A stretch of DNA of 64,000 nucleotides, taken from positions 1,161-65,160 of the forward strand of contig JALSIP010000051.1 of assembly GCA_026989875.1 (NCBI GenBank), read 5' to 3'. Below, piece after piece: positions 1 to 64,000 of this stretch (positions are counted from its first letter, which is position 1; each line of letters starts with the position of its first letter). A program made the translations under genes and the position numbers. The notes under the pieces were generated by a model, which was given only the letters and a program-made list of their open reading frames with translations, ran no database searches and was not told where the DNA came from. Origin of the DNA: an archaeon (GTDB taxonomy: Archaea > Hydrothermarchaeota > Hydrothermarchaeia > Hydrothermarchaeales > BMS3B).

Positions 1-138
1 CAGCAGGTGCGGTGTATCTTGAGATGTTAATTGCTAAGAGGAGCAGAATAGAGCCTGCGGCGAGATACCAGATGTGTCTGTCTTTCAGAGAGCTGTGCAT
101 GCCGGGTAGGTGTGCATGCCGGTATAAAAACCATGCGG

Positions 139-345
139 TTATGCGGTTTTTCTGCAGCTTATGCTGGCAAGCAGGAAGAACACCGCAAAAACTCCTGATG
201 CTATGGCGTCGTAGAGGTAGAGCTCGGTGCTTATGCCCAGAATCTCAACGCCGAAGAGCATGTTACCCCAGGCGAGCAGGTAGGTGCCTATGCCGCAGAA
301 CACAAATACCCACGAGATTATCCTGAATGCAGCTTCCCCATCCAT
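139..345 (-). CDS. small hypothetical membrane protein, 68 aa with two predicted TM segments
   Basis: GC3-rich codon usage matches the genome. Hydrophobic segments are present. A TATA-like box (tatataaaatta, 366-377) lies about 25 nt upstream on the minus strand, suggesting a leaderless transcript. The antisense ORF 12..326 has an implausible Arg/Cys-rich composition. Confidence 0.35.
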   Translation of the reverse strand: MDGEAAFRIISWVFVFCGIGTYLLAWGNMLFGVEILGISTELYLYDAIASGVFAVFFLLASISCRKTA

Positions 346-679
346 AGAAGAGTGTGAGCGCAGAGGTATATAAAATTATGCCTGGTGCCAGCCGGGGGTG
401 AAATTGGCAGTCACGGGAAGTGCGCAGGGTTTAATAATGTTTAGCGTGGAAGAGAAGAGGGAGCGTGACTGGGGAATAAGAGGGGTATGAGATATGTTTG
501 TTGGCCCATTTTAACCACGGGATGATTCACGGGTCTTCATGCTCTTAGACGATGTGAGATTCTGGTTCACAAACCCCGCATCGCCCGGTGGCCTTTGTCA
601 GAATCGCAGATGGTGGCTTCTGCGACGATGAAAAGCCGCAGAATGAACAAGATAGGGGGGTCCTGCGACCCCTTCATGA

Positions 680-755
680 TAGCGGGGGGTCGATTTGAAC
701 GACCGATCTCCGGGTTATGAGCCCGGCGGGATGGACCTAGCTACCCCACCCCGCT
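680..755 (-). tRNA. tRNA-Met (anticodon CAT), initiator-like
   Basis: Manual fold of the reverse complement: 7-bp acceptor stem AGCGGGG/CCCCGCU with an A1:U72 pair; anticodon stem CCGGG/CCCGG with loop CUCAUAA; T-arm GGUCG-UUCAAAU-CGACC; three G-C pairs at the base of the anticodon stem. These are typical of an archaeal initiator. No CCA is encoded. Confidence 0.8.
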
Positions 756-797
756 GTTATTCTTAATCCTCCCGTACCATCATAAAAAAATCCAGAA

Positions 798-1787
798 TCA
801 CCCAACCTTCCAGCTTCTCGGGTAGGTTCCCGGGGGCATGAGCACCCTGTCCATTCTCACCGCTATGCCCCTGTCAGAGGCGAGCATTTCGGTGGTGTCC
901 ATCTCCGCCACGCCCAGGGCAATAAGCTCGCCCTTCAGCGTCATCACCGCCACCGTGTCCCCCTTTTTAATCTCGGCATCCAGCTTCACCACTCCAGGCA
1001 CGGCGAGAGCTGCACCGTGGCACAGCGCATCCACCGCTGAGTCCCTGACCACGACTCTGGGGAGGTGCCTCACGCTCTCCTCCACGCACCTGACCACCCT
1101 GCGCAGGTATCGCTCGTCTCCATCCTCCTTCCAGAAGTGGTAGGCATCGCAGAGCTCGTGCAGCGTCACAGCCTCCTCGGCGCAGAAGCTGCTGCTTTTG
1201 GTTCTTCTGAGCTCTGTCATGTGGGCGCCTGTTCCCAGCACCTCGCCGATATCGTGGCAGAGCTTGCGTATGTAGGTGCCAGCCTCGCACCCCACCCTGA
1301 ACAGCACGAACCTGCCGTCCATCTCCAGCAGCTCCAAGTAGTAGATTCGCCTCACCCTCAGGCTTCTCTTAACCGCGCTCCTCACCGGCGGACGCTGCAC
1401 GATTTTGCCTGTGAACTCCTCAAAAACCCTCCTCACCTCCTCCTCCCCAGCCTCTGCGTGCAGCCTCATAACCCCCACGTACTCCTTCCCTCCCGTGAGA
1501 AGCACCTGCAGCACCCTGGTGCTCTTCTCCAGTGCCACAGGCAGCACGCCCGAGACCTGAGGGTCCAGCGTGCCCCCGTGCCCCGCCTTCCTCACCTGCA
1601 GCAGCCTCTTAACCCAGGCAACAACCTCGTGCGAGGTGGGTCCCTTGGGCTTGTCCAGGTTTATAATCCCGTACCTCAGGTGCTCCTCAATGCTTCGCTT
1701 CTCCGGAGGTGTGCCGTACTCCGGGCTCGTTCTGGCTCTGGACTTCACCACGAGCTTCCGCTCTCTCTCTGAGGGAAGGCTGCTCAT
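798..1787 (-). CDS. cbf5: H/ACA RNP pseudouridine synthase Cbf5 (TruB family with PUA domain)
   Basis: 329 aa with TruB catalytic motifs (GHGGTLDP) and a C-terminal PUA-like region. It forms an ATGA overlap with the upstream rpl14e. It sits in the conserved archaeal rpl34e-cmk-rpl14e-cbf5 cluster. Confidence 0.9.
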   Translation of the reverse strand: MSSLPSERERKLVVKSRARTSPEYGTPPEKRSIEEHLRYGIINLDKPKGPTSHEVVAWVKRLLQVRKAGHGGTLDPQVSGVLPVALEKSTRVLQVLLTGGKEYVGVMRLHAEAGEEEVRRVFEEFTGKIVQRPPVRSAVKRSLRVRRIYYLELLEMDGRFVLFRVGCEAGTYIRKLCHDIGEVLGTGAHMTELRRTKSSSFCAEEAVTLHELCDAYHFWKEDGDERYLRRVVRCVEESVRHLPRVVVRDSAVDALCHGAALAVPGVVKLDAEIKKGDTVAVMTLKGELIALGVAEMDTTEMLASDRGIAVRMDRVLMPPGTYPRSWKVG

Positions 1788-2017
1788 CCTAAGAGTCCCG
1801 CTTCCTTCATAGCCTTCTCAATCTCTTCCTTGGACGCACCCTCAGCTATCTTCAGCACCACATCCAGAGGCTCAAGGTGCTTCACGTTGCACCTTCTCCT
1901 CTTGATTTCAGGAGAATCAACGAGCACGAAGTTTCTGTCTATCTTCTCAACCACCACAGCCTTCTTGCCCGCCTCTCTGCCAGCAAGCTTAATGCACACT
2001 CTACCCACTTCAAACAT
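1784..2017 (-). CDS. rpl14e: 50S ribosomal protein L14e
   Basis: KOW-type L14e signature VGRVCIKLAGREAGKKAVVV. The likely start is the internal Met at 2017; the longest ORF runs to 2044 and would overlap cmk. Confidence 0.8.
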   Translation of the reverse strand: MFEVGRVCIKLAGREAGKKAVVVEKIDRNFVLVDSPEIKRRRCNVKHLEPLDVVLKIAEGASKEEIEKAMKEAGLLG

Positions 2018-2579
2018 CTCGCTCACACTCCCTGTTAGCTTCAAGTGCTCTGCCGGGTTTTGAGGATGAGATGCAGAGAGAGATTATCTGGATAACGTCA
2101 TCAGCTTCGTAAAGGCTGGTGTTGAGAACTATGTCATAGGGCGAGAGGTCCCACAGGTCTATGCCGTATATCTCCCGGTAGCGCTTTGCCTCGCTCTCCT
2201 CCCTTTTTCTGGTCTCTGCCAGCGCCTGCTCGTAGCTTATACCCTCACGTCTCGCCACCCTCTCTGCCCTCACCTCTATGGGCGCCTTCAGCCAGATTTT
2301 TATCTCAGCTTCGGGTATCAGCCAGGCGGTGAGCCTGCCGTCCACCACCGCGCTTTCTCCGCTTCTGGCAAGCTCAACCTGCGTGCGGTCTATCAGGCGG
2401 TCAATCTCCTCATTCTCTTCCGCATACCTGGAGAACTCATTCAGGCTCATGCCACGCTCCCTGGCGAGCCTCCTGAATACCTCACCCGCACTTATGTGCC
2501 TGAAGCAGAAGCGCTCTGCCAGAGCTCTGGCTACCGTGGTTTTGCCGGAGCCTATGGGACCGCTGACCGTGACTATCAT
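2010..2579 (-). CDS. cmk: cytidylate kinase, archaeal type
   Basis: P-loop MIVTVSGPIGSGKTTVAR and archaeal CMP kinase length. Start is taken at MIVTVSG (2579), giving an ATGA overlap with rpl34e. Confidence 0.85.
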   Translation of the reverse strand: MIVTVSGPIGSGKTTVARALAERFCFRHISAGEVFRRLARERGMSLNEFSRYAEENEEIDRLIDRTQVELARSGESAVVDGRLTAWLIPEAEIKIWLKAPIEVRAERVARREGISYEQALAETRKREESEAKRYREIYGIDLWDLSPYDIVLNTSLYEADDVIQIISLCISSSKPGRALEANRECERDV

Positions 2580-2842
2580 GATGCCCTCACAAGCCTCTTT
2601 ATCTCGGCACGCATGCATGAAGAGCAGAGGTAGCCGCCGTAGGGTCTTGAAACCCTGCGCTGGGAACGCCTCACCCTGCTGAGCTCAGTTCCCCTGCCCC
2701 TTGCAATCCCGTGCAGCTCCCTCTTGCAAAGCGCGCACTTCGCATACCCGGGGCGGCGCTTTCTGAAGTGCATCACCAGCCTGCCGCCAGGGGTGCGCTT
2801 GACCACTCTCTTCAACGACCTGGAACGCTGACTGCGCTTCAT
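2576..2842 (-). CDS. rpl34e: 50S ribosomal protein L34e
   Basis: Arg/Lys-rich small protein with a zinc-ribbon CxxC...CxxC motif (CALCKREL...CSSCMRAEI). L34e family. Confidence 0.8.
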   Translation of the reverse strand: MKRSQRSRSLKRVVKRTPGGRLVMHFRKRRPGYAKCALCKRELHGIARGRGTELSRVRRSQRRVSRPYGGYLCSSCMRAEIKRLVRAS

Positions 2843-2894
2843 AACTCTCACCCACACCTACACCACTTGCTTGCCCCTTTTATTTCTTTCGGTG

Positions 2895-2998
2895 TAAGGG
2901 CGCCGTGCCCGCCCTTAAACCCCTCCTCACCTAAGGGCGCCGCACCCGCCCTTAAACCCTTCCTCACCTGAGGGCGCCGCACGGCGCTGCGCCCTTGC
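2895..2998. repeat. 37-bp direct repeat, 2.8 copies, each unit carrying a 7-bp-stem hairpin (AAGGGCG-N7-CGCCCTT)
   Basis: Unit 1 is 2895-2931 and unit 2 is 2932-2968 (about 92 percent identical). A degenerate unit 3 is 2969-2998. The stems are conserved while the loops vary. The repeat lies in the divergent intergenic region between rpl34e (-) and nuoA (+). Confidence 0.7.
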
Positions 2999-3025
2999 AT
3001 GTTCAACAACGCTTTAACATCTCTG

Positions 3026-3044
3026 CAGAAAAATTTTTATACTA
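3026..3044 (+). promoter_or_regulatory. putative BRE/TATA promoter for the nuo/fqo operon
   Basis: cagaaaaa followed by tttttatact is archaeal BRE+TATA-like. It lies about 45 nt upstream of the nuoA start. Confidence 0.4.
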
Positions 3045-3088
3045 CCTCTGAATCATAATGGAGAGGTTGTCAGCCAGCGGGTGATACC

Positions 3089-3466
3089 TTGAGTGTGAGT
3101 GAGGCTTACCTGACTGTTGGAATATTCGTGCTGGTAGGCGTGCTATTTCCCGCGGTAACCATATTTGTGGCAAGCCTCCTTCGCAGACCTGCAAAGCCAG
3201 AGCCCGGGAAGTACCTCACCTACGAGTGCAGCGTGCTTCCCTTCACCGACGCCAGAATTCAGCACAACGTGGAGTACTACATGTACGCCCTACTCTTCGT
3301 GCTCTTTGACGTTGAGACAGTCTTCCTGTATCCCTGGGCGATGACCTACAGGAGCTTCGGCATTCTCGCAACCGCCGAAGTTATTGTGTTCATAGGCATC
3401 TTAGCCCTCGGTCTGGTTTATGCCTGGAAGAAAGGTGCGCTGGAGTGGATGAAAGGATGGAGGTAA
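3089..3466 (+). CDS. nuoA: NADH/F420H2:quinone oxidoreductase subunit A (NuoA/FpoA/FqoA)
   Basis: Three-TM protein with the NuoA signature YECSV...[15 protein letters not shown]...YPWA. TTG start. Confidence 0.85.
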
Positions 3467-3927
3467 AGCTTCCTAAGGTTATACTCACAAAGCTGGACCG
3501 TCTGGTGTTTGACCAGGCGAGACCCTACACCATGTGGCCCCTTACCTTCGGCTTAGCCTGCTGCGCCATAGAGATGATGGCGACAGGCTGCTCCCGCTAC
3601 GACGCCTTTGAGCGCTTCGGCATGCTCTTCAGGGCAACCCCCAGGCAGGCAGACCTCATGATAGTGGCTGGCACAGTCACCAAGAAGATGGCGCCCAACG
3701 TGAAGAGGCTGTACGAGCAGATGCCCGAGCCCAAGTACGTCATCGCCATGGGCGAGTGCGCCATCTCAGGCGGACCCTTCTACGACAGCTACAGCGTGCT
3801 GAACGGTGTGGACGAGATTATTCCTGTGGACGTCTACGTGCCCGGCTGCCCTCCGAGACCGGAGACGCTGATAGACGCCATAGTGAAGCTCCAGAAGAAG
3901 ATAAAGGAAGGCAGGATAGAGAGGTAG
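3445..3927 (+). CDS. nuoB: complex I-like subunit B (20 kDa, [4Fe-4S] N2)
   Basis: [16 protein letters not shown] ... GCPPRP motifs. The start may be 3445 or 3457. Confidence 0.9.
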
Positions 3928-3928
3928 C

Positions 3929-5554
3929 GTGATGGATGCGGAGCAGAGCGTAGAGCTGGAGGCAGAGCAGAAGCTTGCAGAGGAGCTTGCGGAGAGGTTT
4001 TCAGCGGAGGCAGAGCCCAAGCGCAGGCACAGGGTTGATGTGAGGGTTGACAGGAGCAGCTTCTATCAGCTTGCTGAGCATCTCAGGCATGCTGGATTTG
4101 ACCACCTCTCCTGCATAACCGGCGTTGACCTCGGGGAGAAGCTTGAGGTGGTTTACCACCTGTGGAGGCAGAGGGACAGGGTGCTTGCCGAGGTGCACGT
4201 GGAGCTGCCTGCAGAGAAGCCGGAGATAGAGAGCGTGGTCAGCCTGTGGAAGGCTGCCGACTGGCACGAGCGCGAGACCTACGACATGCTGGGCGTGGTT
4301 TTCACCGGGCATCCAGACCTGAGGCGCATCCTCCTTCCGGAGAGCTTTCAGGGGCACCCGCTGAGAAAGGACTTCAAGCTTGAGCCCCAGCCCTGGTATC
4401 GTCAGGGCAGAGCAGAGCTCTGGGAGACGGAGGTCAGGGTGGAGGCGGCTGAAGATGGAGAAACCGAAACCATGGTGCTCAACATAGGACCCCAGCATCC
4501 ATCCACCCACGGTGTGGCGAGGCTTGTCACAACCCTGAGCGGTGAGACCGTGCTCAAGGTTGAGCCCGTGATAGGCTATCTGCACAGGGGTATAGAGAAG
4601 ATATGCGAGAACCGCACCTATCCTCAGATAGTACCCATCACCGACCGCTTAGACTACATCTCAGCCATGGCAAACAATCTCGGCTACGCGCTTGCTGTGG
4701 AGGAGCTCATGGGCATAAAGGTGCCCGAGCGTGCCGAGTACCTGAGGGTTATTCTTGCGGAGCTGCAGCGCATCGCCAATCATTTAATGTTCATAGCCGC
4801 CTTCGGCGCAGACCTGGGCGCCTGGACGGTGATGATGTACGGCTTCAGGGAGAGGGAGATGGTGCTTGACCTCCTGGAGCAGGTTTCCGGGCAGCGCCTT
4901 CTCTACAACTACATCACCATCGGCGGGCTCAGGCAGGACGTGCCCCAGGGGTGGGAGGACAACGTGCGCATCTTCCTGCAGGAGCTTCCCAGGAGGCTGA
5001 AGGACTACGAGAGGTACTTCTTCAACAACGAAATCTTCCTGCGCAGGTGCAGGGGTGTGGGTGTGCTTGAGCCGGAGCTTGCGATAGAGCTTGGGGTAAC
5101 AGGTCCGATGCTCAGGGCAAGCGGGGTGGCAAGGGACCTCCGCAGGGACGAGCCCTACTCGGTTTATCCGAAGTTTGACTTTGAGGTGGTCACCGAGCAG
5201 GAGGGCGACACGCTGGCGAGGTTTGTCATCAGACTGAAGGAGATTTACGAAAGCCTGCACATAATAGAGCAGGCGCTTGACGACCTGCCGGAGGGTGAGG
5301 TTATGGCTGAAAAGGTGCCCAAGGTGCTGCGACCGCCCAAGGGGCATGCGTACTCCAGGATAGAATCACCAAAGGGAGAGCTTGCCTTCTATGTGGTCAG
5401 CGATGGCTCACCCAAGCCCTACAGGGTGAGAATCAGGAGCCCCGCCTTCTGCAACCTCTCCGCCTTCCCGCACTACTGCACTGGCGAAATTATTCCTGAC
5501 ATGATAATCAACTTCGCCAGCATAGACATTGTGATGGGGGAGATAGACAGATGA
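3929..5554 (+). CDS. nuoCD: fused complex I-like subunits C and D (30 kDa + 49 kDa)
   Basis: 541 aa. The N-terminal part is NuoC-like. The C-terminal part is NuoD/NiFe-hydrogenase-large-subunit-like (GPQHPSTHGVARL ..., C-terminal DIVMGEIDR). Confidence 0.9.
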   Translation: MMDAEQSVELEAEQKLAEELAERFSAEAEPKRRHRVDVRVDRSSFYQLAEHLRHAGFDHLSCITGVDLGEKLEVVYHLWRQRDRVLAEVHVELPAEKPEIESVVSLWKAADWHERETYDMLGVVFTGHPDLRRILLPESFQGHPLRKDFKLEPQPWYRQGRAELWETEVRVEAAEDGETETMVLNIGPQHPSTHGVARLVTTLSGETVLKVEPVIGYLHRGIEKICENRTYPQIVPITDRLDYISAMANNLGYALAVEELMGIKVPERAEYLRVILAELQRIANHLMFIAAFGADLGAWTVMMYGFREREMVLDLLEQVSGQRLLYNYITIGGLRQDVPQGWEDNVRIFLQELPRRLKDYERYFFNNEIFLRRCRGVGVLEPELAIELGVTGPMLRASGVARDLRRDEPYSVYPKFDFEVVTEQEGDTLARFVIRLKEIYESLHIIEQALDDLPEGEVMAEKVPKVLRPPKGHAYSRIESPKGELAFYVVSDGSPKPYRVRIRSPAFCNLSAFPHYCTGEIIPDMIINFASIDIVMGEIDR

Positions 5555-6582
5555 GCGAGCTGGTGTGGAGCATACTGAAGGCGCTGGTGGGTGTGGTGGC
5601 GGTGATACTGTTCCTCTCCCTCAACGTTCTCTTTCTCACCTGGATGGAGAGGAAGGTAATTGCAAGGATTCACGTGCGCTACGGTCCAAACAGAGCAGGA
5701 CCCTTCGGGCTTCTCCAGCCCATAGCCGACATGCTGAAGCTGCTCACCAAGGAGGACATAGTGCCCGAGAAGGCTGACCGCATAGTGTTCAACCTCGCCC
5801 CTATTATGGCGTTCCTCTTCGCCCTGCTGCCTGCTGCGGCGATAGGCATAGGCAGCGGGCTCATAGCGGCAGACCTGCCGGCTGGCGTGCTCTACATAGC
5901 GGCGGTGGCATCGCTCTCAACCATAGCGGTGCTCATGGCTGCCTGGGGCTCAAACAACAAGTACTCCCTTCTCGGCGGGATGCGTACCGCTGCCCAGAGC
6001 CTGAGCTACGAGATACCCCTGGTGCTCAGCATGCTGGGTGTGGTGGCGATAGTGGGCTCGCTGAGCACCCAGGACATAGTTGAGGCGCAGTCCTCAGCCT
6101 GGTTCGGCATAATCCCCAAGTGGTTCATCTTCTACCAGCCCATAGCATTCATCGTGTTCCTCTCGGCGGTGGTTGCGGAGATGGGCAGGATACCCTTTGA
6201 CCTGCCGGAGAGCGAGTCCGAGCTTGTGGCAGGCTTCCACACCGAGTACAGCGGCATGAAGTTTGCCATGTTCATGTTCGCCGAGTACATCCACTTCGTG
6301 GTGGGCTCGGCGCTTCTCGTCACCCTGTTCTTAGGCGGCTGGCATCTGCCGGTGGTAACCCCGCTCGCAGAGAGCCTGGGCGTGCTCAAGTACGTGGTGC
6401 AGGTGGCGGTGTTCGTGGCGAAGATGTATGCTGTAATCTTCCTGCTGATGTGGGTCAGGGGCACGCTCACCAGGACCAAGGTGAACGACATGCTTGGCTT
6501 CGGATGGAAGGGGCTGCTCCCGCTGGCACTCTTCAACGTGGTGCTCACGGGAGTGGTGCTCACCCTGAGGGGTGGTGCGTGA
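5551..6582 (+). CDS. nuoH: complex I-like subunit H (membrane, quinone site)
   Basis: 343 aa, polytopic, with NuoH/ND1 motifs (RVGPNRVGP-like YGPNRAGPFGLLQP). Confidence 0.9.
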   Translation: MSELVWSILKALVGVVAVILFLSLNVLFLTWMERKVIARIHVRYGPNRAGPFGLLQPIADMLKLLTKEDIVPEKADRIVFNLAPIMAFLFALLPAAAIGIGSGLIAADLPAGVLYIAAVASLSTIAVLMAAWGSNNKYSLLGGMRTAAQSLSYEIPLVLSMLGVVAIVGSLSTQDIVEAQSSAWFGIIPKWFIFYQPIAFIVFLSAVVAEMGRIPFDLPESESELVAGFHTEYSGMKFAMFMFAEYIHFVVGSALLVTLFLGGWHLPVVTPLAESLGVLKYVVQVAVFVAKMYAVIFLLMWVRGTLTRTKVNDMLGFGWKGLLPLALFNVVLTGVVLTLRGGA

Positions 6583-7040
6583 TGCTTCAGAAGCTGAAGA
6601 ACCTCTCACACCTGCTGCCCATGAGCGTGACCTTCAAGCACCTCTTCAAGCCCCCCATCACCCTGCAGTACCCCGAACAGAGGCAGCAGCTCAAGCAGAG
6701 GTACAGGTGCCTGCAGAGGCTGGACGTGAAGAAGTGCATAAGCTGCGGCAACTGTGCGAGAGCCTGCCCCAACGGTGCCATCAAGATGAAGGTGGTGGGC
6801 ATAGAGGAGAAGAAGGTGAAGGATAAGGTGGTGAAGAAGGAGAAGAAGCATCCCGAGATTTACTTGGGAAGGTGCATGTTCTGCGGGCTGTGTGTTGATG
6901 CCTGCCCGGTTAAGGCGCTCACCTGGCGCAACGACGTTCTGGAGCTTGCCGAGTACACGAGGGAGGAGCTCTTCTATCCCTGGTGGAAGCTTGCGGGGTA
7001 TGAGGTTGAGCCGGCTAAGGAAGGGGGGAGCGGGCAGTGA
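6582..7040 (+). CDS. nuoI: complex I-like subunit I (2x[4Fe-4S] ferredoxin)
   Basis: Two CxxCxxCxxxCP motifs separated by a Lys-rich insert (EEKKVKDKVVKKEKKH). The ATG at 6582 overlaps the nuoH stop (ATGA). The longer ORF from 6450 is rejected because it overlaps nuoH. Confidence 0.85.
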   Translation: MLQKLKNLSHLLPMSVTFKHLFKPPITLQYPEQRQQLKQRYRCLQRLDVKKCISCGNCARACPNGAIKMKVVGIEEKKVKDKVVKKEKKHPEIYLGRCMFCGLCVDACPVKALTWRNDVLELAEYTREELFYPWWKLAGYEVEPAKEGGSGQ

Positions 7041-7534
7041 TTCAGGAGCTGGTGTTTCTGGTGATATCCCTCTTCGTGATAGCGGGCGCCGCAGGGGTGG
7101 TGTTTGCCCAGCGGCTGTTCCATGCGGTTCTCTCCTTGGCGCTCTGCCTGCTCTCGGTGGCTGCAGTTTACATCACCCTGGGTGCTGAATTTCTCGCGGT
7201 GATACAGGTGCTGGTTTATGCTGGTGGAGTGGTGGTGCTGTTCCTCTTTGCGGTCATGCTCACGAGGAGCGACCTGCAGCTCAGGCGGGAGCCCCTGGAG
7301 AGCTTTGCCCCCGTGTCAGCGGTGCTCTTCGGTGTGCTGGTGCTCTTCTACATCGCAAGAACAGGCTTCGTGCCTCAGGGCGAAAGAGCCCTTGCCCCCG
7401 GGGATGTGGCGAGCGTGGGGCAGGTGATATTCTCACCCAAGGCTTATGCTCTGCCCTTTGAGCTTGTGGGCATACTGCTGCTTGCGGCGATGGTCGGAGC
7501 CATATACCTGGCGAGGAGGGATGAGCGGTGGTAA
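7037..7534 (+). CDS. nuoJ: complex I-like subunit J
   Basis: 165 aa hydrophobic protein. Position and size fit NuoJ. Confidence 0.8.
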   Translation: MIQELVFLVISLFVIAGAAGVVFAQRLFHAVLSLALCLLSVAAVYITLGAEFLAVIQVLVYAGGVVVLFLFAVMLTRSDLQLRREPLESFAPVSAVLFGVLVLFYIARTGFVPQGERALAPGDVASVGQVIFSPKAYALPFELVGILLLAAMVGAIYLARRDERW

Positions 7535-7830
7535 CGGTGTACCACTATGTGTTTCTGGCGGCGGTGCTCTTCATAATAGGCGCCTACGGCATGCTTTCAG
7601 CGAGGAATGCCGTGAGGGTGCTCATGAGCATTGAGCTCATGCTGAACGCTGCAAACATCAACCTGGTTGCCTTCTCCAGCTACTCTGGCACTGTGAGCGG
7701 GCAGGCGCTTGCTTCCTTTGTCATCGCGGTGGCTGCAGCCGAGGCGGGTGTGGGCATAGCCATTCTCTTGGTGCTGTACAGGAGAATGAGAAGCGTGAAC
7801 CTGCGTGAGGCAGTGAGCATGAGGTGGTGA
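7528..7830 (+). CDS. nuoK: complex I-like subunit K
   Basis: 100 aa, three TM segments. NuoK/ND4L-like, with a conserved Glu in a TM segment. Confidence 0.8.
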   Translation: MVTVYHYVFLAAVLFIIGAYGMLSARNAVRVLMSIELMLNAANINLVAFSSYSGTVSGQALASFVIAVAAAEAGVGIAILLVLYRRMRSVNLREAVSMRW

Positions 7831-9671
7831 AGATGGTGGCTGAGTACTCCTGGCTGATACCCGTGTTTCCCCTGGCATCCTTTGTGCTCATCCTGCTCTT
7901 CGGCGGCAGGCTCAGAGAGGGTGGCGGGCACCTGGCTGTTGCTGCAGTGGGTGCGAGCATGCTTCTTTCGCTTGCTGTTATCTCGCACGTGGTGCGCTTT
8001 GGCAGCTATGAGAGCAGGGGCATCTCCTGGTTCGGCAGCGAAGCCTTCAGGTTCGGCGTGCTGGTGGACCCGCTGTCTGCGGTGATGCTGTTCGTGGTGA
8101 GCTTCGTGGGCTTCCTGATAGTGGTTTACTCCCTCGGATACATGCACGGCGACCCGGGGGTGCAGCGCTACTATGCCGAGATCTCCCTCTTCATAGCCAG
8201 CATGCTCTCCTTGGTTATAGCCAACAACCTGGTGTTCATGTTCATAAGCTGGGAGCTGGTGGGGCTCTGCTCCTACCTGCTGATAGGCTACTGGTACCGC
8301 AAGCCCAGTGCTGCCAGCGCAGCCAAGAAGGCGTTTCTCGTAACTAGGGTGGGTGACATCCTCTTCTTGGCTGGAATACTGGTGGTCTACAGGGAGTTCG
8401 GCACCCTGAACCTGAGCGAGGTGTTTGAGCTTGCTCCCGGGGTGGCGACAGCCACGCTCACCTTAGCCTCGCTGCTGCTCTTCGGCGGAGCCGTGGGCAA
8501 GAGCGCCCAGTTCCCGCTGCATGTGTGGCTCCCTGACGCCATGGAGGGTCCCACCACCGTCAGCGCCCTCATACATGCTGCGACGATGGTCAAGGCTGGC
8601 GTTTACTTGGTCGCCAGGATGTACCCCCTCTTCACCCCCGAATCCCTGCACGTGGTTGCCTGGATAGGCGGAATAACCGCCTTCATCGCAGCCAGCATGG
8701 CTGTAGTGATGACGGACCTGAAGAGGGTGATAGCCTACTCCACCGTCTCCCACTTGGGCTTCATGACCCTCGCCCTGGGTGTTGGAGGCTACGCCGCGGG
8801 CATCTTCCACCTGCTCAACCACTCCTTCTTCAAGGCGCTGCTCTTCCTGAGCGCGGGCGCTGTGCTGCATGCTGTGCACTCCCAGGACATACGGGACATG
8901 TCAGGGCTGTGGCGCAGGATGCCTGTAACGGGAACCGCCTTCTTCATAGGCGCCTGGTCGCTTTCAGGTCTGCCCCCCTGGAGCGGCTTCTGGAGCAAGG
9001 ACGAAATCATGGCGGCGGTGCACAGCTACAGCACGCCCCTCTTCTGGCTCACCGCGGTTACGGCGCTTCTCAGCGCGGTGTACATCTGGAGGCTGTTCTT
9101 CATAGTCTTCACGGGCAGGGAGAGCGAGCAGGCTAAGCATGCGCATGAAGCACCCTTGGTGATGCGGATACCCCTGATAATCCTCTCCCTGGGTGCGCTC
9201 TTCTCAGGCTTTGTGGTCTTTGCGGGCTTTGGCGAGTTCGTGCAGGGGGCTCTTGAGCATGCCCCCGAGGCAGCAGAGCACGCCTCCGGCAGCGTGATGC
9301 TGCTGAGCATCCTGCTGGCAGCCACTGGCACGGGGCTTGCGGCACTGACCTACTACCGTCCTGTGATTTCAGCCGCGAGGGTGAGGCGTGCCCTCGCCCC
9401 CGTGCACACCCTGCTGGTCAACCGCTACTACTTGGACCACCTGTACTACTTCTTTGCCACACGAGTGGTTGCGGACAGCGCAAGGGCTCTGAGAGGCGTT
9501 GACGAGTTCATAGTTGACGGCACCGTAAACGGCACGGGCAGGGCGGCGGTGTGCTCGGGCAGGAAGCTGCGTCTTCTGCAGAGTGGAGTGGTGCAGGACT
9601 ACGCCTCCTGGGTGCTTGCGGGTGCCTTCCTGCTGCTTGTGATTGCAGGGCTCATAGGAGGTGGTGTGTAG
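7824..9671 (+). CDS. nuoL: complex I-like antiporter-type subunit L
   Basis: 615 aa. Mrp/NuoL family motifs (WLPDAMEGPTTVSALIHAATMV). Confidence 0.9.
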   Translation: MVKMVAEYSWLIPVFPLASFVLILLFGGRLREGGGHLAVAAVGASMLLSLAVISHVVRFGSYESRGISWFGSEAFRFGVLVDPLSAVMLFVVSFVGFLIVVYSLGYMHGDPGVQRYYAEISLFIASMLSLVIANNLVFMFISWELVGLCSYLLIGYWYRKPSAASAAKKAFLVTRVGDILFLAGILVVYREFGTLNLSEVFELAPGVATATLTLASLLLFGGAVGKSAQFPLHVWLPDAMEGPTTVSALIHAATMVKAGVYLVARMYPLFTPESLHVVAWIGGITAFIAASMAVVMTDLKRVIAYSTVSHLGFMTLALGVGGYAAGIFHLLNHSFFKALLFLSAGAVLHAVHSQDIRDMSGLWRRMPVTGTAFFIGAWSLSGLPPWSGFWSKDEIMAAVHSYSTPLFWLTAVTALLSAVYIWRLFFIVFTGRESEQAKHAHEAPLVMRIPLIILSLGALFSGFVVFAGFGEFVQGALEHAPEAAEHASGSVMLLSILLAATGTGLAALTYYRPVISAARVRRALAPVHTLLVNRYYLDHLYYFFATRVVADSARALRGVDEFIVDGTVNGTGRAAVCSGRKLRLLQSGVVQDYASWVLAGAFLLLVIAGLIGGGV

Positions 9672-11116
9672 TGCTCCAGTACCTCATACTCCTGCCGCTT
9701 GCAGGCGCCATCGCGAGCTATTTCGCCGGCAGGCAGAGCAGCTCAGCCCCCAGGATAGTTGCCCTGGCGGTTAGCGTGGCAACCCTCGGCATAGCGGCGG
9801 CGGTGCTCAGAGCTGCTCCAGCCCAGGGGTTCATGAAGGAGCAGCTCAGCCTGAGCTGGATACCCAGCTTAGACATAGGCTTCACCCTCGGTGCTGATGC
9901 CCTGAGCGCGGCGCTGGTGGGGCTGACTGCACTTCTGGTGCTGGTGTCGGTGCTCGCTTCCTGGGATGTGGAGCACCGCTCCGGAAGCTACCACGCCTAC
10001 CTGCTGTGCATGCTTGCAGGTTTGATGGGCGTTTTCACGGCGCTTGACCTGTTCCTCTTCTTCCTGTTCTGGGAGATTGTGCTCATTCCCGCCTTCATGC
10101 TGGTAAACGGCTGGGGTGGAGAGAACAGGAAGTATGCAGCCATGAAGCTGCTCATCTACACCCACCTGGGCAGCCTGCTCATGCTGGTGGGCTTCCTGCT
10201 GATGTATGCACAGACGCACACCTTCTCCATGCTTGAGATGCGCCAGCTTCTCGGCGGAGAGAGCATGGAGTACAGGACGCTGGTGTTCCTGCTGGTTTTC
10301 GCGGGCTTCGCCTTCAAGATTCCCTTAGTGCCCTTCCACTCCTGGCTTCCGGATGCATACTCCCAGGCACCCACACCTGTGACAATCCTGCTTGCGGGGG
10401 TGCTCTCCAAGATGGGTGCCTACGGTCTTGTGAGGGTGGCTCTCGGCATCCTCCCGGCAGAGTTTGCGGTGTTCGCAAAGGCTATAGCGATAATGGCTCT
10501 GGTCACCGTCTTCTATGCAGCATTCTGCGCCCTTGCCCAGAACGAGGTTAAGCGGCTTCTCGCCTTCTCCAGCCTATCCCACATGGGCTTCCTGGTGCTG
10601 GGTGTGGCGAGCCTCTCCTTCATAGGCATGAAGGGCGCCATATTCCAGATGGTCAGCCACGGGCTGATAATAGCGCTGCTCTTCTTCTGCGCGGGCATGC
10701 TGGCGGCGAGGGGCTACGAGCTCAGAATCTCAAGGCTGGGCGGCGTGCTCAGGAGCTCGCCGCTGCTCGGCTGGGTCATAGTGTTTGCCTCCATGGCTTC
10801 TCTCGGGCTTCCGGGGCTGAGCGGCTTCGTGGCTGAGCTCAGCATTCTGCTGGGTCTGTTCCGTGAGTATCCCGTACTGGCGGGCATAGCTGTGCTCTCC
10901 CTCCCCCTGACAGCCGGCTACTACCTGTGGTTCCTGCAGCGCTCAATATACGGGGGCGATGCCGGGCTCAGGAGGAGCGGCGTAACCATGGTGGAGTTCC
11001 TGCCCGTTGCGGTTCTTGTTGCTCTGATAACCCTGCTCGGCGTTTACCCGGCACCCTTCATGGAGCTGGTTGGCAGCATAGCAGGGCAGCTTGTAAATGC
11101 GGTAGGAGGTGGCTGA
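9671..11116 (+). CDS. nuoM: complex I-like antiporter-type subunit M
   Basis: NuoM/ND4 motifs (FHSWLPDAYSQAPTPVT). Start is taken at the GTG overlapping the nuoL stop. The longer ORF from 9551 is rejected as an N-terminal extension. Confidence 0.85.
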   Translation: MLQYLILLPLAGAIASYFAGRQSSSAPRIVALAVSVATLGIAAAVLRAAPAQGFMKEQLSLSWIPSLDIGFTLGADALSAALVGLTALLVLVSVLASWDVEHRSGSYHAYLLCMLAGLMGVFTALDLFLFFLFWEIVLIPAFMLVNGWGGENRKYAAMKLLIYTHLGSLLMLVGFLLMYAQTHTFSMLEMRQLLGGESMEYRTLVFLLVFAGFAFKIPLVPFHSWLPDAYSQAPTPVTILLAGVLSKMGAYGLVRVALGILPAEFAVFAKAIAIMALVTVFYAAFCALAQNEVKRLLAFSSLSHMGFLVLGVASLSFIGMKGAIFQMVSHGLIIALLFFCAGMLAARGYELRISRLGGVLRSSPLLGWVIVFASMASLGLPGLSGFVAELSILLGLFREYPVLAGIAVLSLPLTAGYYLWFLQRSIYGGDAGLRRSGVTMVEFLPVAVLVALITLLGVYPAPFMELVGSIAGQLVNAVGGG

Positions 11117-12560
11117 AGTGCTGGCGGAGCTTCTTCCGGAGATTCTGCTGATAGGTGCGGCGCTGCTGCTGGTGCTACTCCAGGGCTTCTGCGGCAGGGA
11201 TGCCTGCGCAAAGCTTTCTGGCTACATCTCCTTAGCCGCATGCGGGGGCGCGCTGCTGCTGGTGTCCCTGCACTCTGGAGCGGGTGTTGAGCGCGTGCTC
11301 ATCCCTGAGATAATAAAGCTGGACGCCTTCAGCCTGTTCTTCAAGCTTCTCTTCCTCACCCTGAGCTTCCTGGTGATTCTGGGGTCTCTTGATGCGGTGA
11401 AGCGCTACAGGATGGGCGGCGAGTACTACACCATGCTGCTCTTCACCACCTTCGGCATGCTCATAGCAAGCATGGCGGTTGACCTGGCGGTGCTCTACAT
11501 AGCCGTGGAGCTTGCCACCATCTCAACCTTTGCGCTCGCCGCCTTCAGAAAGGACCGCCAGGGAGCAGAGGCTGGTGTGAAGTACTTCGTGATAGGTGCG
11601 CTCTCCTCGGCGCTGGTGCTCTTCGGCATATCCCTGCTCTACGGCATCGCCGGGAGCACCTCCCTCACCGCCATAGCGGAGGCGCTCGGAAGCTCCTCCG
11701 GTCCGGTGGCAAGCCTGGCGGTGGTCTTCCTCATCGCAGGCTTCGGCTACAAGATTGCGGCGGTGCCCTTCCACATGTGGGCGCCGGACACCTACCAGGG
11801 TGCACCCTCCACCGTCACCGCCTTCCTGGCGGGAGCCACAAAGAAGATGGCGTTCCTGGCGCTCATGCGCATCTTCATCGTGGCGCTCCCCGGGCTGGTG
11901 GAGAGCTGGGCGATGCTGTTTGCGGTGCTCGCGGTGCTCACCATGACCGTAGGCAACCTGGTGGCGCTGGTGCAGAGCAACATAAAGCGCATGCTCGCCT
12001 ACTCCAGCGTTGCCCAGGCAGGCTACGTGCTTGTGGCCTTTGCGGTGCTCTCCTCAAAGGCTGACCTCACCCTCGCCGCGGGGGCGGCGCTGCTGCACAT
12101 GTTCGTGCACGCCATAATGAAGGGCGGCGCCTTCCTGGCGGTGGCGGCGGCGGGCTCGGCAATCGCCGGCAGGGATATCTCCGACTTTGCCGGGCTTGGC
12201 AGGCGCATGCCGGTGACAGCCTTCACCCTGAGCATATTCCTGCTCTCCCTGGCGGGGATACCCTTCTTTGCCGGCTTCGTGAGCAAGTTCCTGATACTCA
12301 TGGCGAGCGTGAGCGCTGGCGGTGCCTACATAGCCCTGGGCGTGCTCCTGGTAATAAACAGCGTCATCTCCCTCTACTACTATGCTAAGGTGATAAGGGT
12401 GATGTACTTTGAGGGAGGGGAGGTGCACAGAGCAGAGGAGCCCGTGATGCTGGTTGCGGCGCTGGTGGTCTCAGCGATAATCGTGCTCTACGTGGGCATC
12501 TTCCCGGAATCTGCAATACAGCTGGCGAAGAGCAGCGCAGCCTCCCTCTTCACCCCCTGA
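11109..12560 (+). CDS. nuoN: complex I-like antiporter-type subunit N
   Basis: 483 aa. NuoN/ND2 motifs (FHMWAPDTYQGAPSTVTAFLA). Confidence 0.85.
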   Translation: MAEVLAELLPEILLIGAALLLVLLQGFCGRDACAKLSGYISLAACGGALLLVSLHSGAGVERVLIPEIIKLDAFSLFFKLLFLTLSFLVILGSLDAVKRYRMGGEYYTMLLFTTFGMLIASMAVDLAVLYIAVELATISTFALAAFRKDRQGAEAGVKYFVIGALSSALVLFGISLLYGIAGSTSLTAIAEALGSSSGPVASLAVVFLIAGFGYKIAAVPFHMWAPDTYQGAPSTVTAFLAGATKKMAFLALMRIFIVALPGLVESWAMLFAVLAVLTMTVGNLVALVQSNIKRMLAYSSVAQAGYVLVAFAVLSSKADLTLAAGAALLHMFVHAIMKGGAFLAVAAAGSAIAGRDISDFAGLGRRMPVTAFTLSIFLLSLAGIPFFAGFVSKFLILMASVSAGGAYIALGVLLVINSVISLYYYAKVIRVMYFEGGEVHRAEEPVMLVAALVVSAIIVLYVGIFPESAIQLAKSSAASLFTP

Positions 12561-13113
12561 GCTTCAGCACCGCCCTGGCAAGCAGCCTCGCGGTCTTCAG
12601 GGGCTCGGGCACGGCACCCTGCAGGGTGAAGCGGTCCAGCAGCCTCTTCACCTCTTCCAGCTCCGCGCCCGCAAACCTCACGAACACCCTGTAGCCGGTG
12701 CCAAGCTCCACGCTCACCCTGCTGCCGAGCCTTCTGTAGGCGCTGAGCCTGCGCTCAGCCTGCTCCCGCTCTCTCAGGAACCTCTCAATCCCGGGGCTGT
12801 CCTCGTAGCTCACGCACACCACGGGCAGGGAGGTTGCAAGGTGGACCTCCTCAAGCTCAACGATGTTGAACATGCTAATTATGCATCCGTTGAGCATTAT
12901 TGCATTGATGTCCCTGCGTCCGAGCGACTCAAAAAGCTCAATCACCGCATCTGTGGCGTCCATGCCTCCGACGGTGACCTCGCCGAGGGCGAAGCCATCA
13001 ATCTGCAGGTCTGCCCGCATGACCACGCCTGCAAGTGCCGCCTTCTCTGAGTTCTTTCTGAAGCTCTCAGCCACTCCCAGCACCCTGATACCCGGCTTCA
13101 GCCTGAGGCGCAT
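12550..13113 (-). CDS. DUF99/UPF0215 family protein (putative nuclease-like)
   Basis: 187 aa. N-terminal KPGIRVLGVAESF and the central motif resemble the archaeal UPF0215 (DUF99) family. The start lies 47 nt inside the 3' end of rad50. Confidence 0.55.
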   Translation of the reverse strand: MRLRLKPGIRVLGVAESFRKNSEKAALAGVVMRADLQIDGFALGEVTVGGMDATDAVIELFESLGRRDINAIMLNGCIISMFNIVELEEVHLATSLPVVCVSYEDSPGIERFLREREQAERRLSAYRRLGSRVSVELGTGYRVFVRFAGAELEEVKRLLDRFTLQGAVPEPLKTARLLARAVLKLRG

Positions 13114-15448
13114 TCACCCGCACCCTTGACACTCCGTTTTTCTTCTCCACCACAATCAGCACATCCGCCGCCTGCTCAAACTCCCAGTCGTGGGTCACCA
13201 CCACGGTCTGGGGCACTGCTGAAAGCTTCCTCACCACCTCCACCAGCTCCTGCCTGCGCTGCACGTCCAGGTGCACCGTGGGCTCGTCCAGCATTATGAG
13301 CTCCATTGCACCCCCAGCAAGCGCTCTGGCTATGCCCAGCCTCAGCGCCAGGGCTAAGGCAACCCTCTCGCCGCCGCTCAGCATGTCAGTGCTCACCATG
13401 CCCAGAGGTCCGTAAAGGGTGACGCTCAGGTCGTCTGAGAGCATCAGCTCGGTGTAGGGCAGGTTGAACTCCTGAAAAATCTCCCGGGTGTGCTGCTCAA
13501 TCAGCGGCATGGCTGCTTCTCTGAGCTCCCTCTGCAGGCAGTCCCTGCTGAACGCCTGGCGAATCTCAGCCAGCAGCTCTATGAACCTCTCAAGTTTCCT
13601 CCTCTCTTCAGCCTTTGAGCGCAGCTCTCCCAGCCTCTCCTCCACCGCCTTCCTCTCCTCCTTCCTGCTGTTGAGCTCCCCCCTGCACTTCCAGATGCTT
13701 CTCTCCAGCTCCCTCAGGCTCCTCTCCGCCTTCTCGCACCTGCTCACAAGGGCGCTCCTGCTCCTCTCCGGCTCCTCGCCCAGCCTCTCCTTCACAGCTT
13801 CAAGCTCCCTCCTGAGGGCATCAGCCTCCCCGGCTAAGCGTTTCAGCCTGTGCTCAATCTCCCTCTTCCTGCCTCCGTAGCGCCTCAGGTACTCCTGGGC
13901 GCTCACGTACCTGCTGTGCGCCTCCTCAAGAGCCTCAATCTCAGCCTCAAGCTTTCTGCGCTGCTCCATCAGCCTCTCAAGCCCCCCGGTGTCTCTTCTG
14001 AGCCTTTCCGCCTCCTTCTCCATATCTTTCACTCTGGTGCTCAGGCTTTCAATCTCCTCAGTGAGCCTCTGAACCTCCTGCACACGGACGCTCATACCCG
14101 CAAGCCTCTTCTCCCGCCTTCTCAGGTACCTCTCCTCCTCCATGCAGCTCTCAAGCTTTCTCCTCCACCTCTCCTCCATCTCCTCAGCATCTCCAATCTT
14201 CTTCAGGTAGCCCTGCGTGAGCTCCTCACGCTTAGCCTCGTCAATCCTGCTCCAGCACAGGGGGCATCTGCTGCCCGCCTGCTCCAGCTCCCTCAGCCTC
14301 TCTGCCAGCTCCCTCTTCTTGGTGCGAGCCTCTGCCACCCTGCGCTCGCACTCCCCCTTCTCCTGCTCCAGCTCCCTCAGCCTCTCTGCCAGCTCCTCCA
14401 TTTTCCTCTCCGCAGCCTTTCTGAACCCTTCGGCGCTCTCCACCCTCACTCCCAGAGCCTCAGATGCCTCCCTCAGTATCCCCATCACCTCCTCCTGCTT
14501 GCGCAGCACATCACCCCTGTATCTCTTCGCATGCTCTTCAATGCTCACCATGCGCGACCTCTTCTCACCCAGCTCCCTTATTCTCGCATCCAGCTCCTTT
14601 GCCTGCTTCTCAGCCTCACGGAATCTGCGCTCCTCATCCTCAAGCCTCATGAGAGTCTGCTCGTACTCCCTTATTCTTCTCAGCTCCTCCTCAGCTCCTT
14701 TCGTCTCGGCTTCAGCCTTCTCAAGTCTCAGCTTCAGCCTGCAGCCTCTCTCTGCCAGCTCCCTCAGCGACCTCAGGGATTCAAGCTCCTCCTCAGCCTT
14801 CTGCTTCTGAGCCTCAAGCACTCTGAGCCTGTCCTCCATCGCCCTTATCTCCCTCCCCAGCACCTCTGCCTTCTTCTCCGCATTCTCAATCTCTCCGTCC
14901 ACCCACCCCAGCTCAGCCAGCTTAGACTCAAAAGCCCTGATAACCTCCCTCATTCTCTCGTAAGCCTGCTCAATACGCTCTATGCCCAGGAGCTTCGCGA
15001 GCATCCGCTTTCTCACCGCGGGGTCATCTGAAAGCAAGGCGTCAATCTCTCCCTGCTGGATGTAAACAGCGCTCTTGAACAGCTTTGCATTCATCCCCGT
15101 AAGCCTCTCAATCTCCTCCGTCACCCTCCTGTCCTGCTCCAGAATGCCACTGCCCTCGCAGTAAAGCCTGCTCCCGCTCCTCGTCCCCGAGCTTCTCACC
15201 ACCCTGTACCTCCTGCCACCGCACAGGAAGCTCACCGAAACCTCCATGCTCTCCTGTCCCCGTGTTATCAGCTCGGCTATGTTGACGCCCCTCGGCTTGT
15301 CCTTGAAGAGCGCAAAGCTTATCGCCTCCAGCAGCGAGCTCTTGCCCGAGCCGTTCTCTCCAACTATGACGCTTATCCCCTCACCCAGCCTGAGCACGGT
15401 GTCACGGTGGGATTTGAAGTTCCTCAGCCTGAGCTCCTCCACCATCAT
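13067..15448 (-). CDS. rad50: DNA double-strand break repair ATPase Rad50
   Basis: N-terminal Walker A (GENGSGKSS), a long coiled coil with a zinc hook CPLCWSRID, a C-terminal signature motif (LSGGER) and Walker B/D-loop (LIMLDEPTVHLD). The ATGA start overlaps the mre11 stop. Confidence 0.9.
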   Translation of the reverse strand: MMVEELRLRNFKSHRDTVLRLGEGISVIVGENGSGKSSLLEAISFALFKDKPRGVNIAELITRGQESMEVSVSFLCGGRRYRVVRSSGTRSGSRLYCEGSGILEQDRRVTEEIERLTGMNAKLFKSAVYIQQGEIDALLSDDPAVRKRMLAKLLGIERIEQAYERMREVIRAFESKLAELGWVDGEIENAEKKAEVLGREIRAMEDRLRVLEAQKQKAEEELESLRSLRELAERGCRLKLRLEKAEAETKGAEEELRRIREYEQTLMRLEDEERRFREAEKQAKELDARIRELGEKRSRMVSIEEHAKRYRGDVLRKQEEVMGILREASEALGVRVESAEGFRKAAERKMEELAERLRELEQEKGECERRVAEARTKKRELAERLRELEQAGSRCPLCWSRIDEAKREELTQGYLKKIGDAEEMEERWRRKLESCMEEERYLRRREKRLAGMSVRVQEVQRLTEEIESLSTRVKDMEKEAERLRRDTGGLERLMEQRRKLEAEIEALEEAHSRYVSAQEYLRRYGGRKREIEHRLKRLAGEADALRRELEAVKERLGEEPERSRSALVSRCEKAERSLRELERSIWKCRGELNSRKEERKAVEERLGELRSKAEERRKLERFIELLAEIRQAFSRDCLQRELREAAMPLIEQHTREIFQEFNLPYTELMLSDDLSVTLYGPLGMVSTDMLSGGERVALALALRLGIARALAGGAMELIMLDEPTVHLDVQRRQELVEVVRKLSAVPQTVVVTHDWEFEQAADVLIVVEKKNGVSRVRVNAPQAEAGYQGAGSG

Positions 15449-16560
15449 CTCCCACCACCCCACCTTCTGCTGAAGAACTCCTCCGCAACCTTTACCGCAT
15501 CCTCGGTTCTTCCATCCTCTAAGAGCCTCAGGAGCTCGGCGGCAAAGCTTCGCTCTGCCTCGCTGCGCTCCCTGAGGTAGCTGCCGAGAAGCTCGTAAAC
15601 GTCCAGCCCCTTAGCCGGCGACGCTCTCCGCTCTTCCTCCTGACTCAGTCTGCGCACATCCACATAAAGCACTCTGTCTGCAAGCCGCCTCATCACCTCC
15701 GAGTATAGCCTCTGAAAGCTCTCAGTCCTGCACTGCAGCTCAAGCCTCACCACGGGCTTGCCGTCGCCAGGCTCTGGAAGCGCCTCCAGCTCCTCTTCGG
15801 AGCTCACCCTGAGCTTCACAAACCTGCGCACGCTCCTGAGCTTCACCCACTCCACCTCCTCCGGCTCCTTCGCCTCTGTGTCAGCCAGGTAGAATCCCTT
15901 GCCCATCTTCTCGTACACTTCAATTTCGTCGCCTCTCCACACCTCAGTTGAGCCTGGATATGCCACGATTCCGCCGGCATAGCTGTCCAGCAGGGGCTTG
16001 TGCACGTGCCCCAGGGCGTAGTAGCTGAATCCCGCGGGCAGCTCGTTCATCCTGAGCTCGTAACCCACACCCAAGTAGCGGTCTATTCCCTGGTGGAGCA
16101 GGAGCACGCTTCTCCTGTGCCTCTCTGCCAGCTTCTCCAGCTCCGCCAGCCTCTCCAGCAGCACCCTGCTGTGGAGCTTTGAGAAGTAGGGCAGACCCGC
16201 TATCAGCACGTCTCCGTGCACCCTGGCGGGCTTTTTCGGTGTAAGAAACTCCATCTCGGGGTACAGCCTGTGGGGCGGCACAGCTCCGCTTCGCATCAGC
16301 AGGTCGTGGTTGCCGGCGATGCAGTAGAACTTTATGCCCTCTTCCCTCAGCCTCTCCAGCTCCTCCCGCACCACCACCAGCGCCTTGACATGGGGGCGGG
16401 GCTCGTCAAACAGGTCGCCGCTGTGCACCACAAACCTGCACCCCTCGTCTATTATCCTGTCAACTGCCTCGCGGAAACTCCTGTAGAAGTCCTCCTCCCG
16501 CTCGTCCAGGTTGTACTGCCTGTAGCCCAGGTGGGTGTCTGCAATGTGCGCAAACAGCAT
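15445..16560 (-). CDS. mre11: DNA repair nuclease Mre11 (calcineurin-like phosphoesterase)
   Basis: Phosphoesterase motifs I-V (HIADTHLG, HSGDLFD, GNHD, GHVH) and Mre11 length. It is directly upstream of rad50. Confidence 0.9.
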   Translation of the reverse strand: MLFAHIADTHLGYRQYNLDEREEDFYRSFREAVDRIIDEGCRFVVHSGDLFDEPRPHVKALVVVREELERLREEGIKFYCIAGNHDLLMRSGAVPPHRLYPEMEFLTPKKPARVHGDVLIAGLPYFSKLHSRVLLERLAELEKLAERHRRSVLLLHQGIDRYLGVGYELRMNELPAGFSYYALGHVHKPLLDSYAGGIVAYPGSTEVWRGDEIEVYEKMGKGFYLADTEAKEPEEVEWVKLRSVRRFVKLRVSSEEELEALPEPGDGKPVVRLELQCRTESFQRLYSEVMRRLADRVLYVDVRRLSQEEERRASPAKGLDVYELLGSYLRERSEAERSFAAELLRLLEDGRTEDAVKVAEEFFSRRWGGGR

Positions 16561-16571
16561 GAAGCTAAGCT

Positions 16572-17342
16572 TTACTCCGCGGAGGTATTAAGATTTTCCT
16601 GTACGAAGGTGGCGTTGGTTACGAGCACCCTGAAGACTGTGTGGTAGCCTATGTCCACGTTTCTCTCCACCACGCCCTCAGCGATGACAACCTCACCCTC
16701 CACCACGCCGGCGCTGCTGCTGGTGAAGATCAGCTCGCTTCCCTCCGGAGCGGAGGTGCCGTCCTGCAGGTGCACCCAGGTGAGGTTCATTATTCCCGGC
16801 AGCACCTTTGTTACAACACCCCTCACCCTCACCACCCTGCCCTCAAGGTCTCCAGCTTTCTGGAGAACCTCAGCCACGGTGTAGCCGTCTTCAAGCTTCG
16901 GGACGCTGGTGTTGAAGGGAAGCTCCTCAATCAGCGAGTCGCTCATCAGCATCACCTCAAGGGTTCTGTTCAGCGCCCCGGCAGAGAAGTCCAGCATCAC
17001 CAGAGCGCCGCTCAGGTTGAGGCGCATGCCCTCCTTAACCGCAGCCCTGGGTCCTGCCACCCAGATGCTGGCGTTCCCGTCTCCCAGCTTCACGTAGGTG
17101 TAGCCCCCTGCCTGAACCACCTGCTCAGCCACACCCGAGGTGCTCACGAGCGTGCCCTCAAGCGCCTGCCCCTGTGCCAGTATCTCGGCAATGCTCAGCT
17201 CCTGTATCTCCGGTGCTATGTCCTGAGCACCTCCGGGCATATTCATCTCGTCCTCAATGCTCAGGTACCTCACCGGCTTTTCAGAGCTCTGGGTGCAGGC
17301 TGAGGCGAGCAGCACGAGCACCAGCAGCATAAAGCCTCTCAA
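16572..17342 (-). CDS. exported (signal peptide/lipobox-like) protein with two tandem OB-fold (BOF/YgiW-like) domains and about seven N-glycosylation sequons
   Basis: N-terminal MRGFMLLVLVLLASAC signal. There are two repeats of the type V.E.L..G...G..V.V.G.V...L.....W..LqDGT. Sequons NAS, NLS, NRT, NTS, NLT, NAT and NTS are present. Confidence 0.55.
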   Translation of the reverse strand: MRGFMLLVLVLLASACTQSSEKPVRYLSIEDEMNMPGGAQDIAPEIQELSIAEILAQGQALEGTLVSTSGVAEQVVQAGGYTYVKLGDGNASIWVAGPRAAVKEGMRLNLSGALVMLDFSAGALNRTLEVMLMSDSLIEELPFNTSVPKLEDGYTVAEVLQKAGDLEGRVVRVRGVVTKVLPGIMNLTWVHLQDGTSAPEGSELIFTSSSAGVVEGEVVIAEGVVERNVDIGYHTVFRVLVTNATFVQENLNTSAE

Positions 17343-18049
17343 AGCTCCAGGTCCTCCTTGGAGTATATGGTGAATCTGCCGTCCTGGTAGAGCAGCGGGA
17401 AGTAGTGGGTGTCGTGATGGGTGGAGCGCATCTTTACCACGCCGATGTACCTCTCTAAGGAGGTCAGTATTCCTCCGCGGCGCTGGAAGAGCAGGTGTAT
17501 TATGCCGTCGCTGAGGAACTCCTCCACGCCGTGCTCGCCGTACCTTCCGCCCCCGGGAGGCATCTCGGATATCAGGAAAGCCGTGAAGTCAAGCTCGCTT
17601 AGCGCCCTGAAGAAGAAGTATATTTCAGCCCTGACGTTCCTGAGGGCGGTGAGGGTGTACATGGCATTCAGAGAGTCAATAACCAGGAGCTCATAACCCT
17701 TCTCCTCCTTTGCCTCGCTGAGATAGCCGGAAATTTTCTTTATCCAGTTCTCTCCGCGGTACCTCTTCATCCGCTCTCGTATGTCATCAAAGCTCACCAC
17801 GTCAACGGCATTCCTCTCCATCTCCAGCCTCTTCATCTGGGTCAGCAGGCTCACCGGGTCCTGCTCCAAGGTTATGTACAGCCCTGCGGCGTCGCTGTAA
17901 ACGGCGTTGTTGTAGAGAATGCTGTAGGCTAAGGAGGACTTCATCGTACCTGCGGTGCCGCAAATCAGAACAACGCTCTTTTTTGGTATGCCTCCCTCAA
18001 GGCGCTCATCCAGCCCCCTTACGAATGTTCTGACCCTCTCAACTTCCAT
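17339..18049 (-). CDS. KaiC/RadA-paralog (aRadC-like) ATPase with a degenerate Walker A
   Basis: The N-terminal motif FVRGLDERLEGGIPKKSVVLICGTAGTMKS is KaiC-like, but the P-loop is GTAGTMKS (Met replaces the conserved Gly). Walker B LLVIDSL is intact. ATGA overlap with the downstream exported-protein gene. Confidence 0.65.
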   Translation of the reverse strand: MEVERVRTFVRGLDERLEGGIPKKSVVLICGTAGTMKSSLAYSILYNNAVYSDAAGLYITLEQDPVSLLTQMKRLEMERNAVDVVSFDDIRERMKRYRGENWIKKISGYLSEAKEEKGYELLVIDSLNAMYTLTALRNVRAEIYFFFRALSELDFTAFLISEMPPGGGRYGEHGVEEFLSDGIIHLLFQRRGGILTSLERYIGVVKMRSTHHDTHYFPLLYQDGRFTIYSKEDLEL

Positions 18050-18062
18050 CCCTCTTAACTTG

Positions 18063-18078
18063 TGGCTACTGGTTTATA
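18063..18078 (-). promoter_or_regulatory. putative TATA box for the aRadC-like/OB-fold/mre11/rad50 operon
   Basis: The reverse complement reads aacaatataaacc. It lies about 20 nt upstream of the 18049 start, suggesting a leaderless transcript. Confidence 0.3.
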
Positions 18079-18297
18079 TTGTTAACGCAGAGGTAAAGAC
18101 GACTGTGGCGGGGTGTATGGTGGTGCATGCCGGGGATGCACTGACATTCTCTTCTCAGCACGTCAGCCCTTTATCACCAGCCCGCTCATACTCTTAGCGA
18201 GCACATGCACCACCCAGCCTGCCCTCACGCTTCAGCTTCTGATAGGCGAGCTTTGCTATTCCGCCGGCGATGTGCACCTCTGGCTTCTCCACCTCCC

Positions 18298-19140
18298 TTA
18301 CTTTTTCTTTATGTACTCCTCTAAGGGGGCGATTATCTCTATAACACCGAGCTCTGTGATTTCAAACACCCAGGTGCGTGAGTCGTGAGGCGCAAGGCGG
18401 CAGCCGTCTATGCGCAGGGTGCGCAGCACACTTCCTACAGGCAGGCGGTACAGCGACACATCCCAGCGGGTCTCAACAATCTTCTTGTCCAGCACTATGG
18501 TGCCGTCCAGGATGTGCGCCACCGCCAGGCCGCCTGCTGCCTCTGCGCTCTCGCTCGCCTGCGCAGAGCGTTTCTGGGAAACCAGCAGTGCCGTCTGGCG
18601 CCACCTTTTCAGAAAGCTGAAGAACTGCCTCACAATCTGCCTTGCCGCCACCTCCCTGTGCTCGTACAAGCCTGTGATGCTGTCTATCACCACGTTTGTA
18701 ATCTTCTTCTCTCTGATCGCATAGCCCATGGTGTCCAGCAGCGCCTTACTTGTTCTGAGCTCCTCGCTGGCTGAAGCATCTATAACCACCACATTCCTCT
18801 CCACCTGCGAGAAGTCTCTGCCCATAGCCTCGCTCTTCTGCTTCAGTGCCGTGTAGAGAAAGTTTGCGGGGCTCTCCACCGTAACGTAAAGCACCCTGTA
18901 GCCGGCGCCCGCCTGGGCGACGGCGAACTGCTCTGCAAGGATGCTCTTGCCGGTGTCGGGAATGCCCGTGACGTTGAGCACCGCTAAGTGGGGTATTCCT
19001 CCGAGAGGTTTTCGCCTGTAGCCTCCGTCAGTCTTCTCAATACTGAAGAATAGCTCATCCAGCCTGGTGCCCGTGGGTATTCCAAACAGCTTAGACGCCT
19101 CATCCCTGAGCTCCCCGAGGCTGAAGTACTCCCCCGCCAT
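18298..19140 (-). CDS. KaiC/RadA-paralog (aRadC-like) ATPase, canonical P-loop
   Basis: LDELF..GG.P...V.NVTGIPDTGKSILAEQF gives Walker A GIPDTGKS, and Walker B is VVIDSI. PF06745-like KaiC family. Confidence 0.7.
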   Translation of the reverse strand: MAGEYFSLGELRDEASKLFGIPTGTRLDELFFSIEKTDGGYRRKPLGGIPHLAVLNVTGIPDTGKSILAEQFAVAQAGAGYRVLYVTVESPANFLYTALKQKSEAMGRDFSQVERNVVVIDASASEELRTSKALLDTMGYAIREKKITNVVIDSITGLYEHREVAARQIVRQFFSFLKRWRQTALLVSQKRSAQASESAEAAGGLAVAHILDGTIVLDKKIVETRWDVSLYRLPVGSVLRTLRIDGCRLAPHDSRTWVFEITELGVIEIIAPLEEYIKKK

Positions 19141-19210
19141 ACGTATTTTCTCAGCCAGCCTAACGTGAAAAACTTACACCCTTGCCCAGGTTACCTGCCA
19201 GCCATGGAGT

Positions 19211-20635
19211 ATGGGCAGGGTTCTCCTCCTCAGCCTTGACGGGGCATGCCGGGAGGCTCTGAGCCTCATGCTTCCCCGCATGCCCGCGCTCAGGAAGCTT
19301 ATTGAGAAGCACGGCTTGCACGGGCTTCGCTCCACCGTGCCCCCCACCACCGCACCAGCGTGGGCAAGCATTCAGACAGGCATGAATCCAGGGAAACACG
19401 GCATAATAGACTTTCTGAGCTACAGCAGGGCAGATGGCAGAACCTCGCTGGTAAACTCCCTTGCGATACGGGGCAGAAGCATGTGGGAGGCAATCACAGC
19501 CTCTGGCATGCGGGTGATTACCGTCAACGTACCCCTGAGCTACCCGCCTGCAAGAGACAGGCGCAGGGTTACCGTCGGCTGCATGCTCTCCCCTAAGGTC
19601 TCGCCTGACATGGTTTATCCTGCGGAGATTTACCCGGTGCTCAGGAGAAACAGCTACACCATCCTCCCCGGCTTCATAGGCAGGGGCATTGCGGTGGGTC
19701 TGGAGAGGTTTGTGGACGAGTGCATACGCGTTGAGGAGAGCAGGTTTGCGGTGGCTGAGGAGCTCATGGAAGCTTACGACTGGGACGTGGCGGCGGTGCA
19801 CAACCAGTGCTTGGATGCGCTGCAGCACTGCTTCTACCACCTGCTGCTCGGCGGCACCGAGGAGGAGCGCGAGGAGCTCGGAAGGTTTTACGCAGCCGCC
19901 GACAGGCTCATTGAGCGGCTGATAAGGCGTGCGGGCAGGGTGAGCATGCTGGCAGTCTTCTCAGACCACGGCTTCACCTTGGCTGAGAGGTACATCAACC
20001 TGAACCTCTGGCTGAAGCGCAGGGGGTACCTGAAGGAGAAGAACTCCGGGCTGGCTTACAGGCTCGCGCTGCTGCTCAGGCGAATGGACGTGCTCAGGCT
20101 GAGAAACCTGCTGCTCAGCAGGCTCTTCAGGAACTCCCTGCCCTTCGTAAAGCTCAGAACAGAGCTCAGCCTCTCAAGAATAGACACGCACAGAAGCAGG
20201 GCGTTCATACCCGTAGGTGCCACCTTCGGCTGCATATACCTGGGCGGGGGCTCTGAGGCAGGGCTGCGCGAGAGGCTGAAGAGGGAGCTTGAGGGCATCA
20301 CAGACCCCGCCAGCGGGAGGAGGGTTATAGCGAGGGTTTACCTGAGGGAGGAGGTTTACCGCGGGGAGCATGCACCCGGGCTTCCCGAGCTGGTTGCAGA
20401 GCCGGCTGAGGGCTACGCCTTCGGTCCGCAGCTTCTGGGGGAGGGCAGGTTTATAAGGGCAGCCAGGCACGGCACCGAGCTCAGCGGCGCCCACGCCATG
20501 CAGGGCGTGCTGGTGATGAACACGAAGCTCATAGCTTCCGAACCCGAGCTCCTGGACATAGCACCCAGCGTGCTGGCGGCTCTCAACCTGCAGGTGCCTG
20601 AGTGGATGGAGGGCAGGGTGCTTCAGGCGCGGTGA
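19211..20635 (+). CDS. alkaline-phosphatase-superfamily type I phosphodiesterase/nucleotide pyrophosphatase family protein
   Basis: N-terminal LLLSLDG...TVPPTTAPAWASIQTGMNPGKHGI is the PF01663-like metal-binding core. Confidence 0.7.
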   Translation: MGRVLLLSLDGACREALSLMLPRMPALRKLIEKHGLHGLRSTVPPTTAPAWASIQTGMNPGKHGIIDFLSYSRADGRTSLVNSLAIRGRSMWEAITASGMRVITVNVPLSYPPARDRRRVTVGCMLSPKVSPDMVYPAEIYPVLRRNSYTILPGFIGRGIAVGLERFVDECIRVEESRFAVAEELMEAYDWDVAAVHNQCLDALQHCFYHLLLGGTEEEREELGRFYAAADRLIERLIRRAGRVSMLAVFSDHGFTLAERYINLNLWLKRRGYLKEKNSGLAYRLALLLRRMDVLRLRNLLLSRLFRNSLPFVKLRTELSLSRIDTHRSRAFIPVGATFGCIYLGGGSEAGLRERLKRELEGITDPASGRRVIARVYLREEVYRGEHAPGLPELVAEPAEGYAFGPQLLGEGRFIRAARHGTELSGAHAMQGVLVMNTKLIASEPELLDIAPSVLAALNLQVPEWMEGRVLQAR

Positions 20636-22230
20636 ACCTCTGTGACCACGCCTATGCCCTTGCTCCTGCCCTCGCGGAAGACAAAGCGCTGCCCCACCTC
20701 CACGTAGTGGGGGTGGTACTTGAATGTCATCCTCACCCTCCCCCTGTCGCCTGCAGCTAAGTACTCCCGCTCTAAGGGCTCAAGCACCACCGCCTCAGAG
20801 ATGGTCTCCAAGTGAACCACGGGCTCGTAGCCGCTTGCTATTCTGGTGGGGTGGTTGAGAACCACGATCTCTGCGGTGAAGGCTCTGGCAGCTTTAAGCT
20901 CTGCAGAGGAGAGCACCATACCCCTTCTGGGCTCCACGGGCGAGCCCTTTATAGCTATTCCCACCACCTCCCCCACCTCCGCGTTCTCAACGCTCAGGTG
21001 GTGCACCTCTATGGAGGTGCTTCTCACCCTGTGGAACTTTCCTTCCCGGTCAGGACCCAGAAACAGGGTCTCCCCGCGCCTTACCGCACCCCGCTTTACG
21101 CTGCCGCTCACCACCATCCCCACGCCCTGAATGCTGTAAATCTTGTCAATGTACATGAGAAAGCTGGCGCTGCGCTCGGGCTGGGATACACGCTTGGGCA
21201 GCATGTAGAGCAGGCGGTCAAGCAGCTCAAGCCCCTCCCCGGTCACCGCAGACACCGCCAGCACCGGCACTAAGGCGCCTGTCTGCCAGAAGCTGCCCAG
21301 CTGCTCCAGGTCTTTCAGAGAGTCTATGAACTTGGGCACCCTGCCGACGACGGCGAGGAGGCGTGCAATCTCCCGCTGCAGCTCCTTCAAGTCCCCAGCC
21401 AGGTCGCACTTGGTTATCACCACTATTACAGGCAGGTCCATGGCAAGCATTATGCCCAGGTGCTCCTTAGTTATGTGGGTTATTCCCTCGTTCCCGGCTA
21501 TGGTGAGGAGCCCGTAGTCAAGCTTCTGCCCCACTATGCCCCTTATGGTGGTTCTCAGCCAGGGCTCGTGCCCGACGGTGTCCACAAAGGACACCACCTT
21601 TGCCGCCTTCCTGACAACCTCCGCCCGCTCCCTCCTGCTGAGGGGGTTTCTCAGCCTCACAGGCTCGCCCGAGCTGGTGAATCCATAGACAGCGTAGCTG
21701 AGCTCGGCGCTGAGCCCGCGCTCTATCTCGTGCTTTCTGGTGTCTAAGTAGCGCCTGGTTTTTCCAGAGCCGTCGTCCGCCTCTCCAGACACGAGGGTGC
21801 CCACCAGAGTGGACTTGCCGTGGTCCACGTGCCCTGCAACGGCTATGAGCAGGTGCTCCTTCTCAAGGCGTGAGCGCTCAAGCACAAGCATGGCACAGTG
21901 CCTGCCGTTTAGAGCATAGTCCTTCCTGCTGGTTATGGCAAAGCCTGCCTCGGCGGCGATTTCTGAGAGCACCTCAACGCTCTCCTCAAGCTCATCACGG
22001 CTGAGCCCCACCACGCTGCCCGAGTCGTCCACCCCGATGAGGTACACCGCCCTGCCGGAGCCGCTGGCTGCACGGTACCTGAGCTGGCAGGCTAAGCTCT
22101 GCTTTCTCTCTCTGCGAAGGTGCACGCTGCGGGAGAGGCGGCGCTTGAACTCAAGGTTGCCCCCCTCACCTCTGCCTGCCAGCCTGAGGAGCTCCTTCAT
22201 CTTCAGAAGCTGCACAGCGTAACATACCAA
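20623..22230 (-). CDS. GTPBP1/EF-Tu-family GTPase with an N-terminal AlbA_2-like (Schlafen-type) domain
   Basis: G1 motif AVAGHVDHGKSTL and G3 DTVGHE, with EF-Tu-like domains 2/3. The N-terminal part carries the GNLEFK...YLIGVDDSGSVVGL AlbA_2 signature. The start may be the internal Met at 22200. Confidence 0.7.
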   Translation of the reverse strand: MVCYAVQLLKMKELLRLAGRGEGGNLEFKRRLSRSVHLRRERKQSLACQLRYRAASGSGRAVYLIGVDDSGSVVGLSRDELEESVEVLSEIAAEAGFAITSRKDYALNGRHCAMLVLERSRLEKEHLLIAVAGHVDHGKSTLVGTLVSGEADDGSGKTRRYLDTRKHEIERGLSAELSYAVYGFTSSGEPVRLRNPLSRRERAEVVRKAAKVVSFVDTVGHEPWLRTTIRGIVGQKLDYGLLTIAGNEGITHITKEHLGIMLAMDLPVIVVITKCDLAGDLKELQREIARLLAVVGRVPKFIDSLKDLEQLGSFWQTGALVPVLAVSAVTGEGLELLDRLLYMLPKRVSQPERSASFLMYIDKIYSIQGVGMVVSGSVKRGAVRRGETLFLGPDREGKFHRVRSTSIEVHHLSVENAEVGEVVGIAIKGSPVEPRRGMVLSSAELKAARAFTAEIVVLNHPTRIASGYEPVVHLETISEAVVLEPLEREYLAAGDRGRVRMTFKYHPHYVEVGQRFVFREGRSKGIGVVTEVHRA

Positions 22231-22287
22231 AAAATTTTAAGTGGTTATTCAGTCAGCACTGGCTGGTTCTGACAGGGAGGCAAGCAA

Positions 22288-22671
22288 GTGGCAAGATGGC
22301 AGGGAAGGTCTGTCAGGAAGGTTACAGGTGGCAGGTACAGGCGTTTCAGAAAGAAGCGCAAGTTTGAGCTTGGCAGGGAGCCTTCTGAAACCAGAGTAGG
22401 GGAGACCAGGCTGAAGGTTATAAGAGCCAGAGGGGGCAACCTGAAGCTGAGGCTGTACAGTGCCAGGTATGCCTGTGTGGCAAACCCGGAGACTGGAGAG
22501 ACGAAGAAGGTTGAGATACTGAAGGTGGTGAAGAACCCCGCAAATCCCCACTACGAGAGGAGGAACATAATAACCAGGGGGGCGGTGATCCTCACGGAGG
22601 CAGGGGAGGCTGTGGTGACCTCACGTCCGGGGCAGGATGGTGTGGTTAACGCTGTGCTCCTGAAGCATTAA
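22288..22671 (+). CDS. rps8e: 30S ribosomal protein S8e
   Basis: [23 protein letters not shown] ... RGGNLKLR is the S8e signature. A TATA-like box, aaaaattttaag, lies at 22236-22247. Confidence 0.9.
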
Positions 22672-22740
22672 ATATATATACTTTGCCAGAGATAGATATG
22701 ATTGCAGAGGGGCAGGCTCTGGCAGGAGGAATAAAGTAAG

Positions 22741-24000
22741 GTGCCTGAAGCGTACCTGTACTTTGAGATGGGAGTTCTGGCATTGCTCTTCCTCCTATCA
22801 GCCTTTTTCTCAGGCTCCGAGACCGCATACCTTTCGGTGAGCAGAGCCAGGATCAGGAAGCTTGCCAGGGAGGGTGACTCAAGGGCGAAGGTGCTGGACA
22901 AACTGCTTGAGATGCCCAACAGGGTTATAATCACCATACTCATCGGCAACAACTTGGTGAACATTCTTGCAGCCTCCATCGCCACCTCCATTGCGATAAA
23001 GGCTTTTGGGAGCACCGGCGTGGGCATAGCCACAGGTGCGGTGACGCTGGTGGTGCTGCTGTTTGGCGAGATTACGCCCAAGAGCTACTCCGCAACGAAC
23101 GCAGAGCGGGTGGCACTGCTGGTGGCTAAGCCCATATACGTGCTCATGAAGCTGCTCACGCCGGTGGTGCTGGTGCTCTCCAGATTTGCAAAGTTCATAG
23201 TCAGCGCCTTCGGCGGCGAGGTGAGGCTCGGTCCATTCATAACCGAAGAAGAGCTCAAGATGCTCGTGGAGGTTGGGGAGGAGCTGGGTGCAATTGAGAA
23301 GGAAGAGAAGGAGATGATATCGGGGATTTTTGATTTTGACAAGATGGATGTTAAGGACATAATGGTTCCGAGGATTGATATGAAGTGCATTGAGGCGAAC
23401 AGCAGCATTGAGGATGCAAAGAAGCTGATACTTGAGACCGGGCACTCCAGGATACCTGTTTACGAGGGGAATGTTGACAACATCATAGGCATACTCTACG
23501 CCAAGGACCTGCTGAAGTTCCTGAATTCGGGAGAGAAGCCCGAGACCCTGCACGGCATCCTGAGACCTGCCCACTTTGTACCTGAGAGCAAGAAGCTGAA
23601 CGAGCTGCTGAACGAGTTCCAGAGGCTGAAGGTGCAGATAGCGATAGTTGTGGATGAGTACGGCGGCACCGCGGGCATGGTCACCTTAGAGGATGTGCTT
23701 GAGGAGATAGTGGGTGAGATAAAGGATGAGTACGACGTGGCTGAGGGGGAGGAGTTCACGATGATAGATGAGAACCAGGCGGTGGTGGATGCCAGGGTGA
23801 GCATTCACGAGGTTAACGAGAAGCTCATGCTTTCGCTGCCCGAGGACAGGGTTGACACCATAGGCGGGCTGCTCTTCAACCTGCTGGGCAGGATACCTGT
23901 GCAGGGGGAGGAGGTGGAGGTGGATGGGGTTGTTCTGAGGGTGGAGAGCATGAGGGGGAGAAGGATTATGAAGGTGAGGGTGATAAAGAAGGAGGCATGA
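22741..24000 (+). CDS. CorC/HlyC-family transporter (DUF21 membrane domain + 2 CBS + CorC_HlyC)
   Basis: Four N-terminal TM segments with GSETAY, a CBS pair, and a C-terminal transporter-associated domain. Confidence 0.8.
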   Translation: MPEAYLYFEMGVLALLFLLSAFFSGSETAYLSVSRARIRKLAREGDSRAKVLDKLLEMPNRVIITILIGNNLVNILAASIATSIAIKAFGSTGVGIATGAVTLVVLLFGEITPKSYSATNAERVALLVAKPIYVLMKLLTPVVLVLSRFAKFIVSAFGGEVRLGPFITEEELKMLVEVGEELGAIEKEEKEMISGIFDFDKMDVKDIMVPRIDMKCIEANSSIEDAKKLILETGHSRIPVYEGNVDNIIGILYAKDLLKFLNSGEKPETLHGILRPAHFVPESKKLNELLNEFQRLKVQIAIVVDEYGGTAGMVTLEDVLEEIVGEIKDEYDVAEGEEFTMIDENQAVVDARVSIHEVNEKLMLSLPEDRVDTIGGLLFNLLGRIPVQGEEVEVDGVVLRVESMRGRRIMKVRVIKKEA

Positions 24001-24932
24001 GGTTGCGCGTGCTCTTGGCGCTGCTTGCAGCCCTCGCCCTGCTCCCCCAGGTTAGCGCTGCCCCCGCGGACGTGGTGCTGGTGAGGAGCGACATCCCCCA
24101 CGAGTTTGCAATAGCGCTGGCTTACTCGCAGAGCACAGGCATACCCGTGGTTGCCACACCCCCTGAGAGGCTGAGCAGGGATGCTGAGGAGATGCTGGCC
24201 GGGTACATTGAGATGGGCTACAGGAGGCTGGTGATAATAGGCGGCGAGGAGGCGGTGAGCAGGGAGGTGCAGCGTCAGGTGGATGCCATGGGCTACATAA
24301 CCCGGAGGATCGGAGAGGCTGACCGCTACGGCACCGCCGCCACCTTCGCCAGGGAGTTCTATTCCTCGCCGGGGGGTGCGGTGCTGGTGTCAGGTGAAGG
24401 CTCATCAAGCCTGCTGACCGCGGTGAGGTTGAGCTCGGCTACAGGCTACCCCATACTGTACGTGAGACGCTCCGGTGTGCCGCCGGCGGTGCTGGAGGCG
24501 CTGAAAAGTCTGAAGGTCAGGAGGGTGCTGGTGATTGAGGGCGACCTGACAGAGGAGGCTCTGAAGCAGCTTGCGGGATACGAGCTCAGGGTGGTGAGAA
24601 GGGGTGAGGAGGTGGGTGGAGGGGACGCAACCAAGGCTTCCAGGCTGCTCGCCGCCTTTGTGCTGGGCGCGGCTTCGGCTGCGCTTGCCATGAGGCTGAG
24701 GAGGCGCAGGCAGAGGCTGCCCGCCGAGATTTTAAGCGAGGACGAGCTTGCTGTGGTGAGGGCGATGATGGAGAAGGGCGGCAGGATTACCCAGGACGTG
24801 CTTCCCGAGATCACGGGGTTCTCAAGACCCAAGGTGAGCAGAATCGTCAAGGAGCTGGTGGAGAGGGGAATAATTGAGAAGGTTCCCAGGGGAAGAACCC
24901 ACGAGCTGGCTCTGAGAAGGCAGTTTGATTAG
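23997..24932 (+). CDS. membrane-anchored putative transcription regulator: signal peptide + extracellular CWB2-like repeats + TM + cytoplasmic winged HTH
   Basis: Signal peptide MRLRVLLALLAALALLPQVSAA. Two cell-wall-binding-2-like repeats (VVLV..D...EFAIALAYS...GIPVV; GEADRYGTAATFA). TM segment LLAAFVLGAASAALAM followed by RLRRRRQR. C-terminal MarR/Lrp-like wHTH (ITQDVLPEITGFSRPKVSRIVKELVERGII). ATGA overlap with the corC-like gene. Confidence 0.6.
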   Translation: MRLRVLLALLAALALLPQVSAAPADVVLVRSDIPHEFAIALAYSQSTGIPVVATPPERLSRDAEEMLAGYIEMGYRRLVIIGGEEAVSREVQRQVDAMGYITRRIGEADRYGTAATFAREFYSSPGGAVLVSGEGSSSLLTAVRLSSATGYPILYVRRSGVPPAVLEALKSLKVRRVLVIEGDLTEEALKQLAGYELRVVRRGEEVGGGDATKASRLLAAFVLGAASAALAMRLRRRRQRLPAEILSEDELAVVRAMMEKGGRITQDVLPEITGFSRPKVSRIVKELVERGIIEKVPRGRTHELALRRQFD

Positions 24933-24934
24933 AG

Positions 24935-25387
24935 CTACCTGCTCACAGCGCCGGGAGCGGGTCTGGGGCTGAAGGCTACGGGTGGCACCGGCGGTGGAAG
25001 CCTCGCCTTCTCTGCAGCCACGCTTATGGCAGGCAGTATGCCTAAGGAGATGGTGTTCTCCACCGCAACCCGGACGTCAAGGGGGAGGCTGTTGTAGCCC
25101 TGAGCACTCCACACGTCGTATATCTGGTGGATGCCCTCTGAGCTGTCGCCGGTGATGTAAACCACGATGCTGCACTCTATTGCCCCGATTTCTGTCCTTC
25201 TCACACCCTCCTCCTCAAAGTAGCCTATGGATATCCTGTGCCTGCTGCGGATTGAGCTGGCGCTGTAGAGCTCGGGCTGCTGGCAGGAGTGGTTGATGTC
25301 TATTCTGATGTTGCGTACAGGCTTGAGGTCGGGTATCTCGTAGCCCGTGCTCACCTCAAGCTTCCTGAGCTGTATCTCAACGCGCAT
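24935..25387 (-). CDS. hypothetical protein (150 aa)
   Basis: Genome-typical codon usage in an otherwise empty interval. It shares a palindromic TATA box with the divergent ABC gene. No recognisable domain. Confidence 0.4.
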   Translation of the reverse strand: MRVEIQLRKLEVSTGYEIPDLKPVRNIRIDINHSCQQPELYSASSIRSRHRISIGYFEEEGVRRTEIGAIECSIVVYITGDSSEGIHQIYDVWSAQGYNSLPLDVRVAVENTISLGILPAISVAAEKARLPPPVPPVAFSPRPAPGAVSR

Positions 25388-25412
25388 CGCTCTATGGTGA
25401 GGTCTGCCAAAG

Positions 25413-25425
25413 TATTATAAAAAGG
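25413..25425. promoter_or_regulatory. shared TATA element of a divergent promoter
   Basis: tattataaaaagg lies 19-31 nt upstream of the ABC ATPase GTG (25444) and 26-38 nt upstream of the minus-strand ORF start (25387). Confidence 0.35.
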
Positions 25426-25443
25426 TTAGCCAGAAGTAGTGGT

Positions 25444-26346
25444 GTGCGGGCAGAGGCGGTGGTGGTAAGCGGGGTGAGGAAGAGCTTTGCAGGAAGGGAG
25501 GTGCTGCGTGGAATGAGCTTCAGCGTTGGCAGGGGTGAGGTTTTCGGAATACTGGGACCCAACGGCGCAGGAAAGACAACGCTGATACGCATTATTGCGG
25601 GTCTCCTGAAGCCTGATGCCGGAGAGGTCAGGCTGAACCTGCCACGCCGGGAGGCGGTGGGCTACCTGCCCGAGGAAAGGGGGGTTTACAGGAGAGCCAG
25701 AGTTGCCGACTTCCTCAGGTACCTGGGAGAGCTCAGGGGGATGGATGCGAAGGAGGCGGAGAGGCGGGCTCTGCACCTGCTTGAGAGGATGGGCATGCTC
25801 AGCCACGCCCGCAGGAGGCTGGAGGAGCTTTCCAAGGGTATGGTGCAGAAGGTGCAGATGGCAGGGGTGCTCATTCACAGCCCGGAGGTGCTGCTGCTGG
25901 ATGAGCCCTTCTCGGGGCTTGACCCGGTTAACACCAGAGAGATGGAGAGGCTGATAGAGGAGCAGAGGGATGCTGGAGCTGCCGTGATTCTCTCCACCCA
26001 CATGATTGAGCGTGCCGAGAGGCTCTGTGAGCGTATCGTGATGATACACAGGGGGATGGCGGTGCTGCAGGGCATGCCTGAGGAGATATGCAGGGCGCAT
26101 TACGGGGGGAGGATAAGGCTGGAGGTGCACGGAGAGCTGCCGGAGATAGAGGGGGCAAGGGTGGTGGGGAGAAGGGGCGGAGAGGTGGTGCTGGAGGTGG
26201 AGGGAGGCACCGCCCCCGCGGATGTGCTGAGGCAGCTCATGAGTGCGGGTGCAGAGCTCAGGAGGTTTGAGGCTGGTGCGGGCTCGCTGAGAGAGGTTTT
26301 TGTCAGAATGGTGGAGGAGAATGAGGGGCGCGCTGGTGGTTGCTAA
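25444..26346 (+). CDS. ABC transporter ATP-binding protein
   Basis: Walker A GPNGAGKTT, signature LSKGMVQK, Walker B LLLDEPFSGLD. Confidence 0.9.
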   Translation: MRAEAVVVSGVRKSFAGREVLRGMSFSVGRGEVFGILGPNGAGKTTLIRIIAGLLKPDAGEVRLNLPRREAVGYLPEERGVYRRARVADFLRYLGELRGMDAKEAERRALHLLERMGMLSHARRRLEELSKGMVQKVQMAGVLIHSPEVLLLDEPFSGLDPVNTREMERLIEEQRDAGAAVILSTHMIERAERLCERIVMIHRGMAVLQGMPEEICRAHYGGRIRLEVHGELPEIEGARVVGRRGGEVVLEVEGGTAPADVLRQLMSAGAELRRFEAGAGSLREVFVRMVEENEGRAGGC

Positions 26347-27517
26347 GTGGGAGTTCTGGTGCACTGTGAGGAGGAAGGAGTACATCCTCGCCACGGTGCT
26401 GACACCCATATTCGCACTCCTCGTGTTTTCGCTGCCATCACTGCTGGTGGAGCACGGAGGTGGCGTGTACACGGTGGGGTATGTGGACCGCACCGGAATG
26501 TTTGAGCTCCCCGGGAGCGCCAGCTCTGGCATGGCAGGCAGGAGCGGCGAGAGCTACGTGTTTGTGAGGTACAGCAGCGAGCAGGAGGCTGAGCGTGAGC
26601 TGCTGGCGGGTGAGCTCAGCATGTACATGGTGATTCCCGAGGACTACATGGAAACCGGGAGGGTTGAGGTGTACACCACCAGGACACTGCCGCTGCTGCC
26701 TGTGGATGTGATTTCACAGAGCCTGGTGAGGCAGATGCTTGAGGGCAGGGTGGAGGATGAACGGCTGGTGGAGAGGGCGAGCAAGCCGGTGGAGCTGAGG
26801 GTGTACAGGCTGGATGAGAGGGGGGAGAGCAGAATGAATCTCGCCTCCTACATGGCTCCGGTAGCCACGGGGATGCTGCTGATGTTGGCGCTGGTTATCT
26901 CTTCTGGCTTCCTGGTGCACAGCATGAATGAGGAGAGGGAGAGCAGAATGCTGGAGGTGCTGCTGTCTTCAGCTTCTGCAGAGCAGGTGGTGGCAGGGAA
27001 GCTGCTGGGACTTGGCAGCGCGGGGCTGCTGCAGATGCTCGCATGGCTGGGCATGCTCTTACCTGTAGCAATAGTGCTTGCGGCTGAGGTTGAGCCTCAG
27101 ATGCTGCTGCTCGTGCTGGGATACTTCCTGCTGGGTTTCCTGCTGTACGCCTCAATAATGCTGGGCGTGGGCGCGGTGTGCTCCTCGCCAAGGGAGGCAC
27201 AGCAGCTCATGGGCGTGCTGGTGCTCAGCGCGGTGCTGCCCTTAGCCTTCGGGTTTATAATCTTCCAGAACACAGAAAGCACAGCCGCCAGAGCGGTGTC
27301 ACTTTTCCCGCTCACAGCACCCGTGAGCATGGTGTACCGCAGCTCCATGGGAGGCGTGCCCCCGGGTGAGCTGGTGCTCAGTGCGGTGCTGCTCCTCGCC
27401 TCCGCAGCGCTCACGCTGAAGCTCTCGGCAAGGCTGCTTATGGCGGGAATGCTGATGCGGGGCAAGGGCATGACAGAGGTGCTGAAGAGCCTGCTGACTC
27501 CGAAAGATTTATATTAA
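26300..27517 (+). CDS. ABC-2 family transporter permease
   Basis: 405 aa with an N-terminal TM, a large extracytoplasmic loop and five C-terminal TM segments. ABC-2/NatB-like topology. It is downstream of the ATPase. The start may be 26324. Confidence 0.75.
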   Translation: MSEWWRRMRGALVVAKWEFWCTVRRKEYILATVLTPIFALLVFSLPSLLVEHGGGVYTVGYVDRTGMFELPGSASSGMAGRSGESYVFVRYSSEQEAERELLAGELSMYMVIPEDYMETGRVEVYTTRTLPLLPVDVISQSLVRQMLEGRVEDERLVERASKPVELRVYRLDERGESRMNLASYMAPVATGMLLMLALVISSGFLVHSMNEERESRMLEVLLSSASAEQVVAGKLLGLGSAGLLQMLAWLGMLLPVAIVLAAEVEPQMLLLVLGYFLLGFLLYASIMLGVGAVCSSPREAQQLMGVLVLSAVLPLAFGFIIFQNTESTAARAVSLFPLTAPVSMVYRSSMGGVPPGELVLSAVLLLASAALTLKLSARLLMAGMLMRGKGMTEVLKSLLTPKDLY

Positions 27518-27542
27518 TGATAAATCATGATAAATCCTGACG

Positions 27543-29024
27543 GTGGTTCTGATGAAGCTTCCGCAGGCATTGCTCAGGTGCAGTGTTGAGCCTCTCATAG
27601 AGGAGAGCAACCTGGTGAGAGAGGCTAAGCAGGTTAAGTCGCTGGCTTACGTGGCGCTGCCGTGTCAGATGCAGGCTGTGAGAAAGGCGCAGCTCATGCT
27701 GCACAGAACACGCCAGGAGTGGCCCAGAAAGGTTAAGCTGGTAATCGGGCTGTTCTGCGCGGAGAGCTTCCCCTATGAGGAGCTGGTGAAGGTTGTGGAG
27801 AGCAAGGGGCTCAGCATGGACAGGATACGAAAGTGGGACATAAAGGGCAAGCTTCTGGGGTATCATGAGGAGGGCGTGCTCAAGATATCCCTGAAGGAGG
27901 CGAAGAAGTTTGCCAGAAGCAACTGCAGGTACTGCACCGACTACACCGCGGAGCTTGCTGACGTGAGCATAGGCGCGGTGGGCTCTGCTAAGGGCTGGAA
28001 CACGGTGATTGTGAGAACCCTGAGGGGGCTGAAGGCTGTCAGGGGCGCCATTGAGGCAGGTTATCTGGAGGTCAGGGAGCCTGACCTGGAGGGCGAGCGC
28101 GGGATACCGCTGCTGCGCAAGCTTGCCAAGCGCAAGCTCAGCACGGCAAAGAAGAACAGGGGCAAGGCTGAGGAGAAGGGCATGCGTGTCATGCACTTAG
28201 AGACCATGCACGAGAGAGACCTGAAGAAGCTTGAGGAGATGACAACAAAGGAGCACCGCATTGATGAGCTCCTCAGGGATGTGGTTGAGCCGGGGCTGTG
28301 CGTTACCTGCGGCGTCTGCGAGGCGGTTTGTGCGGAGAGCATCATAAAGATAGGTGAGGATGGCATGCCCCGCAAGCTCAGGGACTGCGAGTCCACGGAC
28401 TGCGGCAGGTGCTATGCCCTGTGCCCGAGGACCACGCTGCCCGCAGATGCGATTGAGGAGGAGCTCTTCGGAATCAGGAGGGTCAGCTACGAGGCAAGGG
28501 TGCTGGGGCAGTTCATAGAGATTCTGTCCTGCAGGGCTGGCAGGGAGGCTATCAGGAAGGTGGGGCAGGACGGCGGCGCTACAACGGCGCTGCTCGCATA
28601 CCTGCTGGATACCGGAGAGGTAGATGCAGCGGTGAGCGTCACTCAGGGGGAGAAGCCCTGGTATCCGGTGAGCTTTATCTCAACCACCAGCGGAGATGTG
28701 CTGAGATGCGCGGGCACAATTTACAGCACCGCCCCCACCATAGTGGCTGTGAAGCGTGCCCTGAGCCAGCACGAGGACTTCAGGAGGTACCTGAACTTCC
28801 TGCGTGAGAGGGGGCTGCTGCCGGAGCTGGAGCTGGTGGAGAGGCTGGCGAAGCCGCCGCTGGCTGCAGAGACGGCGCAGGTGGATGAGGAGGAGCTGAT
28901 GGCAAGAAGAAGAAAGGTTGAGGCGGCGATTGAGAGGCTGGCAAAGCCGGCGGTGAAGATGATGGTTGAGCAGGGCAAGGCTGAGAGGGCGGTTGAGCTG
29001 GTGGTGAAGGAGGGCGATGCATGA
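27543..29024 (+). CDS. F420-binding FrhB/FpoF-family oxidoreductase with circularly permuted domain order (FrhB_C - 2x[4Fe-4S] - FrhB_N)
   Basis: aa 35-170 carry the FrhB C-domain motifs (ALPCQMQAVRK...GLFC...C.YC.DYTAELADVSIGAVGS...TVIVRT). The middle region has CVTCGVCEAVC and C....CGRCYALCP. aa 330-400 carry the FrhB N-domain motif GQDGGATTALLAYLLDTGEVDAAV. The gene has its own TATA at 27508-27515. Confidence 0.7.
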   Translation: MVLMKLPQALLRCSVEPLIEESNLVREAKQVKSLAYVALPCQMQAVRKAQLMLHRTRQEWPRKVKLVIGLFCAESFPYEELVKVVESKGLSMDRIRKWDIKGKLLGYHEEGVLKISLKEAKKFARSNCRYCTDYTAELADVSIGAVGSAKGWNTVIVRTLRGLKAVRGAIEAGYLEVREPDLEGERGIPLLRKLAKRKLSTAKKNRGKAEEKGMRVMHLETMHERDLKKLEEMTTKEHRIDELLRDVVEPGLCVTCGVCEAVCAESIIKIGEDGMPRKLRDCESTDCGRCYALCPRTTLPADAIEEELFGIRRVSYEARVLGQFIEILSCRAGREAIRKVGQDGGATTALLAYLLDTGEVDAAVSVTQGEKPWYPVSFISTTSGDVLRCAGTIYSTAPTIVAVKRALSQHEDFRRYLNFLRERGLLPELELVERLAKPPLAAETAQVDEEELMARRRKVEAAIERLAKPAVKMMVEQGKAERAVELVVKEGDA

Positions 29025-29821
29025 GGCTGGGTGTGCTGAAGACAGGGAACATAGCCACGTCTCTGGTGCTGGAGCTGCTGCTGGATGAGCGCGCCGACAG
29101 GGAGCTGGAGGTGGATGTTTTTTCCACAGGCGCAAAGATGAGCCCGAAGGATGCTGAGAGGCTGCTGTCCTCGGTGAGGCTTGACAGCTACGCTCTGGTG
29201 GTTTATGTTACTCCAAACCCGGCAACTCCGGGACCGAAGAGGGTTATTGAGGCGCTGGCTGGAAGAAGAGCGGTGGTAATAGGGGATGCGCCGGGGATGA
29301 AGCTCAGGGACTGGCTGGAGGAGCTGGGGCTGGGGTACATCTTCGTGAAGGCGGACGCGATGATAGGCGCGAGGCGGGAGTTCCTGGACCCGAATGAGAT
29401 GGTGCTCTTCAACTCGGACATGCTCAGGGTGCTGGCGGTAACGGGCGCACTGAGGGTTGTGCAGGAGGAGATTGACAGAGCCATTGAGAGCAGCGATTAC
29501 CTGCCACGAGTGGTGGTGGATGCAGAGCTTGCGGCTGAGGCGGCTGGCTTCACCAGCCCCTACGCCAGAGCTAAGGCGATTGCCGCGTACAGGGCGTGCT
29601 CCTTAGTGGCTGAACTGAACACCTCCGCCTGCTTTGGCATGAAGGAGATGGAGAGGTATGTGCAGACCTGCGCTGCCGCCCACGAGCTGCTGCACTCCCT
29701 TGCGGAGATGTGCGATGAGGCGCTGGAGATGGAGAAGCACCAGGATTCGCTGCTCAGAACACCCCACGCCAGGGACGGCAGGAGGCTTAGAAAGCGCAGG
29801 CTGATGGAGAAGCCGGGGTGA
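29021..29821 (+). CDS. mtd: F420-dependent methylene-tetrahydromethanopterin dehydrogenase
   Basis: Strong Mtd signature throughout (GNIATS..LELLLDERADR, TPNPATPGPK, VVIGDAPGMKLRD, GLGYIFVKADAMIGARREFLDPNEM, LRTPHARDG). 266 aa. Confidence 0.9.
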   Translation: MRLGVLKTGNIATSLVLELLLDERADRELEVDVFSTGAKMSPKDAERLLSSVRLDSYALVVYVTPNPATPGPKRVIEALAGRRAVVIGDAPGMKLRDWLEELGLGYIFVKADAMIGARREFLDPNEMVLFNSDMLRVLAVTGALRVVQEEIDRAIESSDYLPRVVVDAELAAEAAGFTSPYARAKAIAAYRACSLVAELNTSACFGMKEMERYVQTCAAAHELLHSLAEMCDEALEMEKHQDSLLRTPHARDGRRLRKRRLMEKPG

Positions 29822-30576
29822 TGCTGACCTTCTCCCTTCCGCTGCCCGCAGGCACCTGCGATGCCTGCGGCGCATGCGTGTATGCCTGTCCGGAAGGCGC
29901 TGTTACGCTGGATGAGAGGCACAGGCTGAGGGTGGAGCATGAGAGGTGCACCCGCTGCCTCAGGTGCGTTGAAGCATGCAGGGACAGGGAGGCGCTCAGG
30001 CCCGAGCTGCACGGCTACCTGCCTGGCTTTGACTGCTCGGAGTGCGGCTATGAGGACTGCGAGAGCTTTGCCGAGGGTGTGACTCAAGCGGAAGAGCTGC
30101 GGAGGTGCCCCCACCTCGGCGGGAGGATGCGCAGGGCGCTGGAGCTGATTCTCAGGAGCGAGCTACTGCCGGAGGTCAGGGTGAGCGACAGCCAGCTTCC
30201 AACGCCTCACGGCGTGTTTCCCGTGGGGAGCCCCGGGAAGCGTTCGCCTGTAATTGCCACCTCCGACTACCTGCACACGGTTATGACGCTCACTGCAGCG
30301 CTTGAGCACTGCAGCATAGACGCTTACTTAGCGGTGGTGCCGGCTGAGGGGTACTGCATGAGGCTTGCGGTTACCCTGGGAACGCTGAGGCTTGAGAGGC
30401 TGCCCGAGATTCTGAGGGAGGTGGAGCACAGGGTTGAGCACAGGGTGGTGATTCTGCCCAGGGCGGTGGAGACAAGACGGGCTGGCAGCTGGAGGGTGGT
30501 GCATGCCCCGAGCAGGGCTGAGGAGCTCCCGGCGTTTCTCTTAGCCTTTTCCAGGGCTTACGGGCTGAGGGTCTGA
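29818..30576 (+). CDS. iron-sulfur protein: 2x[4Fe-4S] ferredoxin + RnfB-N-type Fe-S domain (CxxCGxxxCxxFAE) + uncharacterised C-terminal domain
   Basis: CDACGACVYACP and CTRCLRCVEAC, then DCSECGYEDCESFAEG (PF04060-like). The C-terminal ~130 aa have no recognised homolog. ATGA overlap with mtd. Confidence 0.6.
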   Translation: MMLTFSLPLPAGTCDACGACVYACPEGAVTLDERHRLRVEHERCTRCLRCVEACRDREALRPELHGYLPGFDCSECGYEDCESFAEGVTQAEELRRCPHLGGRMRRALELILRSELLPEVRVSDSQLPTPHGVFPVGSPGKRSPVIATSDYLHTVMTLTAALEHCSIDAYLAVVPAEGYCMRLAVTLGTLRLERLPEILREVEHRVEHRVVILPRAVETRRAGSWRVVHAPSRAEELPAFLLAFSRAYGLRV

Positions 30577-31109
30577 GCTATGTGCTCTGCAAGTGCACCG
30601 AAGCTCCTGCTCCAGTCAGATACCGCAAGCCTCTCCTGCGGGCTCATCTGTGCAAGACTCTTGGAGCTGCCGAGGGGCACGAACAGGGTATCAAGCCAGT
30701 GCTCCGAGCTCCCCACGGGGCGCTCCGCTATGGTGCCGTGAAGCTCGCCCGTGAATATCTTCACCTCCCCGGCAATGCGCACACCTATGGCTGAGCGGAA
30801 GTACGCCTGCTTGGGAAGGGGGGCGAGAAGGCGCAGCAGGTGGCGTGGCTTCAGCACCTGCTGAATGTAGGCGGTGATGGTGCCGGGGAAGCCGCTCAGG
30901 GCGGGAATGAACAGCCCCGAGTCTTCGGCTACTGCGGGCTCGTGAGCGGCAGAGGCTAAGGCATGGCGCACAACCTGCTCGCAGGTGCGTGCCTGAATCT
31001 CGGGTGCTGGCTCTTCCTGAACAATCTCGCACTCTGCTCCTTTCTCTGCAAGCAGAGTGTGCAGCAGCTCTATCTTGCGGGGGTTGCGGGTGTAGAAGTG
31101 GAGCCTCAT
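30558..31109 (-). CDS. non-canonical purine NTP pyrophosphatase (Ham1/ITPase family)
   Basis: N-terminal MRLHFYTRNPRKIEL, EDSGL and FVP motifs of the Ham1/RdgB family. 183 aa. Confidence 0.75.
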   Translation of the reverse strand: MRLHFYTRNPRKIELLHTLLAEKGAECEIVQEEPAPEIQARTCEQVVRHALASAAHEPAVAEDSGLFIPALSGFPGTITAYIQQVLKPRHLLRLLAPLPKQAYFRSAIGVRIAGEVKIFTGELHGTIAERPVGSSEHWLDTLFVPLGSSKSLAQMSPQERLAVSDWSRSFGALAEHIAQTLSP

Positions 31110-31112
31110 CGG

Positions 31113-31646
31113 CTAAAGCACACCTGCCCTGAGGTACATGCCTATTCCTGTGAGCACCGCAAGCACGTAGCTTGCTATACCAAGAATACCTGTCAGAATG
31201 TGGAGCTGCTCGCTCCTGCCCGTGCCGTGCCTGAAGAATCTACCCCTGTTGAGCATGCCCCACAGGAAAGAGGCGGTGAGCAGCAGCGTGGAGAGGGTGA
31301 TGAAGATGACGTGGGGCACGAGCAAGCCGGTGGCTCTGAAGGCTTCCCTGCCCCCGGCTATCTCCAGGGCTATGCCTCGCTCGTAGCCGTAGTACAGCGC
31401 AAGGGCGAGGAGGAAGAGCAGGTAGGCGGCATACATGAGCTGTGGGTGCCTGCTGGGCAGCCTTGCGGGCGAGCGCATGGAAATCATACCATCCACGGCG
31501 CCGGCTATGAAGAGAACCATGGCTGCAAGCAGGATGTAGGGGTGGTAGAGCATGCGATATAGTGGTGCCGCGTGATTTATAAAGGATGCGGTGGCGCAGG
31601 GGGTGCTCTGCAAAGGCTTATATAGCGTGGTGAGGAAAGTCAGCAC
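31113..31646 (-). CDS. small polytopic membrane protein, possibly DUF420-like (cytochrome-oxidase-associated)
   Basis: Four predicted TM segments in about 140-177 aa. It is divergent from the cbb3 oxidase genes. The family assignment is tentative. Confidence 0.35.
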   Translation of the reverse strand: MLTFLTTLYKPLQSTPCATASFINHAAPLYRMLYHPYILLAAMVLFIAGAVDGMISMRSPARLPSRHPQLMYAAYLLFLLALALYYGYERGIALEIAGGREAFRATGLLVPHVIFITLSTLLLTASFLWGMLNRGRFFRHGTGRSEQLHILTGILGIASYVLAVLTGIGMYLRAGVL

Positions 31647-31741
31647 TGCAAGGAGGGAGGTGGCTGAGGCGCAGCACTGCCGCAGGGTGGCTCTTCATCT
31701 CCGCTGCAGCCTGGCTCGGCATAGCGGTCACCTTAGCTCTG

Positions 31742-33025
31742 GTGCTGGCGGTGAAGTTTGTTTACCCTGACTTTCTCTCAGGCTATGCCTGGCTGCAGTT
31801 CGGCAGGCTTCGCCCGGTGCACGTCACCTTAGCTGCCTTCGGCTGGCTCTCCATGGTGCAGGTGGCAATGGCTTACTACGCCGTGCCCCGCCTTGCTAAG
31901 CGGGAGCTGTACAGCGAGAGGCTTGCAAGGCTGAGCGTGCTCCTCTGGAACCTCTTCATCCTCCTCGCCGCCGCAACGCTTCTTGCAGGAATGACGCAGG
32001 GCAGGGAGTATGCAGAGCTTGTCTATCCCCTTGACCTGCTCTTCCTGCTGCTTCTGGGCGTGGTTGCCTACAACCTGGTGCGCACGGTTCTGGCAAGGAG
32101 GGAGGAGAAGCTCTACGTCAGCCTCTGGTACTTCCTGGCGGCGCTGGTGTGGATGCCGGTGGTTTACTTTGTGGGCAACGCCATGTGGGCTGGAGGAGCG
32201 CTCTACGGTGTTAACGACGCCATAGTCAACTGGTTCTACGGGCACAACATCTTAGGGCTGTGGTTCACGCCCCTCGGCGTGGGTGCTGCCTACTACCTGC
32301 TGCCGAAGCTGGTGAGGAAGCCCCTCTACAGCCACAGGCTATCGCTTCTGGGCTTCTGGACGCTGGGGCTCTTCTACCCCTGGGTGGGTACCCACCACCT
32401 GATTTTCGGTCCCGTACCCGTGTGGGCGCAGACGGTTGCAATTGCCGCAAGCGTTGCCATGCTTCTGCCCGTGCTGGCGGTGACGGTGAACTTCTGGAAG
32501 ACCATTGAGGGCAGGTGGCACCTGCTCTCGCAGGCGGAGCAGGGCAGGCGCTTTGCCCAGAGCGACTGCACAGCTTTAAAGTTTCTGGTGCTGGGAGGAG
32601 TGTGGTACCTGCTCACCTGCCTGCAGGGTCCCTTCCAGGCGCTAAGGGCTGTGCAGCCGTATGTGCACTTCACCAACTGGGTTGTGGCACATGCCCACCT
32701 TGCCCTTCTTGGAGCCTTCAGCTTCTGGGGGTTTGCGTGCATCTACTACGTCATGCCCAGGCTGACCGGTAAAGAGCTCAGCCCGCGGCTTGCAAGGGCT
32801 CACTTCTACCTGCTCACCCTCGGCTTGAGCGGCTTCGTGGCGAGCCTCACCATAGCGGGGCTGATTCAGGGTAGCTCGTGGCAGGCGGGTGTGGCTTTCG
32901 TGAAGGTGGTGGCGGCGCTTAAGCCCTACCTAATCGTAAGGCTTGCCTCGGCGGCGCTCATGGTAGCCTCGGTTTATCTCTTCCTGTACGCCTTCTTCAG
33001 CTCGCTGCGGGGGGTGCAGAGGTGA
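31742..33025 (+). CDS. ccoN: cbb3-type (C-family) heme-copper oxidase catalytic subunit CcoN
   Basis: Ligand patterns are R..H...AAFGW (heme b His), WFYGHN (CuB His), GTHHLIFGP (CuB HH) and VVAHAHLALLG (heme b3/b His). Only 427 aa from the first canonical start. An in-frame upstream hydrophobic segment (31634-31741) would supply TM1. Confidence 0.8.
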   Translation: MLAVKFVYPDFLSGYAWLQFGRLRPVHVTLAAFGWLSMVQVAMAYYAVPRLAKRELYSERLARLSVLLWNLFILLAAATLLAGMTQGREYAELVYPLDLLFLLLLGVVAYNLVRTVLARREEKLYVSLWYFLAALVWMPVVYFVGNAMWAGGALYGVNDAIVNWFYGHNILGLWFTPLGVGAAYYLLPKLVRKPLYSHRLSLLGFWTLGLFYPWVGTHHLIFGPVPVWAQTVAIAASVAMLLPVLAVTVNFWKTIEGRWHLLSQAEQGRRFAQSDCTALKFLVLGGVWYLLTCLQGPFQALRAVQPYVHFTNWVVAHAHLALLGAFSFWGFACIYYVMPRLTGKELSPRLARAHFYLLTLGLSGFVASLTIAGLIQGSSWQAGVAFVKVVAALKPYLIVRLASAALMVASVYLFLYAFFSSLRGVQR

Positions 33026-33897
33026 GGGCGCTGAGCATAGCCGCTGGAGTGGCGGCGCTGGTGCTTGCCGCGATTGCCGTTACGGTGCTTTTACCCATGG
33101 GCGACCCCTCGCTGTACCAGCCGTCTCCAGGGGTGAAGCCCCTTAATGAGCTGGAGGAGATGGGAAGGCAGGTGTACATCCGGGAGGGATGCTGGTACTG
33201 CCACACCCAGCAGGTGCGCAACCTGAGCATGGATGTGCAGTACTACGGCAGGGTTTCCTCTCCCGGCGAGTACGCCTATGATTCGCCGGTGCTCCTGGGC
33301 ACGGAGCGCACAGGTCCTGATCTGGCGAGGATTGGCGGGGTTTACACCGACGACTGGCACTTAGCGCACTTCATCAACCCCCGCTACGTGGTGCCAGCTT
33401 CTATAATGCCCAGCTTCTCCTACCTGAGCGATGATGAGCTGGAGGCGCTTATCGCCTACGTGCAGAGCCTGGGCGGTGAGGAGGCGAGGAGAAAGGCTGA
33501 GATGCAGCGCAGGATGAAGCAGGCGATGCTGGAGGCGCAGCGCTTGGGCATAGAAGAGGAGATGATGCAGGCGAGGGTGCCGGCGAGCTACAGGGGGCTT
33601 GAGAATCCGCTGGCAGGCAGAGAGGCGGTGCTTGTGGGGAAGAGGCTGTTCGCCTTCTACTGCAGAGGCTGCCACGGCAGCGCTGGCGCTGGAGATGGTC
33701 CTGCTGCGAGGTACCTTAACCCCAGGCCTGCCAACTTCACCAGCGCGGAGTTCATGGGTAGCGTGGAGGACGGCAGGCTCTACTACTCCATACTGAACGG
33801 TGTGCCGGGCACGGCGATGCACCCCTTTAAAGCCAGGCTGACGGAGCAGGAGGTGTGGAGCTTAGTAGCCTACCTGCGCACGCTTCAGGAGGAGTGA
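33022..33897 (+). CDS. ccoO: cbb3 oxidase cytochrome c subunit: CcoO-like mono-heme domain fused to a second c-type heme domain (CcoP-like)
   Basis: N-terminal TM; GRQVYIREGCWYCHTQ; CcoO signature GTERTGPDLARIGG.Y.D.WH. A second CRGCHG heme site sits in a C-terminal cytochrome c domain. Confidence 0.8.
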   Translation: MRALSIAAGVAALVLAAIAVTVLLPMGDPSLYQPSPGVKPLNELEEMGRQVYIREGCWYCHTQQVRNLSMDVQYYGRVSSPGEYAYDSPVLLGTERTGPDLARIGGVYTDDWHLAHFINPRYVVPASIMPSFSYLSDDELEALIAYVQSLGGEEARRKAEMQRRMKQAMLEAQRLGIEEEMMQARVPASYRGLENPLAGREAVLVGKRLFAFYCRGCHGSAGAGDGPAARYLNPRPANFTSAEFMGSVEDGRLYYSILNGVPGTAMHPFKARLTEQEVWSLVAYLRTLQEE

Positions 33898-33898
33898 G

Positions 33899-34033
33899 AT
33901 GGAGGGCTATGAAGCTGCGATAGCCGCGATGGTGCTCCTGAGTCTGGGCACGGCTCTGGCGCTGCTCTGGGCGGTGAGAGCAAAGCAGTTTGATGAGGAG
34001 CCCAAGTACAGGATGCTTGAGGATAAGGATTAA
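33899..34033 (+). CDS. ccoQ: small single-TM protein, CcoQ/FixQ-like (44 aa)
   Basis: MEGYEAAIAAMVLLSLGTALALLWAVRAKQFDEEPKYRMLEDKD. A strong SD, GGAGGAGTGA, lies 5 nt upstream. The start overlaps the ccoO stop. Not in the ORF track because it is under 60 aa. Confidence 0.5.
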   Translation: MEGYEAAIAAMVLLSLGTALALLWAVRAKQFDEEPKYRMLEDKD

Positions 34034-34132
34034 GTAGCAGGAAATAGTGGATGGGTGAAGGACCACACGCAGGGGGAGAGATTTGCCGGAAGCAATTGTT
34101 TTCAAATGTCACAGTTGTATAGTGGATAAACG

Positions 34133-36853
34133 CTACCCCTCCAGCGCCTCCCTCAGCCTTTTCTCCGCCAGCGCAATCGCCTCCTCCAGCCTGTCCCTGT
34201 TGCTTCCGGCGCCCTGTGCAAACTCCGCCCTGCCGCCTCCGCCTCCGCCGAGAAGAGAGCACACCTCCCGCACAATGCCGGATACATCCAGGCTGAGCTT
34301 CTCTCCTCTGATGCCGGCGACATAGATTTTATCCTCCACCCCAAACAGCACCACTGCACGCTTTGGTGAGGCAAGTGCCTGCGCAGCCTTAACCGTCTCC
34401 TCCATGGTGGCATTCATCTTAGCCACGAGGTACTCGCCCTTCGCCAGGCTCACCACCCGCCTCTCAAGCTCAGCCTTCCTCAGCTCCGCAATCTCTCCGC
34501 GGAGGCGCTCCACCTCCTTTCTCAGCGCCTTCCACTCCCTGAAGAACTTCTCAGCCGCTGCTGGAAGCTGCTCCGGCGAAACGCTCAGCTTTTCCGAAGC
34601 CAGCCTGAGCAGGCGCTCCCTCTCGCGGAGGTACTCAAAGGCAGCTCTGCCTGCGGCAAACTCTATCCTGACAACACCATCCTGAATCTTCGTTGAGCCA
34701 ATGAGCTTGATAAGCCTCGCCTCGCGGGTGTTCTTCAGGTGCGTGCCCCCGCAGGCTTCTGTATCCAGGTCGCCTATCCTCACCACCCTTATAATTTTTC
34801 CCGGCACCGCGCCGCCCTGGTAGAGGCGGAAACCATAGCGCCTCTCTGCGACGTTTCTCGGAAGAAGCATGCTCCTTACGGGGATAGCCCTCGCAACAGC
34901 CTCGTTGGCGAGCTCCTCAATTCGTGAAAGCTCATCCTCGCTCAGGCTCTCGTAGTGGGTGATGTCCAGCCTGGCTTTGCTCAGCGTCTTCTCTGCGCCA
35001 GCCTGCCACACGTGCTCACCCAGCAGCGTCCTCGCGGCGCCATTTATGATGTGCGTAGCCGTGTGGTGCTGTGCCAGCTGAATCCTGCGCTCCGCGTCTA
35101 TGCGGCACATCACGCTGCTCCCCTCCTGCGGCGGCTCGCCCGAGATGCGGTGGAACACTATGCTCCCCTGCCTGAACACGTCCACCACTCTCGCTCTGCC
35201 GAGATAGCCGCGGTCGCACTCCTGACCTCCGCCTGTGGGGTAGAAGGCGGTGCGATCAAGCACCACGTACTTACCCTCATACACGCGAAGCACCCGCGCC
35301 TCAAACTCCAGCAGGAGGTAGTCATCATAGTAAAGTAGCTCGGTTGCGGGCAAACCCGAGGTGTCAAACTCCTTGAACTTCTTAGCCTTGCCTTCTGCTC
35401 TGCTGCGCTCGTGCCGTTCGGCTAAGCGTATATAAAAGTCCTCCGGCACCTCCACTTCAAGCCCAGCCTCTGCAAGCATCTCCGGGCTTATCCCGTGGGA
35501 ATCATAAAGCTCTAAGAGCTTCTCCAACGTAATCTTCCTGCCCCTCAGTCTCACCACGATCTCCCTTGACCTTCGTTTCGTCTCTGCATACTTGCGCTCC
35601 TCTACTGCTAAGATTTTCTCCACATCCTCAAGATGCTCCATCAGCTCCGGATACTGGGGCTTTAAGTAAGCCGCGTGCCAGGCGCAAACCTCGGCTAAGC
35701 TAAGCTCCCATCCATGCCTTGAGATAAAGTCCAGGCTGCGCCTCACCAGAACTCGGAGGTTGTAGCCACCGCCCACGTTGCTCGGCAGGGCGCCGTCTGC
35801 AAGAGCCACGAGCAGGCTTCTCGCGTGGTCGGCAATGGAGTAGAGTGCAGCCAGGGGTAGCACTTTCTCCTTCAGCTCCTCCACCTCCACCCCAAGCCTG
35901 CTCGCCACCTCAGCCCAGGTTCTCTCAATATCTGAGCGCTCATCCACATTCAGCAGCCCGGAGTAGGGCAGGAAGCGCTGTATCAGCTCCCTGTCCGGCT
36001 TTATTCCAGTGCGGGAGTAGAGCTTCTCCACCACCTCTCCGAAAACCGCCTCGTAGCTCGTGCTCGTGGCGCAGGTGAACCAGGCGGGGCGCTCCTGTCC
36101 CATTCCCATGTCCAGCACCTTAATTCTGAGCTCCTTCAGCCCACCTGAGGTGATCTCGTACTGCATGTACACCTGGTTGCCTATCTCCAGCCCTCTGGAG
36201 AAGAACTCCATGCTCGGTCCCAGGTTGCCCCCGCCTGCCCAGGCATCCTCATGGAACTGAATCTCCTGCTTTGGAATCCCCATCCCCTGCGTCAGCCAGA
36301 GGTAGATGTGGTGCAGGTAGTCTTCGGGCGCATACCTCTCGGGAGGCTCAAAGGCGTGCTGACCTATCATCACAAAGCCTGTGTAGTGCCTGCCCGTGAT
36401 TCCAACGTTATCTATGTCGTTGAAGCGCACGCAGAACTGGGGCACAACTAAGGGGTTTGCAGGCGGCTCCACCTCGCCCTTCACCACATAGGGCTGGAAG
36501 TCGTAGATGCTCGCCTGCACAAAGTCGGTGTCGTCCCGCCATCGTGCCGCTATGGGGTAGCGCTTTATGGGTGTGTAGCCCAGCTTCTTGAAAAGCTTGG
36601 AGAACCTCCTCCAGACCTGAATGAAGTCCATCTTAACCTTGGCTGGAGTGTTGCCTATGAAGGTGTAACCCCCCGAGCATGAAGGCTCGCCGCACACCTC
36701 ACGCTGAGATGCGCTCCAGAAGTAGCTGCCGCAGCTTTTGCACTGCCTGCGCTCAAACCCCTCGCTTATGAGGGTCTGCACCGGGTAGTGCTTCTCCGGC
36801 TCCTCCTGCGCCTTCCTGCGGAACTCCTGCTTAATGCGCTTCTCATCCAGCAT
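34133..36853 (-). CDS. alaS: alanyl-tRNA synthetase
   Basis: 906 aa with class II AlaRS catalytic core, an editing domain (HTATHIINGA, CGGTH) and a C-terminal DHHA1-like domain. Confidence 0.9.
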   Translation of the reverse strand: MLDEKRIKQEFRRKAQEEPEKHYPVQTLISEGFERRQCKSCGSYFWSASQREVCGEPSCSGGYTFIGNTPAKVKMDFIQVWRRFSKLFKKLGYTPIKRYPIAARWRDDTDFVQASIYDFQPYVVKGEVEPPANPLVVPQFCVRFNDIDNVGITGRHYTGFVMIGQHAFEPPERYAPEDYLHHIYLWLTQGMGIPKQEIQFHEDAWAGGGNLGPSMEFFSRGLEIGNQVYMQYEITSGGLKELRIKVLDMGMGQERPAWFTCATSTSYEAVFGEVVEKLYSRTGIKPDRELIQRFLPYSGLLNVDERSDIERTWAEVASRLGVEVEELKEKVLPLAALYSIADHARSLLVALADGALPSNVGGGYNLRVLVRRSLDFISRHGWELSLAEVCAWHAAYLKPQYPELMEHLEDVEKILAVEERKYAETKRRSREIVVRLRGRKITLEKLLELYDSHGISPEMLAEAGLEVEVPEDFYIRLAERHERSRAEGKAKKFKEFDTSGLPATELLYYDDYLLLEFEARVLRVYEGKYVVLDRTAFYPTGGGQECDRGYLGRARVVDVFRQGSIVFHRISGEPPQEGSSVMCRIDAERRIQLAQHHTATHIINGAARTLLGEHVWQAGAEKTLSKARLDITHYESLSEDELSRIEELANEAVARAIPVRSMLLPRNVAERRYGFRLYQGGAVPGKIIRVVRIGDLDTEACGGTHLKNTREARLIKLIGSTKIQDGVVRIEFAAGRAAFEYLRERERLLRLASEKLSVSPEQLPAAAEKFFREWKALRKEVERLRGEIAELRKAELERRVVSLAKGEYLVAKMNATMEETVKAAQALASPKRAVVLFGVEDKIYVAGIRGEKLSLDVSGIVREVCSLLGGGGGGRAEFAQGAGSNRDRLEEAIALAEKRLREALEG

Positions 36854-36922
36854 GCCCTAAGCTCGCCACGGCAGGGTTAAAAAGTTAACGCTGGTATGCA
36901 GGTTAAAAGGCTATGGCGGGCG

Positions 36923-38299
36923 CTAAAGACCCGCCGCGCTCCTTACAGCCCAGAAAACCTGTGTGTTGTCCATGGTGCCTCCGAAGTGCTGTGCACCCGA
37001 GCCGGCTGCCTTGAGCACCACGTCCTCGCCGCTGTGGGTTTCGCTCTTCATGGGTATAGCTGCCTCCTGGTGGTAGTCCCTGCTTAGCACCTCGGCATCG
37101 CTCAGATTTGAGCGTCTCTCCGGTCTGTTCTTGCCTGTGGCGAAGGTGAGCACGGTGTAGGTGTTTCCATCCCTGTCCGTCATCAGCTGCCCGCTGGCGT
37201 CTCTGACGAGACCCAGAATGCTGGTGCCTCTTGCAGGATAGCCGTTGATGCTCAGCGTGTGCCCGTGGTCTGCGGTTACCACCACCAGGGTGTCCTGCAG
37301 GTCCACCATCTCCAGCACCTTCCTCACCGTCCTGTCAAACTCGGCAGTTTCCTCAAGCGCTCTCAGGGCATTGGTGGCGTGTAGCGCATGGTCTATGCGT
37401 CCGCCCTCCACCACCAGGAAGTAGCCGTTCCTGCACCTGTCGCTGTTCTCCAGCACCTCAATCGCCTTCTCTGTCATCTCCTCCAAGGAAGGCGCCTCGC
37501 CTCTGCCATCCACCAGGTAGGGCAGGTGGCTCATGGCGAAGAGTCCAAGAAGCTTATCCGTGTTCTCTGGCAGTGCTCTCAACTCCCAGGCGGTGCTGAC
37601 GTAGGTGTAGCCGGCTGCCTGCATCTCCTCAATCAGGTTCCTGCCGTCCTCACGTCTGCCGCCCAGCTCTACGGGCAGAAAGTGTCTTCTTCCGCCTCCC
37701 AGGATAACCTCCACACCATCCCCCAGGGCAGAGTTGTACTCTGAAGTGCCCGGCACGAGCTGCGCTGCTATCTGATTCTCCTTGTCCCTGTTGTCCGCAT
37801 GCGCATAGGCGGCTGCGGGAGTGGCGTGGGTAATCCTGGTGGTGGTGACCACGCCCGTGCACTTTCCCTCTGCCTCTGCAAGCTCAAGCAGCGTGGGAAC
37901 AGGTGTGCCGCTGGTGTAGGCGTCACCAGCCGTGGAGTCGCTGCGCACGGCGTCGGCGCTCAGCGAAATTATGCCGTTCTCCACCTTGGTGCCCGTCATG
38001 TAGGCGGTCATCGCAGCGGCGCTGTCGGTCACCATGTAGTTCTTGGAGTAGGTCTTCACCATGGCTGTGACAGGCATGCTGTCTATGGCAAGGGTGCCGT
38101 TCTCCCCTGCGTAGTAGATGCGAGCTGCGGTGAGCACGGGTATGCCCATGCCATCACCCACCAGAAACACCACATTCTTCGCACGTGCATCGTCATGCTT
38201 CTGCCAGCCTCCACTGGGCATGCCACTGTGCACCATCCCTGCCATCAAGAGCGCAAACACCAGAGCGAGTACGGTCATGGCTCTAATATTGCCCATTTC
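36923..38299 (-). CDS. phoA: alkaline phosphatase (secreted)
   Basis: VVFLVGDGMG ... DSAAAMTAYMTG (the active-site Ser region), with metal ligands (DHGHT, HATNA). A signal peptide lies after the Met at 38299. Confidence 0.85.
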   Translation of the reverse strand, partial: EMGNIRAMTVLALVFALLMAGMVHSGMPSGGWQKHDDARAKNVVFLVGDGMGIPVLTAARIYYAGENGTLAIDSMPVTAMVKTYSKNYMVTDSAAAMTAYMTGTKVENGIISLSADAVRSDSTAGDAYTSGTPVPTLLELAEAEGKCTGVVTTTRITHATPAAAYAHADNRDKENQIAAQLVPGTSEYNSALGDGVEVILGGGRRHFLPVELGGRREDGRNLIEEMQAAGYTYVSTAWELRALPENTDKLLGLFAMSHLPYLVDGRGEAPSLEEMTEKAIEVLENSDRCRNGYFLVVEGGRIDHALHATNALRALEETAEFDRTVRKVLEMVDLQDTLVVVTADHGHTLSINGYPARGTSILGLVRDASGQLMTDRDGNTYTVLTFATGKNRPERRSNLSDAEVLSRDYHQEAAIPMKSETHSGEDVVLKAAGSGAQHFGGTMDNTQVFWAVRSAAGL

Positions 38300-38474
38300 C
38301 GTCACCTCCACCCTGCTTCTTGCACATCTGCGGATAAAACTTGCCAAAATACTCCATATTCATCACCAAAATACAGATAGAATTAGAATGGCACTGAGTC
38401 TATATAGCAACCTCCGGGGTGGTCAGCCCGCCACAGCCTCCATGCGCAGGGGCTGCCTTCTCGGCGGGTGAGGC

Positions 38475-38486
38475 AAATATATTTTA
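38475..38486 (+). promoter_or_regulatory. putative TATA box for rpl10e
   Basis: aaatatatttta lies about 45 nt upstream of the ATG at 38531, with a GGAGGT SD 8 nt before the start. Confidence 0.35.
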
Positions 38487-38530
38487 CTACGGGAAGCTGG
38501 CACAAGATTGGAAAGCTGGAGGTTGTTGTC

Positions 38531-39046
38531 ATGGCAAAGCTCAAACCAGGCAGAATATACCGCATACCCAAGAAGCGTCTTTACACCCGGCGTGAGTACA
38601 TCTCAAGCCTTCCCAACCCCAAGATAACCATATTTGACATGGGCGACGCTGCAGGAAGGGACAGGTTTGAGTATGCCGTGTCCCTCTACGCAAAGGAGCT
38701 TGCCCAGGTGACCCACAATGCCCTTGAGGCTGGCAGGGTTGCAGCCAACCGTTATATAGCCAAGCGTGCCGGCAGGAGCGGCTTCTACATGAAGTTCAGG
38801 GTTTATCCGCATGTGGTGCTGCGGGAGAACAAGATGGCAACCGGTGCGGGCGCCGACAGGGTGAGCGACGGCATGCGCAGGGCTTTCGGCAAGCCAGTGG
38901 GTCTCGCGGCGGTGGTGAAGAAGGGGCAGAAGATAATAACCATATACACCACCGAGGCGCACGTTGAGAATGCCAAGGAGGCACTGCGCAGGGCGGCAAT
39001 GAAGTTCCCCATGCCCTGCGGAGTGCAGATTGAGAAGGTTAAGTAG
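38531..39046 (+). CDS. rpl10e: 50S ribosomal protein L10e (uL16)
   Basis: [10 protein letters not shown] ... [34 protein letters not shown] signature. Start at MAKLKPG. Confidence 0.9.
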
Positions 39047-39051
39047 AGCTG

Positions 39052-39711
39052 ATGCTGCTTCAGGAGTGGCTCAGGATATACCGTGAGATTTGCGAGGAGT
39101 TTGGATTCAGCGAGCAGCTGGACCGGGAGGCGGCGCTTCTGCTCAGGGAGCTGGTGAAACATCCCGCACCTGTGGAGCGGCTTGAGGCACTGATTTCCGG
39201 CAGGAGGGTGAACGTCTTCGGGGCGGGACCGAGCCTGGAGGCGCTTGAGGCGCTTCCCCCTGGCACCGCCATCGCCTGCGACGGAGCCACAAGCTTCCTG
39301 ATGGAGCGCTCCAAGGTGCCTGAAGTTATAGTCACGGACCTGGATGGCAGGGTGGAGGACGTGGTGAGAGCCAGCAGACTTGGCAGTGTGGTGGTTGTGC
39401 ACGCGCATGCCGACAACCTGGAGGCTCTCAGGAGGCATGTACCAGAGCTCAGAAACGTGGTGCCCACCACACAGACCGAGCCTCCGGAGGGGCTCTACAA
39501 CTTCGGCGGCTTCACCGATGGTGACAGGGCGGTGTTTCTGGCACATGAGCTCGGAGCAAGGGAGATAAACCTGTACGGCATGGACTTCGGCACCAGGGTG
39601 GGGAGGTACTCCTTTTCTGAGGCGAGTGAGAGAAAGCTCAGGAAGCTCCGCTGGGGGGAGAGGCTGGTGCGCATGCTTGAGGAGCGGGGAGCGAGGCTGA
39701 GGTGGTGCTGA
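39052..39711 (+). CDS. mptE: 6-hydroxymethyl-7,8-dihydropterin pyrophosphokinase MptE-like (DUF115), methanopterin/folate biosynthesis
   Basis: VFGAGPSL ... ACDGAT ... the DUF115/MptE family pattern. 219 aa. Confidence 0.65.
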   Translation: MLLQEWLRIYREICEEFGFSEQLDREAALLLRELVKHPAPVERLEALISGRRVNVFGAGPSLEALEALPPGTAIACDGATSFLMERSKVPEVIVTDLDGRVEDVVRASRLGSVVVVHAHADNLEALRRHVPELRNVVPTTQTEPPEGLYNFGGFTDGDRAVFLAHELGAREINLYGMDFGTRVGRYSFSEASERKLRKLRWGERLVRMLEERGARLRWC

Positions 39712-39713
39712 TG

Positions 39714-40271
39714 TACTTAGTTATAGCCAACAGGGGGCAGTACAACCACCGCATATACCGCACGCTTCGCTATCTTGACAGAGAGGTCAGGCTGGTGCAG
39801 AACACCCTGACCCCGGAGCAGGTGGAGGAGATGGAGCCAGCGGGTATAGTGGTGGGCGGCGGACCCTACCTGCAGGAGTCGGGAAACTCCGCAGACATAA
39901 TAGCACACTTAGCGGGGAAGGTCCCAATACTGGGAATCTGCCTGGGACACCAGCTCATCGCGCAGGTTTTCGGAGGCACGGTCAGGGAGGCGGAGGTGGG
40001 AGAGTATGCGGAGGAGCTGATAGTGGTTGATGAGGAGGACGAGATTCTTAAAGGGCTTGCACCCAGCTTCACCGCCTGGGTGTCCCACAGGGACGAGGTG
40101 GCAGAGCTGCCTCCGAAGTTCAGGAGGTTAGCCCACAGCGCGAGCTGCGAGATAGAGGCTATGGCTCACGAGAGTCTGCCGGTTTACGGGGTGCAGTTTC
40201 ACCCGGAGGTGGCGCACACACCGAGGGGGGCTGAGGTCTTCAGGAACTTCATAGAGGTGTGCGAGAGGTGA
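39714..40271 (+). CDS. guaA: GMP synthase, glutamine amidotransferase subunit A
   Basis: Class I GATase with ILGICLGHQL (catalytic Cys) and HPE. Stand-alone small subunit, typical of archaea. Confidence 0.85.
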   Translation, partial: YLVIANRGQYNHRIYRTLRYLDREVRLVQNTLTPEQVEEMEPAGIVVGGGPYLQESGNSADIIAHLAGKVPILGICLGHQLIAQVFGGTVREAEVGEYAEELIVVDEEDEILKGLAPSFTAWVSHRDEVAELPPKFRRLAHSASCEIEAMAHESLPVYGVQFHPEVAHTPRGAEVFRNFIEVCER

Positions 40272-41839
40272 GCCGCTGGAGGCTGGCTGACACAGGGCAC
40301 AGAAGCGCCGCCGAGAACATGGCGCTTGATGAAGCCATGCTCACCGCCAGAGCCGAGGGCGCCTCCATGGACACGCTGCGCTTCATGCAGTTTTCACCGC
40401 ACGCCGTGCTGGTGGGAGTGCACCAGAGCGTTGAGCTGGAGGTGCGGGAGGACTTCTGCAGGGAGGCGGGTATTGAGATAAACAGGAGAATCACAGGCGG
40501 CGGTGCGATTTACTTTGACGAGACCCAGCTCGGCTGGGAGGTGATCGCTGACAGGAGGAGCCTGAGGCTCCCGGGGAAGCCCGAGGAGCTGTACAGGGTG
40601 ATGTGTGGAGCTGTGGTGCACGCTCTGAGAGAGCTGGGGATAAATGCCAGCTTCAGACCCAGAAACGACATTGAGGTTGATGGCAGGAAAATCTCAGGCA
40701 CCGGCGGAACCTTTGAGGGGGATGCCTTTCTCTTTCAGGGCACGCTGCTCGTGGACTTTGACCCCGAGGTTATGCTGAGGGCTCTGCGCATACCCGCGGA
40801 GAAGCTGCAGAGCAAGGAGATTGAGTCGGTGAAGGAGCGTGTGACCTGCCTGAAGGAGCAGCTCGGCTACCTGCCGGAGCTCAGTGAGATAAAGGCGGCT
40901 CTGGTGGAGGGGTTTGAGAGGCAGTTCGGGATTGAGCTGGTGCCCGGAGAGCTGACAGAAAGGGAGGAGGAGCTGTTCAGGGAGCTTCTCCCCAGGTTCA
41001 GGTCTGAGGAGTGGATTTACGGGGTGAGAAAGCCCCCGGAGCATAGAGCTGTGCTTCAGGCTGTGAGGAGATGCGATGGCGGGGTGGTAAGAGCCCAGCT
41101 CGTGGTAGATGTGCCGGCTAAGAGGGTGCAGTACGCTTTCATAACCGGCGACTTTTATGCCTTCCCCAGAAGGGCAATCGCAGATCTGGAGGCTAAGCTC
41201 AGGGATGTTGAGGCTGTGCCGGAGAAGCTCGCTGAGGTGGTGCGCAGGTTTTTCCAGGAAAGCGGCGCAGAGGTCCCTGGAGTGGGATGGCGGGGCATAG
41301 CGGAGGCTGTGGCGGCGGCGGTTCAGAAGCTTGAGCTGCTGGAGCATGGGCTGAGAATTGAGGACACCTCCGAGGTGTTCACGGTGCTGGGAAGCTTCGC
41401 GGAGATACCGGAGGCTGAGGTGCTCCTCCTGCCCTACTGCGCAAAGCCCGGATGGTGCGAGTACAGGTACAGGGAGGACTGCGGCAGGTGCGGCAGATGC
41501 AGCGTCGGCAGAGCCTACGAGATTGCGGAGAGGCTGGGAATGAGGGTGATTACCATAACAAACTACGAGCATCTGGAGGAGACGCTGCACAGCCTCAGAA
41601 GGAAGGGCGTCAGGGCGTTCCTGGGGTCGTGCTGCGAGAGCTTCTATGTGAAGCACCAGCAGGACTTTGAGAGATGCGGGGTCAGAGGGGTGCTGGTTGA
41701 TATCCAGAAGACCACCTGCTATGACCTGGGAAGGGTGAGGGAGGCGAAGGCAGGAAGATTCACCGGAGAAACCGAGCTCAACCTGAACCTGCTTGAAAGG
41801 GTGCTCAGGCTGAAGGCACGGCAGAGCGAATCGCCTTGA
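40259..41839 (+). CDS. lplA: lipoate-protein ligase A (N- and C-terminal LplA domains) fused to a C-terminal Cys-rich DUF116-like domain
   Basis: aa 1-340 are LplA-like (RFMQFSPHAVLVGVHQ, GGGAIYFDE, KISGTGG, C-domain GDFYAFP). aa 340-526 carry YCAKPGWCEY..DCGRCGRCSVG ... GSCCESFY, which is DUF116-like. Confidence 0.7.
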   Translation: MREVSRWRLADTGHRSAAENMALDEAMLTARAEGASMDTLRFMQFSPHAVLVGVHQSVELEVREDFCREAGIEINRRITGGGAIYFDETQLGWEVIADRRSLRLPGKPEELYRVMCGAVVHALRELGINASFRPRNDIEVDGRKISGTGGTFEGDAFLFQGTLLVDFDPEVMLRALRIPAEKLQSKEIESVKERVTCLKEQLGYLPELSEIKAALVEGFERQFGIELVPGELTEREEELFRELLPRFRSEEWIYGVRKPPEHRAVLQAVRRCDGGVVRAQLVVDVPAKRVQYAFITGDFYAFPRRAIADLEAKLRDVEAVPEKLAEVVRRFFQESGAEVPGVGWRGIAEAVAAAVQKLELLEHGLRIEDTSEVFTVLGSFAEIPEAEVLLLPYCAKPGWCEYRYREDCGRCGRCSVGRAYEIAERLGMRVITITNYEHLEETLHSLRRKGVRAFLGSCCESFYVKHQQDFERCGVRGVLVDIQKTTCYDLGRVREAKAGRFTGETELNLNLLERVLRLKARQSESP

Positions 41840-42836
41840 CGCACCTGCTCAGCACCAGCTTTGCAGCCTCCTGGGAGGGCCAGCTCCCAAGCCCGCAGTC
41901 GGGTCCTGCAAAGCTCATGCGCTCACCGAACCTTTCGGCAAGCCTCCTGTAAAGCTTCCTGATGTCTTCTTCGCTGTCGGCAAGCTGCTCGGGGGCGGGG
42001 TTTCTTATACCCCTCTGCGCAAGCTCGCCGAGCTTGCGGTCTATGCTGGTGCTCGCCACACCGCCCCTTATGAACCTGTCGTGGGCTTCAAGCTCCTGCC
42101 TGGTTATTAGCTCAATGTTCTCGGGAGAGGAGGCGAATTCGGCGGTTATGACATCCACACCCTCAGCCTGCAGCGGATATTCGGCTGCTTTAAGGGCGTG
42201 CAGGTGAATCTGAACTGTGGCATCAACGCCGCGCACGCTCCTCTCCAGCGCTTTTATTATGCCCTCGGAGTCTATGTTTACCAGGTCAACGTAGCCCAAG
42301 CTGGGCTCGTCTATGCTCACAACCTCGGTGCGAAGGTGCTCCTTTCTGATGATGGAGTTCCTGAGGAAGGCTCGCACGCTCTCTGCCAGATTTAAAAGCA
42401 CCTCCTCGTAGATGTTGAAGCCGAAGGGCGTCTTCAGGTAGAGCTCTATGGCGCCAGTAACGCACACCCTGAGACGCAGCCTCTCCCCGGTCTCCTCGTA
42501 CCGCCGCCTCGCAACGCGCTCCACCGCGTACAGCTCGGGTATCACGGCGTACTTTTCCTGAATCAGGTAGGGCTCACGCGGGTGAGCCTCTATGGGCTGG
42601 AGGAACTGACGGTGCATGTCCTGATGCTGGGGGTAGGTTACAATGTCTATGCCGGTCTCAATTTTTGCCAGCAGAGAACTCTCAACAACCCTGCAGAACT
42701 GCTCAAGCTCAGGAAGCTCCTCAAGCCTCCTGCCCTCGGCAAAGGCTTTCTGGGCTTCCGGGTAGAGGGCTGCAAACTCATCCTTGGTGACCCCGTCTGG
42801 CAGTGGAAAACTGCCTATGTCGTCTATCAGAACCAT
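41805..42836 (-). CDS. metE: cobalamin-independent methionine synthase, short archaeal form (MetE C-terminal-domain-like)
   Basis: PF01717-like: IGSFP, IDEPSLG and Zn ligand motifs (H..C...E, GPDCGLG). 343 aa. Confidence 0.75.
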   Translation of the reverse strand: MVLIDDIGSFPLPDGVTKDEFAALYPEAQKAFAEGRRLEELPELEQFCRVVESSLLAKIETGIDIVTYPQHQDMHRQFLQPIEAHPREPYLIQEKYAVIPELYAVERVARRRYEETGERLRLRVCVTGAIELYLKTPFGFNIYEEVLLNLAESVRAFLRNSIIRKEHLRTEVVSIDEPSLGYVDLVNIDSEGIIKALERSVRGVDATVQIHLHALKAAEYPLQAEGVDVITAEFASSPENIELITRQELEAHDRFIRGGVASTSIDRKLGELAQRGIRNPAPEQLADSEEDIRKLYRRLAERFGERMSFAGPDCGLGSWPSQEAAKLVLSRCVKAIRSAVPSA

Positions 42837-42908
42837 GTAAACTACTGTAGCTTCTTGGGTTATAAATTTTCTGCAGTGTCATTTGATGCTGGCAGGCTGT
42901 AGCCCCCG

Positions 42909-45077
<2,169 letters not shown>

Positions 45078-45289
45078 TCAGTTTTCAATGGGTGACACTC
45101 TTATAAAAAGGTTGCTACGCCTGCGGGATGGTTTAGCAAAGTGTGTGCTGAAGGTACAGGGCGCAGGAAGGAAATACTTAAAGCGATTGATTTGTTAAGC
45201 TTGGCTGACAGCGTCGCACAGTCATCCCAACCTTTAAATACTCCTGCGGGCAGAGGTAATGGAAGATAAGCGAGGATGAAGGGGAGTGA

Positions 45290-47434
45290 ATGAAGGAGCA
45301 TGAAGACCACGCCGGGAGGGAGGAGCGCCATGGAGATGAGCACGGGCATGCGGAGCATGAGGCGCACACCCATGGAGCTGAGCACGGAGCGCATGAGCCG
45401 CAGGCGCATGGCGCTGAATTGCAGGAGCATGCAGAGCACGGCGAGAAGGCTGAGCACGGGCATGCGAAGCACAGCCACGAAGCTCACATAGTTGAGTTCA
45501 GGAAGCGCTTCTTCGTCTGCCTTGCTCTCACCGTGCCCATCCTGGCACTCTCCGAGATGGTTCAGCTCTGGCTGGGCTTTACCATAGAGATACCCTACCA
45601 GCGGCAGGTGCTCTTCCTGCTCTCCTCGGTGGTTTACTTCTATGGCGGAGCGCCCTTCCTGAAAGGCAGCTTTGCCGAGCTCAGGGCGAGGCAGCCAGGG
45701 ATGATGACGCTGATAAGCTCTGCCATCTCTGTAGCCTTCTTCTACTCCTCTGCCACGGTGTTCCTGATAGAGGGCAGGGACTTCTTCTGGGAGCTGGCAA
45801 CGCTTATTGATGTCATGCTCCTCGGGCACTGGATTGAGGCTAAGAGCATTCTTGGTGCTTCGCGTGCCCTTGAGGAGCTGGTTAAGATAATGCCCACTGT
45901 GGCGCACTTGGTTAAGGGGGAGAGCATAGAGGACGTGCCGGTTTCGCAGCTTAAGGCTGGAGATGTGGTGCTGGTTAAGCCGGGGGAGAAGATTCCCGCC
46001 GACGGAGTTGTGGTTGAGGGGGAGAGCTATGTTAACGAGGCGATGCTCACCGGCGAGTCCAAGCCCGTGAGGAAGAAGCCCGGGGATGAGGTGATAGGCG
46101 GGGCAATAAACACCGAGGGCTCGCTGAAGGTTGAGATACAGCGCACGGGCGAGGAGACCTACTTAGCGCAGGTGATTAAGCTGGTGAAGCAGGCGCAGGA
46201 GAGCCGCTCTCGCACGCAGGACTTAGCCAACAGGGCGGCGGCGATGCTCTTCTACGTTGCCATGGCAGTCGGCATAACCACCTACGCGGTGTGGTACTCC
46301 AGGGGGATGCCGGAGTTTGCCTTAGAGCGCGCCGTTACCGTGCTGGTTATAGCCTGTCCTCACGCGCTGGGGCTGGCGATTCCCTTAGTTGTGGCTATCT
46401 CCACCTCCATAACTGCAAAGAGCGGCATACTTATAAGGGACCGCCGTGCCTTTGAGGCGGCGAAGGATTTGAATGCAGTGGTGTTTGACAAGACGGGGAC
46501 GCTGACAGAGGGAAGGTTCGGGGTGAGCGACGTCATATCCTTCATCCCCGAGGAGGAGCTTCTCTCCCTCACCGCCAGCGTTGAGCGCAACTCCGAGCAC
46601 ATAATAGCTAAGGCGATAGTGGAGCATGCGGAGCGTGCTGGGGTTGAGCTCCCGCAGGTGGAGGAGTTCAGAGCCATCCCCGGCAAGGGCGCCTGCGGGA
46701 AGGTTTCCGGCAGGGAGGTGTGCGTGGGCAGCCCCAAGATGCTTGAGGAGCTCGGCATAGCTGTGGAGGACGAGCGCATAAAGGAGTTGCAGAGGCAGGG
46801 CAAGACTGTGGTGTTCACGCTGGTTGAAGGAAAGCTCGCCGGCGCCTTTGCGCTTGCCGACAGGGTGAGGGAGGTCTCAAGGGAAGCGGTGCACGAGCTC
46901 AAGAAGCGGGGTGTTAGGGTGTACATGCTCACCGGCGACGCTGAGGAGGTGGCAAAGTGGGTTTCCAAGGAGCTGGGCATAGACGACTACTTCGCCCAGG
47001 TGCTGCCCCACCAGAAGGCTGAGAAGATTCAGGAGCTTAAGCGCAGAGGCATGCGTGTAGCCATGGTTGGCGATGGCATAAACGATGCCCCCGCCCTGGT
47101 TACGGCAGATGTGGGCGTAGCCATAGGCGCGGGCACGGATGTGGCAATAGAGAGCGCGGACATCATTCTGGTGAAGAACGACCCCCGCGATGTGCCCAGG
47201 GTTATGGAGCTTTCTGCAAAAACCTACGCCAAGATGGTGCAGAACCTCTGGTGGGCTGCAGGCTACAACATCTTCGCCATACCCCTCGCTGCTGGCGTGC
47301 TGTACAGCTACGGCATAGTGGTGAGCCCGGCGATAGGTGCGCTGCTCATGTCCATGAGCACGGTGATAGTGGCGCTCAACAGCCAGACTCTGCGCAGGCT
47401 GGAGGCAGGTGCCGGGGGCACTGAGCAGGCTTAG
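45290..47434 (+). CDS. copB: P1B-type heavy-metal ATPase with His-rich N-terminus and CPH motif (CopB-like, Cu2+ exporter)
   Basis: The N-terminal ~70 aa are His/Glu-rich. The TM motif is CPH (VIACPHALGLA). DKTGTLT, TGD and GDGINDAP are present. Confidence 0.85.
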   Translation: MKEHEDHAGREERHGDEHGHAEHEAHTHGAEHGAHEPQAHGAELQEHAEHGEKAEHGHAKHSHEAHIVEFRKRFFVCLALTVPILALSEMVQLWLGFTIEIPYQRQVLFLLSSVVYFYGGAPFLKGSFAELRARQPGMMTLISSAISVAFFYSSATVFLIEGRDFFWELATLIDVMLLGHWIEAKSILGASRALEELVKIMPTVAHLVKGESIEDVPVSQLKAGDVVLVKPGEKIPADGVVVEGESYVNEAMLTGESKPVRKKPGDEVIGGAINTEGSLKVEIQRTGEETYLAQVIKLVKQAQESRSRTQDLANRAAAMLFYVAMAVGITTYAVWYSRGMPEFALERAVTVLVIACPHALGLAIPLVVAISTSITAKSGILIRDRRAFEAAKDLNAVVFDKTGTLTEGRFGVSDVISFIPEEELLSLTASVERNSEHIIAKAIVEHAERAGVELPQVEEFRAIPGKGACGKVSGREVCVGSPKMLEELGIAVEDERIKELQRQGKTVVFTLVEGKLAGAFALADRVREVSREAVHELKKRGVRVYMLTGDAEEVAKWVSKELGIDDYFAQVLPHQKAEKIQELKRRGMRVAMVGDGINDAPALVTADVGVAIGAGTDVAIESADIILVKNDPRDVPRVMELSAKTYAKMVQNLWWAAGYNIFAIPLAAGVLYSYGIVVSPAIGALLMSMSTVIVALNSQTLRRLEAGAGGTEQA

Positions 47435-47469
47435 CGTTTCCATCGTTAAAAACAGCCCTTAGGGAGTAC

Positions 47470-48069
47470 ATGCGGGTGCTTGCTTCCTGTGATGAGGCGC
47501 TTCGTGAGGCGGTGCGCATCCTAAGGCGGGGTGGCGTGGTCGCCTATCCCACAGACACCCTCTATGCTCTGGGTGTGGATGCCACCAGCGAGAGAGCGGT
47601 GCTGGAGCTCTTCAGGCTTAAGCGCCGTCCGCTGCACAAGCCGGTTTCTGCAGCCTTCTCTGACCTGGAGATGCTCAGGAGGTACTGCATCCTCAGCGAG
47701 GAGGCTGAGAGGCTGGTACGCTGCTTCCTGCCGGGTGAGCTCACCCTGCTGCTTCCGCGCCGCCGGCTCCCTGAGGTGCTCAGCGCAGGCGGCGAGAAGG
47801 TGGCGGTTCGCATACCCGCCAGCAAAACCGCCCTCCGCATGATAGAGATGTTTGGCAAGCCGGTTACCGCCACAAGTGCAAACCTCTCCGGCAGGGCGCC
47901 TGCAAGAAGGGTGGAGGATATTGAGGTTGAGGGTGTTGAGCTTGCCATCGCCACAGATGAGCCCCTCAGCGGCGTTGCGAGCACCATCTACGACCCTGAA
48001 GCCAGGAAGGTGCTCAGAGAAGGCAGAATCAGCCGTGAAGAAATAGAAAGCTGTCTCGGCGAGGGCTGA
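47470..48069 (+). CDS. tsaC: L-threonylcarbamoyladenylate synthase, YrdC/Sua5 domain only
   Basis: VVAYPTDTLYALGVDA ... K.RP..KP, and the YrdC fold length of 199 aa. Confidence 0.75.
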   Translation: MRVLASCDEALREAVRILRRGGVVAYPTDTLYALGVDATSERAVLELFRLKRRPLHKPVSAAFSDLEMLRRYCILSEEAERLVRCFLPGELTLLLPRRRLPEVLSAGGEKVAVRIPASKTALRMIEMFGKPVTATSANLSGRAPARRVEDIEVEGVELAIATDEPLSGVASTIYDPEARKVLREGRISREEIESCLGEG

Positions 48070-48070
48070 A

Positions 48071-48835
48071 TCACCTCACCAGCAGCACACTCTTCTCCGC
48101 ATTCTCAAGCACGTGCAGGGACACATGCCCCATGAGCACCCTCTTCAGCTTGCTCAGACCACGCGGTGCAAGCGCTATAAGCTCATGGGCGGCGCTTTCT
48201 CTGAGTATGACATCCCTCACCCTGCCAGTGGCGAGCTTCTTCTCAAACTCCCCGGAGTAAACCCCTCCCAGCACCTCGCCAGCCTTTTCAAGCGCCTGCC
48301 GGGCACGCTCCGTGTCTCCTTCCTCCCTTGCCACAGAGAGCAGCGCTACCCTGGAGCCAAGCCCCTCTGCAAGCCTGCCCGCAAACCTCACCGCCTTCAG
48401 GGAGTGCTCGCTGCCGTCGGTGCATATAAGGATGCGGGAGAGCTCTTCCGAACCCCTGTGAATCAGCGTGGGCACCTGCGAGTACTCGGCAAGCTTCTTG
48501 GTGAGCCCCTGGTTGATGTCAGAGTAGATGAGCATATCATAACCCTCCTTCTCAATTTCATCAAGCACCTGGGATACAGGCTCTCCGCCTCTGCTCATCC
48601 TTACAACCTCCTCCCCGAGCACCGCCCTCACCTTCTCAAGCACCGCTCGCTCTCCCTCTGCACCTCCGCTCTTCCCGAGCTGAATGCTGAAGGGTGAGTA
48701 GTACTTCTGTGCAATCTCCCTTCTCACACACAGCGCCGTCACCCTGCCATTGAGAGCAGAGGCGACCTTCTTGGTCACGTCCAGCAGGCTTTCCACATCA
48801 TCTCCCACGGGGCATACTAACAGCAGTATTCTCAA
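48071..48835 (-). CDS. universal stress protein, tandem Usp domains
   Basis: Two UspA-like domains, each with an ATP-binding G..G..G...S motif region. 254 aa. Confidence 0.75.
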   Translation of the reverse strand: MRILLLVCPVGDDVESLLDVTKKVASALNGRVTALCVRREIAQKYYSPFSIQLGKSGGAEGERAVLEKVRAVLGEEVVRMSRGGEPVSQVLDEIEKEGYDMLIYSDINQGLTKKLAEYSQVPTLIHRGSEELSRILICTDGSEHSLKAVRFAGRLAEGLGSRVALLSVAREEGDTERARQALEKAGEVLGGVYSGEFEKKLATGRVRDVILRESAAHELIALAPRGLSKLKRVLMGHVSLHVLENAEKSVLLVR

Positions 48836-48893
48836 ACCTTCACCTCCTTTAATAATAAAATTATGCTTTAGCCTAATATAACTTTTCTTAGAA

Positions 48894-49793
48894 TCAGATG
48901 AGCACTTCTCTGAGCAGCCTGGCTATCCTGCACAGTATGTCCCTTCTGGTTATTATGCCGATGGTGCTGCCCTGGTCATCCACCACTATCAGCCTGCTCA
49001 CGTTGTTCTGCTCCATTATGGTGATAGCTGTAGCCAGCGGGGCATCCTTGTGCACCGTTATCAGCGTCTCGCTCATCACGTCCCTGACCCTGCCCCTCTC
49101 AAGCCCCTCTGCAACCGCCCTCATTATGTCGGTGGCGGTCACTATGCCCACCGCCCTCTCGCCGTCCATCACGGGGGCACCCCTTATTCCGAGCCTGGTG
49201 AAGAGCTGTGCAGCCTCCCTTATGGTTGCATCAGGGGAGACGCTCTGCACGGTGTGGGAGGCTATGTCGTAAACAGGCTCCTTTGGCACCGAAGCCATCT
49301 CCAGTATGTCAATAAGCAGCACATTGTCAATGTCATCCCTGCCCACCACCCTGCCCTTTATAGCCAAGCGGTTCACCGGCGTTGGACCGATGAGCACCTC
49401 CTTGCCCACCTCTATTCGTCTGAGGTCGCCCAGAGCGTGCACCGTGGCTCTGCACTTCTCCGGGTCGTGTATGGTCATCAGGTCTATGCCCGTGACCGTG
49501 ACATCCGGCACCGGCTTGCCGTCCACCCTTATCGGCACCGCCACCTCCCGCTCCACCTTCTGGTAGCTCAGTATGGAGTAGCACTCCGCGGTGGGTCTGT
49601 AGCCGCCCTTGGGTCCGGGCACGCCCTCCACCAGCCCCAGGCTGCGCAGGGACTGCATCTGGTTGCGTATGGTGCCAGGGTTCTTGTTGATGAGCTCCGC
49701 TATGTCCTCTCCCTTAACCGCCTCTCCTCCTGATCTGTGGTACAGCTCAACCAGTGCCAGCAGAACCTCCCTCTGGACAGGTGTCAGCTTCAT
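48894..49793 (-). CDS. transcriptional regulator: N-terminal winged HTH + ParBc-like linker + two CBS domains
   Basis: N-terminal VQREVLLALVELYHRSGGEAVKGEDIAELINKNPGTIRNQMQSLRSLGLVEGVPGPKGGYRPT, and a C-terminal CBS pair. A common archaeal architecture. Confidence 0.75.
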   Translation of the reverse strand: MKLTPVQREVLLALVELYHRSGGEAVKGEDIAELINKNPGTIRNQMQSLRSLGLVEGVPGPKGGYRPTAECYSILSYQKVEREVAVPIRVDGKPVPDVTVTGIDLMTIHDPEKCRATVHALGDLRRIEVGKEVLIGPTPVNRLAIKGRVVGRDDIDNVLLIDILEMASVPKEPVYDIASHTVQSVSPDATIREAAQLFTRLGIRGAPVMDGERAVGIVTATDIMRAVAEGLERGRVRDVMSETLITVHKDAPLATAITIMEQNNVSRLIVVDDQGSTIGIITRRDILCRIARLLREVLI

Positions 49794-49889
49794 CTCCTAC
49801 CCCTTGCAGCGCTCATGTAATAGGGTGCACAGCTACCATATAAATATTTATGCGATATGTTTATATGGTGGCGGAGATTAAGGTATAAC

Positions 49890-50066
49890 ATGCTTTCTGA
49901 TGAGAGAGCGCAGGTGAGCATTGAGTTTATTCTGCTTGTTGGCGGGGTTCTCATAGGGGCTCTCACCATCTTCACCCTGCGGGATTCGCTCAAGAATTTT
50001 GCCCAGGTCATAAGCGACTGGGCTGCGCAGGAGAGGAACATCTCCATCTCCCAGGTCACCAGGTAG
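49890..50066 (+). CDS. small archaeal type IV pilin-like protein (class III signal peptide, DUF361-type motif)
   Basis: MLSDERAQVSIEFILLVGGVLIGALTIF has the R-A|Q-x-S-x-E-F prepilin motif followed by a hydrophobic helix. A TATA box, gtttatatgg (49859-49868), lies about 25 nt upstream. Confidence 0.55.
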   Translation: MLSDERAQVSIEFILLVGGVLIGALTIFTLRDSLKNFAQVISDWAAQERNISISQVTR

Positions 50067-50945
50067 TCAGCGGTGGTTCTCGCGGTGGTGTCTGTCAAAG
50101 GGCTCCACGTGCACCGTGACGCTGCTAACCTCCGGCATGTTTTTTGAGATGTTGTTTTCCACCTCGTGGGCAATCCTGTGGGCTTCCCTGAGCTCCAGGT
50201 TTTCGTCAACGCACACGTGCAGGTCAACCTTGCAGTATGCCCCCATGGCATGCACCTTTATTCTGTGCACGTGCACCACTCCCGGAGTAGCTAAGCTGAG
50301 CTTCTCTATCCTCTCCACGATTTCTTGTGAGGGTACGGTGCCCATGAGGTACCTCACATTCTTCCAGCATGTCTCAGCCGCAATTCTCAGCACCAGCAGG
50401 GCTATTGCAATGCCCACCAGCGGGTCAAGCAAGCCAAAGCCTGCCCAGCCTGCGAGCACACCTGCCATCACAGCCAGGGAGGTGTAAACGTCCCCCCGGT
50501 AGTTGGCGACGCTTGCTTCCAGAGCCGGGCTCCGGGTGCGCTCAGCCACCTTGGCTGTGTAGGCTGCAAGCAGGTGCTTGCCGGCTATGTTTAGTAGCAC
50601 GGCTACCGCTGCTATGCCGCCAATCCTCTCCGGGGGATTGAGCAGCCTGCCTGCAGCCGCAACCATGAACTCAACCACCACAAATGCCAGGAAAAGTGAC
50701 GCCACAAGCCCGGCGATGGCTTCTGCATCGTGGTGTCCGTGGGGGTGGGTGCTGTCTGCCGGCTTGGAGCTCACCCTTATCCCCACCAGCGCCACAGTGG
50801 AGAGCAGCACATCTGTGAGGGAGTCAATGGCATGGGCTACGAGGGCGGCGCTTCCGGAGTACAGACCCGCACCTCCCTTCAGCACCGCCAGGCACAGGTT
50901 TGCCGCCACCCCCACCAGAGACGCCTTCTCCCTTTCATCACGCAT
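50067..50945 (-). CDS. cation diffusion facilitator (CDF) family metal efflux transporter
   Basis: Six TM segments with the HxxxD motifs and a C-terminal cytoplasmic domain (HVHVEP). The start is trimmed to the Met at 50945 to avoid the tRNA. Confidence 0.8.
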   Translation of the reverse strand: MRDEREKASLVGVAANLCLAVLKGGAGLYSGSAALVAHAIDSLTDVLLSTVALVGIRVSSKPADSTHPHGHHDAEAIAGLVASLFLAFVVVEFMVAAAGRLLNPPERIGGIAAVAVLLNIAGKHLLAAYTAKVAERTRSPALEASVANYRGDVYTSLAVMAGVLAGWAGFGLLDPLVGIAIALLVLRIAAETCWKNVRYLMGTVPSQEIVERIEKLSLATPGVVHVHRIKVHAMGAYCKVDLHVCVDENLELREAHRIAHEVENNISKNMPEVSSVTVHVEPFDRHHRENHR

Positions 50946-50977
50946 TCCTGGCACGCCCTTAAAATAAAAGAAGTGAG

Positions 50978-51050
50978 CGCCGCCGGACAGACTCGAACTG
51001 TCGACCACCTGGTTAACAGCCAGGCGCTCTACCTACTGAGCTACGGCGGC
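50978..51050 (-). tRNA. tRNA-Asn (anticodon GTT)
   Basis: Manual fold of the reverse complement: acceptor GCCGCCG/CGGCGGC; D-arm GCTC-AGTAGGTA-GAGC; anticodon stem CCTGG/CCAGG with loop CTGTTAA; T-arm GACAG-TTCGAGT-CTGTC; discriminator G. Confidence 0.8.
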
Positions 51051-51082
51051 TGTGGAGCAGTGCTGGCGTTAACGAGGTAAAA

Positions 51083-52444
51083 CTATGCCACAGCCTCCTC
51101 AGCCTGCCTGAGCACCTCCTCAACCAGCCTCTCCAGCTCCCTGAGGTGCTCCTCGGTGGTTGCCTCAATGCTCGCCCTTATTATCGGCGAGGTGTTGCTC
51201 GGTCTCAGCAGAGCCCAGCCGTGCTCCGTCACCACCCTGGCGCCATCAGTGGTGTCTGGAGCATAGCCCATGTCCCTGAAAATCTCCACCACCCTGTCCA
51301 CCACCTCAAACTTCACCCGGTCATCGCAACTGAAGTTGCGGTGCAGCTTGGGATAGCTGGGTATCTCGTCAGCAAGCTCCGAGAGCCTCTCGCCTCTCTC
51401 AGCCAGTATCGTGGCAAGCTTCAGGCTTATAAGGATGGGGTCATCAAAGGGGTGGAAGTCCGGGTAGAAGTAGTGGGCGCTGGTCTCCATGGCAAAGACC
51501 GCATCATGCTCCTTTATAGCCTCGCACACGAACACATCCCCCACCCTGACCCTCTTCACCTCGGCGCCGTACTTTGAGAGCACCTCCTCCACTATTTGCG
51601 AGCACTCCACATTCGCTATTACCACCCCGCCTCCCTTCTCCTTCAGCACCTCCCGGGCGACTATTATGCCTATCTTCTCATTCTGCACCACCCTGCCCAG
51701 GTCGTCAACAAACACCACCCTGTCGGCGTCGCCGTCATAACCTGCCCCGAAGGCGCAGCCCATGGCAGGCACCGCCCTTGCCAGGTCAGCCAGGCTCTCC
51801 GGGGTGGGCTCGCTCTTCCTGCCCGGGAAGGTTCCGTCAGCCTGGGCATTCAGCGTCTTCACCCTGGCGCCAGCCTTTCTGAAGAGCTCCGGAGCCACCA
51901 CCCCGGCGGCGCCGTTGCCAATGTCCAGCACCACGCTGAGCTCCCTCTCTAAGCTCAGCCTCTCCAGCAGGTACGCCTGATAGTCTGCAAGCACGCCCCG
52001 TGTGCTGAGCTGCACGCATTCGCCAACACCGCTCCACTCCGGGGTTATAAACTCTCCCTTCATGAATATCTCCTTCACCCTCTGATTCTCGTGGGTGTAG
52101 CCTGTGCCATCGCTCCTCCTGAACCTCACGCCGTTGTACTCTGGAGGGTTGTGGGAGGCGGTGACGTAGGCGCCTGCATCGTAGCCGTACCTTCCAACCG
52201 CAAAGTTCAGCACCGGGATGGGCAGCATTCCCGTCAGGTGCACCTCCACTCCTGTGGAGCAGAGCCCTGAAACAAAAGCCTGCTCAAACATCACCGAGGT
52301 TACCCGGGGGTCTCTCCCCACCACCACCCTGCCTTTTCCGCGGAGATGAGTACCAAAAGCCCTGCCTATGCCCGCGGCGGTTTCGGCGGTTATATCCCTG
52401 TTTATTATGCCTCTGACATCGTATGCTCTGAATATGTACTCCAT
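51083..52444 (-). CDS. phosphoglucosamine/phosphomannomutase (alpha-D-phosphohexomutase family)
   Basis: Active-site TASHNP and a metal-binding GAGYDGDADR loop, plus a four-domain architecture. 453 aa. Confidence 0.85.
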   Translation of the reverse strand: MEYIFRAYDVRGIINRDITAETAAGIGRAFGTHLRGKGRVVVGRDPRVTSVMFEQAFVSGLCSTGVEVHLTGMLPIPVLNFAVGRYGYDAGAYVTASHNPPEYNGVRFRRSDGTGYTHENQRVKEIFMKGEFITPEWSGVGECVQLSTRGVLADYQAYLLERLSLERELSVVLDIGNGAAGVVAPELFRKAGARVKTLNAQADGTFPGRKSEPTPESLADLARAVPAMGCAFGAGYDGDADRVVFVDDLGRVVQNEKIGIIVAREVLKEKGGGVVIANVECSQIVEEVLSKYGAEVKRVRVGDVFVCEAIKEHDAVFAMETSAHYFYPDFHPFDDPILISLKLATILAERGERLSELADEIPSYPKLHRNFSCDDRVKFEVVDRVVEIFRDMGYAPDTTDGARVVTEHGWALLRPSNTSPIIRASIEATTEEHLRELERLVEEVLRQAEEAVA

Positions 52445-52453
52445 CCAACCACC

Positions 52454-53758
52454 TCACCCTACGTTATCTGCCGGCGCATATTTTACCTTTATCCCGCTGC
52501 AGCTGCCGGAAAGCGGCGCAAACAGCCTCACCTCCACGCACTCCCCCTTCTCCACCCCCTCAGTGTTCTCCGGCACCACAACAAACCCGTCTGCCCTGAG
52601 CATGGAGCTCAGCACCCCCGAGCCCGAGACCCTGACGGGCTCAGCCTCAAAGCCGCCCTCACCCACGCTCACCCTCACCCTGACAAAGTCCCTCCTGCCG
52701 AGCTCGGAGGCTATCTTCCTGCGCAGCACCGCCTTTACCGCGGGATAGGGGCAGTTGACAGGAGTCCCCTGCATGAGCTGCAGCGTTGGTCTGACCAGCG
52801 CCTCAAAGCCGAAGAGGGTGGCGACGGGGTAGCCCGGGAGCATGAACACCAGTGCCCTGCCAGCCCTCCCGAAGCCCGTGGGCTCTCCGGGACGCATGGC
52901 TATGCCGTGCACCAGCACCCTGCCAAGCTCCGCGAACACCTCAGGCACCAAGTCGTGCTCGCCTACGGAGCTGGCACCTGTCACCAGCACCACATCCGCC
53001 TGGGCTGCTGCAGCCCTTAAAGCCTCCTCCAGCGCCTCTCTGCTGTCCTCCACTATGCCCACCCTCTCAGCCTCCGCGCCCGCGCTCCTGCAAAGGTGTA
53101 CCAGCGCATGTCCCGTAGCCTCGTACACCATCCCCTCGCCCAGCTCCTCCCCCGGCTCTGCCAGCTCGTCACCCGTTGCAATCACCTTAACCCCGGGGCG
53201 GGTACTGACCCTCACCCTGGCTCTGCCCAGAGACGCGAGCACCGCCAGCTCCCTGGCTTCAAGCAGTCTGCCAGCGCTCAGCAGCACCTCACCCTTCCTG
53301 TAGTCCTCACCCTGGAGCGCCACGTTCTTTCCAGGAGGCACCGCCCTGAGCACCTCTATCTCACCGCCCAGCACATTCACATGCTCCAGCATCACCACCG
53401 CATCCGCACCCTCAGGAAGAGGCGCACCCGTGCTCACCCTCACCGCCTCACCCTCCCCCAGCACTCCCTGCCAGCCGCTGCCGGCACGTGCCTCACCCTC
53501 CCTGAGCCTGAGGTACCTGGGCGAGGACTGCGACGCTCCGAAGGTGCTGCTCGCCCTGACTGCAAAACCGTCCATGGCAGCTCTGGAGAAGGGTGGACTG
53601 TCCCGCTCAGCTCTCACATCCTCTGCAAGCACGCGCCCCCCAGCCTGCGAGAGGTGCACCTCCTGCGGGGGCAGTCTTTTAACATTCCTCTCAAGCAGCT
53701 CAAGCGCTTCCCCGAGCAGCGTCAGCTCTCTGAATCCCCTGCCTCTGATGCTCCGCAT
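52454..53758 (-). CDS. moeA: molybdopterin molybdenumtransferase
   Basis: MoeA N/linker/MoCF-biosynthesis (GGVSVG-like GASSVGEHD)/C-terminal domains. 434 aa. Confidence 0.8.
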   Translation of the reverse strand: MRSIRGRGFRELTLLGEALELLERNVKRLPPQEVHLSQAGGRVLAEDVRAERDSPPFSRAAMDGFAVRASSTFGASQSSPRYLRLREGEARAGSGWQGVLGEGEAVRVSTGAPLPEGADAVVMLEHVNVLGGEIEVLRAVPPGKNVALQGEDYRKGEVLLSAGRLLEARELAVLASLGRARVRVSTRPGVKVIATGDELAEPGEELGEGMVYEATGHALVHLCRSAGAEAERVGIVEDSREALEEALRAAAAQADVVLVTGASSVGEHDLVPEVFAELGRVLVHGIAMRPGEPTGFGRAGRALVFMLPGYPVATLFGFEALVRPTLQLMQGTPVNCPYPAVKAVLRRKIASELGRRDFVRVRVSVGEGGFEAEPVRVSGSGVLSSMLRADGFVVVPENTEGVEKGECVEVRLFAPLSGSCSGIKVKYAPADNVG

Positions 53759-54330
53759 AGCTCAAGAATCCTCCTGTAGTCCCGGGGTGTGTTCACGTTT
53801 AAAAAGCTTTCAAGCTGCGGGTCTGCCCTTCGCACGGCGCTCTCCGGGAGCACCCTTGCCTCCAGCATCTCCGCAAGCTGATACATGCTTCTTGCCTCTT
53901 TCAGCTCTGCCATAGCGCTTCTCCTGTAGGCGCCGTGGAGCGGCTGCAACCTGCCGTAAGCCTCGGGGATGCAGGCGTTGCCATGCTCAAGCTCGCCGGC
54001 GAGCATGAAGTACAGCTCTGGCTTCACGAGGGGGCAGTCCACCGGCATTGAGAGTATGCACTCGCCGGATGCGTGGGCTGAGGCTGAGAGCAGCGCCATC
54101 GCCGGTCCAGCTCCCGGCGCCGAGTCCAGCACCACTCTGGTGTCGCACAGCCTTCTCACCACCTCAGCCTGCGCCTCAGTTGCCACAGCCACCATCACCT
54201 CATCCCCCACCCTGCAGGCAGCCTCCAGCACATGCTCCAAGAAGCTCCTGCCATTAAGCATGAGCAGCTTTTTATCGCTGCCCATCCTCCTGCTCGCTCC
54301 ACCCGCAAGCACCACGGCGGTGCAGCGCAT
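53722..54330 (-). CDS. mobA: molybdenum cofactor guanylyltransferase
   Basis: AVVLAGGASRRMG.DK is the MobA signature. 202 aa. Confidence 0.8.
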   Translation of the reverse strand: MRCTAVVLAGGASRRMGSDKKLLMLNGRSFLEHVLEAACRVGDEVMVAVATEAQAEVVRRLCDTRVVLDSAPGAGPAMALLSASAHASGECILSMPVDCPLVKPELYFMLAGELEHGNACIPEAYGRLQPLHGAYRRSAMAELKEARSMYQLAEMLEARVLPESAVRRADPQLESFLNVNTPRDYRRILELCGASEAGDSES

Positions 54331-54390
54331 ACCCGCTGGCTTCCGGGTAACGACCCAAAACTTTAAGCAGAGCGCCGCAAAAGCCTGAGC

Positions 54391-54900
54391 GTGCGGGTGC
54401 TGGTGCTACCTGTGTGCAGCGCAGATGCCGGAGCTGCAGAGCAGACGGCTGCAGTCATGGGCAGGCGATTCAGCGTGCACCTGGGCAGAGCGCTCAACCC
54501 CAGGCTGTGCTTCAACTCTCGCAGCCAGGTGGTGGCTGAGCCGCTGCTGGAGGAGCTCTGCAGCCTGGGGCTCAGTCGCTTCAAGCTTCTCGGCGTTACC
54601 GGGCATGACCTCACCGCAGACGGCAGCAGCTACGTCTTCGGGCTTGCGGAGCTGGGCGGCAGGGCAGCGCTGCTTTCAACCTTCAGGCTGAGGTGCGCCG
54701 AGCATGAGAGGTTCATGCTGAGGCTGCTGAAGGAGGCGCTGCACGAGCTGGGGCACACCTTCGGCTTGAAGCACTGCACGCAAAGCTGCGTCATGCGCTT
54801 CTCTGCCGAGGTGCACGAGGTGGATGCCAAGCCTGCATGCTTCTGCAGCTCATGCGCGAGCAGCCTAACAAGGTTTCAATCGTTAGCAGGTAGAATATAG
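54391..54900 (+). CDS. amzA: archaemetzincin
   Basis: HELGHTFGLKHC followed by C....C ... C..C. Archaemetzincin zinc-protease motif. Confidence 0.8.
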   Translation: MRVLVLPVCSADAGAAEQTAAVMGRRFSVHLGRALNPRLCFNSRSQVVAEPLLEELCSLGLSRFKLLGVTGHDLTADGSSYVFGLAELGGRAALLSTFRLRCAEHERFMLRLLKEALHELGHTFGLKHCTQSCVMRFSAEVHEVDAKPACFCSSCASSLTRFQSLAGRI

Positions 54901-54911
54901 CTTAGCCCGAG

Positions 54912-56192
54912 GTGTTATTGATGAGAGAGTATGCTGAAAGGGTAAGGGAGGCTGTAAAGCAGCATCACCGCTGGTTTGAGCACAGCCTTCCGCTAATAGC
55001 GAGCGAGAATGTCACCTCCCTTCTCGTGCGGGAGCTCTGCGCCAGCGACTTCTCCCACAGGTATGCTGAAGGCGAGCCTGGAAGGCGCTACTACCAGGGA
55101 TGCAGGTACATAGATGAGGTTGAGGAGCTCGCCGTTGAGCTCACGAAGAAGCTCTTCAGGGCTCCCTACGTAAATGTGCAGCCGGTCTCAGGCACCGTTG
55201 CAAACCTCGCGTGCTTCGCCGCGCTTGCAGAGGCAGGCGACACCATGCTTGCGCTCACCATCCCCCACGGCGGACACATATCGCATGCAGAGCTCAGCGC
55301 TGCCGGAATAAGGGGGCTCAGGGTTAAGAGCATGCCCTTTGACGCCGAGGAAATGAACATAGACGTGGACAGGGCTGAGAAGAAGATAAGGGAGGTTGAG
55401 CCACGCATAGTGCTCTTCGGTGCCAGCATGTTCCTCTTTCCGCATCCCGTGAGGGAGCTGAGCGAGGCTGCGAAAGAGGTGGGGGCGGTTGTGATGTACG
55501 ATGCCGCCCACGTGCTGGGGCTTATAGCAGGCGGGCGCTTCCAGCAGCCCTTGGAGGAGGGGGCTGATGTGGTCTCAGCCTCAAGGCACAAGACCTTCCC
55601 GGGTCCGCAGGGCGGTCTGATTCTCGCCAGAGAGGAGCTCGGCTCAAGGCTGAGCAGGGCGGTGTTTCCCGGGCTGGTTTCCAACCACCACCTCCACCAC
55701 TTAGCCGGCTATGCCGTTGCGCTTGCGGAGATGCTGGAGTTCGGGGAGAGCTACGCCGAGCAGGTTGTGAGAAACTCAAAGGCACTCGCCGGTGCGCTGG
55801 CAGAGCAGGGGTTCAGGGTGCTCTGCGAGCACAAGGGCTTTACCGAGAGCCATCAGGTGGTGGTGGATGTTTCAGCCCAGGGGGGCGGTGCAAGGGTTGC
55901 GGAGAGGCTTGAGAGAGCCAACATCATACTGAACAAAAACCTCCTGCCCTGGGATGATGTGCACAGGAGCGCCAATCCCAGCGGCATAAGAATCGGCACC
56001 CAGGAGGTCACCAGACTGGGCATGAAGGAGGCAGAGATGGAGCACATCGCCGAGCTCATAGCCAGGGTGGTCAGGGGAGAGAGCACCGGGAAGGTCAGGG
56101 AGGAAGTGGCAGACCTCAGGCGCAGCTTCAACCGCGTGCACTACAGCTTTGACTGCGACGCCAGCGCATACGGATATGTTGAGTTTTGTTAA
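54912..56192 (+). CDS. glyA: serine hydroxymethyltransferase
   Basis: PLP site [14 protein letters not shown], and the SHMT fold over 426 aa. Confidence 0.9.
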
Positions 56193-56266
56193 GCTGCATA
56201 ATATGGGAGAGGTTTACAAAGGTTAGGCTTCAGTTCTATAAAACACCTGCCGCTGGAGAGTCTGAT

Positions 56267-57106
56267 ATGGAGGCGACTTTGGAAGAACTCACAGCGAAAC
56301 GCGACGAGCTTGAGGCTGAAACCAAGCGAATGAAGGAAGAGCTGGTATCAAAGCGCAGGCGACTTCGCGAGCTGAACAGGCGCAAGCGCGACATAATAGA
56401 GGCTATCAAGCGCAAGAATACCGAGGCAAACAGGGCGAGAGAGAAGAGGGACAAGCTGAACGCTGAGATAAAGAAGCTCAAGGCAAAGCGTGAGGAGGCG
56501 AACGCAGAGGTAAAGCGCCTGCTTGAGGAGTACAGGCGTGTCAAGGAGAAGGCGCCAAAGGGCGACTTCAAGAAGCTGCAGCGCGAGAAGAATCGCCTTG
56601 AGTGGAAGCTTCAGACCAGCGTGCTTGAGATAAAGAAGGAGGATGAGCTTGTAAAGCGCATAGCAGAGATTGAAAAGGAGCTTGCAGGCTATGCCGAGCT
56701 CATAAACATAACCAGGGAGCTGGAGAAGAAGCGCAAGACCTCAAAGAAGGTGCACGAGAAGATAATAAAGCTGAGCGACGAATCGCAGAAGTATCACGAA
56801 GCCTTCATAGCGGCAGTGGAGAAGATAAAGGAGCTTGAGGGCAGGCTTGACGAGGTAAACAGGGAGAAGCTTGCCATTACCCAGGAGCTTGACAGGCTGA
56901 ATGCGGAGCTTGATGAGAAGATACCGCAGCTCAAGGAGCTGGAGAAGGAGATACTTGAGTTGGAGACTGGCATTGAGATGCTTCACAGGGAGAAGAGCGA
57001 GAAGGAGCTGCGGGAGGAGGCGAAGGCTATATACGAGCGCTTCAAGCGAGGCGAGAAGCTTGACCTGGAGGACATCTACCTCCTCAGAAGGTTCAACTTA
57101 GTGTAG
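56267..57106 (+). CDS. conserved archaeal coiled-coil protein (COG1340-like)
   Basis: About 280 aa of continuous heptad-rich K/E/R sequence, typical of the uncharacterised archaeal coiled-coil family. The start is placed at MEATLEEL. Confidence 0.55.
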   Translation: MEATLEELTAKRDELEAETKRMKEELVSKRRRLRELNRRKRDIIEAIKRKNTEANRAREKRDKLNAEIKKLKAKREEANAEVKRLLEEYRRVKEKAPKGDFKKLQREKNRLEWKLQTSVLEIKKEDELVKRIAEIEKELAGYAELINITRELEKKRKTSKKVHEKIIKLSDESQKYHEAFIAAVEKIKELEGRLDEVNREKLAITQELDRLNAELDEKIPQLKELEKEILELETGIEMLHREKSEKELREEAKAIYERFKRGEKLDLEDIYLLRRFNLV

Positions 57107-57109
57107 GTT

Positions 57110-58141
57110 ATGCAGAAGATATACGTGATATGCGTTGACAGAGACGCCGACATCACCAGGAAGGTTGGGGAGAGAGGTCCCATCGTAGGGAGAAGCAACA
57201 ACCTCAGGGTTGCTGTGAAGCTGGGGTTAGCTGACCCCACGGAGAGCGACACCAACACGATTTTTGAGGCGGTGAGGCTGCACGACTACTACCAGAAGCT
57301 GGGCAGGGAGGTTAGGGTGGCGACGCTTGTCGGGGACGAGAACGTGGGTGTGGTGAGCGACGAGCTGATAGCGAAGCAGCTTGACGAGATTCTGAGGGAG
57401 TTTCAGCCCGACGGCGTGGTTCTGGTTACTGATGGCGTGGAGGACGAGCACGTGCTGCCCATAATAGAGTCCAGGGCAAAGGTGATCTCGGTCAGCAGGG
57501 TGATAGTGAGGCAGAGCGAGAGGCTGGAGAGCACCTACTACATGATACTTGACTTTCTCAGAAGCATAGCCAGGGACCCAAAGCTCTCCAGGATAGTGAT
57601 AGGCTTACCAGGAGTGGCGCTGGTGCTTTACATGCTGCTCGGTCCGCACAGCTGGCGCATAATCGGCGGGGTTCTCGGCGTGTTCCTGATACTCAAGGGC
57701 TTCAACCTTGAGGGGACGGTGACAAAGAGCATTTCTGAGCTGCGCGACGCCTTAATCTCAGCCAAGCTCTCCTTCTTCACCTACGTGGTGTCTGCGGTGC
57801 TGGCGGTGCTCGGTGTGCTCATAGGCTGGCGCTCCATAGCAGGGATGACGGGCTACCAGGAAATCCTGCCCCAGTTCACAGCCGCCTCCATAGACTTCTT
57901 CATGTTCTCCGCGCTGGTGGCGCTGGGGGGGAAGATAATAGACGCCCTGGTGGAGGGGGAGAGCACGAGCAGGTACTTAGTGCTCATGGTCTTTGTAATC
58001 GCCATACGCCTGGTGCTGGATGCGGTGGCGCTTTACCTGATGGGAAGAATCGCCACCGGCATGTTCGCGCTCTCCGTAACCCTCGGGGTGGTGCTGACGG
58101 TAATAGCCTTCTTTGGAATACGTGGAAGTACCCGGAGGTGA
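57110..58141 (+). CDS. DUF373-family archaeal membrane protein
   Basis: N-terminal soluble domain (IYVICVDRDADI...) followed by six TM segments. 343 aa. Confidence 0.55.
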   Translation: MQKIYVICVDRDADITRKVGERGPIVGRSNNLRVAVKLGLADPTESDTNTIFEAVRLHDYYQKLGREVRVATLVGDENVGVVSDELIAKQLDEILREFQPDGVVLVTDGVEDEHVLPIIESRAKVISVSRVIVRQSERLESTYYMILDFLRSIARDPKLSRIVIGLPGVALVLYMLLGPHSWRIIGGVLGVFLILKGFNLEGTVTKSISELRDALISAKLSFFTYVVSAVLAVLGVLIGWRSIAGMTGYQEILPQFTAASIDFFMFSALVALGGKIIDALVEGESTSRYLVLMVFVIAIRLVLDAVALYLMGRIATGMFALSVTLGVVLTVIAFFGIRGSTRR

Positions 58142-58145
58142 AGCG

Positions 58146-58916
58146 GTGGAAAGGATAGGTGTGATAGGCGGTACTGGGCTGTACGAGGGGGAGGATGTGG
58201 AGGTGAGGCGAATCTCAACACCCTACGGGGATGCATCGCCTGTGGCTATAGCCGAGATACACCGCAGGGGTGTGGTTTTCATGCCGCGCCACGGCACCAG
58301 GCACGAGCTTCCCCCCCACAGGGTGAACTACAGGGCTAACATCTATGCACTTAAGGAGCTCGGGGTTACCAGGATAATCGCCACCAACTCCGTCGGGGGA
58401 ATATCTCCGGAGCTTTCGCCAGGGGATGTGGTGGTGCCCCACGACATAATAGACTTCACCGCCGGAAGGGCGAACACCTTTTACGATACACGGGCGGTGC
58501 ACATTGACATGAGCGAGCCCTACTGCCCCGAGCTCAGGAAGGCGCTTATAGATGCGGGAAGAGAAGTGCTGGGCAGGGTGGTTGAGTCAGGCGTCTATGC
58601 CGTAACCCAGGGTCCCAGGTTTGAGACACCCGCGGAGATACGCATGCTCTCAAAGCTGGGGGCTGACGTGGTGGGCATGACAGCCATGCCGGAGGCGGCG
58701 CTGGCGAGGGAGATGGAGCTGTGCTATGCCAGCATCTGCACCGTTACCAACTACGCCGCTGGCTTGAAGCAGAACAGGCTCACCGCCAGAGAGGTGGTGG
58801 AGGTGGTCAGGGAGAACGAGGACAAGCTGCGCAGGCTGATAGTCAGGGTAATCCACCTCATCCCGGAGGAGAGGAAGTGCAGCTGCTCTCACGCCTTGGT
58901 GGATGCCATGCTCTGA
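58146..58916 (+). CDS. mtnP: S-methyl-5'-thioadenosine phosphorylase
   Basis: IGVIGGTGLY ... RHGTRHELPPHRVNYRANIYALKELGVTRIIATNSVG is the MTAP family. A GGAGGTGA SD lies 6 nt before the GTG at 58146. The longer TTG ORF from 58113 overlaps the DUF373 gene. Confidence 0.85.
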   Translation: MERIGVIGGTGLYEGEDVEVRRISTPYGDASPVAIAEIHRRGVVFMPRHGTRHELPPHRVNYRANIYALKELGVTRIIATNSVGGISPELSPGDVVVPHDIIDFTAGRANTFYDTRAVHIDMSEPYCPELRKALIDAGREVLGRVVESGVYAVTQGPRFETPAEIRMLSKLGADVVGMTAMPEAALAREMELCYASICTVTNYAAGLKQNRLTAREVVEVVRENEDKLRRLIVRVIHLIPEERKCSCSHALVDAML

Positions 58917-60211
58917 AGCCTGAGGCGCATGTGCTCAAACACCTCCGCGGTTCTTTTTACCTGCAGGGGTGAGCTGCACAGCACCGGCACCAGCATGTGC
59001 TCCCTGCCAAGGGAGCCGTGGCTGGCTCTGTGCTCGGGCACTTCAAGGGTTCTGAGATCGTAGCCACGCTGTGCCGTGACCACCAGGTCGCCGCATCGCC
59101 TGCTCCGGAAGAGCTGCATCACCTGCACCACGGAGTCGGGGTAGGGTGTTTTGAGGGTGGCTGCATGCCACTCCTCTTCATCAAGCCACCTGCCCGAGAA
59201 GGGCTCAAGGTGAAGCGGGTCCCCGTGAGCCGCCTCGTACCTGTACCTCTCCTTAGATGCTCTGATGAAGGCGAGCTCATCACCGCTGCGCACCTCAACC
59301 CCCTCACCGCTGCGCAGCAGCACCAGCCCAACACCTCTGAGCCTGCACAGCCTTTCCGCAGCCTCTCCAGCCCTGCGGGTGTCCCTGAAGTACAGGTGAG
59401 CCATGGAGTTGCCGCTCTCCGCAACAAACACCTCACCCTTGCGCAGGCTGAAGGGGTAGCTGCCTGTCCTGAAGCCCATGCGGCGCATCACCCCGACCAG
59501 GTCAATGTGCACATGGGTGTCGCTCATCCCGTGGTCGCTGGCTATTATAAGCTCGTGCTCAATTCCGCATGCCCGCAGGTAGCTCCTGAGCCTCCCCACC
59601 CAGCGGTCAAGCAGCTCGTAGGCACTGAGCGCCTGCCTGCTCCGGCACCCGTACCTGTGGCTGAACTCATCTATCGCCGAGAGCAGCGTGAACACCAGCC
59701 TGTAGCCTCTGGTGGCGCAGATTCTGGTGAGCCTCATGCCCAGGCTGTCAAACTCCAGCCAGGTGTTCAGCGCATGGGAGAAGAAGTGCCCGAAGGGCGG
59801 CACCTTCAGCTCTGCCCCTCTGGTGATGTGGGAGAAGATGCACGCAGAGGGCGCGAGCTGGAAGATGGTCTCCACCTCCTCGCTGAGGTCGCGGTCCATC
59901 TTGCCGTTCGCCAGCAGGCTCACGTAGGTTCTGGAGAACCAGCCCCTGCTCTTGTCCACCCACCTTATGCCCGGAATCTCGCAGTCTCCCGCAAATCTGC
60001 CGGTTATGAAGGGCAGGTGCGCGGGTCCCGTGGTGGTGGGGAAGGTTGAGGTTGCGGTGCACAGGCTGCCCTCCGCAATCAGAGCCTCAAGGTTGGGCAG
60101 CCTGCGCTGAGCCATGAGCTGCTCCAGCAGGTCCAGCCTCATGCCATCGGCGAGCAGGAAGATTATCACAGCCTCGTCCTCAGCAGCTCCCATAGGTCCA
60201 TTCCCAGCCAT
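58889..60211 (-). CDS. alkaline-phosphatase-superfamily type I phosphodiesterase/nucleotide pyrophosphatase family protein (second copy)
   Basis: IIFLLADGMRLD ... TFPTTTGPAHLPFITG ... IIASDHGMSDTH are PF01663-like. Confidence 0.7.
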   Translation of the reverse strand: MAGNGPMGAAEDEAVIIFLLADGMRLDLLEQLMAQRRLPNLEALIAEGSLCTATSTFPTTTGPAHLPFITGRFAGDCEIPGIRWVDKSRGWFSRTYVSLLANGKMDRDLSEEVETIFQLAPSACIFSHITRGAELKVPPFGHFFSHALNTWLEFDSLGMRLTRICATRGYRLVFTLLSAIDEFSHRYGCRSRQALSAYELLDRWVGRLRSYLRACGIEHELIIASDHGMSDTHVHIDLVGVMRRMGFRTGSYPFSLRKGEVFVAESGNSMAHLYFRDTRRAGEAAERLCRLRGVGLVLLRSGEGVEVRSGDELAFIRASKERYRYEAAHGDPLHLEPFSGRWLDEEEWHAATLKTPYPDSVVQVMQLFRSRRCGDLVVTAQRGYDLRTLEVPEHRASHGSLGREHMLVPVLCSSPLQVKRTAEVFEHMRLRLQSMASTKA

Positions 60212-61011
60212 GCCAGTATAAAGTATCTTGAGGTTCTGCCGATGAAAACCGCAAGCCAGTACTTGAGCAGGCTGTAGCGCACGTAGCCTGCAGCCAGCCT
60301 GAAGGGGTCAAAAACAAAGGGCGTGAAGCCCGCGAAGATTATTATGGCGAAGGCGTGCCTCCTGAACCTCTCCAGCACAGGCTTCAGCCTCCTCTCAGCT
60401 TCGCCGTGTGGCAGAATCCTGCCGATGTAGTAGTCAACCGTTGCACCTATGCAGTTCGCCACACCTCCGGCGAGCGCCGCGGTTACCGCGCCGAAGGCTG
60501 CACCTGCAGCGAGCACCGCGGGCGGCGTGGGCAGGGGGAGAATGGTGTTGGACACAGCCATGTACAGGAAGTAGCCCGCAAGCGCATTTGTTCTGAGCAG
60601 GTAGAGCAGCAGAAAGATGCTGCCCACCTCCATGAAAGCAGCCAGCCTCTGCTCCCCATACCTCATCAGCTCCTCCACCCGCAGGGACCTGAGCTCGGTG
60701 TACATGCCCAGGGCGAAGCGTCTTCTGTAGATGGGGTAGAAGAGCATGGCACCCGAGTCTGAGAGCAGGCGGAGCAGCGGATAGCTCAGCAGCCCTGCAA
60801 GAGCCGCCGGGGCAAAGCCCAGGGGTGCCAGCAGAGCTGCAGCCGCGGCTGCGGCGAGCACACTGAGCGCCTCCTGCCTTCCCTTCAGGACGAGCACCCG
60901 CTGGCAGAGCTGGAGCAGCAGCGCCACCGCAATACCTGCTGCATCCCAGCCACCCAGCACCCTGAGCAGCGCCAATGCAAGCATAGCAGGCGCCAGAATC
61001 ACCCTCTCCAC
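60166..61011 (-). CDS. DedA/SNARE-associated (TVP38/TMEM64) family membrane protein with N-terminal hydrophobic extension
   Basis: The C-terminal half carries the DedA motif (GATVDYYIGR ... FAGFTPFVFDPFRLAAGYVRYSLLKY). Confidence 0.6.
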   Translation of the reverse strand: MERVILAPAMLALALLRVLGGWDAAGIAVALLLQLCQRVLVLKGRQEALSVLAAAAAAALLAPLGFAPAALAGLLSYPLLRLLSDSGAMLFYPIYRRRFALGMYTELRSLRVEELMRYGEQRLAAFMEVGSIFLLLYLLRTNALAGYFLYMAVSNTILPLPTPPAVLAAGAAFGAVTAALAGGVANCIGATVDYYIGRILPHGEAERRLKPVLERFRRHAFAIIIFAGFTPFVFDPFRLAAGYVRYSLLKYWLAVFIGRTSRYFILAWLGMDLWELLRTRL

Positions 61012-61661
61012 CTGCCCAGCACCAGCATGTGGTCCCTCTCGTAGGGCTCAAGCCTCATCCGCCTGAGCACCTCCACCCCAGCCTCCCTGAGGCTCTCAAC
61101 CTCCGCAGCAAAAATCTTCTCCGGCTTCTCGGCGCTTATGCTTCTCGCCTTTATCAGGTAGATTATGTGCCCGCCCTTCCTCAGGAAGAGGGAGACGTTC
61201 TTCAGCAGAATCTCGCCCATCTCCGGCTGCGCCACATCCTGGTACACCAGGTCAACCCTCTCAAGCAGGCAGGCGTAATCGCGTGGCGAGGCGGCATCCG
61301 CAAGCACAGGTATGAGGTTGCGCCTGTGCTCGGCTAACCTGATAAGCGAGTACGCAGCCCTCGGCGAAACCTCCACGCAGTACACCACCCCATCCCTGGC
61401 AACATCGCTCACATGCGAGGCGGTGGTGCCCTGGGCGGCGCCTATGTAGAGCACCTTTGAGCTCTGAGCAAGCGGCAGCTCCCTGAGACCCAGCAGAATT
61501 GCCGCAGCCAGCTTGCTTCTTCTGGGATTCCAGAGCCGGAACTCCCTCCCAGCATGCCTCACCAGCCTCTCCCCGTAAACCCGCCTGCCCGGGGTGAGGT
61601 TAACGGTGGCGAGCTCCCTTCCTGCCCTGTATATCCCGGGCATCAGCTCCCTTAGCTTCAT
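60999..61661 (-). CDS. flpA: fibrillarin-like rRNA/tRNA 2'-O-methyltransferase
   Basis: SAM-binding VLYIGAAQGTTASHVSDV, with KAR.I.. catalytic residues. 220 aa. It is downstream of nop5. Confidence 0.9.
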   Translation of the reverse strand: MKLRELMPGIYRAGRELATVNLTPGRRVYGERLVRHAGREFRLWNPRRSKLAAAILLGLRELPLAQSSKVLYIGAAQGTTASHVSDVARDGVVYCVEVSPRAAYSLIRLAEHRRNLIPVLADAASPRDYACLLERVDLVYQDVAQPEMGEILLKNVSLFLRKGGHIIYLIKARSISAEKPEKIFAAEVESLREAGVEVLRRMRLEPYERDHMLVLGRWRG

Positions 61662-62635
61662 TTCAGCACCTTCAGCCTGCTTTCAAGCTCCTCAGCTATG
61701 AACCTGCCGCCGTATGCATCAGCCCTTGCTGCAATGGCGAGCTTGGCTGCAAGCGCTCTTGCGGCTCTACCCCTGCGCTTCTTCGGGGCACCCCTGACTA
61801 AGGGGTGCTGGTAGATGTACCCGTGCTTCGGCGGCTTCGCCCCTCTCGCGAGGTGTCTGAAGAGCGCCCTCTCAGCCCCCAGCACCTGTATCCTGCTGGC
61901 GGGCATCTTAGCGAGCCTCTCTATGCCGCCTGCGGCAGCTATGAGCTTTGCACCTATGTGGGCGCCTGCTAAGTGGCTCAGGTTGGGGGCATGCTCGTGC
62001 ATCACCTCCTCCAGCCTCTCCATCACCCTCTCCCTGAGCCTGCGTAGCTCAAGTATGCCAGAGGCAAACTCCTGCAGCACCTCCAGCTCCTCCTCTCCCA
62101 GCTCTGCACCCGCCGAGTCTTCTGCAAGCTGTCCGAGCTCTCCCGGCATTCTCCCCCTGTGCCCGTACCTCGCCACAATCTCAGCCAGCTCCTCGTGCTC
62201 CGCAGCCTCCGGGAAGTGCAGGAAGTACCACTCCCTCAGCCTGCTGCGCAGCAGGTTCTGCACCTCCTCCAGCTCCTCCACCGCGCTGACAAGCTGCTTT
62301 ATGGTCATGTCCCTGCTCTGCAGCGCCTTCCTCAGCCTCGCCTTGGCAAGCTGCACCGCCGTGCTCCTGAGCATCTCCCTGTACTCCTCCTCGCTCACAC
62401 CCAGCTCCCGCAGCACCTCTGCGAGCCTGCTCCTGAAGAGCTCGCCTCCCTCTGTCGGGAAGCCGTGCACCCCCTCAACCCTCACCTCCCCCAGCCTCTC
62501 TATGAGCTCCCGCTCCTGCGGCGTCAGCCCAGTGGCAAGCACAGCCTCCGGCTTCTCGTACCTGAGCACCTCAACCAGTCTGCCGCTCTCTGAGAAAACC
62601 AGCAGCCCGAGCACCGTTCTCACGGCATGGTACAT
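61658..62635 (-). CDS. nop5: C/D box snoRNP protein Nop5 (Nop56/58 homolog)
   Basis: NOSIC and Nop domains (GAKPPKHGYIYQHPLV). ATGA overlap with flpA. Confidence 0.85.
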   Translation of the reverse strand: MYHAVRTVLGLLVFSESGRLVEVLRYEKPEAVLATGLTPQERELIERLGEVRVEGVHGFPTEGGELFRSRLAEVLRELGVSEEEYREMLRSTAVQLAKARLRKALQSRDMTIKQLVSAVEELEEVQNLLRSRLREWYFLHFPEAAEHEELAEIVARYGHRGRMPGELGQLAEDSAGAELGEEELEVLQEFASGILELRRLRERVMERLEEVMHEHAPNLSHLAGAHIGAKLIAAAGGIERLAKMPASRIQVLGAERALFRHLARGAKPPKHGYIYQHPLVRGAPKKRRGRAARALAAKLAIAARADAYGGRFIAEELESRLKVLK

Positions 62636-64000
62636 TCACACCAGCTCCGCTTCCACGCTGAGAAAAACAGGACCACCCACCTTTATCCTCTTCTCCTTGG
62701 AGGTTATGTAGTTCCTCGCCACCTCGTCAAGCTCAAGATTGATGTCAGCCAAGCTCTTCGCCATCCCCACCCTGTCCCTGAAGCTTCCGCTGCCAGAGGC
62801 TGCGGCTCTCTCCAGTCTGGCTGCAAACCTCATGCTCACCGCCATGGCGCAGCTCACCTTTTCCACCCCCTTTGCCTCCTCCGGCGGGAAAGCCAGCACG
62901 TTGCCATCGTGAACCGCAATCACATTGAGAGCCGCGGGTCCTGCGAGCCTCTTCCCCTCCTCCTGCTCAGCCACCCACACCCTCGCATGCCTGCCCATCA
63001 GCCTGCCCTCGTAGGCGAGAAACCTGCAGGGGGCTGTGGCATGCGCATGCTCGCGCACCGTTCTTGCAATCGCCTGCGCAACCTTCCTGCCCTCCCCGCT
63101 CTCCGGCACCTCAACCAGCCTCAGCATGTCTGCAATCTCCTCATCGCTCAGCCTCCACTCCGAGTAGAACTGCGGATACACCAGCTCCCTCACGTCCTCC
63201 CTGCCGTGGAGCAGCATGGCTATGCGCTCAACCCCCATGCCCAGGTTCATCACCGGCACCTCTATGCCGTACAGCGAGAGCACGGCCGGGGAGTACATTC
63301 CAAAGGTTGCCACCTCCACCCACCCCCTGCCGTGCCTGGCATACACCTCTGTCTGGGTGCCCGGGGCATAGTACTTTGACTGCTTCTCATCTTCCCTGAA
63401 CTTAAGCTCTGTGAAGCCGAGCCTCTCCAGCAGCTTAGCCGCCACCTCTCGCCCTGCTTCAAGCCCCACGTCACCCATGACAACGCAGCTCGCCGAGTGG
63501 TAGCTCCTCAGGTGGGTTGCATCCTCCCGCTGCTCCCTTCTGAAGCACCTGTCAACCGAGAACAGCTTCAGGGGCAGCCTGCGCTTCCCGTATAGCTCCC
63601 GCAGGGTGAGAAACCAGCCGCTGGTCATGTGGCTCCTGAGGGTGAGGCTTCCAGCCACAGGCTTCAGCTCCTGAAGCTCCGGAAAGTGCTCCTGCAGCAG
63701 CCTGAGCGCCCCATCTGCGTCAATGGAGGCAGCCTCCGCAACCCTATAGAGCAGCTCGTCGCCCGTGAATCTGCCCTTCTTGTAGGCGTGAAGCACCTGC
63801 CTGAGCTTCTCAACATCCCTCACCCCCGCCTCTCTGAGCCTCTCCGCACGCTCTGCGCTTATTCCCACATTCGGTCTGGGCAGCCCGGCAAGGTAGAAGC
63901 AGCGGTCAAGCACCGCCATAGCCTCGCCGTCAAACTGCCTCCGCACCTCCTTCTCCTCTATCAGGATGGGGTTCACAACCTCCTCAAACCCCAGCTCTAT
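62636..64000 (-). CDS. sepS: O-phosphoserine--tRNA(Cys) ligase (SepRS), N-terminally truncated by the window edge
   Basis: EAMAVLDRCFYLAGLPRP..G, LTLRSHMTSGWF, FS.DRCFRREQRED, SYHSASCVV and NLGMGVERIAML are class II PheRS-like SepRS motifs. The reading frame is open to position 64000. Confidence 0.8.
   Translation of the reverse strand: MELGFEEVVNPILIEEKEVRRQFDGEAMAVLDRCFYLAGLPRPNVGISAERAERLREAGVRDVEKLRQVLHAYKKGRFTGDELLYRVAEAASIDADGALRLLQEHFPELQELKPVAGSLTLRSHMTSGWFLTLRELYGKRRLPLKLFSVDRCFRREQREDATHLRSYHSASCVVMGDVGLEAGREVAAKLLERLGFTELKFREDEKQSKYYAPGTQTEVYARHGRGWVEVATFGMYSPAVLSLYGIEVPVMNLGMGVERIAMLLHGREDVRELVYPQFYSEWRLSDEEIADMLRLVEVPESGEGRKVAQAIARTVREHAHATAPCRFLAYEGRLMGRHARVWVAEQEEGKRLAGPAALNVIAVHDGNVLAFPPEEAKGVEKVSCAMAVSMRFAARLERAAASGSGSFRDRVGMAKSLADINLELDEVARNYITSKEKRIKVGGPVFLSVEAELV

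What the first reader, a model, noticed from the sequence alone, without database searches (positions are those of the whole stretch)
27508..30576. Three-gene F420/H4MPT redox module: permuted FrhB-like protein, Mtd, and a poly-Fe-S protein with an RnfB-type cluster domain
The three genes are tightly coupled, with 4-nt overlaps at 29021 and 29818, behind one promoter. mtd is usually monocistronic or sits with other C1-pathway genes. Here it is flanked by two Fe-S/F420 proteins. This suggests a complex that couples methylene-H4MPT oxidation to ferredoxin or membrane electron transfer via F420. The C-terminal ~130 aa of the third protein match nothing I recognise.
Basis: inference. Interest (0 to 1): 0.65.

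Follow-up and report, generated by a model that had tools for sequence, protein, structure and literature searches.

The report
Permuted FrhB–Mtd operon plus corrinoid protein
In this uncultured hydrothermal archaeon, the C1-pathway enzyme Mtd is always encoded directly behind a rearranged (circularly permuted) F420-reacting iron-sulfur flavoprotein, which probably links the F420 pool to ferredoxin-type carriers, and one narrow lineage has added a rare small iron-sulfur/vitamin-B12-type protein as a third gene.

Summary
There are three overlapping + strand genes. g1 (27552-29024) is a circularly permuted FrhB-family protein, ordered C-domain, 2x[4Fe-4S] ferredoxin, N-domain, plus an 87-aa helical tail. 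g2 (29021-29821) is a canonical F420-dependent Mtd. g3 (29818-30576) has three [4Fe-4S] motifs.

The 'unknown' C-terminus of g3 is the corrinoid-binding domain of the CFeSP large subunit/HgcA type.

The conserved unit is g1-mtd, not the triplet. Every long-form g1 locus with downstream sequence (14 loci) has mtd 3-12 nt downstream. These loci share a conserved TATA box plus a tandem repeat, ATGATAAATC x2. Shorter permuted paralogues sit upstream of mtd, near mer, or upstream of a pyruvate:ferredoxin oxidoreductase operon. The family is almost confined to Hydrothermarchaeota. Of 60 other mtd loci, 52 have no FrhB-like neighbour.

g3 follows mtd only in the window's own clade (77-83% nt identity). 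Its other orthologues pair with a CxxCxxCC gene instead.

Most likely, g1 shuttles electrons between F420H2 (made or used by Mtd) and Fe-S partners. g3 is a lineage-specific small corrinoid/Fe-S protein of unproven connection.

I rate it a new variant of a known kind, of moderate interest.

The parts
27503..27535 (+). Promoter/operator. It consists of a BRE/TATA-like AAAGATTTATATTAA (TATA 27508-17, overlapping the stop codon of the upstream ABC permease gene) followed by the tandem direct repeat ATGATAAATC|ATGATAAAT (27517-27535).
   Evidence: The full 19-nt repeat is unique in the window (expected 0.01 matches allowing up to 3 mismatches). Its core, GATAAATCATGATAA, occurs once in each of 15/15 long-form g1 loci, 30-45 nt upstream of the start, and in none of the 162 other loci.
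27552..29024 (+). g1: a circularly permuted FrhB-family F420-reactive flavo-Fe-S protein of 490 aa. ATG 27552 is preferred over GTG 27543 because a GGTGG Shine-Dalgarno-like element lies 6 nt upstream and homologues start at the same position.
27636..28085 (+). g1 FrhB_FdhB_C domain. It carries conserved Cys 38, 69, 125 and 128 (490-aa numbering).
   Evidence: Pfam 7.5e-43. The Cys are invariant in 25 sequences. They align with the Cys of 8RIU_B.
28281..28439 (+). g1 internal 2x[4Fe-4S] ferredoxin domain (C250/253/256/260 and C279 or C284/287/291).
   Evidence: aligns with residues 10-83 of 8RIU_B.
28524..28751 (+). g1 FrhB_FdhB_N domain with the invariant GQDGG motif.
   Evidence: Pfam 1.4e-22.
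28752..29021 (+). g1 C-terminal ~87-aa helical tail, 39% charged. It is present only in the long, always-mtd-linked clade.
   Evidence: No Pfam match.
29021..29821 (+). [quoted passage not shown]
   Evidence: Full-length alignment to M. kandleri Mtd 1QV9, 6e-72.
29818..30576 (+). g3: a soluble 252-aa protein made of a ferredoxin domain, a CFeSP/RnfB-type FeS domain and a corrinoid-binding domain.
29851..29985 (+). g3 2x[4Fe-4S] ferredoxin domain (C14/17/20/24 and C44/47/50/54).
30019..30114 (+). g3 PF04060 'FeS' domain (C73, C76, C81, C97-P).
   Evidence: Pfam 2.3e-08, above the gathering cutoff. It aligns with AcsC residues 7-55 and RnfB residues 39-87. All four Cys are invariant.
30196..30546 (+). 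g3 corrinoid-binding (Rossmann-like) domain of the CFeSP large subunit/HgcA type, with the invariant motif EGYCMRLAxTLGT.
   Evidence: PF03599 4.8e-10 (profile positions 270-361); NCBIfam HgcAB_like 1.6e-23 and CdhE 4.4e-20. PDB 4DJD_C residues 323-440. The top 6 Foldseek hits are CFeSP large subunits and HgcA. Cap-helix alignment.

Best explanation
**The unit.** The conserved functional unit is a two-gene operon transcribed from a conserved TATA/operator. It encodes a circularly permuted FrhB-type flavo-iron-sulfur protein (g1) followed by canonical Mtd.

**Proposed mechanism.** Mtd transfers hydride between methylene-H4MPT and free coenzyme F420. g1 has an FrhB-like FAD/F420 site, one proximal [4Fe-4S] cluster and a two-cluster ferredoxin domain. 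It exchanges those electrons between F420H2 and a one-electron Fe-S partner. The partner could be ferredoxin, a ferredoxin-like domain, or a respiratory complex. This ties the F420-dependent steps of the H4MPT Wood-Ljungdahl methyl branch to the ferredoxin/Fe-S pool of a Hydrothermarchaeota cell that has no obvious Frh hydrogenase partner.

**The third gene.** g3 is a recent addition in one genus-level clade. It is a soluble mini corrinoid/iron-sulfur protein: an HgcB-like ferredoxin, a CFeSP-type [4Fe-4S] domain and a CFeSP/HgcA-type corrinoid domain, with no TIM barrel and no membrane anchor. Its three clusters most plausibly wire electrons to its own cofactor.

**Shown.** Gene identities, domain order, conserved synteny and the promoter element.

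**Inferred.** F420 reactivity of g1, the identity of its partner, the direction of flow, corrinoid binding by g3, and any g1-to-g3 electron transfer.
For: **g1 is a permuted FrhB-type module.**
- Domain order and conserved cofactor motifs.
- The nearest solved relatives are the F420-reductase subunits bolted onto CODH and Fwd in Ca. Ethanoperedens (8RIU_B 5e-55, 8RJA_E) and FrhB itself (3ZFS_C 8e-54). Their function is described in PMC11493965.
- The AF2 model has pLDDT 82.6. Foldseek gives FrhB at rmsd 2.0 A over 188 columns and 8RIU_B at 1.4 A over 175.

**Synteny of g1 homologues.**
- mtd lies 3-12 nt downstream of every long-form g1 that has downstream sequence: L011-13, L016-18, L020-22, L095-98 and the window.
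- Short-form clade A sits upstream of mtd (L015, L024, L027, L037, L099, L126). In L023 a TnpB insertion lies between the two genes. In L031 the downstream partner region holds mer (Mer equivalog, 441 bits).
- Short-form clade B sits upstream of POR gamma-delta-alpha-beta, with or without ftr.
- A neighbour-joining tree separates these three clades by context.

**Precedent.** FrhB paralogues in PFOR and CODH clusters are already described in ANME-1 (PMC9012536).

**Promoter/operator.** Conserved in 15/15 long-form loci.

**g3.**. The related ~206-aa FeS+corrinoid family sits in a same-strand cluster with the corrinoid activator RACo in Desulfobacteraceae.
Against: - There are no activity, expression or interaction data.
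- Mtd has no Fe-S cluster and works with free F420 in all studied organisms. Co-regulation alone would explain the synteny.
- Some FrhB-family members (HCAR) do not use F420 (ranks 15-20).
- g1 scores below the NCBIfam cutoffs for FrhB (240 against 269) and FpoF (130 against 475).
- g3 orthologues outside the window's clade are never next to mtd.
- The g3 corrinoid loop is divergent: DTxG has become P(A/S)EG, and Leu occupies the HgcA-Cys/CFeSP-Thr position.
- The g3 AF2 model is poor (pLDDT 51).
- From established redox potentials (own knowledge, not tested here), F420H2 at about -340 to -360 mV is a weak reductant for Co(II)/Co(I) at about -500 mV.
Confidence: 0.55

Rival explanations
1. g1 is the detachable F420H2-input subunit (a functional FqoF/FpoF analogue) of the 11-subunit Nuo/Fqo-like membrane complex encoded at 3089-12560 in the same window. 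F420H2 made by Mtd (and Mer) during oxidative operation of the pathway would then be fed into the quinone pool and on to the cbb3 oxidase or other terminal reductases.
For: - The Nuo-like operon (A, B, CD, H, I, J, K, L, M, N) has no E/F/G and no FqoF gene.
- A cbb3 oxidase and KatG lie nearby.
- g1 contains the same three modules as FpoF and hits FpoF models at 1e-38.
- In Methanosarcina, fpoF is encoded apart from the fpo operon (own knowledge).
- The long-form tail could serve as a docking element.
Against: - FpoF/FqoF model scores are far below their cutoffs and lower than the FrhB scores.
- Paralogues of the same permuted family sit with POR, a soluble enzyme.
- No synteny with nuo genes was seen in any of the loci.
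- g1 has no membrane segment.
Confidence: 0.2
2. g1, Mtd and g3 form one physical complex that oxidises methylene-H4MPT and passes electrons through bound or channelled F420 and the Fe-S clusters of g1 and g3 to ferredoxin or the membrane.
For: - Overlapping start and stop codons suggest translational coupling.
- One conserved promoter serves the operon.
- g3 has an N-terminal ferredoxin domain that could accept electrons from g1.
- The clade-specific tail of g1 could bind Mtd.
Against: - g3 is absent from the g1-mtd operon in every lineage but one. None of 61 metagenomic mtd loci has g3.
- g3 orthologues elsewhere pair with a CxxCxxCC gene.
- g3 has no membrane anchor.
- The 'RnfB-type' domain of g3 is shared with CFeSP, which fits its corrinoid domain better.
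Confidence: 0.1
3. g3 is functionally unrelated to g1 and Mtd. It landed behind mtd through a rearrangement in one clade and is simply co-transcribed. Its real role is that of a stand-alone small corrinoid/Fe-S protein, in methyl transfer or a redox task shared with the CxxCxxCC partner seen elsewhere.
For: - Nine loci of orthologues (51-54% identity) lie in unrelated neighbourhoods, always tail-to-tail with PF03692.
- The wider ~206-aa family occurs in unrelated contexts: a RACo cluster and an ars-like cluster.
- No CxxCxxCC gene is found in the window.
Against: The GTGATG overlap with mtd is kept in all members of the clade despite 17-23% nucleotide divergence. This argues for selection on co-expression.
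Confidence: 0.35
4. The permuted order of g1 is an artefact, caused by misassembly, a frameshift, or fusion of two partial FrhB genes.
For: None beyond the unusual domain order.
Against: - The same order is seen in about 25 full-length homologues from many independent assemblies and in 24 genome loci.
- The AF2 model is confident.
- The linker and termini are conserved.
Confidence: 0.01

Closest known systems
F420-reductase (FrhB-like) subunits attached to CODH (zeta subunit, PDB 8RIU_B) and to formylmethanofuran dehydrogenase (8RJA_E) of Ca. Ethanoperedens thermophilum; also the FrhB6/FrhB7 paralogues in ANME-1 PFOR and CODH gene clusters
   Same: - The modules match: a 2x[4Fe-4S] ferredoxin domain plus the FrhB N and C domains, with conserved Cys and the GQ(D/N)GG motif.
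- These are the best PDB sequence hits (5e-55).
- The logic is the same: an F420 module encoded next to a partner enzyme. The POR-linked paralogues of g1 mirror ANME-1 FrhB6.
   Different: - The order is circularly permuted (C-domain, Fd, N-domain instead of Fd, N, C).
- The long form has an extra 87-aa helical tail.
- The gene neighbour is Mtd (or Mer). That enzyme is itself F420-dependent and has no Fe-S clusters, so the 'electronic bridge into a metalloenzyme' mechanism cannot simply be copied.
- The family is confined almost entirely to Hydrothermarchaeota.
FrhB of the F420-reducing [NiFe] hydrogenase, and FpoF/FqoF of F420H2 dehydrogenase
   Same: Same fold and cofactor motifs. Foldseek gives rmsd 2.0-3.3 A and 37-40% identity over the C-domain. 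NCBIfam E-values are 3e-71 (FrhB) and 6e-39 (FpoF).
   Different: - Scores fall below every equivalog cutoff.
- The domain order is permuted.
- No frhA/frhG or fpo genes are adjacent. Carr et al. 2019 noted lone 'frhB' genes in these genomes and read them as part of a hydrogenase.
Corrinoid iron-sulfur protein large subunit (AcsC/CdhE)
   Same: - The N-terminal CX2CX4CX15-16CP [4Fe-4S] domain and the C-terminal corrinoid-binding Rossmann domain both match.
- These are the top Foldseek hits.
   Different: - The central TIM barrel of about 250 aa is missing.
- No small-subunit gene (AcsD/CdhD) is adjacent.
- An extra N-terminal two-cluster ferredoxin domain is present.
- The NCBIfam score is 72 against a cutoff of 306.
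- The DTxG loop is altered.
HgcA/HgcB and HgcAB-like fusion proteins
   Same: A corrinoid domain is combined with a 2x[4Fe-4S] ferredoxin. NCBIfam HgcAB_like scores 1.6e-23. Identity to the HgcA model 9a0b_A is 34% over 125 columns.
   Different: - The order is reversed, with the ferredoxin first.
- There are no transmembrane helices.
- The cap-helix Cys of the N(V/I)WCA motif is replaced by Leu.
- An extra FeS domain is present.
Unnamed ~206-213-aa 'FeS + CdhD-domain' proteins of Desulfobacterales, Dehalococcoidia and Promethearchaeota
   Same: They share the FeS domain plus corrinoid domain without a TIM barrel, and align over g3 residues ~57-242.
   Different: - They lack the N-terminal ferredoxin domain.
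- They retain the DTxG loop.
- Identity to g3 is 24-32%.
- They are uncharacterised.

Membership tests
FrhB/FdhB/FpoF family (F420-reactive flavo-Fe-S subunit) | Both the FrhB_FdhB_N and FrhB_FdhB_C domains are present | tested here: met
   PF04432 scores 146 bits and PF04422 scores 80 bits, both far above the gathering cutoffs.
FrhB/FdhB/FpoF family (F420-reactive flavo-Fe-S subunit) | Canonical order (ferredoxin)-N-domain-C-domain | tested here: not met
   The order is C (32-181), Fer4 (247-299), N (328-403). Against 8RIU_B, two HSPs fall in swapped order.
FrhB/FdhB/FpoF family (F420-reactive flavo-Fe-S subunit) | [quoted passage not shown] | tested here: met
   C38, C69, C125, C128 and GQDGG are invariant in 25 sequences and align with 8RIU_B. 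Their assignment as ligands is by homology only.
FrhB/FdhB/FpoF family (F420-reactive flavo-Fe-S subunit) | F420(H2)-dependent redox activity | not testable with these tools
   This needs biochemistry.
FrhB proper / FpoF proper (NCBIfam equivalogs) | Score above the curated cutoff | tested here: not met
   NF006807: 240 against 269. TIGR03289: 210 against 331. NF006808: 134 against 444. NF040616: 130 against 475.
Mtd (F420-dependent methylene-H4MPT dehydrogenase) | Full-length match above the curated cutoffs | tested here: met
   PF01993: 337 bits. NF002162 equivalog: 330 against 297. 1QV9: 6e-72 over residues 6-265.
CFeSP large subunit (AcsC/CdhE) | N-terminal [4Fe-4S] domain with CX2CX4CXnCP | tested here: met
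   PF04060 at 2.3e-08. C73, C76, C81 and C97-P are invariant.
CFeSP large subunit (AcsC/CdhE) | Central TIM-barrel domain | tested here: not met
   Only positions 270-361 of the 387-position PF03599 profile match. About 30 residues lie between the FeS and corrinoid domains. NF003195 scores 72 against 306.
CFeSP large subunit (AcsC/CdhE) | C-terminal corrinoid-binding domain | tested here: met
   By homology only: it aligns with 4DJD_C residues 323-440 at 9e-10, and the top Foldseek hits agree. Corrinoid binding itself was not tested.
CFeSP large subunit (AcsC/CdhE) | Adjacent small subunit (AcsD/CdhD) and acs/cdh genes | tested here: not met
   Neighbouring genes are mtd, Ham1 and cbb3 oxidase.
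HgcA / HgcAB-like fusion | Cap-helix Cys in the N(V/I)WCA motif | tested here: not met
   Leu183 occupies that column. The motif reads GYCMRLA.
HgcA / HgcAB-like fusion | Transmembrane domain | tested here: not met
   The maximum 19-residue Kyte-Doolittle hydropathy is 1.17.
RnfB | Score above the subfamily cutoff, a membrane anchor, and rnf gene context | tested here: not met
   TIGR01944 scores 38.5 against 68.7. There is no hydrophobic N-terminus. No rnf genes lie nearby.

The most novel reading that the evidence does not exclude
The permuted FrhB uses its clade-specific helical tail to dock onto the Mtd oligomer. This would create a ferredoxin-linked (F420-channelling) methylene-H4MPT dehydrogenase, a Fe-S-wired version of a step thought to use only free F420. 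In the window's lineage the same wire would also reduce g3. g3 would be the founding member of a self-activating class of soluble corrinoid proteins related to CFeSP and HgcA, handling C1 or methyl groups of the H4MPT pathway.
Probability: 0.1. Interest if true: 0.8.

Novelty: new variant of a known kind. Interest (0 to 1): 0.55.

Why it matters
**What the lone 'frhB' genes are.** Hydrothermarchaeota are abundant, uncultured subsurface archaea. Their Wood-Ljungdahl/H4MPT pathway is the basis of their proposed carboxydotrophy. How they reduce or re-oxidise F420 without a complete Frh hydrogenase has not been explained. The lone 'frhB' genes were read as hydrogenase parts. This analysis shows those genes are a distinct, circularly permuted FrhB subfamily. 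Its clades are each tied to one partner: Mtd, Mer or POR. That gives a concrete and testable candidate for the F420-ferredoxin link in these organisms.

**Extension of a recent finding.** It was recently shown that FrhB modules are plugged onto CO2-forming enzymes in alkane oxidisers. The present case extends that idea to a new architecture and new partners.

**Regulation.** The conserved operator gives a handle on regulation of the operon.

**g3.** g3 and the wider ~206-aa family define an unstudied branch of the CFeSP/HgcA corrinoid-protein superfamily.

Tried and rejected
1. **Artefact hypothesis for the permutation.** Rejected, because collinear homologues from many assemblies exist.
2. 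**g3 as RnfB.** Rejected on score, lack of an anchor, and context.
3. **g3 as a true CFeSP large subunit or as HgcA.** Rejected. It has no TIM barrel, no small subunit, no cap-helix Cys and no TM segment.
4. **A CxxCxxCC partner gene in the window.** Searched for and not found.
5. **AF2 on g3 with its 7-sequence alignment.** The model was poor (pLDDT 51). Only the C-terminal domain is usable, although the top Foldseek hits were consistent.
6. **Bacterial promoter/terminator scan.** Not used, because the organism is an archaeon. Upstream regions were compared across loci instead.
7. **The operator in short-form loci.** No exact match was found, only TGATAAT-like fragments.
8. **Literature searches.** Searches for 'circular permutation' + FrhB, for HgcA + CdhE + paralog, and for Hydrothermarchaeota + frhB found no prior description. 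The library excludes most subscription journals, so absence is not proof.
9. **Mtd-FrhB fusion proteins.** No such Rosetta-stone fusion was seen among the 120 listed g1 homologues.
10. **Foldseek and the permutation.** Foldseek aligns sequentially, so it matched only about 190 of about 280 FrhB residues. The permuted fit of the N-domain could not be quantified.


Full report
**Observation**

The three ORFs are present on the + strand.
- g1 runs 27543-29024. The likely true start is ATG 27552, which has a GGTGG element 6 nt upstream and matches the start of homologues.
- g2 runs 29021-29821.
- g3 runs 29818-30576.

The junctions read gcATGAgg at 29021 and ggGTGATGct at 29818.

The window comes from an uncultured archaeon of the phylum Hydrothermarchaeota. 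The nearest relatives of all three proteins are 'Candidatus Hydrothermarchaeota' and 'Candidatus Pyrohabitans' MAGs.

**g1 is a true circular permutation of an FrhB/FpoF-type protein**

Pfam places the FrhB_FdhB_C domain at residues 32-181, a two-cluster ferredoxin motif at 247-299, and FrhB_FdhB_N at 328-403.

Against the PDB, the best hit is 8RIU_B (5e-55), matched in two swapped pieces:
- g1 238-406 aligns to residues 10-173 (ferredoxin domain plus N-domain).
- g1 29-203 aligns to residues 176-346 (C-domain).

8RIU_B and 8RJA_E are the F420-reductase subunits attached to CO dehydrogenase and formylmethanofuran dehydrogenase in Ca. Ethanoperedens. Their order is ferredoxin (1-83), then F420-reductase domain (84-349), then a dimerisation extension (PMC11493965).

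About 25 homologues from independent assemblies are collinear with g1. In all of them the following are invariant: Cys38/69/125/128, the ferredoxin cysteines, and GQDGG.

- The AF2 model is confident (pLDDT 82.6, pTM 0.78).
- Its best structural matches are FrhB (rmsd 2.0 A over 188 columns), Fsr, 8RIU_B (1.4 A over 175 columns), FdhB and the FdhB-like subunit of the Elp-Hdr complex.

Residues 404-490 form a helical tail that is 39% charged, has no family match, and has moderate model confidence. g1 has no membrane segment. It scores below the NCBIfam cutoffs for FrhB and FpoF. It is therefore a distinct subfamily.

**g2 is ordinary Mtd**

It scores above the Pfam and NCBIfam equivalog cutoffs. 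It aligns end to end with M. kandleri Mtd 1QV9.

**g3: the 'unknown' C-terminus is a corrinoid-binding domain**

Residues 127-243 match:
- PF03599 (profile positions 270-361, 4.8e-10, above the gathering score);
- the C-terminal part of CdhE (4.4e-20);
- HgcAB-like (1.6e-23) and HgcA (5.6e-8) models;
- residues 323-440 of the CFeSP large subunit 4DJD_C.

The AF2 model is poor overall (pLDDT 51). Its C-terminal domain reaches pLDDT 62-78 and has a beta-alpha-beta pattern. The six best Foldseek hits are five CFeSP large-subunit structures and the HgcA model.

Upstream of this domain lie two invariant CxxCxxCxxxC motifs and the CFeSP/RnfB-type motif C73-x2-C76-x4-C81-x15-C97-P.

g3 is thus a ferredoxin domain, an FeS domain and a corrinoid domain, with no TIM barrel and no membrane anchor.

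In a joint alignment:
- the cap-helix position that is Cys in HgcA holds Leu183 in g3; in the AcsC-like sequences of this alignment that column is Ser, Cys or Val (the Thr of solved CFeSP is taken from the alignment);
- the usual DTxG loop reads P(A/S)EG;
- Cys180, invariant within Hydrothermarchaeota, is Ser in a distant full-length member.

Corrinoid binding is therefore plausible but unproven.

**How common is g3?**

Only 7 clusters were found among 5.8 billion proteins. An exhaustive profile search found 3 full-length representatives among 1.84 billion.

The next relatives are ~206-213-aa proteins with the FeS and corrinoid domains but no ferredoxin domain.
- At least 291 clusters reached the threshold in the profile search.
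- The members seen are from Desulfobacterales, Dehalococcoidia and Promethearchaeota.
- Their only names are '(Fe-S)-binding protein' or 'ACDS gamma'.

In Desulfobacteraceae, one such gene lies in a same-strand cluster with RACo, the reductive activator of corrinoid enzymes. This supports a corrinoid role for that wider family. After them come true AcsC/CdhE and HgcA proteins.

**Synteny: the conserved unit is g1-mtd**

*Long form (~487 aa, with tail).* mtd follows within 3-12 nt in every locus that has downstream sequence: L011-13, L016-18, L020-22, L095-98 and the window. Identity to g1 falls as low as 53%, and the flanking genes differ between loci.

*Short form (344-380 aa, 37-42% identity), two clades.*
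- One clade sits directly upstream of mtd (L015, L024, L027, L037, L099, L126). In L023 a TnpB element is inserted on the opposite strand between the two genes. L031 has the order g1, one ORF, then mer (Mer equivalog, 441 bits).
- The other clade sits directly upstream of a four-subunit 2-oxoacid:ferredoxin oxidoreductase operon, often followed by ftr.

A neighbour-joining tree separates the three clades according to context.

In the genome scan, the permuted family (L016-L039) comes almost only from Hydrothermarchaeota, with one Archaeoglobaceae MAG.

*Viewed from mtd.* Of 60 metagenomic mtd loci with at least 1.2 kb of upstream sequence:
- 52 have no FrhB-like gene at all;
- 4 have the permuted gene directly upstream;
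- 1 has a weak match;
- 3 have a normal-order FrhB gene nearby.

The link is therefore specific, not a general property of mtd.

**g3 is a lineage-specific add-on**

It follows mtd only in the window, L010 and L095-97. These loci share 77-83% nucleotide identity over the operon, and all keep the GGGGTGATG junction.

In nine loci from other Hydrothermarchaeota, the 51-54%-identical orthologues are nowhere near mtd or FrhB. They are always tail-to-tail with a PF03692 CxxCxxCC gene, with overlapping ends. One MAG has two such pairs. No CxxCxxCC gene occurs in the window. None of 61 metagenomic mtd loci has g3 downstream.

**Promoter**

It is followed by a perfect tandem repeat, ATGATAAATC|ATGATAAAT (27517-27535).

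The block 'AAAG(A/T)TTTATATTA...ATGATAAATCATGATAA' is conserved upstream of all long-form g1 genes, even though the upstream genes differ. The full 19-nt repeat is unique in the window.

Its position between the TATA box and the expected transcription start suggests an operator. That reading rests on inference from archaeal promoter architecture. The element supports a single regulated transcription unit that starts at g1.

**Mechanism**

*Shown:* the gene identities, the permutation, the clade-specific partners and the shared promoter.

*Inferred:* by homology, g1 reacts with F420 at a flavin and passes single electrons through three [4Fe-4S] clusters.

Its paralogues are tied to Mtd and Mer, the two F420-dependent steps of the methyl branch, and to POR, a ferredoxin-dependent enzyme. 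The simplest reading is therefore an F420-to-Fe-S (ferredoxin) oxidoreductase module.

Standard potentials, taken from my own knowledge and not tested here, are:
- methenyl/methylene-H4MPT, about -390 mV;
- F420, about -340 to -360 mV;
- ferredoxin, -420 to -500 mV.

With these values, Fd(red) to F420 to methenyl-H4MPT is downhill in the reductive (carboxydotrophic or autotrophic) direction. Methylene-H4MPT to F420H2 to a quinone-linked acceptor is downhill in the oxidative direction.

The window also holds an 11-subunit Nuo/Fqo-like operon with no input subunit (3089-12560), a cbb3 oxidase and KatG. g1 acting as an FqoF-like input module is therefore a live rival.

Whether g1 binds Mtd physically, with the tail as the obvious candidate, cannot be decided here.

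For g3, the most likely role is a small corrinoid/Fe-S protein whose clusters serve to reduce its own cofactor. A supply of electrons from g1 is possible. It is thermodynamically awkward, however, and is not supported by synteny outside one clade.

**Comparison and novelty**

FrhB paralogues encoded next to PFOR and CODH were catalogued in ANME-1 (PMC9012536). The CODH and Fwd cases were proven structurally in Ca. Ethanoperedens. Carr et al. 2019 noted lone 'frhB' genes in Hydrothermarchaeota and read them as hydrogenase-related.

I found no description of the permuted architecture, of the FrhB-Mtd/Mer pairing, of the operator, or of the g3 architecture in the searchable library. That library omits most subscription journals.

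I rate this a new variant of a known kind. It would be useful to specialists in archaeal C1 and F420 metabolism, and it is testable, but it does not overturn anything.

Noticed in passing
window 27503-27535; also L011-13, L016-22, L025, L095-98, 30-45 nt upstream of g1: A conserved TATA-like box is followed by a perfect tandem direct repeat, ATGATAAATC|ATGATAAAT. It is present once in each of 15/15 long-form g1 loci and in none of the other 162 loci. It is probably an operator for an unknown regulator. Some short-form loci carry TGATAAT-like fragments (L032, L038).
   Followed up: partly
window 3089-12560 (+): An 11-subunit Nuo/Fqo-like complex I operon (A, B, fused CD, H, I, J, K, L, M, N) has no NuoEFG and no FqoF/FpoF input subunit. 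It lies 15 kb upstream of g1.
   Followed up: partly
window 31742-33897 (+) and 42909-45038 (-): A cbb3-type cytochrome oxidase (CcoN, and a CcoO fused to a cytochrome c domain) and a catalase-peroxidase (KatG) are present in an archaeon carrying H4MPT-pathway genes. This suggests microaerobic capacity. An unannotated 177-aa ORF with no Pfam hit (31113-31646, -) sits just upstream of ccoN.
   Followed up: no
L001-L009 (e.g. L007 326-1081 and 1049-1678): In other Hydrothermarchaeota, g3 orthologues are always convergent with a ~200-220-aa PF03692 CxxCxxCC (YkgJ-type) gene, with 3' ends overlapping by about 30 nt. One MAG (GCA_054032255.1) has two such pairs. This is a conserved gene pair of unknown function.
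   Followed up: partly
L178-L180 (5001-5621) and L181 (5001-5642): The unnamed ~206-213-aa 'FeS + corrinoid-domain' family (at least 291 clusters) appears in two contexts. In Desulfobacteraceae it lies in a same-strand cluster with RACo, DUF6951, DUF2284 and DUF1638. In another contig it lies beside ArsR-type HTH, SBF/Acr3-type transporter, LMW phosphatase (ArsC-like) and radical SAM/SPASM genes.
   Followed up: no
L023 1236-2504 (-): A TnpB (IS200/IS605-family RNA-guided nuclease) gene is inserted on the opposite strand exactly between the permuted FrhB gene and mtd.
   Followed up: yes
L031 9-2838: A short permuted FrhB paralogue is followed by a 201-aa ORF with no family match and then mer (Mer equivalog, 441 bits). 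The same MAG (FS_2_bin.2) also has an FrhB-mtd pair (L024).
   Followed up: partly
L177 991-2997; L100 1664-4656; L159 4001-5843: In three metagenome contigs from unidentified organisms, a normal-order (Fer4-N-C) FrhB-like gene lies next to mtd: directly upstream in L177, 1.2 kb downstream in L100, and convergent in L159. This may be an independent origin of the FrhB-Mtd association.
   Followed up: no
L030 3189-4124 and L039 924-1331: A second, normal-order FrhB-like gene lies about 1.4 kb upstream of the permuted, POR-linked gene. This may be relevant to how the permutation arose (duplication followed by truncation).
   Followed up: no
L095 7011-7910: In the closest relative of the window, an N6/N4 DNA methyltransferase gene is inserted between the ABC permease gene and the g1 promoter. 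The promoter/operator block is retained intact downstream of the insertion.
   Followed up: no

What the first reader, a model, noticed from the sequence alone, without database searches (positions are those of the whole stretch)
27543..29024. Circularly permuted FrhB/FpoF-type F420 subunit (FrhB_C - 2x[4Fe-4S] - FrhB_N)
FrhB, FdhB and FpoF/FqoF all have the FrhB N-domain (QDGG FAD/F420 region) before the C-domain (C.YC.DY.AELADVS.G Fe-S region), and in FpoF the ferredoxin domain comes first. In this 493-aa ORF the C-domain motifs are at aa 35-170. An 8Fe ferredoxin module is in the middle. The QDGG N-domain is at aa 330-400. This is the order expected from a circular permutation of FpoF. The ORF is continuous, has its own TATA box, and is followed by mtd, so an assembly artefact is unlikely. 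The Nuo/Fqo-like complex in this window lacks any F420-oxidising input subunit. This protein is a candidate for that role, or for a new F420-dependent oxidoreductase.
Basis: partly seen in the sequence, partly recalled or inferred. Interest (0 to 1): 0.75.

Follow-up and report, generated by a model that had tools for sequence, protein, structure and literature searches.

The report
Circularly permuted F420 oxidoreductase beside mtd
This gene encodes a real, conserved member of the FrhB/FpoF family of F420-reducing proteins whose two halves sit in swapped order, and in Hydrothermarchaeota it always lies directly upstream of mtd, so it probably links ferredoxin-level electrons to the F420-dependent step of the archaeal Wood-Ljungdahl pathway.

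Summary
The ORF (27543-29024; the real start is probably ATG 27552, giving 490 aa) has FrhB_C at aa 32-181, a two-motif 8-Cys ferredoxin module at about aa 247-299, FrhB_N at aa 328-403, and a 90-aa helical tail.

- **True circular permutation.** The protein aligns collinearly, at about 40% identity over about 360 columns, across the junction of doubled standard-order (Fer-N-C) relatives. Every strongly conserved family residue is kept.
- **Not an assembly artefact.** The same order occurs in 27 protein clusters, in 24 species-representative genomes (nearly all Hydrothermarchaeota), and in about 15 clusters at 50% identity.
- **Conserved gene context.** The tailed form is always directly followed by mtd. 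Tail-less sister clades precede mtd or a porGDAB operon. The nearest standard-order relatives follow porAB.
- **Best reading.** It is a ferredoxin (Fe-S):F420 oxidoreductase module serving Mtd.
- **Extra finding.** An exactly conserved 17-nt element follows the TATA box in every tailed-form locus and is probably an operator.

I found no paper describing the permutation. I rate it a new variant of a known kind, of moderate interest.

The parts
27502..27516 (+). Archaeal promoter. A purine-rich BRE-like GAAAGA (27502-27507) is followed by the TATA box TTTATATTA (27508-27516). It overlaps the stop codon of the upstream ABC-2 permease gene.
   Evidence: Sequence read. The same gAAAag-TTTATATTA / TTTAAAT arrangement is seen in all tailed-form loci aligned. 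The function is inferred from the archaeal promoter consensus, not tested.
27517..27533 (+). Conserved 17-nt element ATGATAAATCATGATAA. It holds two direct ATGATAA(A/T)T units 10 bp apart with a central palindrome ATCATGAT. It is a probable operator lying between the TATA box and the transcription start.
   Evidence: It occurs once in the window, with 0 matches expected even at up to 3 mismatches. It is exact, and occurs once, in each of the 15 tailed-form loci fetched and in L185, although the encoded proteins are only 56-89% identical. There is no Rfam match. Its role as a regulator-binding site is inferred from its position.
27542..27546 (+). Shine-Dalgarno-like GGTGG, 5 nt upstream of ATG 27552.
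   Evidence: Orthologues carry AGGTGG or AGGAG at the same distance from their ATG.
27552..29024 (+). Coding sequence of the permuted FrhB/FpoF-family protein (490 aa from the ATG; the mechanical ORF starts at GTG 27543).
   Evidence: (P0001, 100% identity, 490 aa).
27552..27635 (+). N-terminal extension of about 28 aa, found only in the tailed clade. The model confidence is low here and no homology was detected.
   Evidence: Alignment. pLDDT is about 58. hhalign against the end of the N-domain or the interdomain segment of standard relatives is not significant (E 0.41 and 0.05).
27636..28085 (+). FrhB_FdhB_C domain. It carries the four Cys of the family's [4Fe-4S] site (C41, C72, C128, C131 in the 493-aa numbering) and the C..C.D...E..D.S.G motif.
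   Evidence: Pfam E 7.5e-43. The residues are invariant. The segment aligns to FrhB residues 94-277.
28086..28280 (+). Helical linker. Its first part is homologous to the C-terminal helix of FrhB, and it joins the old C-terminus to the ferredoxin domain.
   Evidence: The phmmer alignment to 3ZFS_C runs to query residue 211. Helices at 185-208, 214-217, 224-230 and 237-245 are predicted.
28281..28439 (+). Ferredoxin-type module with two Cys motifs (CxxCxxCxxxC ... Cx4CxxCxxxCP), presumably binding 2x[4Fe-4S].
28524..28751 (+). FrhB_FdhB_N domain with the QDGG and G..Y motifs that this family shares.
   Evidence: Pfam E 1.4e-22. It aligns to FrhB residues 2-92. Q, G, G, G and Y are invariant.
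28752..29021 (+). Helical tail of 90 aa, specific to the clade. It is conserved (mean column identity 67%) and of unknown function. It may serve docking or oligomerisation.
   Evidence: There is no PDB sequence match. The word-index search returned nothing.
29021..29821 (+). mtd, the F420-dependent methylene-H4MPT dehydrogenase. It overlaps the permuted gene by 4 nt (ATGA).
   Evidence: Pfam MTD E 1.3e-100 and NCBIfam NF002162 at 330 bits, above its cut-off of 297. Its position directly downstream is conserved.
29818..30576 (+). Third gene of the apparent operon, found in this lineage only. It combines a 2x[4Fe-4S] ferredoxin, a PF04060 'FeS' domain, and a CdhD/CdhE-C (corrinoid-binding-like) domain. 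It overlaps mtd by 4 nt.
   Evidence: It is present in L001 and L002 but absent downstream of mtd in L003-L007.

Best explanation
The gene encodes a genuine, evolutionarily fixed circular permutant of an FpoF-type F420 oxidoreductase. In the ancestor the order was ferredoxin domain, then FrhB-N, then FrhB-C.

**How the permutation is built.**
- The chain is cut at the short linker between the N and C halves.
- The old C-terminal helix is joined to the old N-terminal 2x[4Fe-4S] ferredoxin domain.
- The new order is FrhB-C, linker, ferredoxin, FrhB-N. This clade adds a 28-aa N-terminal extension and a 90-aa helical tail.
- All residues that the family uses for its own [4Fe-4S] cluster and for the FAD/F420 site are intact. 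The electron path should therefore be the usual one: external Fe-S donor or acceptor, ferredoxin-domain clusters, FrhB [4Fe-4S], FAD, then hydride exchange with F420.

**Operon and physiological role.**
- The gene is co-transcribed and translationally coupled with mtd. The promoter carries a strictly conserved operator-like element.
- The most likely role is a ferredoxin (or other Fe-S protein):F420 oxidoreductase.
- In one direction it would make F420H2 for the Mtd (and Mer) steps of the H4MPT Wood-Ljungdahl pathway. In the oxidative direction it would drain F420H2 from them.
- The literature reports only FrhB homologues for these Hydrothermarchaeota, not a complete Frh hydrogenase.

**What is shown and what is inferred.**
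- Shown: the architecture, its conservation, the synteny and the residue conservation.
- Inferred: cofactor content, redox partner, direction of electron flow and regulation.
For: **Architecture and permutation.**
- Domain order C-Fer-N is confirmed.
- The query (aa 5-400) aligns collinearly across the junction of nine doubled Fer-N-C relatives. Scores are 487-601 doubled against 288-355 single, at 38-41% identity over 342-366 columns.
- FrhB 3ZFS_C residues 2-92 match query 317-407, and residues 94-277 match query 28-211. 8RIU_B residues 10-173 match query 238-406, and residues 176-346 match query 29-203.
- The family's end-of-N-domain helix is found after the N-domain, as expected for a cut at the linker (E 6e-14).

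**Functional integrity.**
- All 25 columns conserved at 85% or more in 91 standard relatives are kept.
- The AF2 model is confident (pLDDT 84, pTM 0.79).
- Its best structural matches are FrhB, the CODH zeta subunit, Fsr and FwdI.

**Reality and distribution.**
- The identical protein is found on two independent assemblies.
- 27 of 120 homologue clusters are permuted.
- 24 GTDB species loci are permuted. Nearly all are Hydrothermarchaeota.
- About 15 clusters at 50% identity are permuted among the best 150 of 6710 family hits.

**Synteny.**
- The tailed form is followed by mtd within -4 to +3 nt in every gene-called context, and in 6 of 6 GTDB loci that have downstream sequence.
- Tail-less forms precede mtd or porGDAB.
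- Nearest standard relatives follow porAB.

**Precedents in the literature.**
- Soluble FpoF catalyses Fd:F420 oxidoreduction, and A. fulgidus, which lacks Frh, is proposed to make F420H2 this way (PMC4543118).
- FrhB-type modules wire CODH and Fwd to F420 (PMC11493965).
- FrhB paralogues sit beside PFOR and CODH genes in ANME-1 (PMC9012536).
Against: - No biochemical data exist, and the redox partner is not encoded in a conserved way next to the mtd-linked genes.
- The Fer4 Pfam hits are below their gathering thresholds. In some tail-less relatives the second Cys motif is degenerate.
- The 3D equivalence of the N-domain placement was not tested directly. The sequential aligners covered only about 190 residues, and I had no access to the model coordinates.
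- Whether these genomes really lack FrhA/G or FqoF was not checked genome-wide.
- Support for a single origin of the permutation is only moderate (109 of 200 NJ bootstraps).
- The tail and the N-terminal extension remain unexplained.
Confidence: 0.6

Rival explanations
1. FqoF/FpoF-like input module. The protein docks through its ferredoxin domain onto the 11-subunit Nuo-like complex (3089-12560) and feeds electrons from F420H2, produced by Mtd and Mer, into the quinone pool.
For: The Nuo-like cluster has no NuoEFG or FpoF. The domain content equals that of FpoF. From my own knowledge, fpoF is encoded apart from the fpo operon in Methanosarcina mazei, so distance alone does not exclude this. 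Linkage to mtd would fit an F420H2-oxidising role when the pathway runs oxidatively.
Against: - None of the permuted loci examined has nuo/fqo genes within 5-10 kb.
- In the window the cluster is 15 kb away, separated by Rad50/Mre11-like, KaiC-like, translation and transporter genes on both strands.
- The sister clade and the nearest standard relatives are POR-linked, not Fqo-linked.
- The score against the FpoF NCBIfam models is far below the cut-off (130 against 475).
- Eleven-subunit complexes of this type can take electrons from ferredoxin without FpoF (Methanosaeta case cited in PMC4543118).
Confidence: 0.12
2. Stable complex with Mtd. The permuted protein and Mtd form one enzyme, in effect a ferredoxin-dependent methylene-H4MPT dehydrogenase. 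F420 would shuttle between the two active sites, and the clade-specific tail would act as the docking element.
For: The gene pair is tightly and translationally coupled across proteins that have diverged to 56% identity. A conserved, structured 90-aa tail is found only in an mtd-linked clade. The POR-linked sisters look like operon-encoded subunits. There is precedent for FrhB-type modules bound in CODH and Fwd complexes (PMC11493965).
Against: Mtd has no Fe-S cluster or flavin to wire to, so a complex is not needed for electron transfer. Tail-less permuted forms are also mtd-linked, so the tail is not required for the association. No interaction test could be run.
Confidence: 0.2
3. Artefact. 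A misassembly, frameshift or pseudogene has joined the 3' part of one frhB-like gene to the 5' part of the next.
For: The order C-Fer-N is what a chimeric join of two tandem Fer-N-C genes would give.
Against: - The identical 490-aa protein occurs on two independently assembled contigs.
- The same architecture, full length and without stop codons, occurs in 24 species-level genomes and in many metagenomes at 37-89% identity.
- Tail-less members start 2-5 residues before the C-domain and end just after the N-domain.
- A conserved promoter and SD lie upstream.
Confidence: 0.01
4. The module exchanges electrons with a dedicated Fe-S partner rather than with free ferredoxin. In this lineage the candidate is the downstream Fer4/FeS/corrinoid-domain protein (29818-30576). 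The system would then couple F420H2 to reduction of a corrinoid or other cofactor.
For: The third gene overlaps mtd by 4 nt and carries three predicted Fe-S sites plus a CdhE-C/HgcA-like corrinoid domain.
Against: That gene is absent from the operon in all other tailed-form lineages examined. It therefore cannot be the general partner.
Confidence: 0.07

Closest known systems
FrhB, beta subunit of F420-reducing [NiFe] hydrogenase (PDB 4OMF/3ZFS/4CI0, 9R51, 6QGR)
   Different: The two halves are in reverse order. A ferredoxin domain is fused in cis, whereas in Frh that role is played by the separate FrhG subunit. No frhA/D/G genes are nearby. The score is below the TIGR03289 equivalog cut-off (209 against 331.5). 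There is an extra tail.
FpoF/FqoF, the F420H2-oxidising subunit of Fpo/Fqo, which also acts as a soluble Fd:F420 oxidoreductase
   Same: The domain inventory is the same: 2x[4Fe-4S] ferredoxin, FrhB-N and FrhB-C. The proposed activity, Fd:F420 oxidoreduction, is the one reported for soluble FpoF (cited in PMC4543118).
   Different: The order is C-Fer-N instead of Fer-N-C. The score is far below the cut-off (130 against 475). It is never found beside fpo/fqo/nuo genes.
F420-reductase subunits of the CODH (zeta, 8RIU_B) and Fwd (FwdI, 8RJA_E) complexes of Ca. Ethanoperedens thermophilum (PMC11493965)
   Same: 8RIU_B is the closest solved relative by sequence (E 5e-55) and is covered end to end by the query in permuted order. 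The concept is the same: an FrhB-type module connects a low-potential Fe-S chain to F420.
   Different: Those subunits have standard order and sit in cdh/fwd clusters as bound subunits of Fe-S enzymes. Here the partner gene is mtd, whose product has no Fe-S cluster. In the sister clade the partner is porGDAB.
ANME-1 'FrhB6' paralogues in PFOR gene clusters (PMC9012536) and similar porA-porB-frhB-like loci (P0025; L039)
   Same: These are the nearest standard-order relatives by sequence (40-46% identity per domain). They are linked to pyruvate/2-oxoacid:ferredoxin oxidoreductase genes, as is the tail-less permuted sister clade.
   Different: They have standard Fer-N-C order and lie downstream of porB. 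The permuted forms lie upstream of porG or of mtd.

Membership tests
FrhB/FdhB/FpoF superfamily (Pfam PF04422 + PF04432) | Significant match to both the N-terminal and the C-terminal family domains | tested here: met
   PF04432 scores 146 bits (cut-off 23.3). PF04422 scores 80 bits (cut-off 22).
FrhB/FdhB/FpoF superfamily (Pfam PF04422 + PF04432) | Conserved cofactor-site residues: four Cys of the [4Fe-4S] site, QDGG, G..Y, and C..C.D...E..D.S.G | tested here: met
   All 25 columns conserved at 85% or more in 91 standard relatives are kept in the query and in nearly all permuted members. Invariant columns are listed.
FrhB/FdhB/FpoF superfamily (Pfam PF04422 + PF04432) | Canonical linear order, with the N-domain before the C-domain | tested here: not met
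   The C-domain is at aa 32-181 and the N-domain at aa 328-403. The same order holds in 27 homologue clusters.
FrhB/FdhB/FpoF superfamily (Pfam PF04422 + PF04432) | The same 3D fold, with the N and C halves forming one FAD/F420 site | tested here: inconclusive
FrhB proper (Frh hydrogenase subunit, TIGR03289) | Score above the equivalog cut-off, and frhA/frhG neighbours | tested here: not met
   209.5 bits against a cut-off of 331.5. No hydrogenase genes appear in any of the contexts.
FpoF/FqoF (NF040616 / NF006808) | Score above the cut-off, and association with fpo/fqo membrane-complex genes | tested here: not met
   130-134 bits against cut-offs of 475 and 444. No nuo/fqo genes are adjacent in any permuted locus. 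The window's Nuo-like cluster is 15 kb away.
FpoF/FqoF (NF040616 / NF006808) | F420H2 dehydrogenase or Fd:F420 oxidoreductase activity | not testable with these tools
   This needs enzyme assays with F420 and reduced ferredoxin.
2x[4Fe-4S] ferredoxin domain (Fer4 clan) | Two CxxCxxCxxxCP-type motifs and a match above the Pfam gathering score | tested here: inconclusive
   Eight Cys are present in two motifs, but the second has Cx4C spacing. The Pfam Fer4 hits score 14-20 bits, below the cut-offs of 22-35. Homology to the two-cluster domain of 8RIU_B and to FrhG supports the assignment.
Enzyme-bound F420-reductase modules (CODH zeta / FwdI type) | Encoded within the operon of a ferredoxin-dependent Fe-S enzyme | tested here: not met
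   For this gene the partner is mtd, whose product has no Fe-S cluster. The criterion is met only by the tail-less POR-linked sister clade.

The most novel reading that the evidence does not exclude
The permuted protein and Mtd form a physical two-enzyme machine, docked through the clade-specific 90-aa tail. The machine would make the methenyl/methylene-H4MPT step ferredoxin-dependent, with F420 acting as a captive shuttle. The tail-less sister clade would likewise turn POR into an F420-reducing pyruvate oxidoreductase. The whole mtd operon would be switched by an unknown regulator binding the invariant 17-nt operator. In this reading the circular permutation was selected because it re-positions the ferredoxin domain and the chain termini for these new partnerships.
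Probability: 0.18. Interest if true: 0.72.

Novelty: new variant of a known kind. Interest (0 to 1): 0.55.

Why it matters
FrhB-type modules are the universal adaptor between Fe-S electron chains and coenzyme F420. Recent structures show that they can be plugged into CODH and Fwd to re-route catabolism.

**A permuted clade in this family.** A conserved, circularly permuted clade shows that the module tolerates a re-ordered chain. As far as my searches show, this has not been described.

**A candidate source of F420H2.** How non-methanogenic H4MPT-pathway archaea without Frh hydrogenase, such as Hydrothermarchaeota and Archaeoglobus-like organisms, obtain or dispose of F420H2 is an open point. 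This protein is a concrete candidate.

**A candidate F420-reducing POR.** The POR-linked sister clade points to a possible F420-reducing pyruvate oxidoreductase.

**A possible regulatory entry point.** The invariant operator could give a handle on regulation in an uncultured phylum.

**A practical point for annotation.** These genes are currently annotated as 'F420 hydrogenase beta subunit' or 'hypothetical'. This can mislead metabolic reconstructions into inferring a hydrogenase.

Tried and rejected
1. **Relic of a tandem duplication.** I tested whether the 28-aa N-terminal extension is a leftover duplicate of the end of the N-domain, which would be a footprint of duplication followed by truncation. 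hhalign against the protein's own post-N segment (E 0.41) and against the interdomain segment of 91 standard relatives (E 0.05, 1 column) was not significant. The local alignment to P0023 that extended into this region is therefore not evidence.

2. **Regulon search.** I scanned metagenome contigs for the 17-nt element. Only one (L185) was another permuted-frhB/mtd locus. No regulon information came out of it.

3. **Identity of the tail.** A profile of the tail found nothing significant in PDB sequences (best E 0.05). The word-index protein search found nothing, not even the parent proteins, so that result is uninformative.

4. **Structured 5' leader.** Rfam found nothing in 27350-27700.

5. 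**AFDB50 fold search.** I tried this to find annotated UniProt entries with the same topology, but the library was unavailable.

6. **Tandem arrangement in L030.** A standard frhB-like gene lies upstream of a permuted one there. They are separated by an arginase-family gene, so this is simply a neighbour and not an intermediate of the permutation.

7. **First NJ bootstrap script.** It timed out and was rewritten.
Full report
**1. The observation**

The ORF at 27543..29024 (+) is present and uninterrupted. Pfam places FrhB_FdhB_C (PF04432) at aa 32-181 (E 7.5e-43) and FrhB_FdhB_N (PF04422) at aa 328-403 (E 1.4e-22). Weak Fer4 dicluster hits lie between them at aa 247-299, and no domain is found at aa 404-493.

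NCBIfam gives its best, two-piece, sub-threshold matches to FrhB and FpoF. It also gives a small match of aa 229-303 to the C-terminal ferredoxin part of FrhG.

The next gene (29021-29821) is a clear mtd (MTD E 1.3e-100; NF002162 at 330 bits against a cut-off of 297) and overlaps the ORF by 4 nt.

The likely start is ATG 27552, not GTG 27543. The GTG lies inside a GGTGG Shine-Dalgarno-like sequence. The database protein P0001 (100% identity, 490 aa) and all orthologues begin at the ATG.

**2. It is a true circular permutation, not a mosaic**

I split the query into its C, ferredoxin (F), N and tail (T) parts and located each part in 120 homologue clusters.
- P0001-P0012 are C-F-N-T. They are about 487 aa long and 56-100% identical to the query.
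- Fifteen further clusters are C-F-N without the tail. They are about 345-380 aa long and 37-42% identical.
- All the rest are F-N-C or N-C.

The query (aa 5-400) aligns collinearly across the junction of nine doubled F-N-C relatives. Scores roughly double compared with the single copies, and identity stays even at 38-41% over 342-366 columns. Such even identity is expected if all three parts descend from one F-N-C ancestor.

Solved structures give the same picture.
- FrhB (3ZFS_C): residues 2-92 match query 317-407, and residues 94-277 match query 28-211.
- CODH zeta subunit (8RIU_B), the closest solved sequence (E 5e-55): residues 10-173 match query 238-406, and residues 176-346 match query 29-203.

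The cut is therefore at the short N/C interdomain linker. The old C-terminal helix now leads into the old N-terminal ferredoxin domain. The helix that ends the N-domain in standard proteins is found right after the N-domain here (E 6e-14).

Every column conserved at 85% or more in 91 standard relatives is retained. These include QDGG, G..Y, the four cluster Cys and the C..C.D...E..D.S.G motif.

The AF2 model, built on a 25-sequence alignment, is confident (pLDDT 84, pTM 0.79). Its best structural neighbours are FrhB, the CODH zeta subunit, Fsr, an FdhB-like Hdr-associated subunit and FwdI. FrhG matches the ferredoxin module. These aligners are sequential and cover only about 190 residues, so the 3D position of the N-half was not checked directly.

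**3. It is real and conserved**
- The identical protein occurs on two independently assembled contigs.
- A scan of one genome per GTDB species found 24 loci with the permuted order. Nearly all are Ca. Hydrothermarchaeota (Pyrohabitans JdFR-16 and -17, Hydrothermarchaeum profundi JdFR-18, and the S14x_esom and SZUA MAGs), plus one Archaeoglobaceae MAG.
- The next 56 loci are all standard order.
- The window's organism is closest to Hydrothermarchaeota isolate S140_74_esom (89% identity, L024).
- In the exhaustive search of 50%-identity representatives, 6710 proteins match the family at E of 0.001 or better. Among the best 150, about 15 clusters are C-F-N.
- In an NJ tree on re-ordered domains, the permuted proteins form one split (109 of 200 bootstraps) and the tailed clade is solid (200 of 200).

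**4. Gene context**

The tailed form is followed by mtd at -4 to +3 nt in every gene-called context, and in 6 of 6 GTDB loci that have downstream sequence. Tail-less forms fall into two groups.
- One group lies upstream of mtd (L022, L023, L027, L036).
- The other lies immediately upstream of porG-porD-porA-porB, often followed by ftr (nine loci).

The nearest standard-order relatives lie directly after porA-porB (P0025; ANME-1 locus L039). This matches the 'FrhB6-PFOR' clusters noted in ANME-1 (PMC9012536).

No permuted locus is next to nuo/fqo genes. In the window, the 11-subunit Nuo-like cluster (NuoA, B, CD, H, I, J, K, L, M, N; 3089-12560) does lack NuoEFG and FpoF. It is, however, 15 kb away across unrelated genes, and the window has no second FrhB-like gene.

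**5. Mechanism**

These points are shown:
- an intact FrhB-type catalytic core;
- a cis-fused two-motif ferredoxin domain;
- operon coupling with an F420-dependent enzyme.

From these I infer that electrons enter or leave through the ferredoxin-domain clusters, pass the FrhB [4Fe-4S] and FAD, and are exchanged as hydride with F420. Mtd uses or produces that same cofactor.

The literature supplies precedents.
- Soluble FpoF is a Fd:F420 oxidoreductase. The same solution has been proposed for A. fulgidus, which lacks Frh (PMC4543118).
- FrhB-type modules wire CODH and Fwd to F420 in Ca. Ethanoperedens (PMC11493965).
- Carr et al. reported only the 'beta subunit' of Frh in most JdFR Hydrothermarchaeota (PMC6775978). 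This fits stand-alone FrhB homologues such as this one.

I therefore favour a ferredoxin (Fe-S):F420 oxidoreductase dedicated to the methyl branch of the H4MPT pathway (confidence about 0.6).

The alternatives are a stable Mtd complex with the tail as docking element (about 0.2), an FqoF-like input module for the Nuo-like complex (about 0.12), and a lineage-specific Fe-S partner (about 0.07). An artefact is excluded (about 0.01).

**6. Promoter**

Directly upstream lie a BRE-like GAAAGA and the TATA box TTTATATTA (27508-27516). They are followed at once by ATGATAAATCATGATAA (27517-27533).

This 17-mer is exact in all tailed-form loci fetched, although the proteins are down to 56% identical. 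It occurs once per locus and once in the window, with none expected by chance.

Its position between the TATA box and the expected transcription start suggests a repressor-type operator. That role is inferred. Some tail-less loci have GATAA repeats near their TATA boxes, but not consistently.

**7. Novelty**

Full-text searches found no paper combining FrhB with circular permutation, and only one unrelated paper combining 'circularly permuted', F420 and hydrogenase. Database names for these proteins are 'coenzyme F420 hydrogenase subunit beta' or 'hypothetical'.

The fold and chemistry are known. The chain topology, the mtd partnership, the tail and the operator are new. I rate it a new variant of a known kind, with interest 0.55.

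Noticed in passing
window 27517-27533 (also L001-L007, L015-L021, L024, L185): An exactly conserved 17-nt element, ATGATAAATCATGATAA, abuts the TATA box of every tailed-form permuted-frhB/mtd operon. It holds two direct ATGATAA(A/T)T units one helical turn apart, with a central palindrome ATCATGAT. It is probably an operator for an unknown regulator. The GATAA repeats loosely recall Fur-type boxes, but that is only a lead from memory.
   Followed up: partly
window 29818-30576 (+): A 252-aa protein overlaps the end of mtd by 4 nt. It combines a 2x[4Fe-4S] ferredoxin, the PF04060 'FeS' domain (as in RnfB and CdhE N-termini) and a CdhD/CdhE-C/HgcA-like corrinoid-binding-type domain, like a corrinoid Fe-S protein without the barrel. 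It is present only in this lineage's operon.
   Followed up: partly
window 31742-34033 (+) and 42909-45038 (-): The contig carries cbb3-type oxidase genes (CcoN/COX1 of about 424 aa, CcoO/FixO with cytochrome c domains, small FixS) and a KatG-type catalase-peroxidase. It appears to come from a Hydrothermarchaeota archaeon. One metabolic survey (PMC6946796) explicitly excluded O2 as an electron acceptor for this phylum.
   Followed up: no
window 3089-12560 (+): An 11-subunit Nuo-like cluster with fused NuoCD and no NuoE/F/G or FpoF. By analogy with FpoF-less complexes it is probably ferredoxin-driven. Its donor was not investigated.
   Followed up: partly
L215 54-3311; L216 2859-6116; L039 10-1264: The nearest standard-order relatives sit immediately after porA-porB, with no porG or porD called nearby. 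Their own ferredoxin domain might replace the POR delta subunit. If so, the POR association may be older than the permutation.
   Followed up: partly
L008 8001-12958; L009 6001-10970; L012 6001-9976; L026, L029-L035, L037: Tail-less permuted genes are the first gene of porG-porD-porA-porB operons, often followed by ftr. These are candidates for an F420-reducing pyruvate/2-oxoacid oxidoreductase in Hydrothermarchaeota.
   Followed up: partly
L030 2579-3697 and 4989-6104: A standard-order frhB-like gene and a permuted one lie 1.3 kb apart on the same strand, separated by an arginase-family gene.
   Followed up: yes
alignment A1, ferredoxin module (P0001 residues 250-291): The second Cys motif of the ferredoxin module is progressively degenerate in some tail-less members. 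P0013-15 lack its first Cys, and P0026-28 keep only two or three Cys. Those proteins may therefore bind one cluster or a 3Fe cluster.
   Followed up: no
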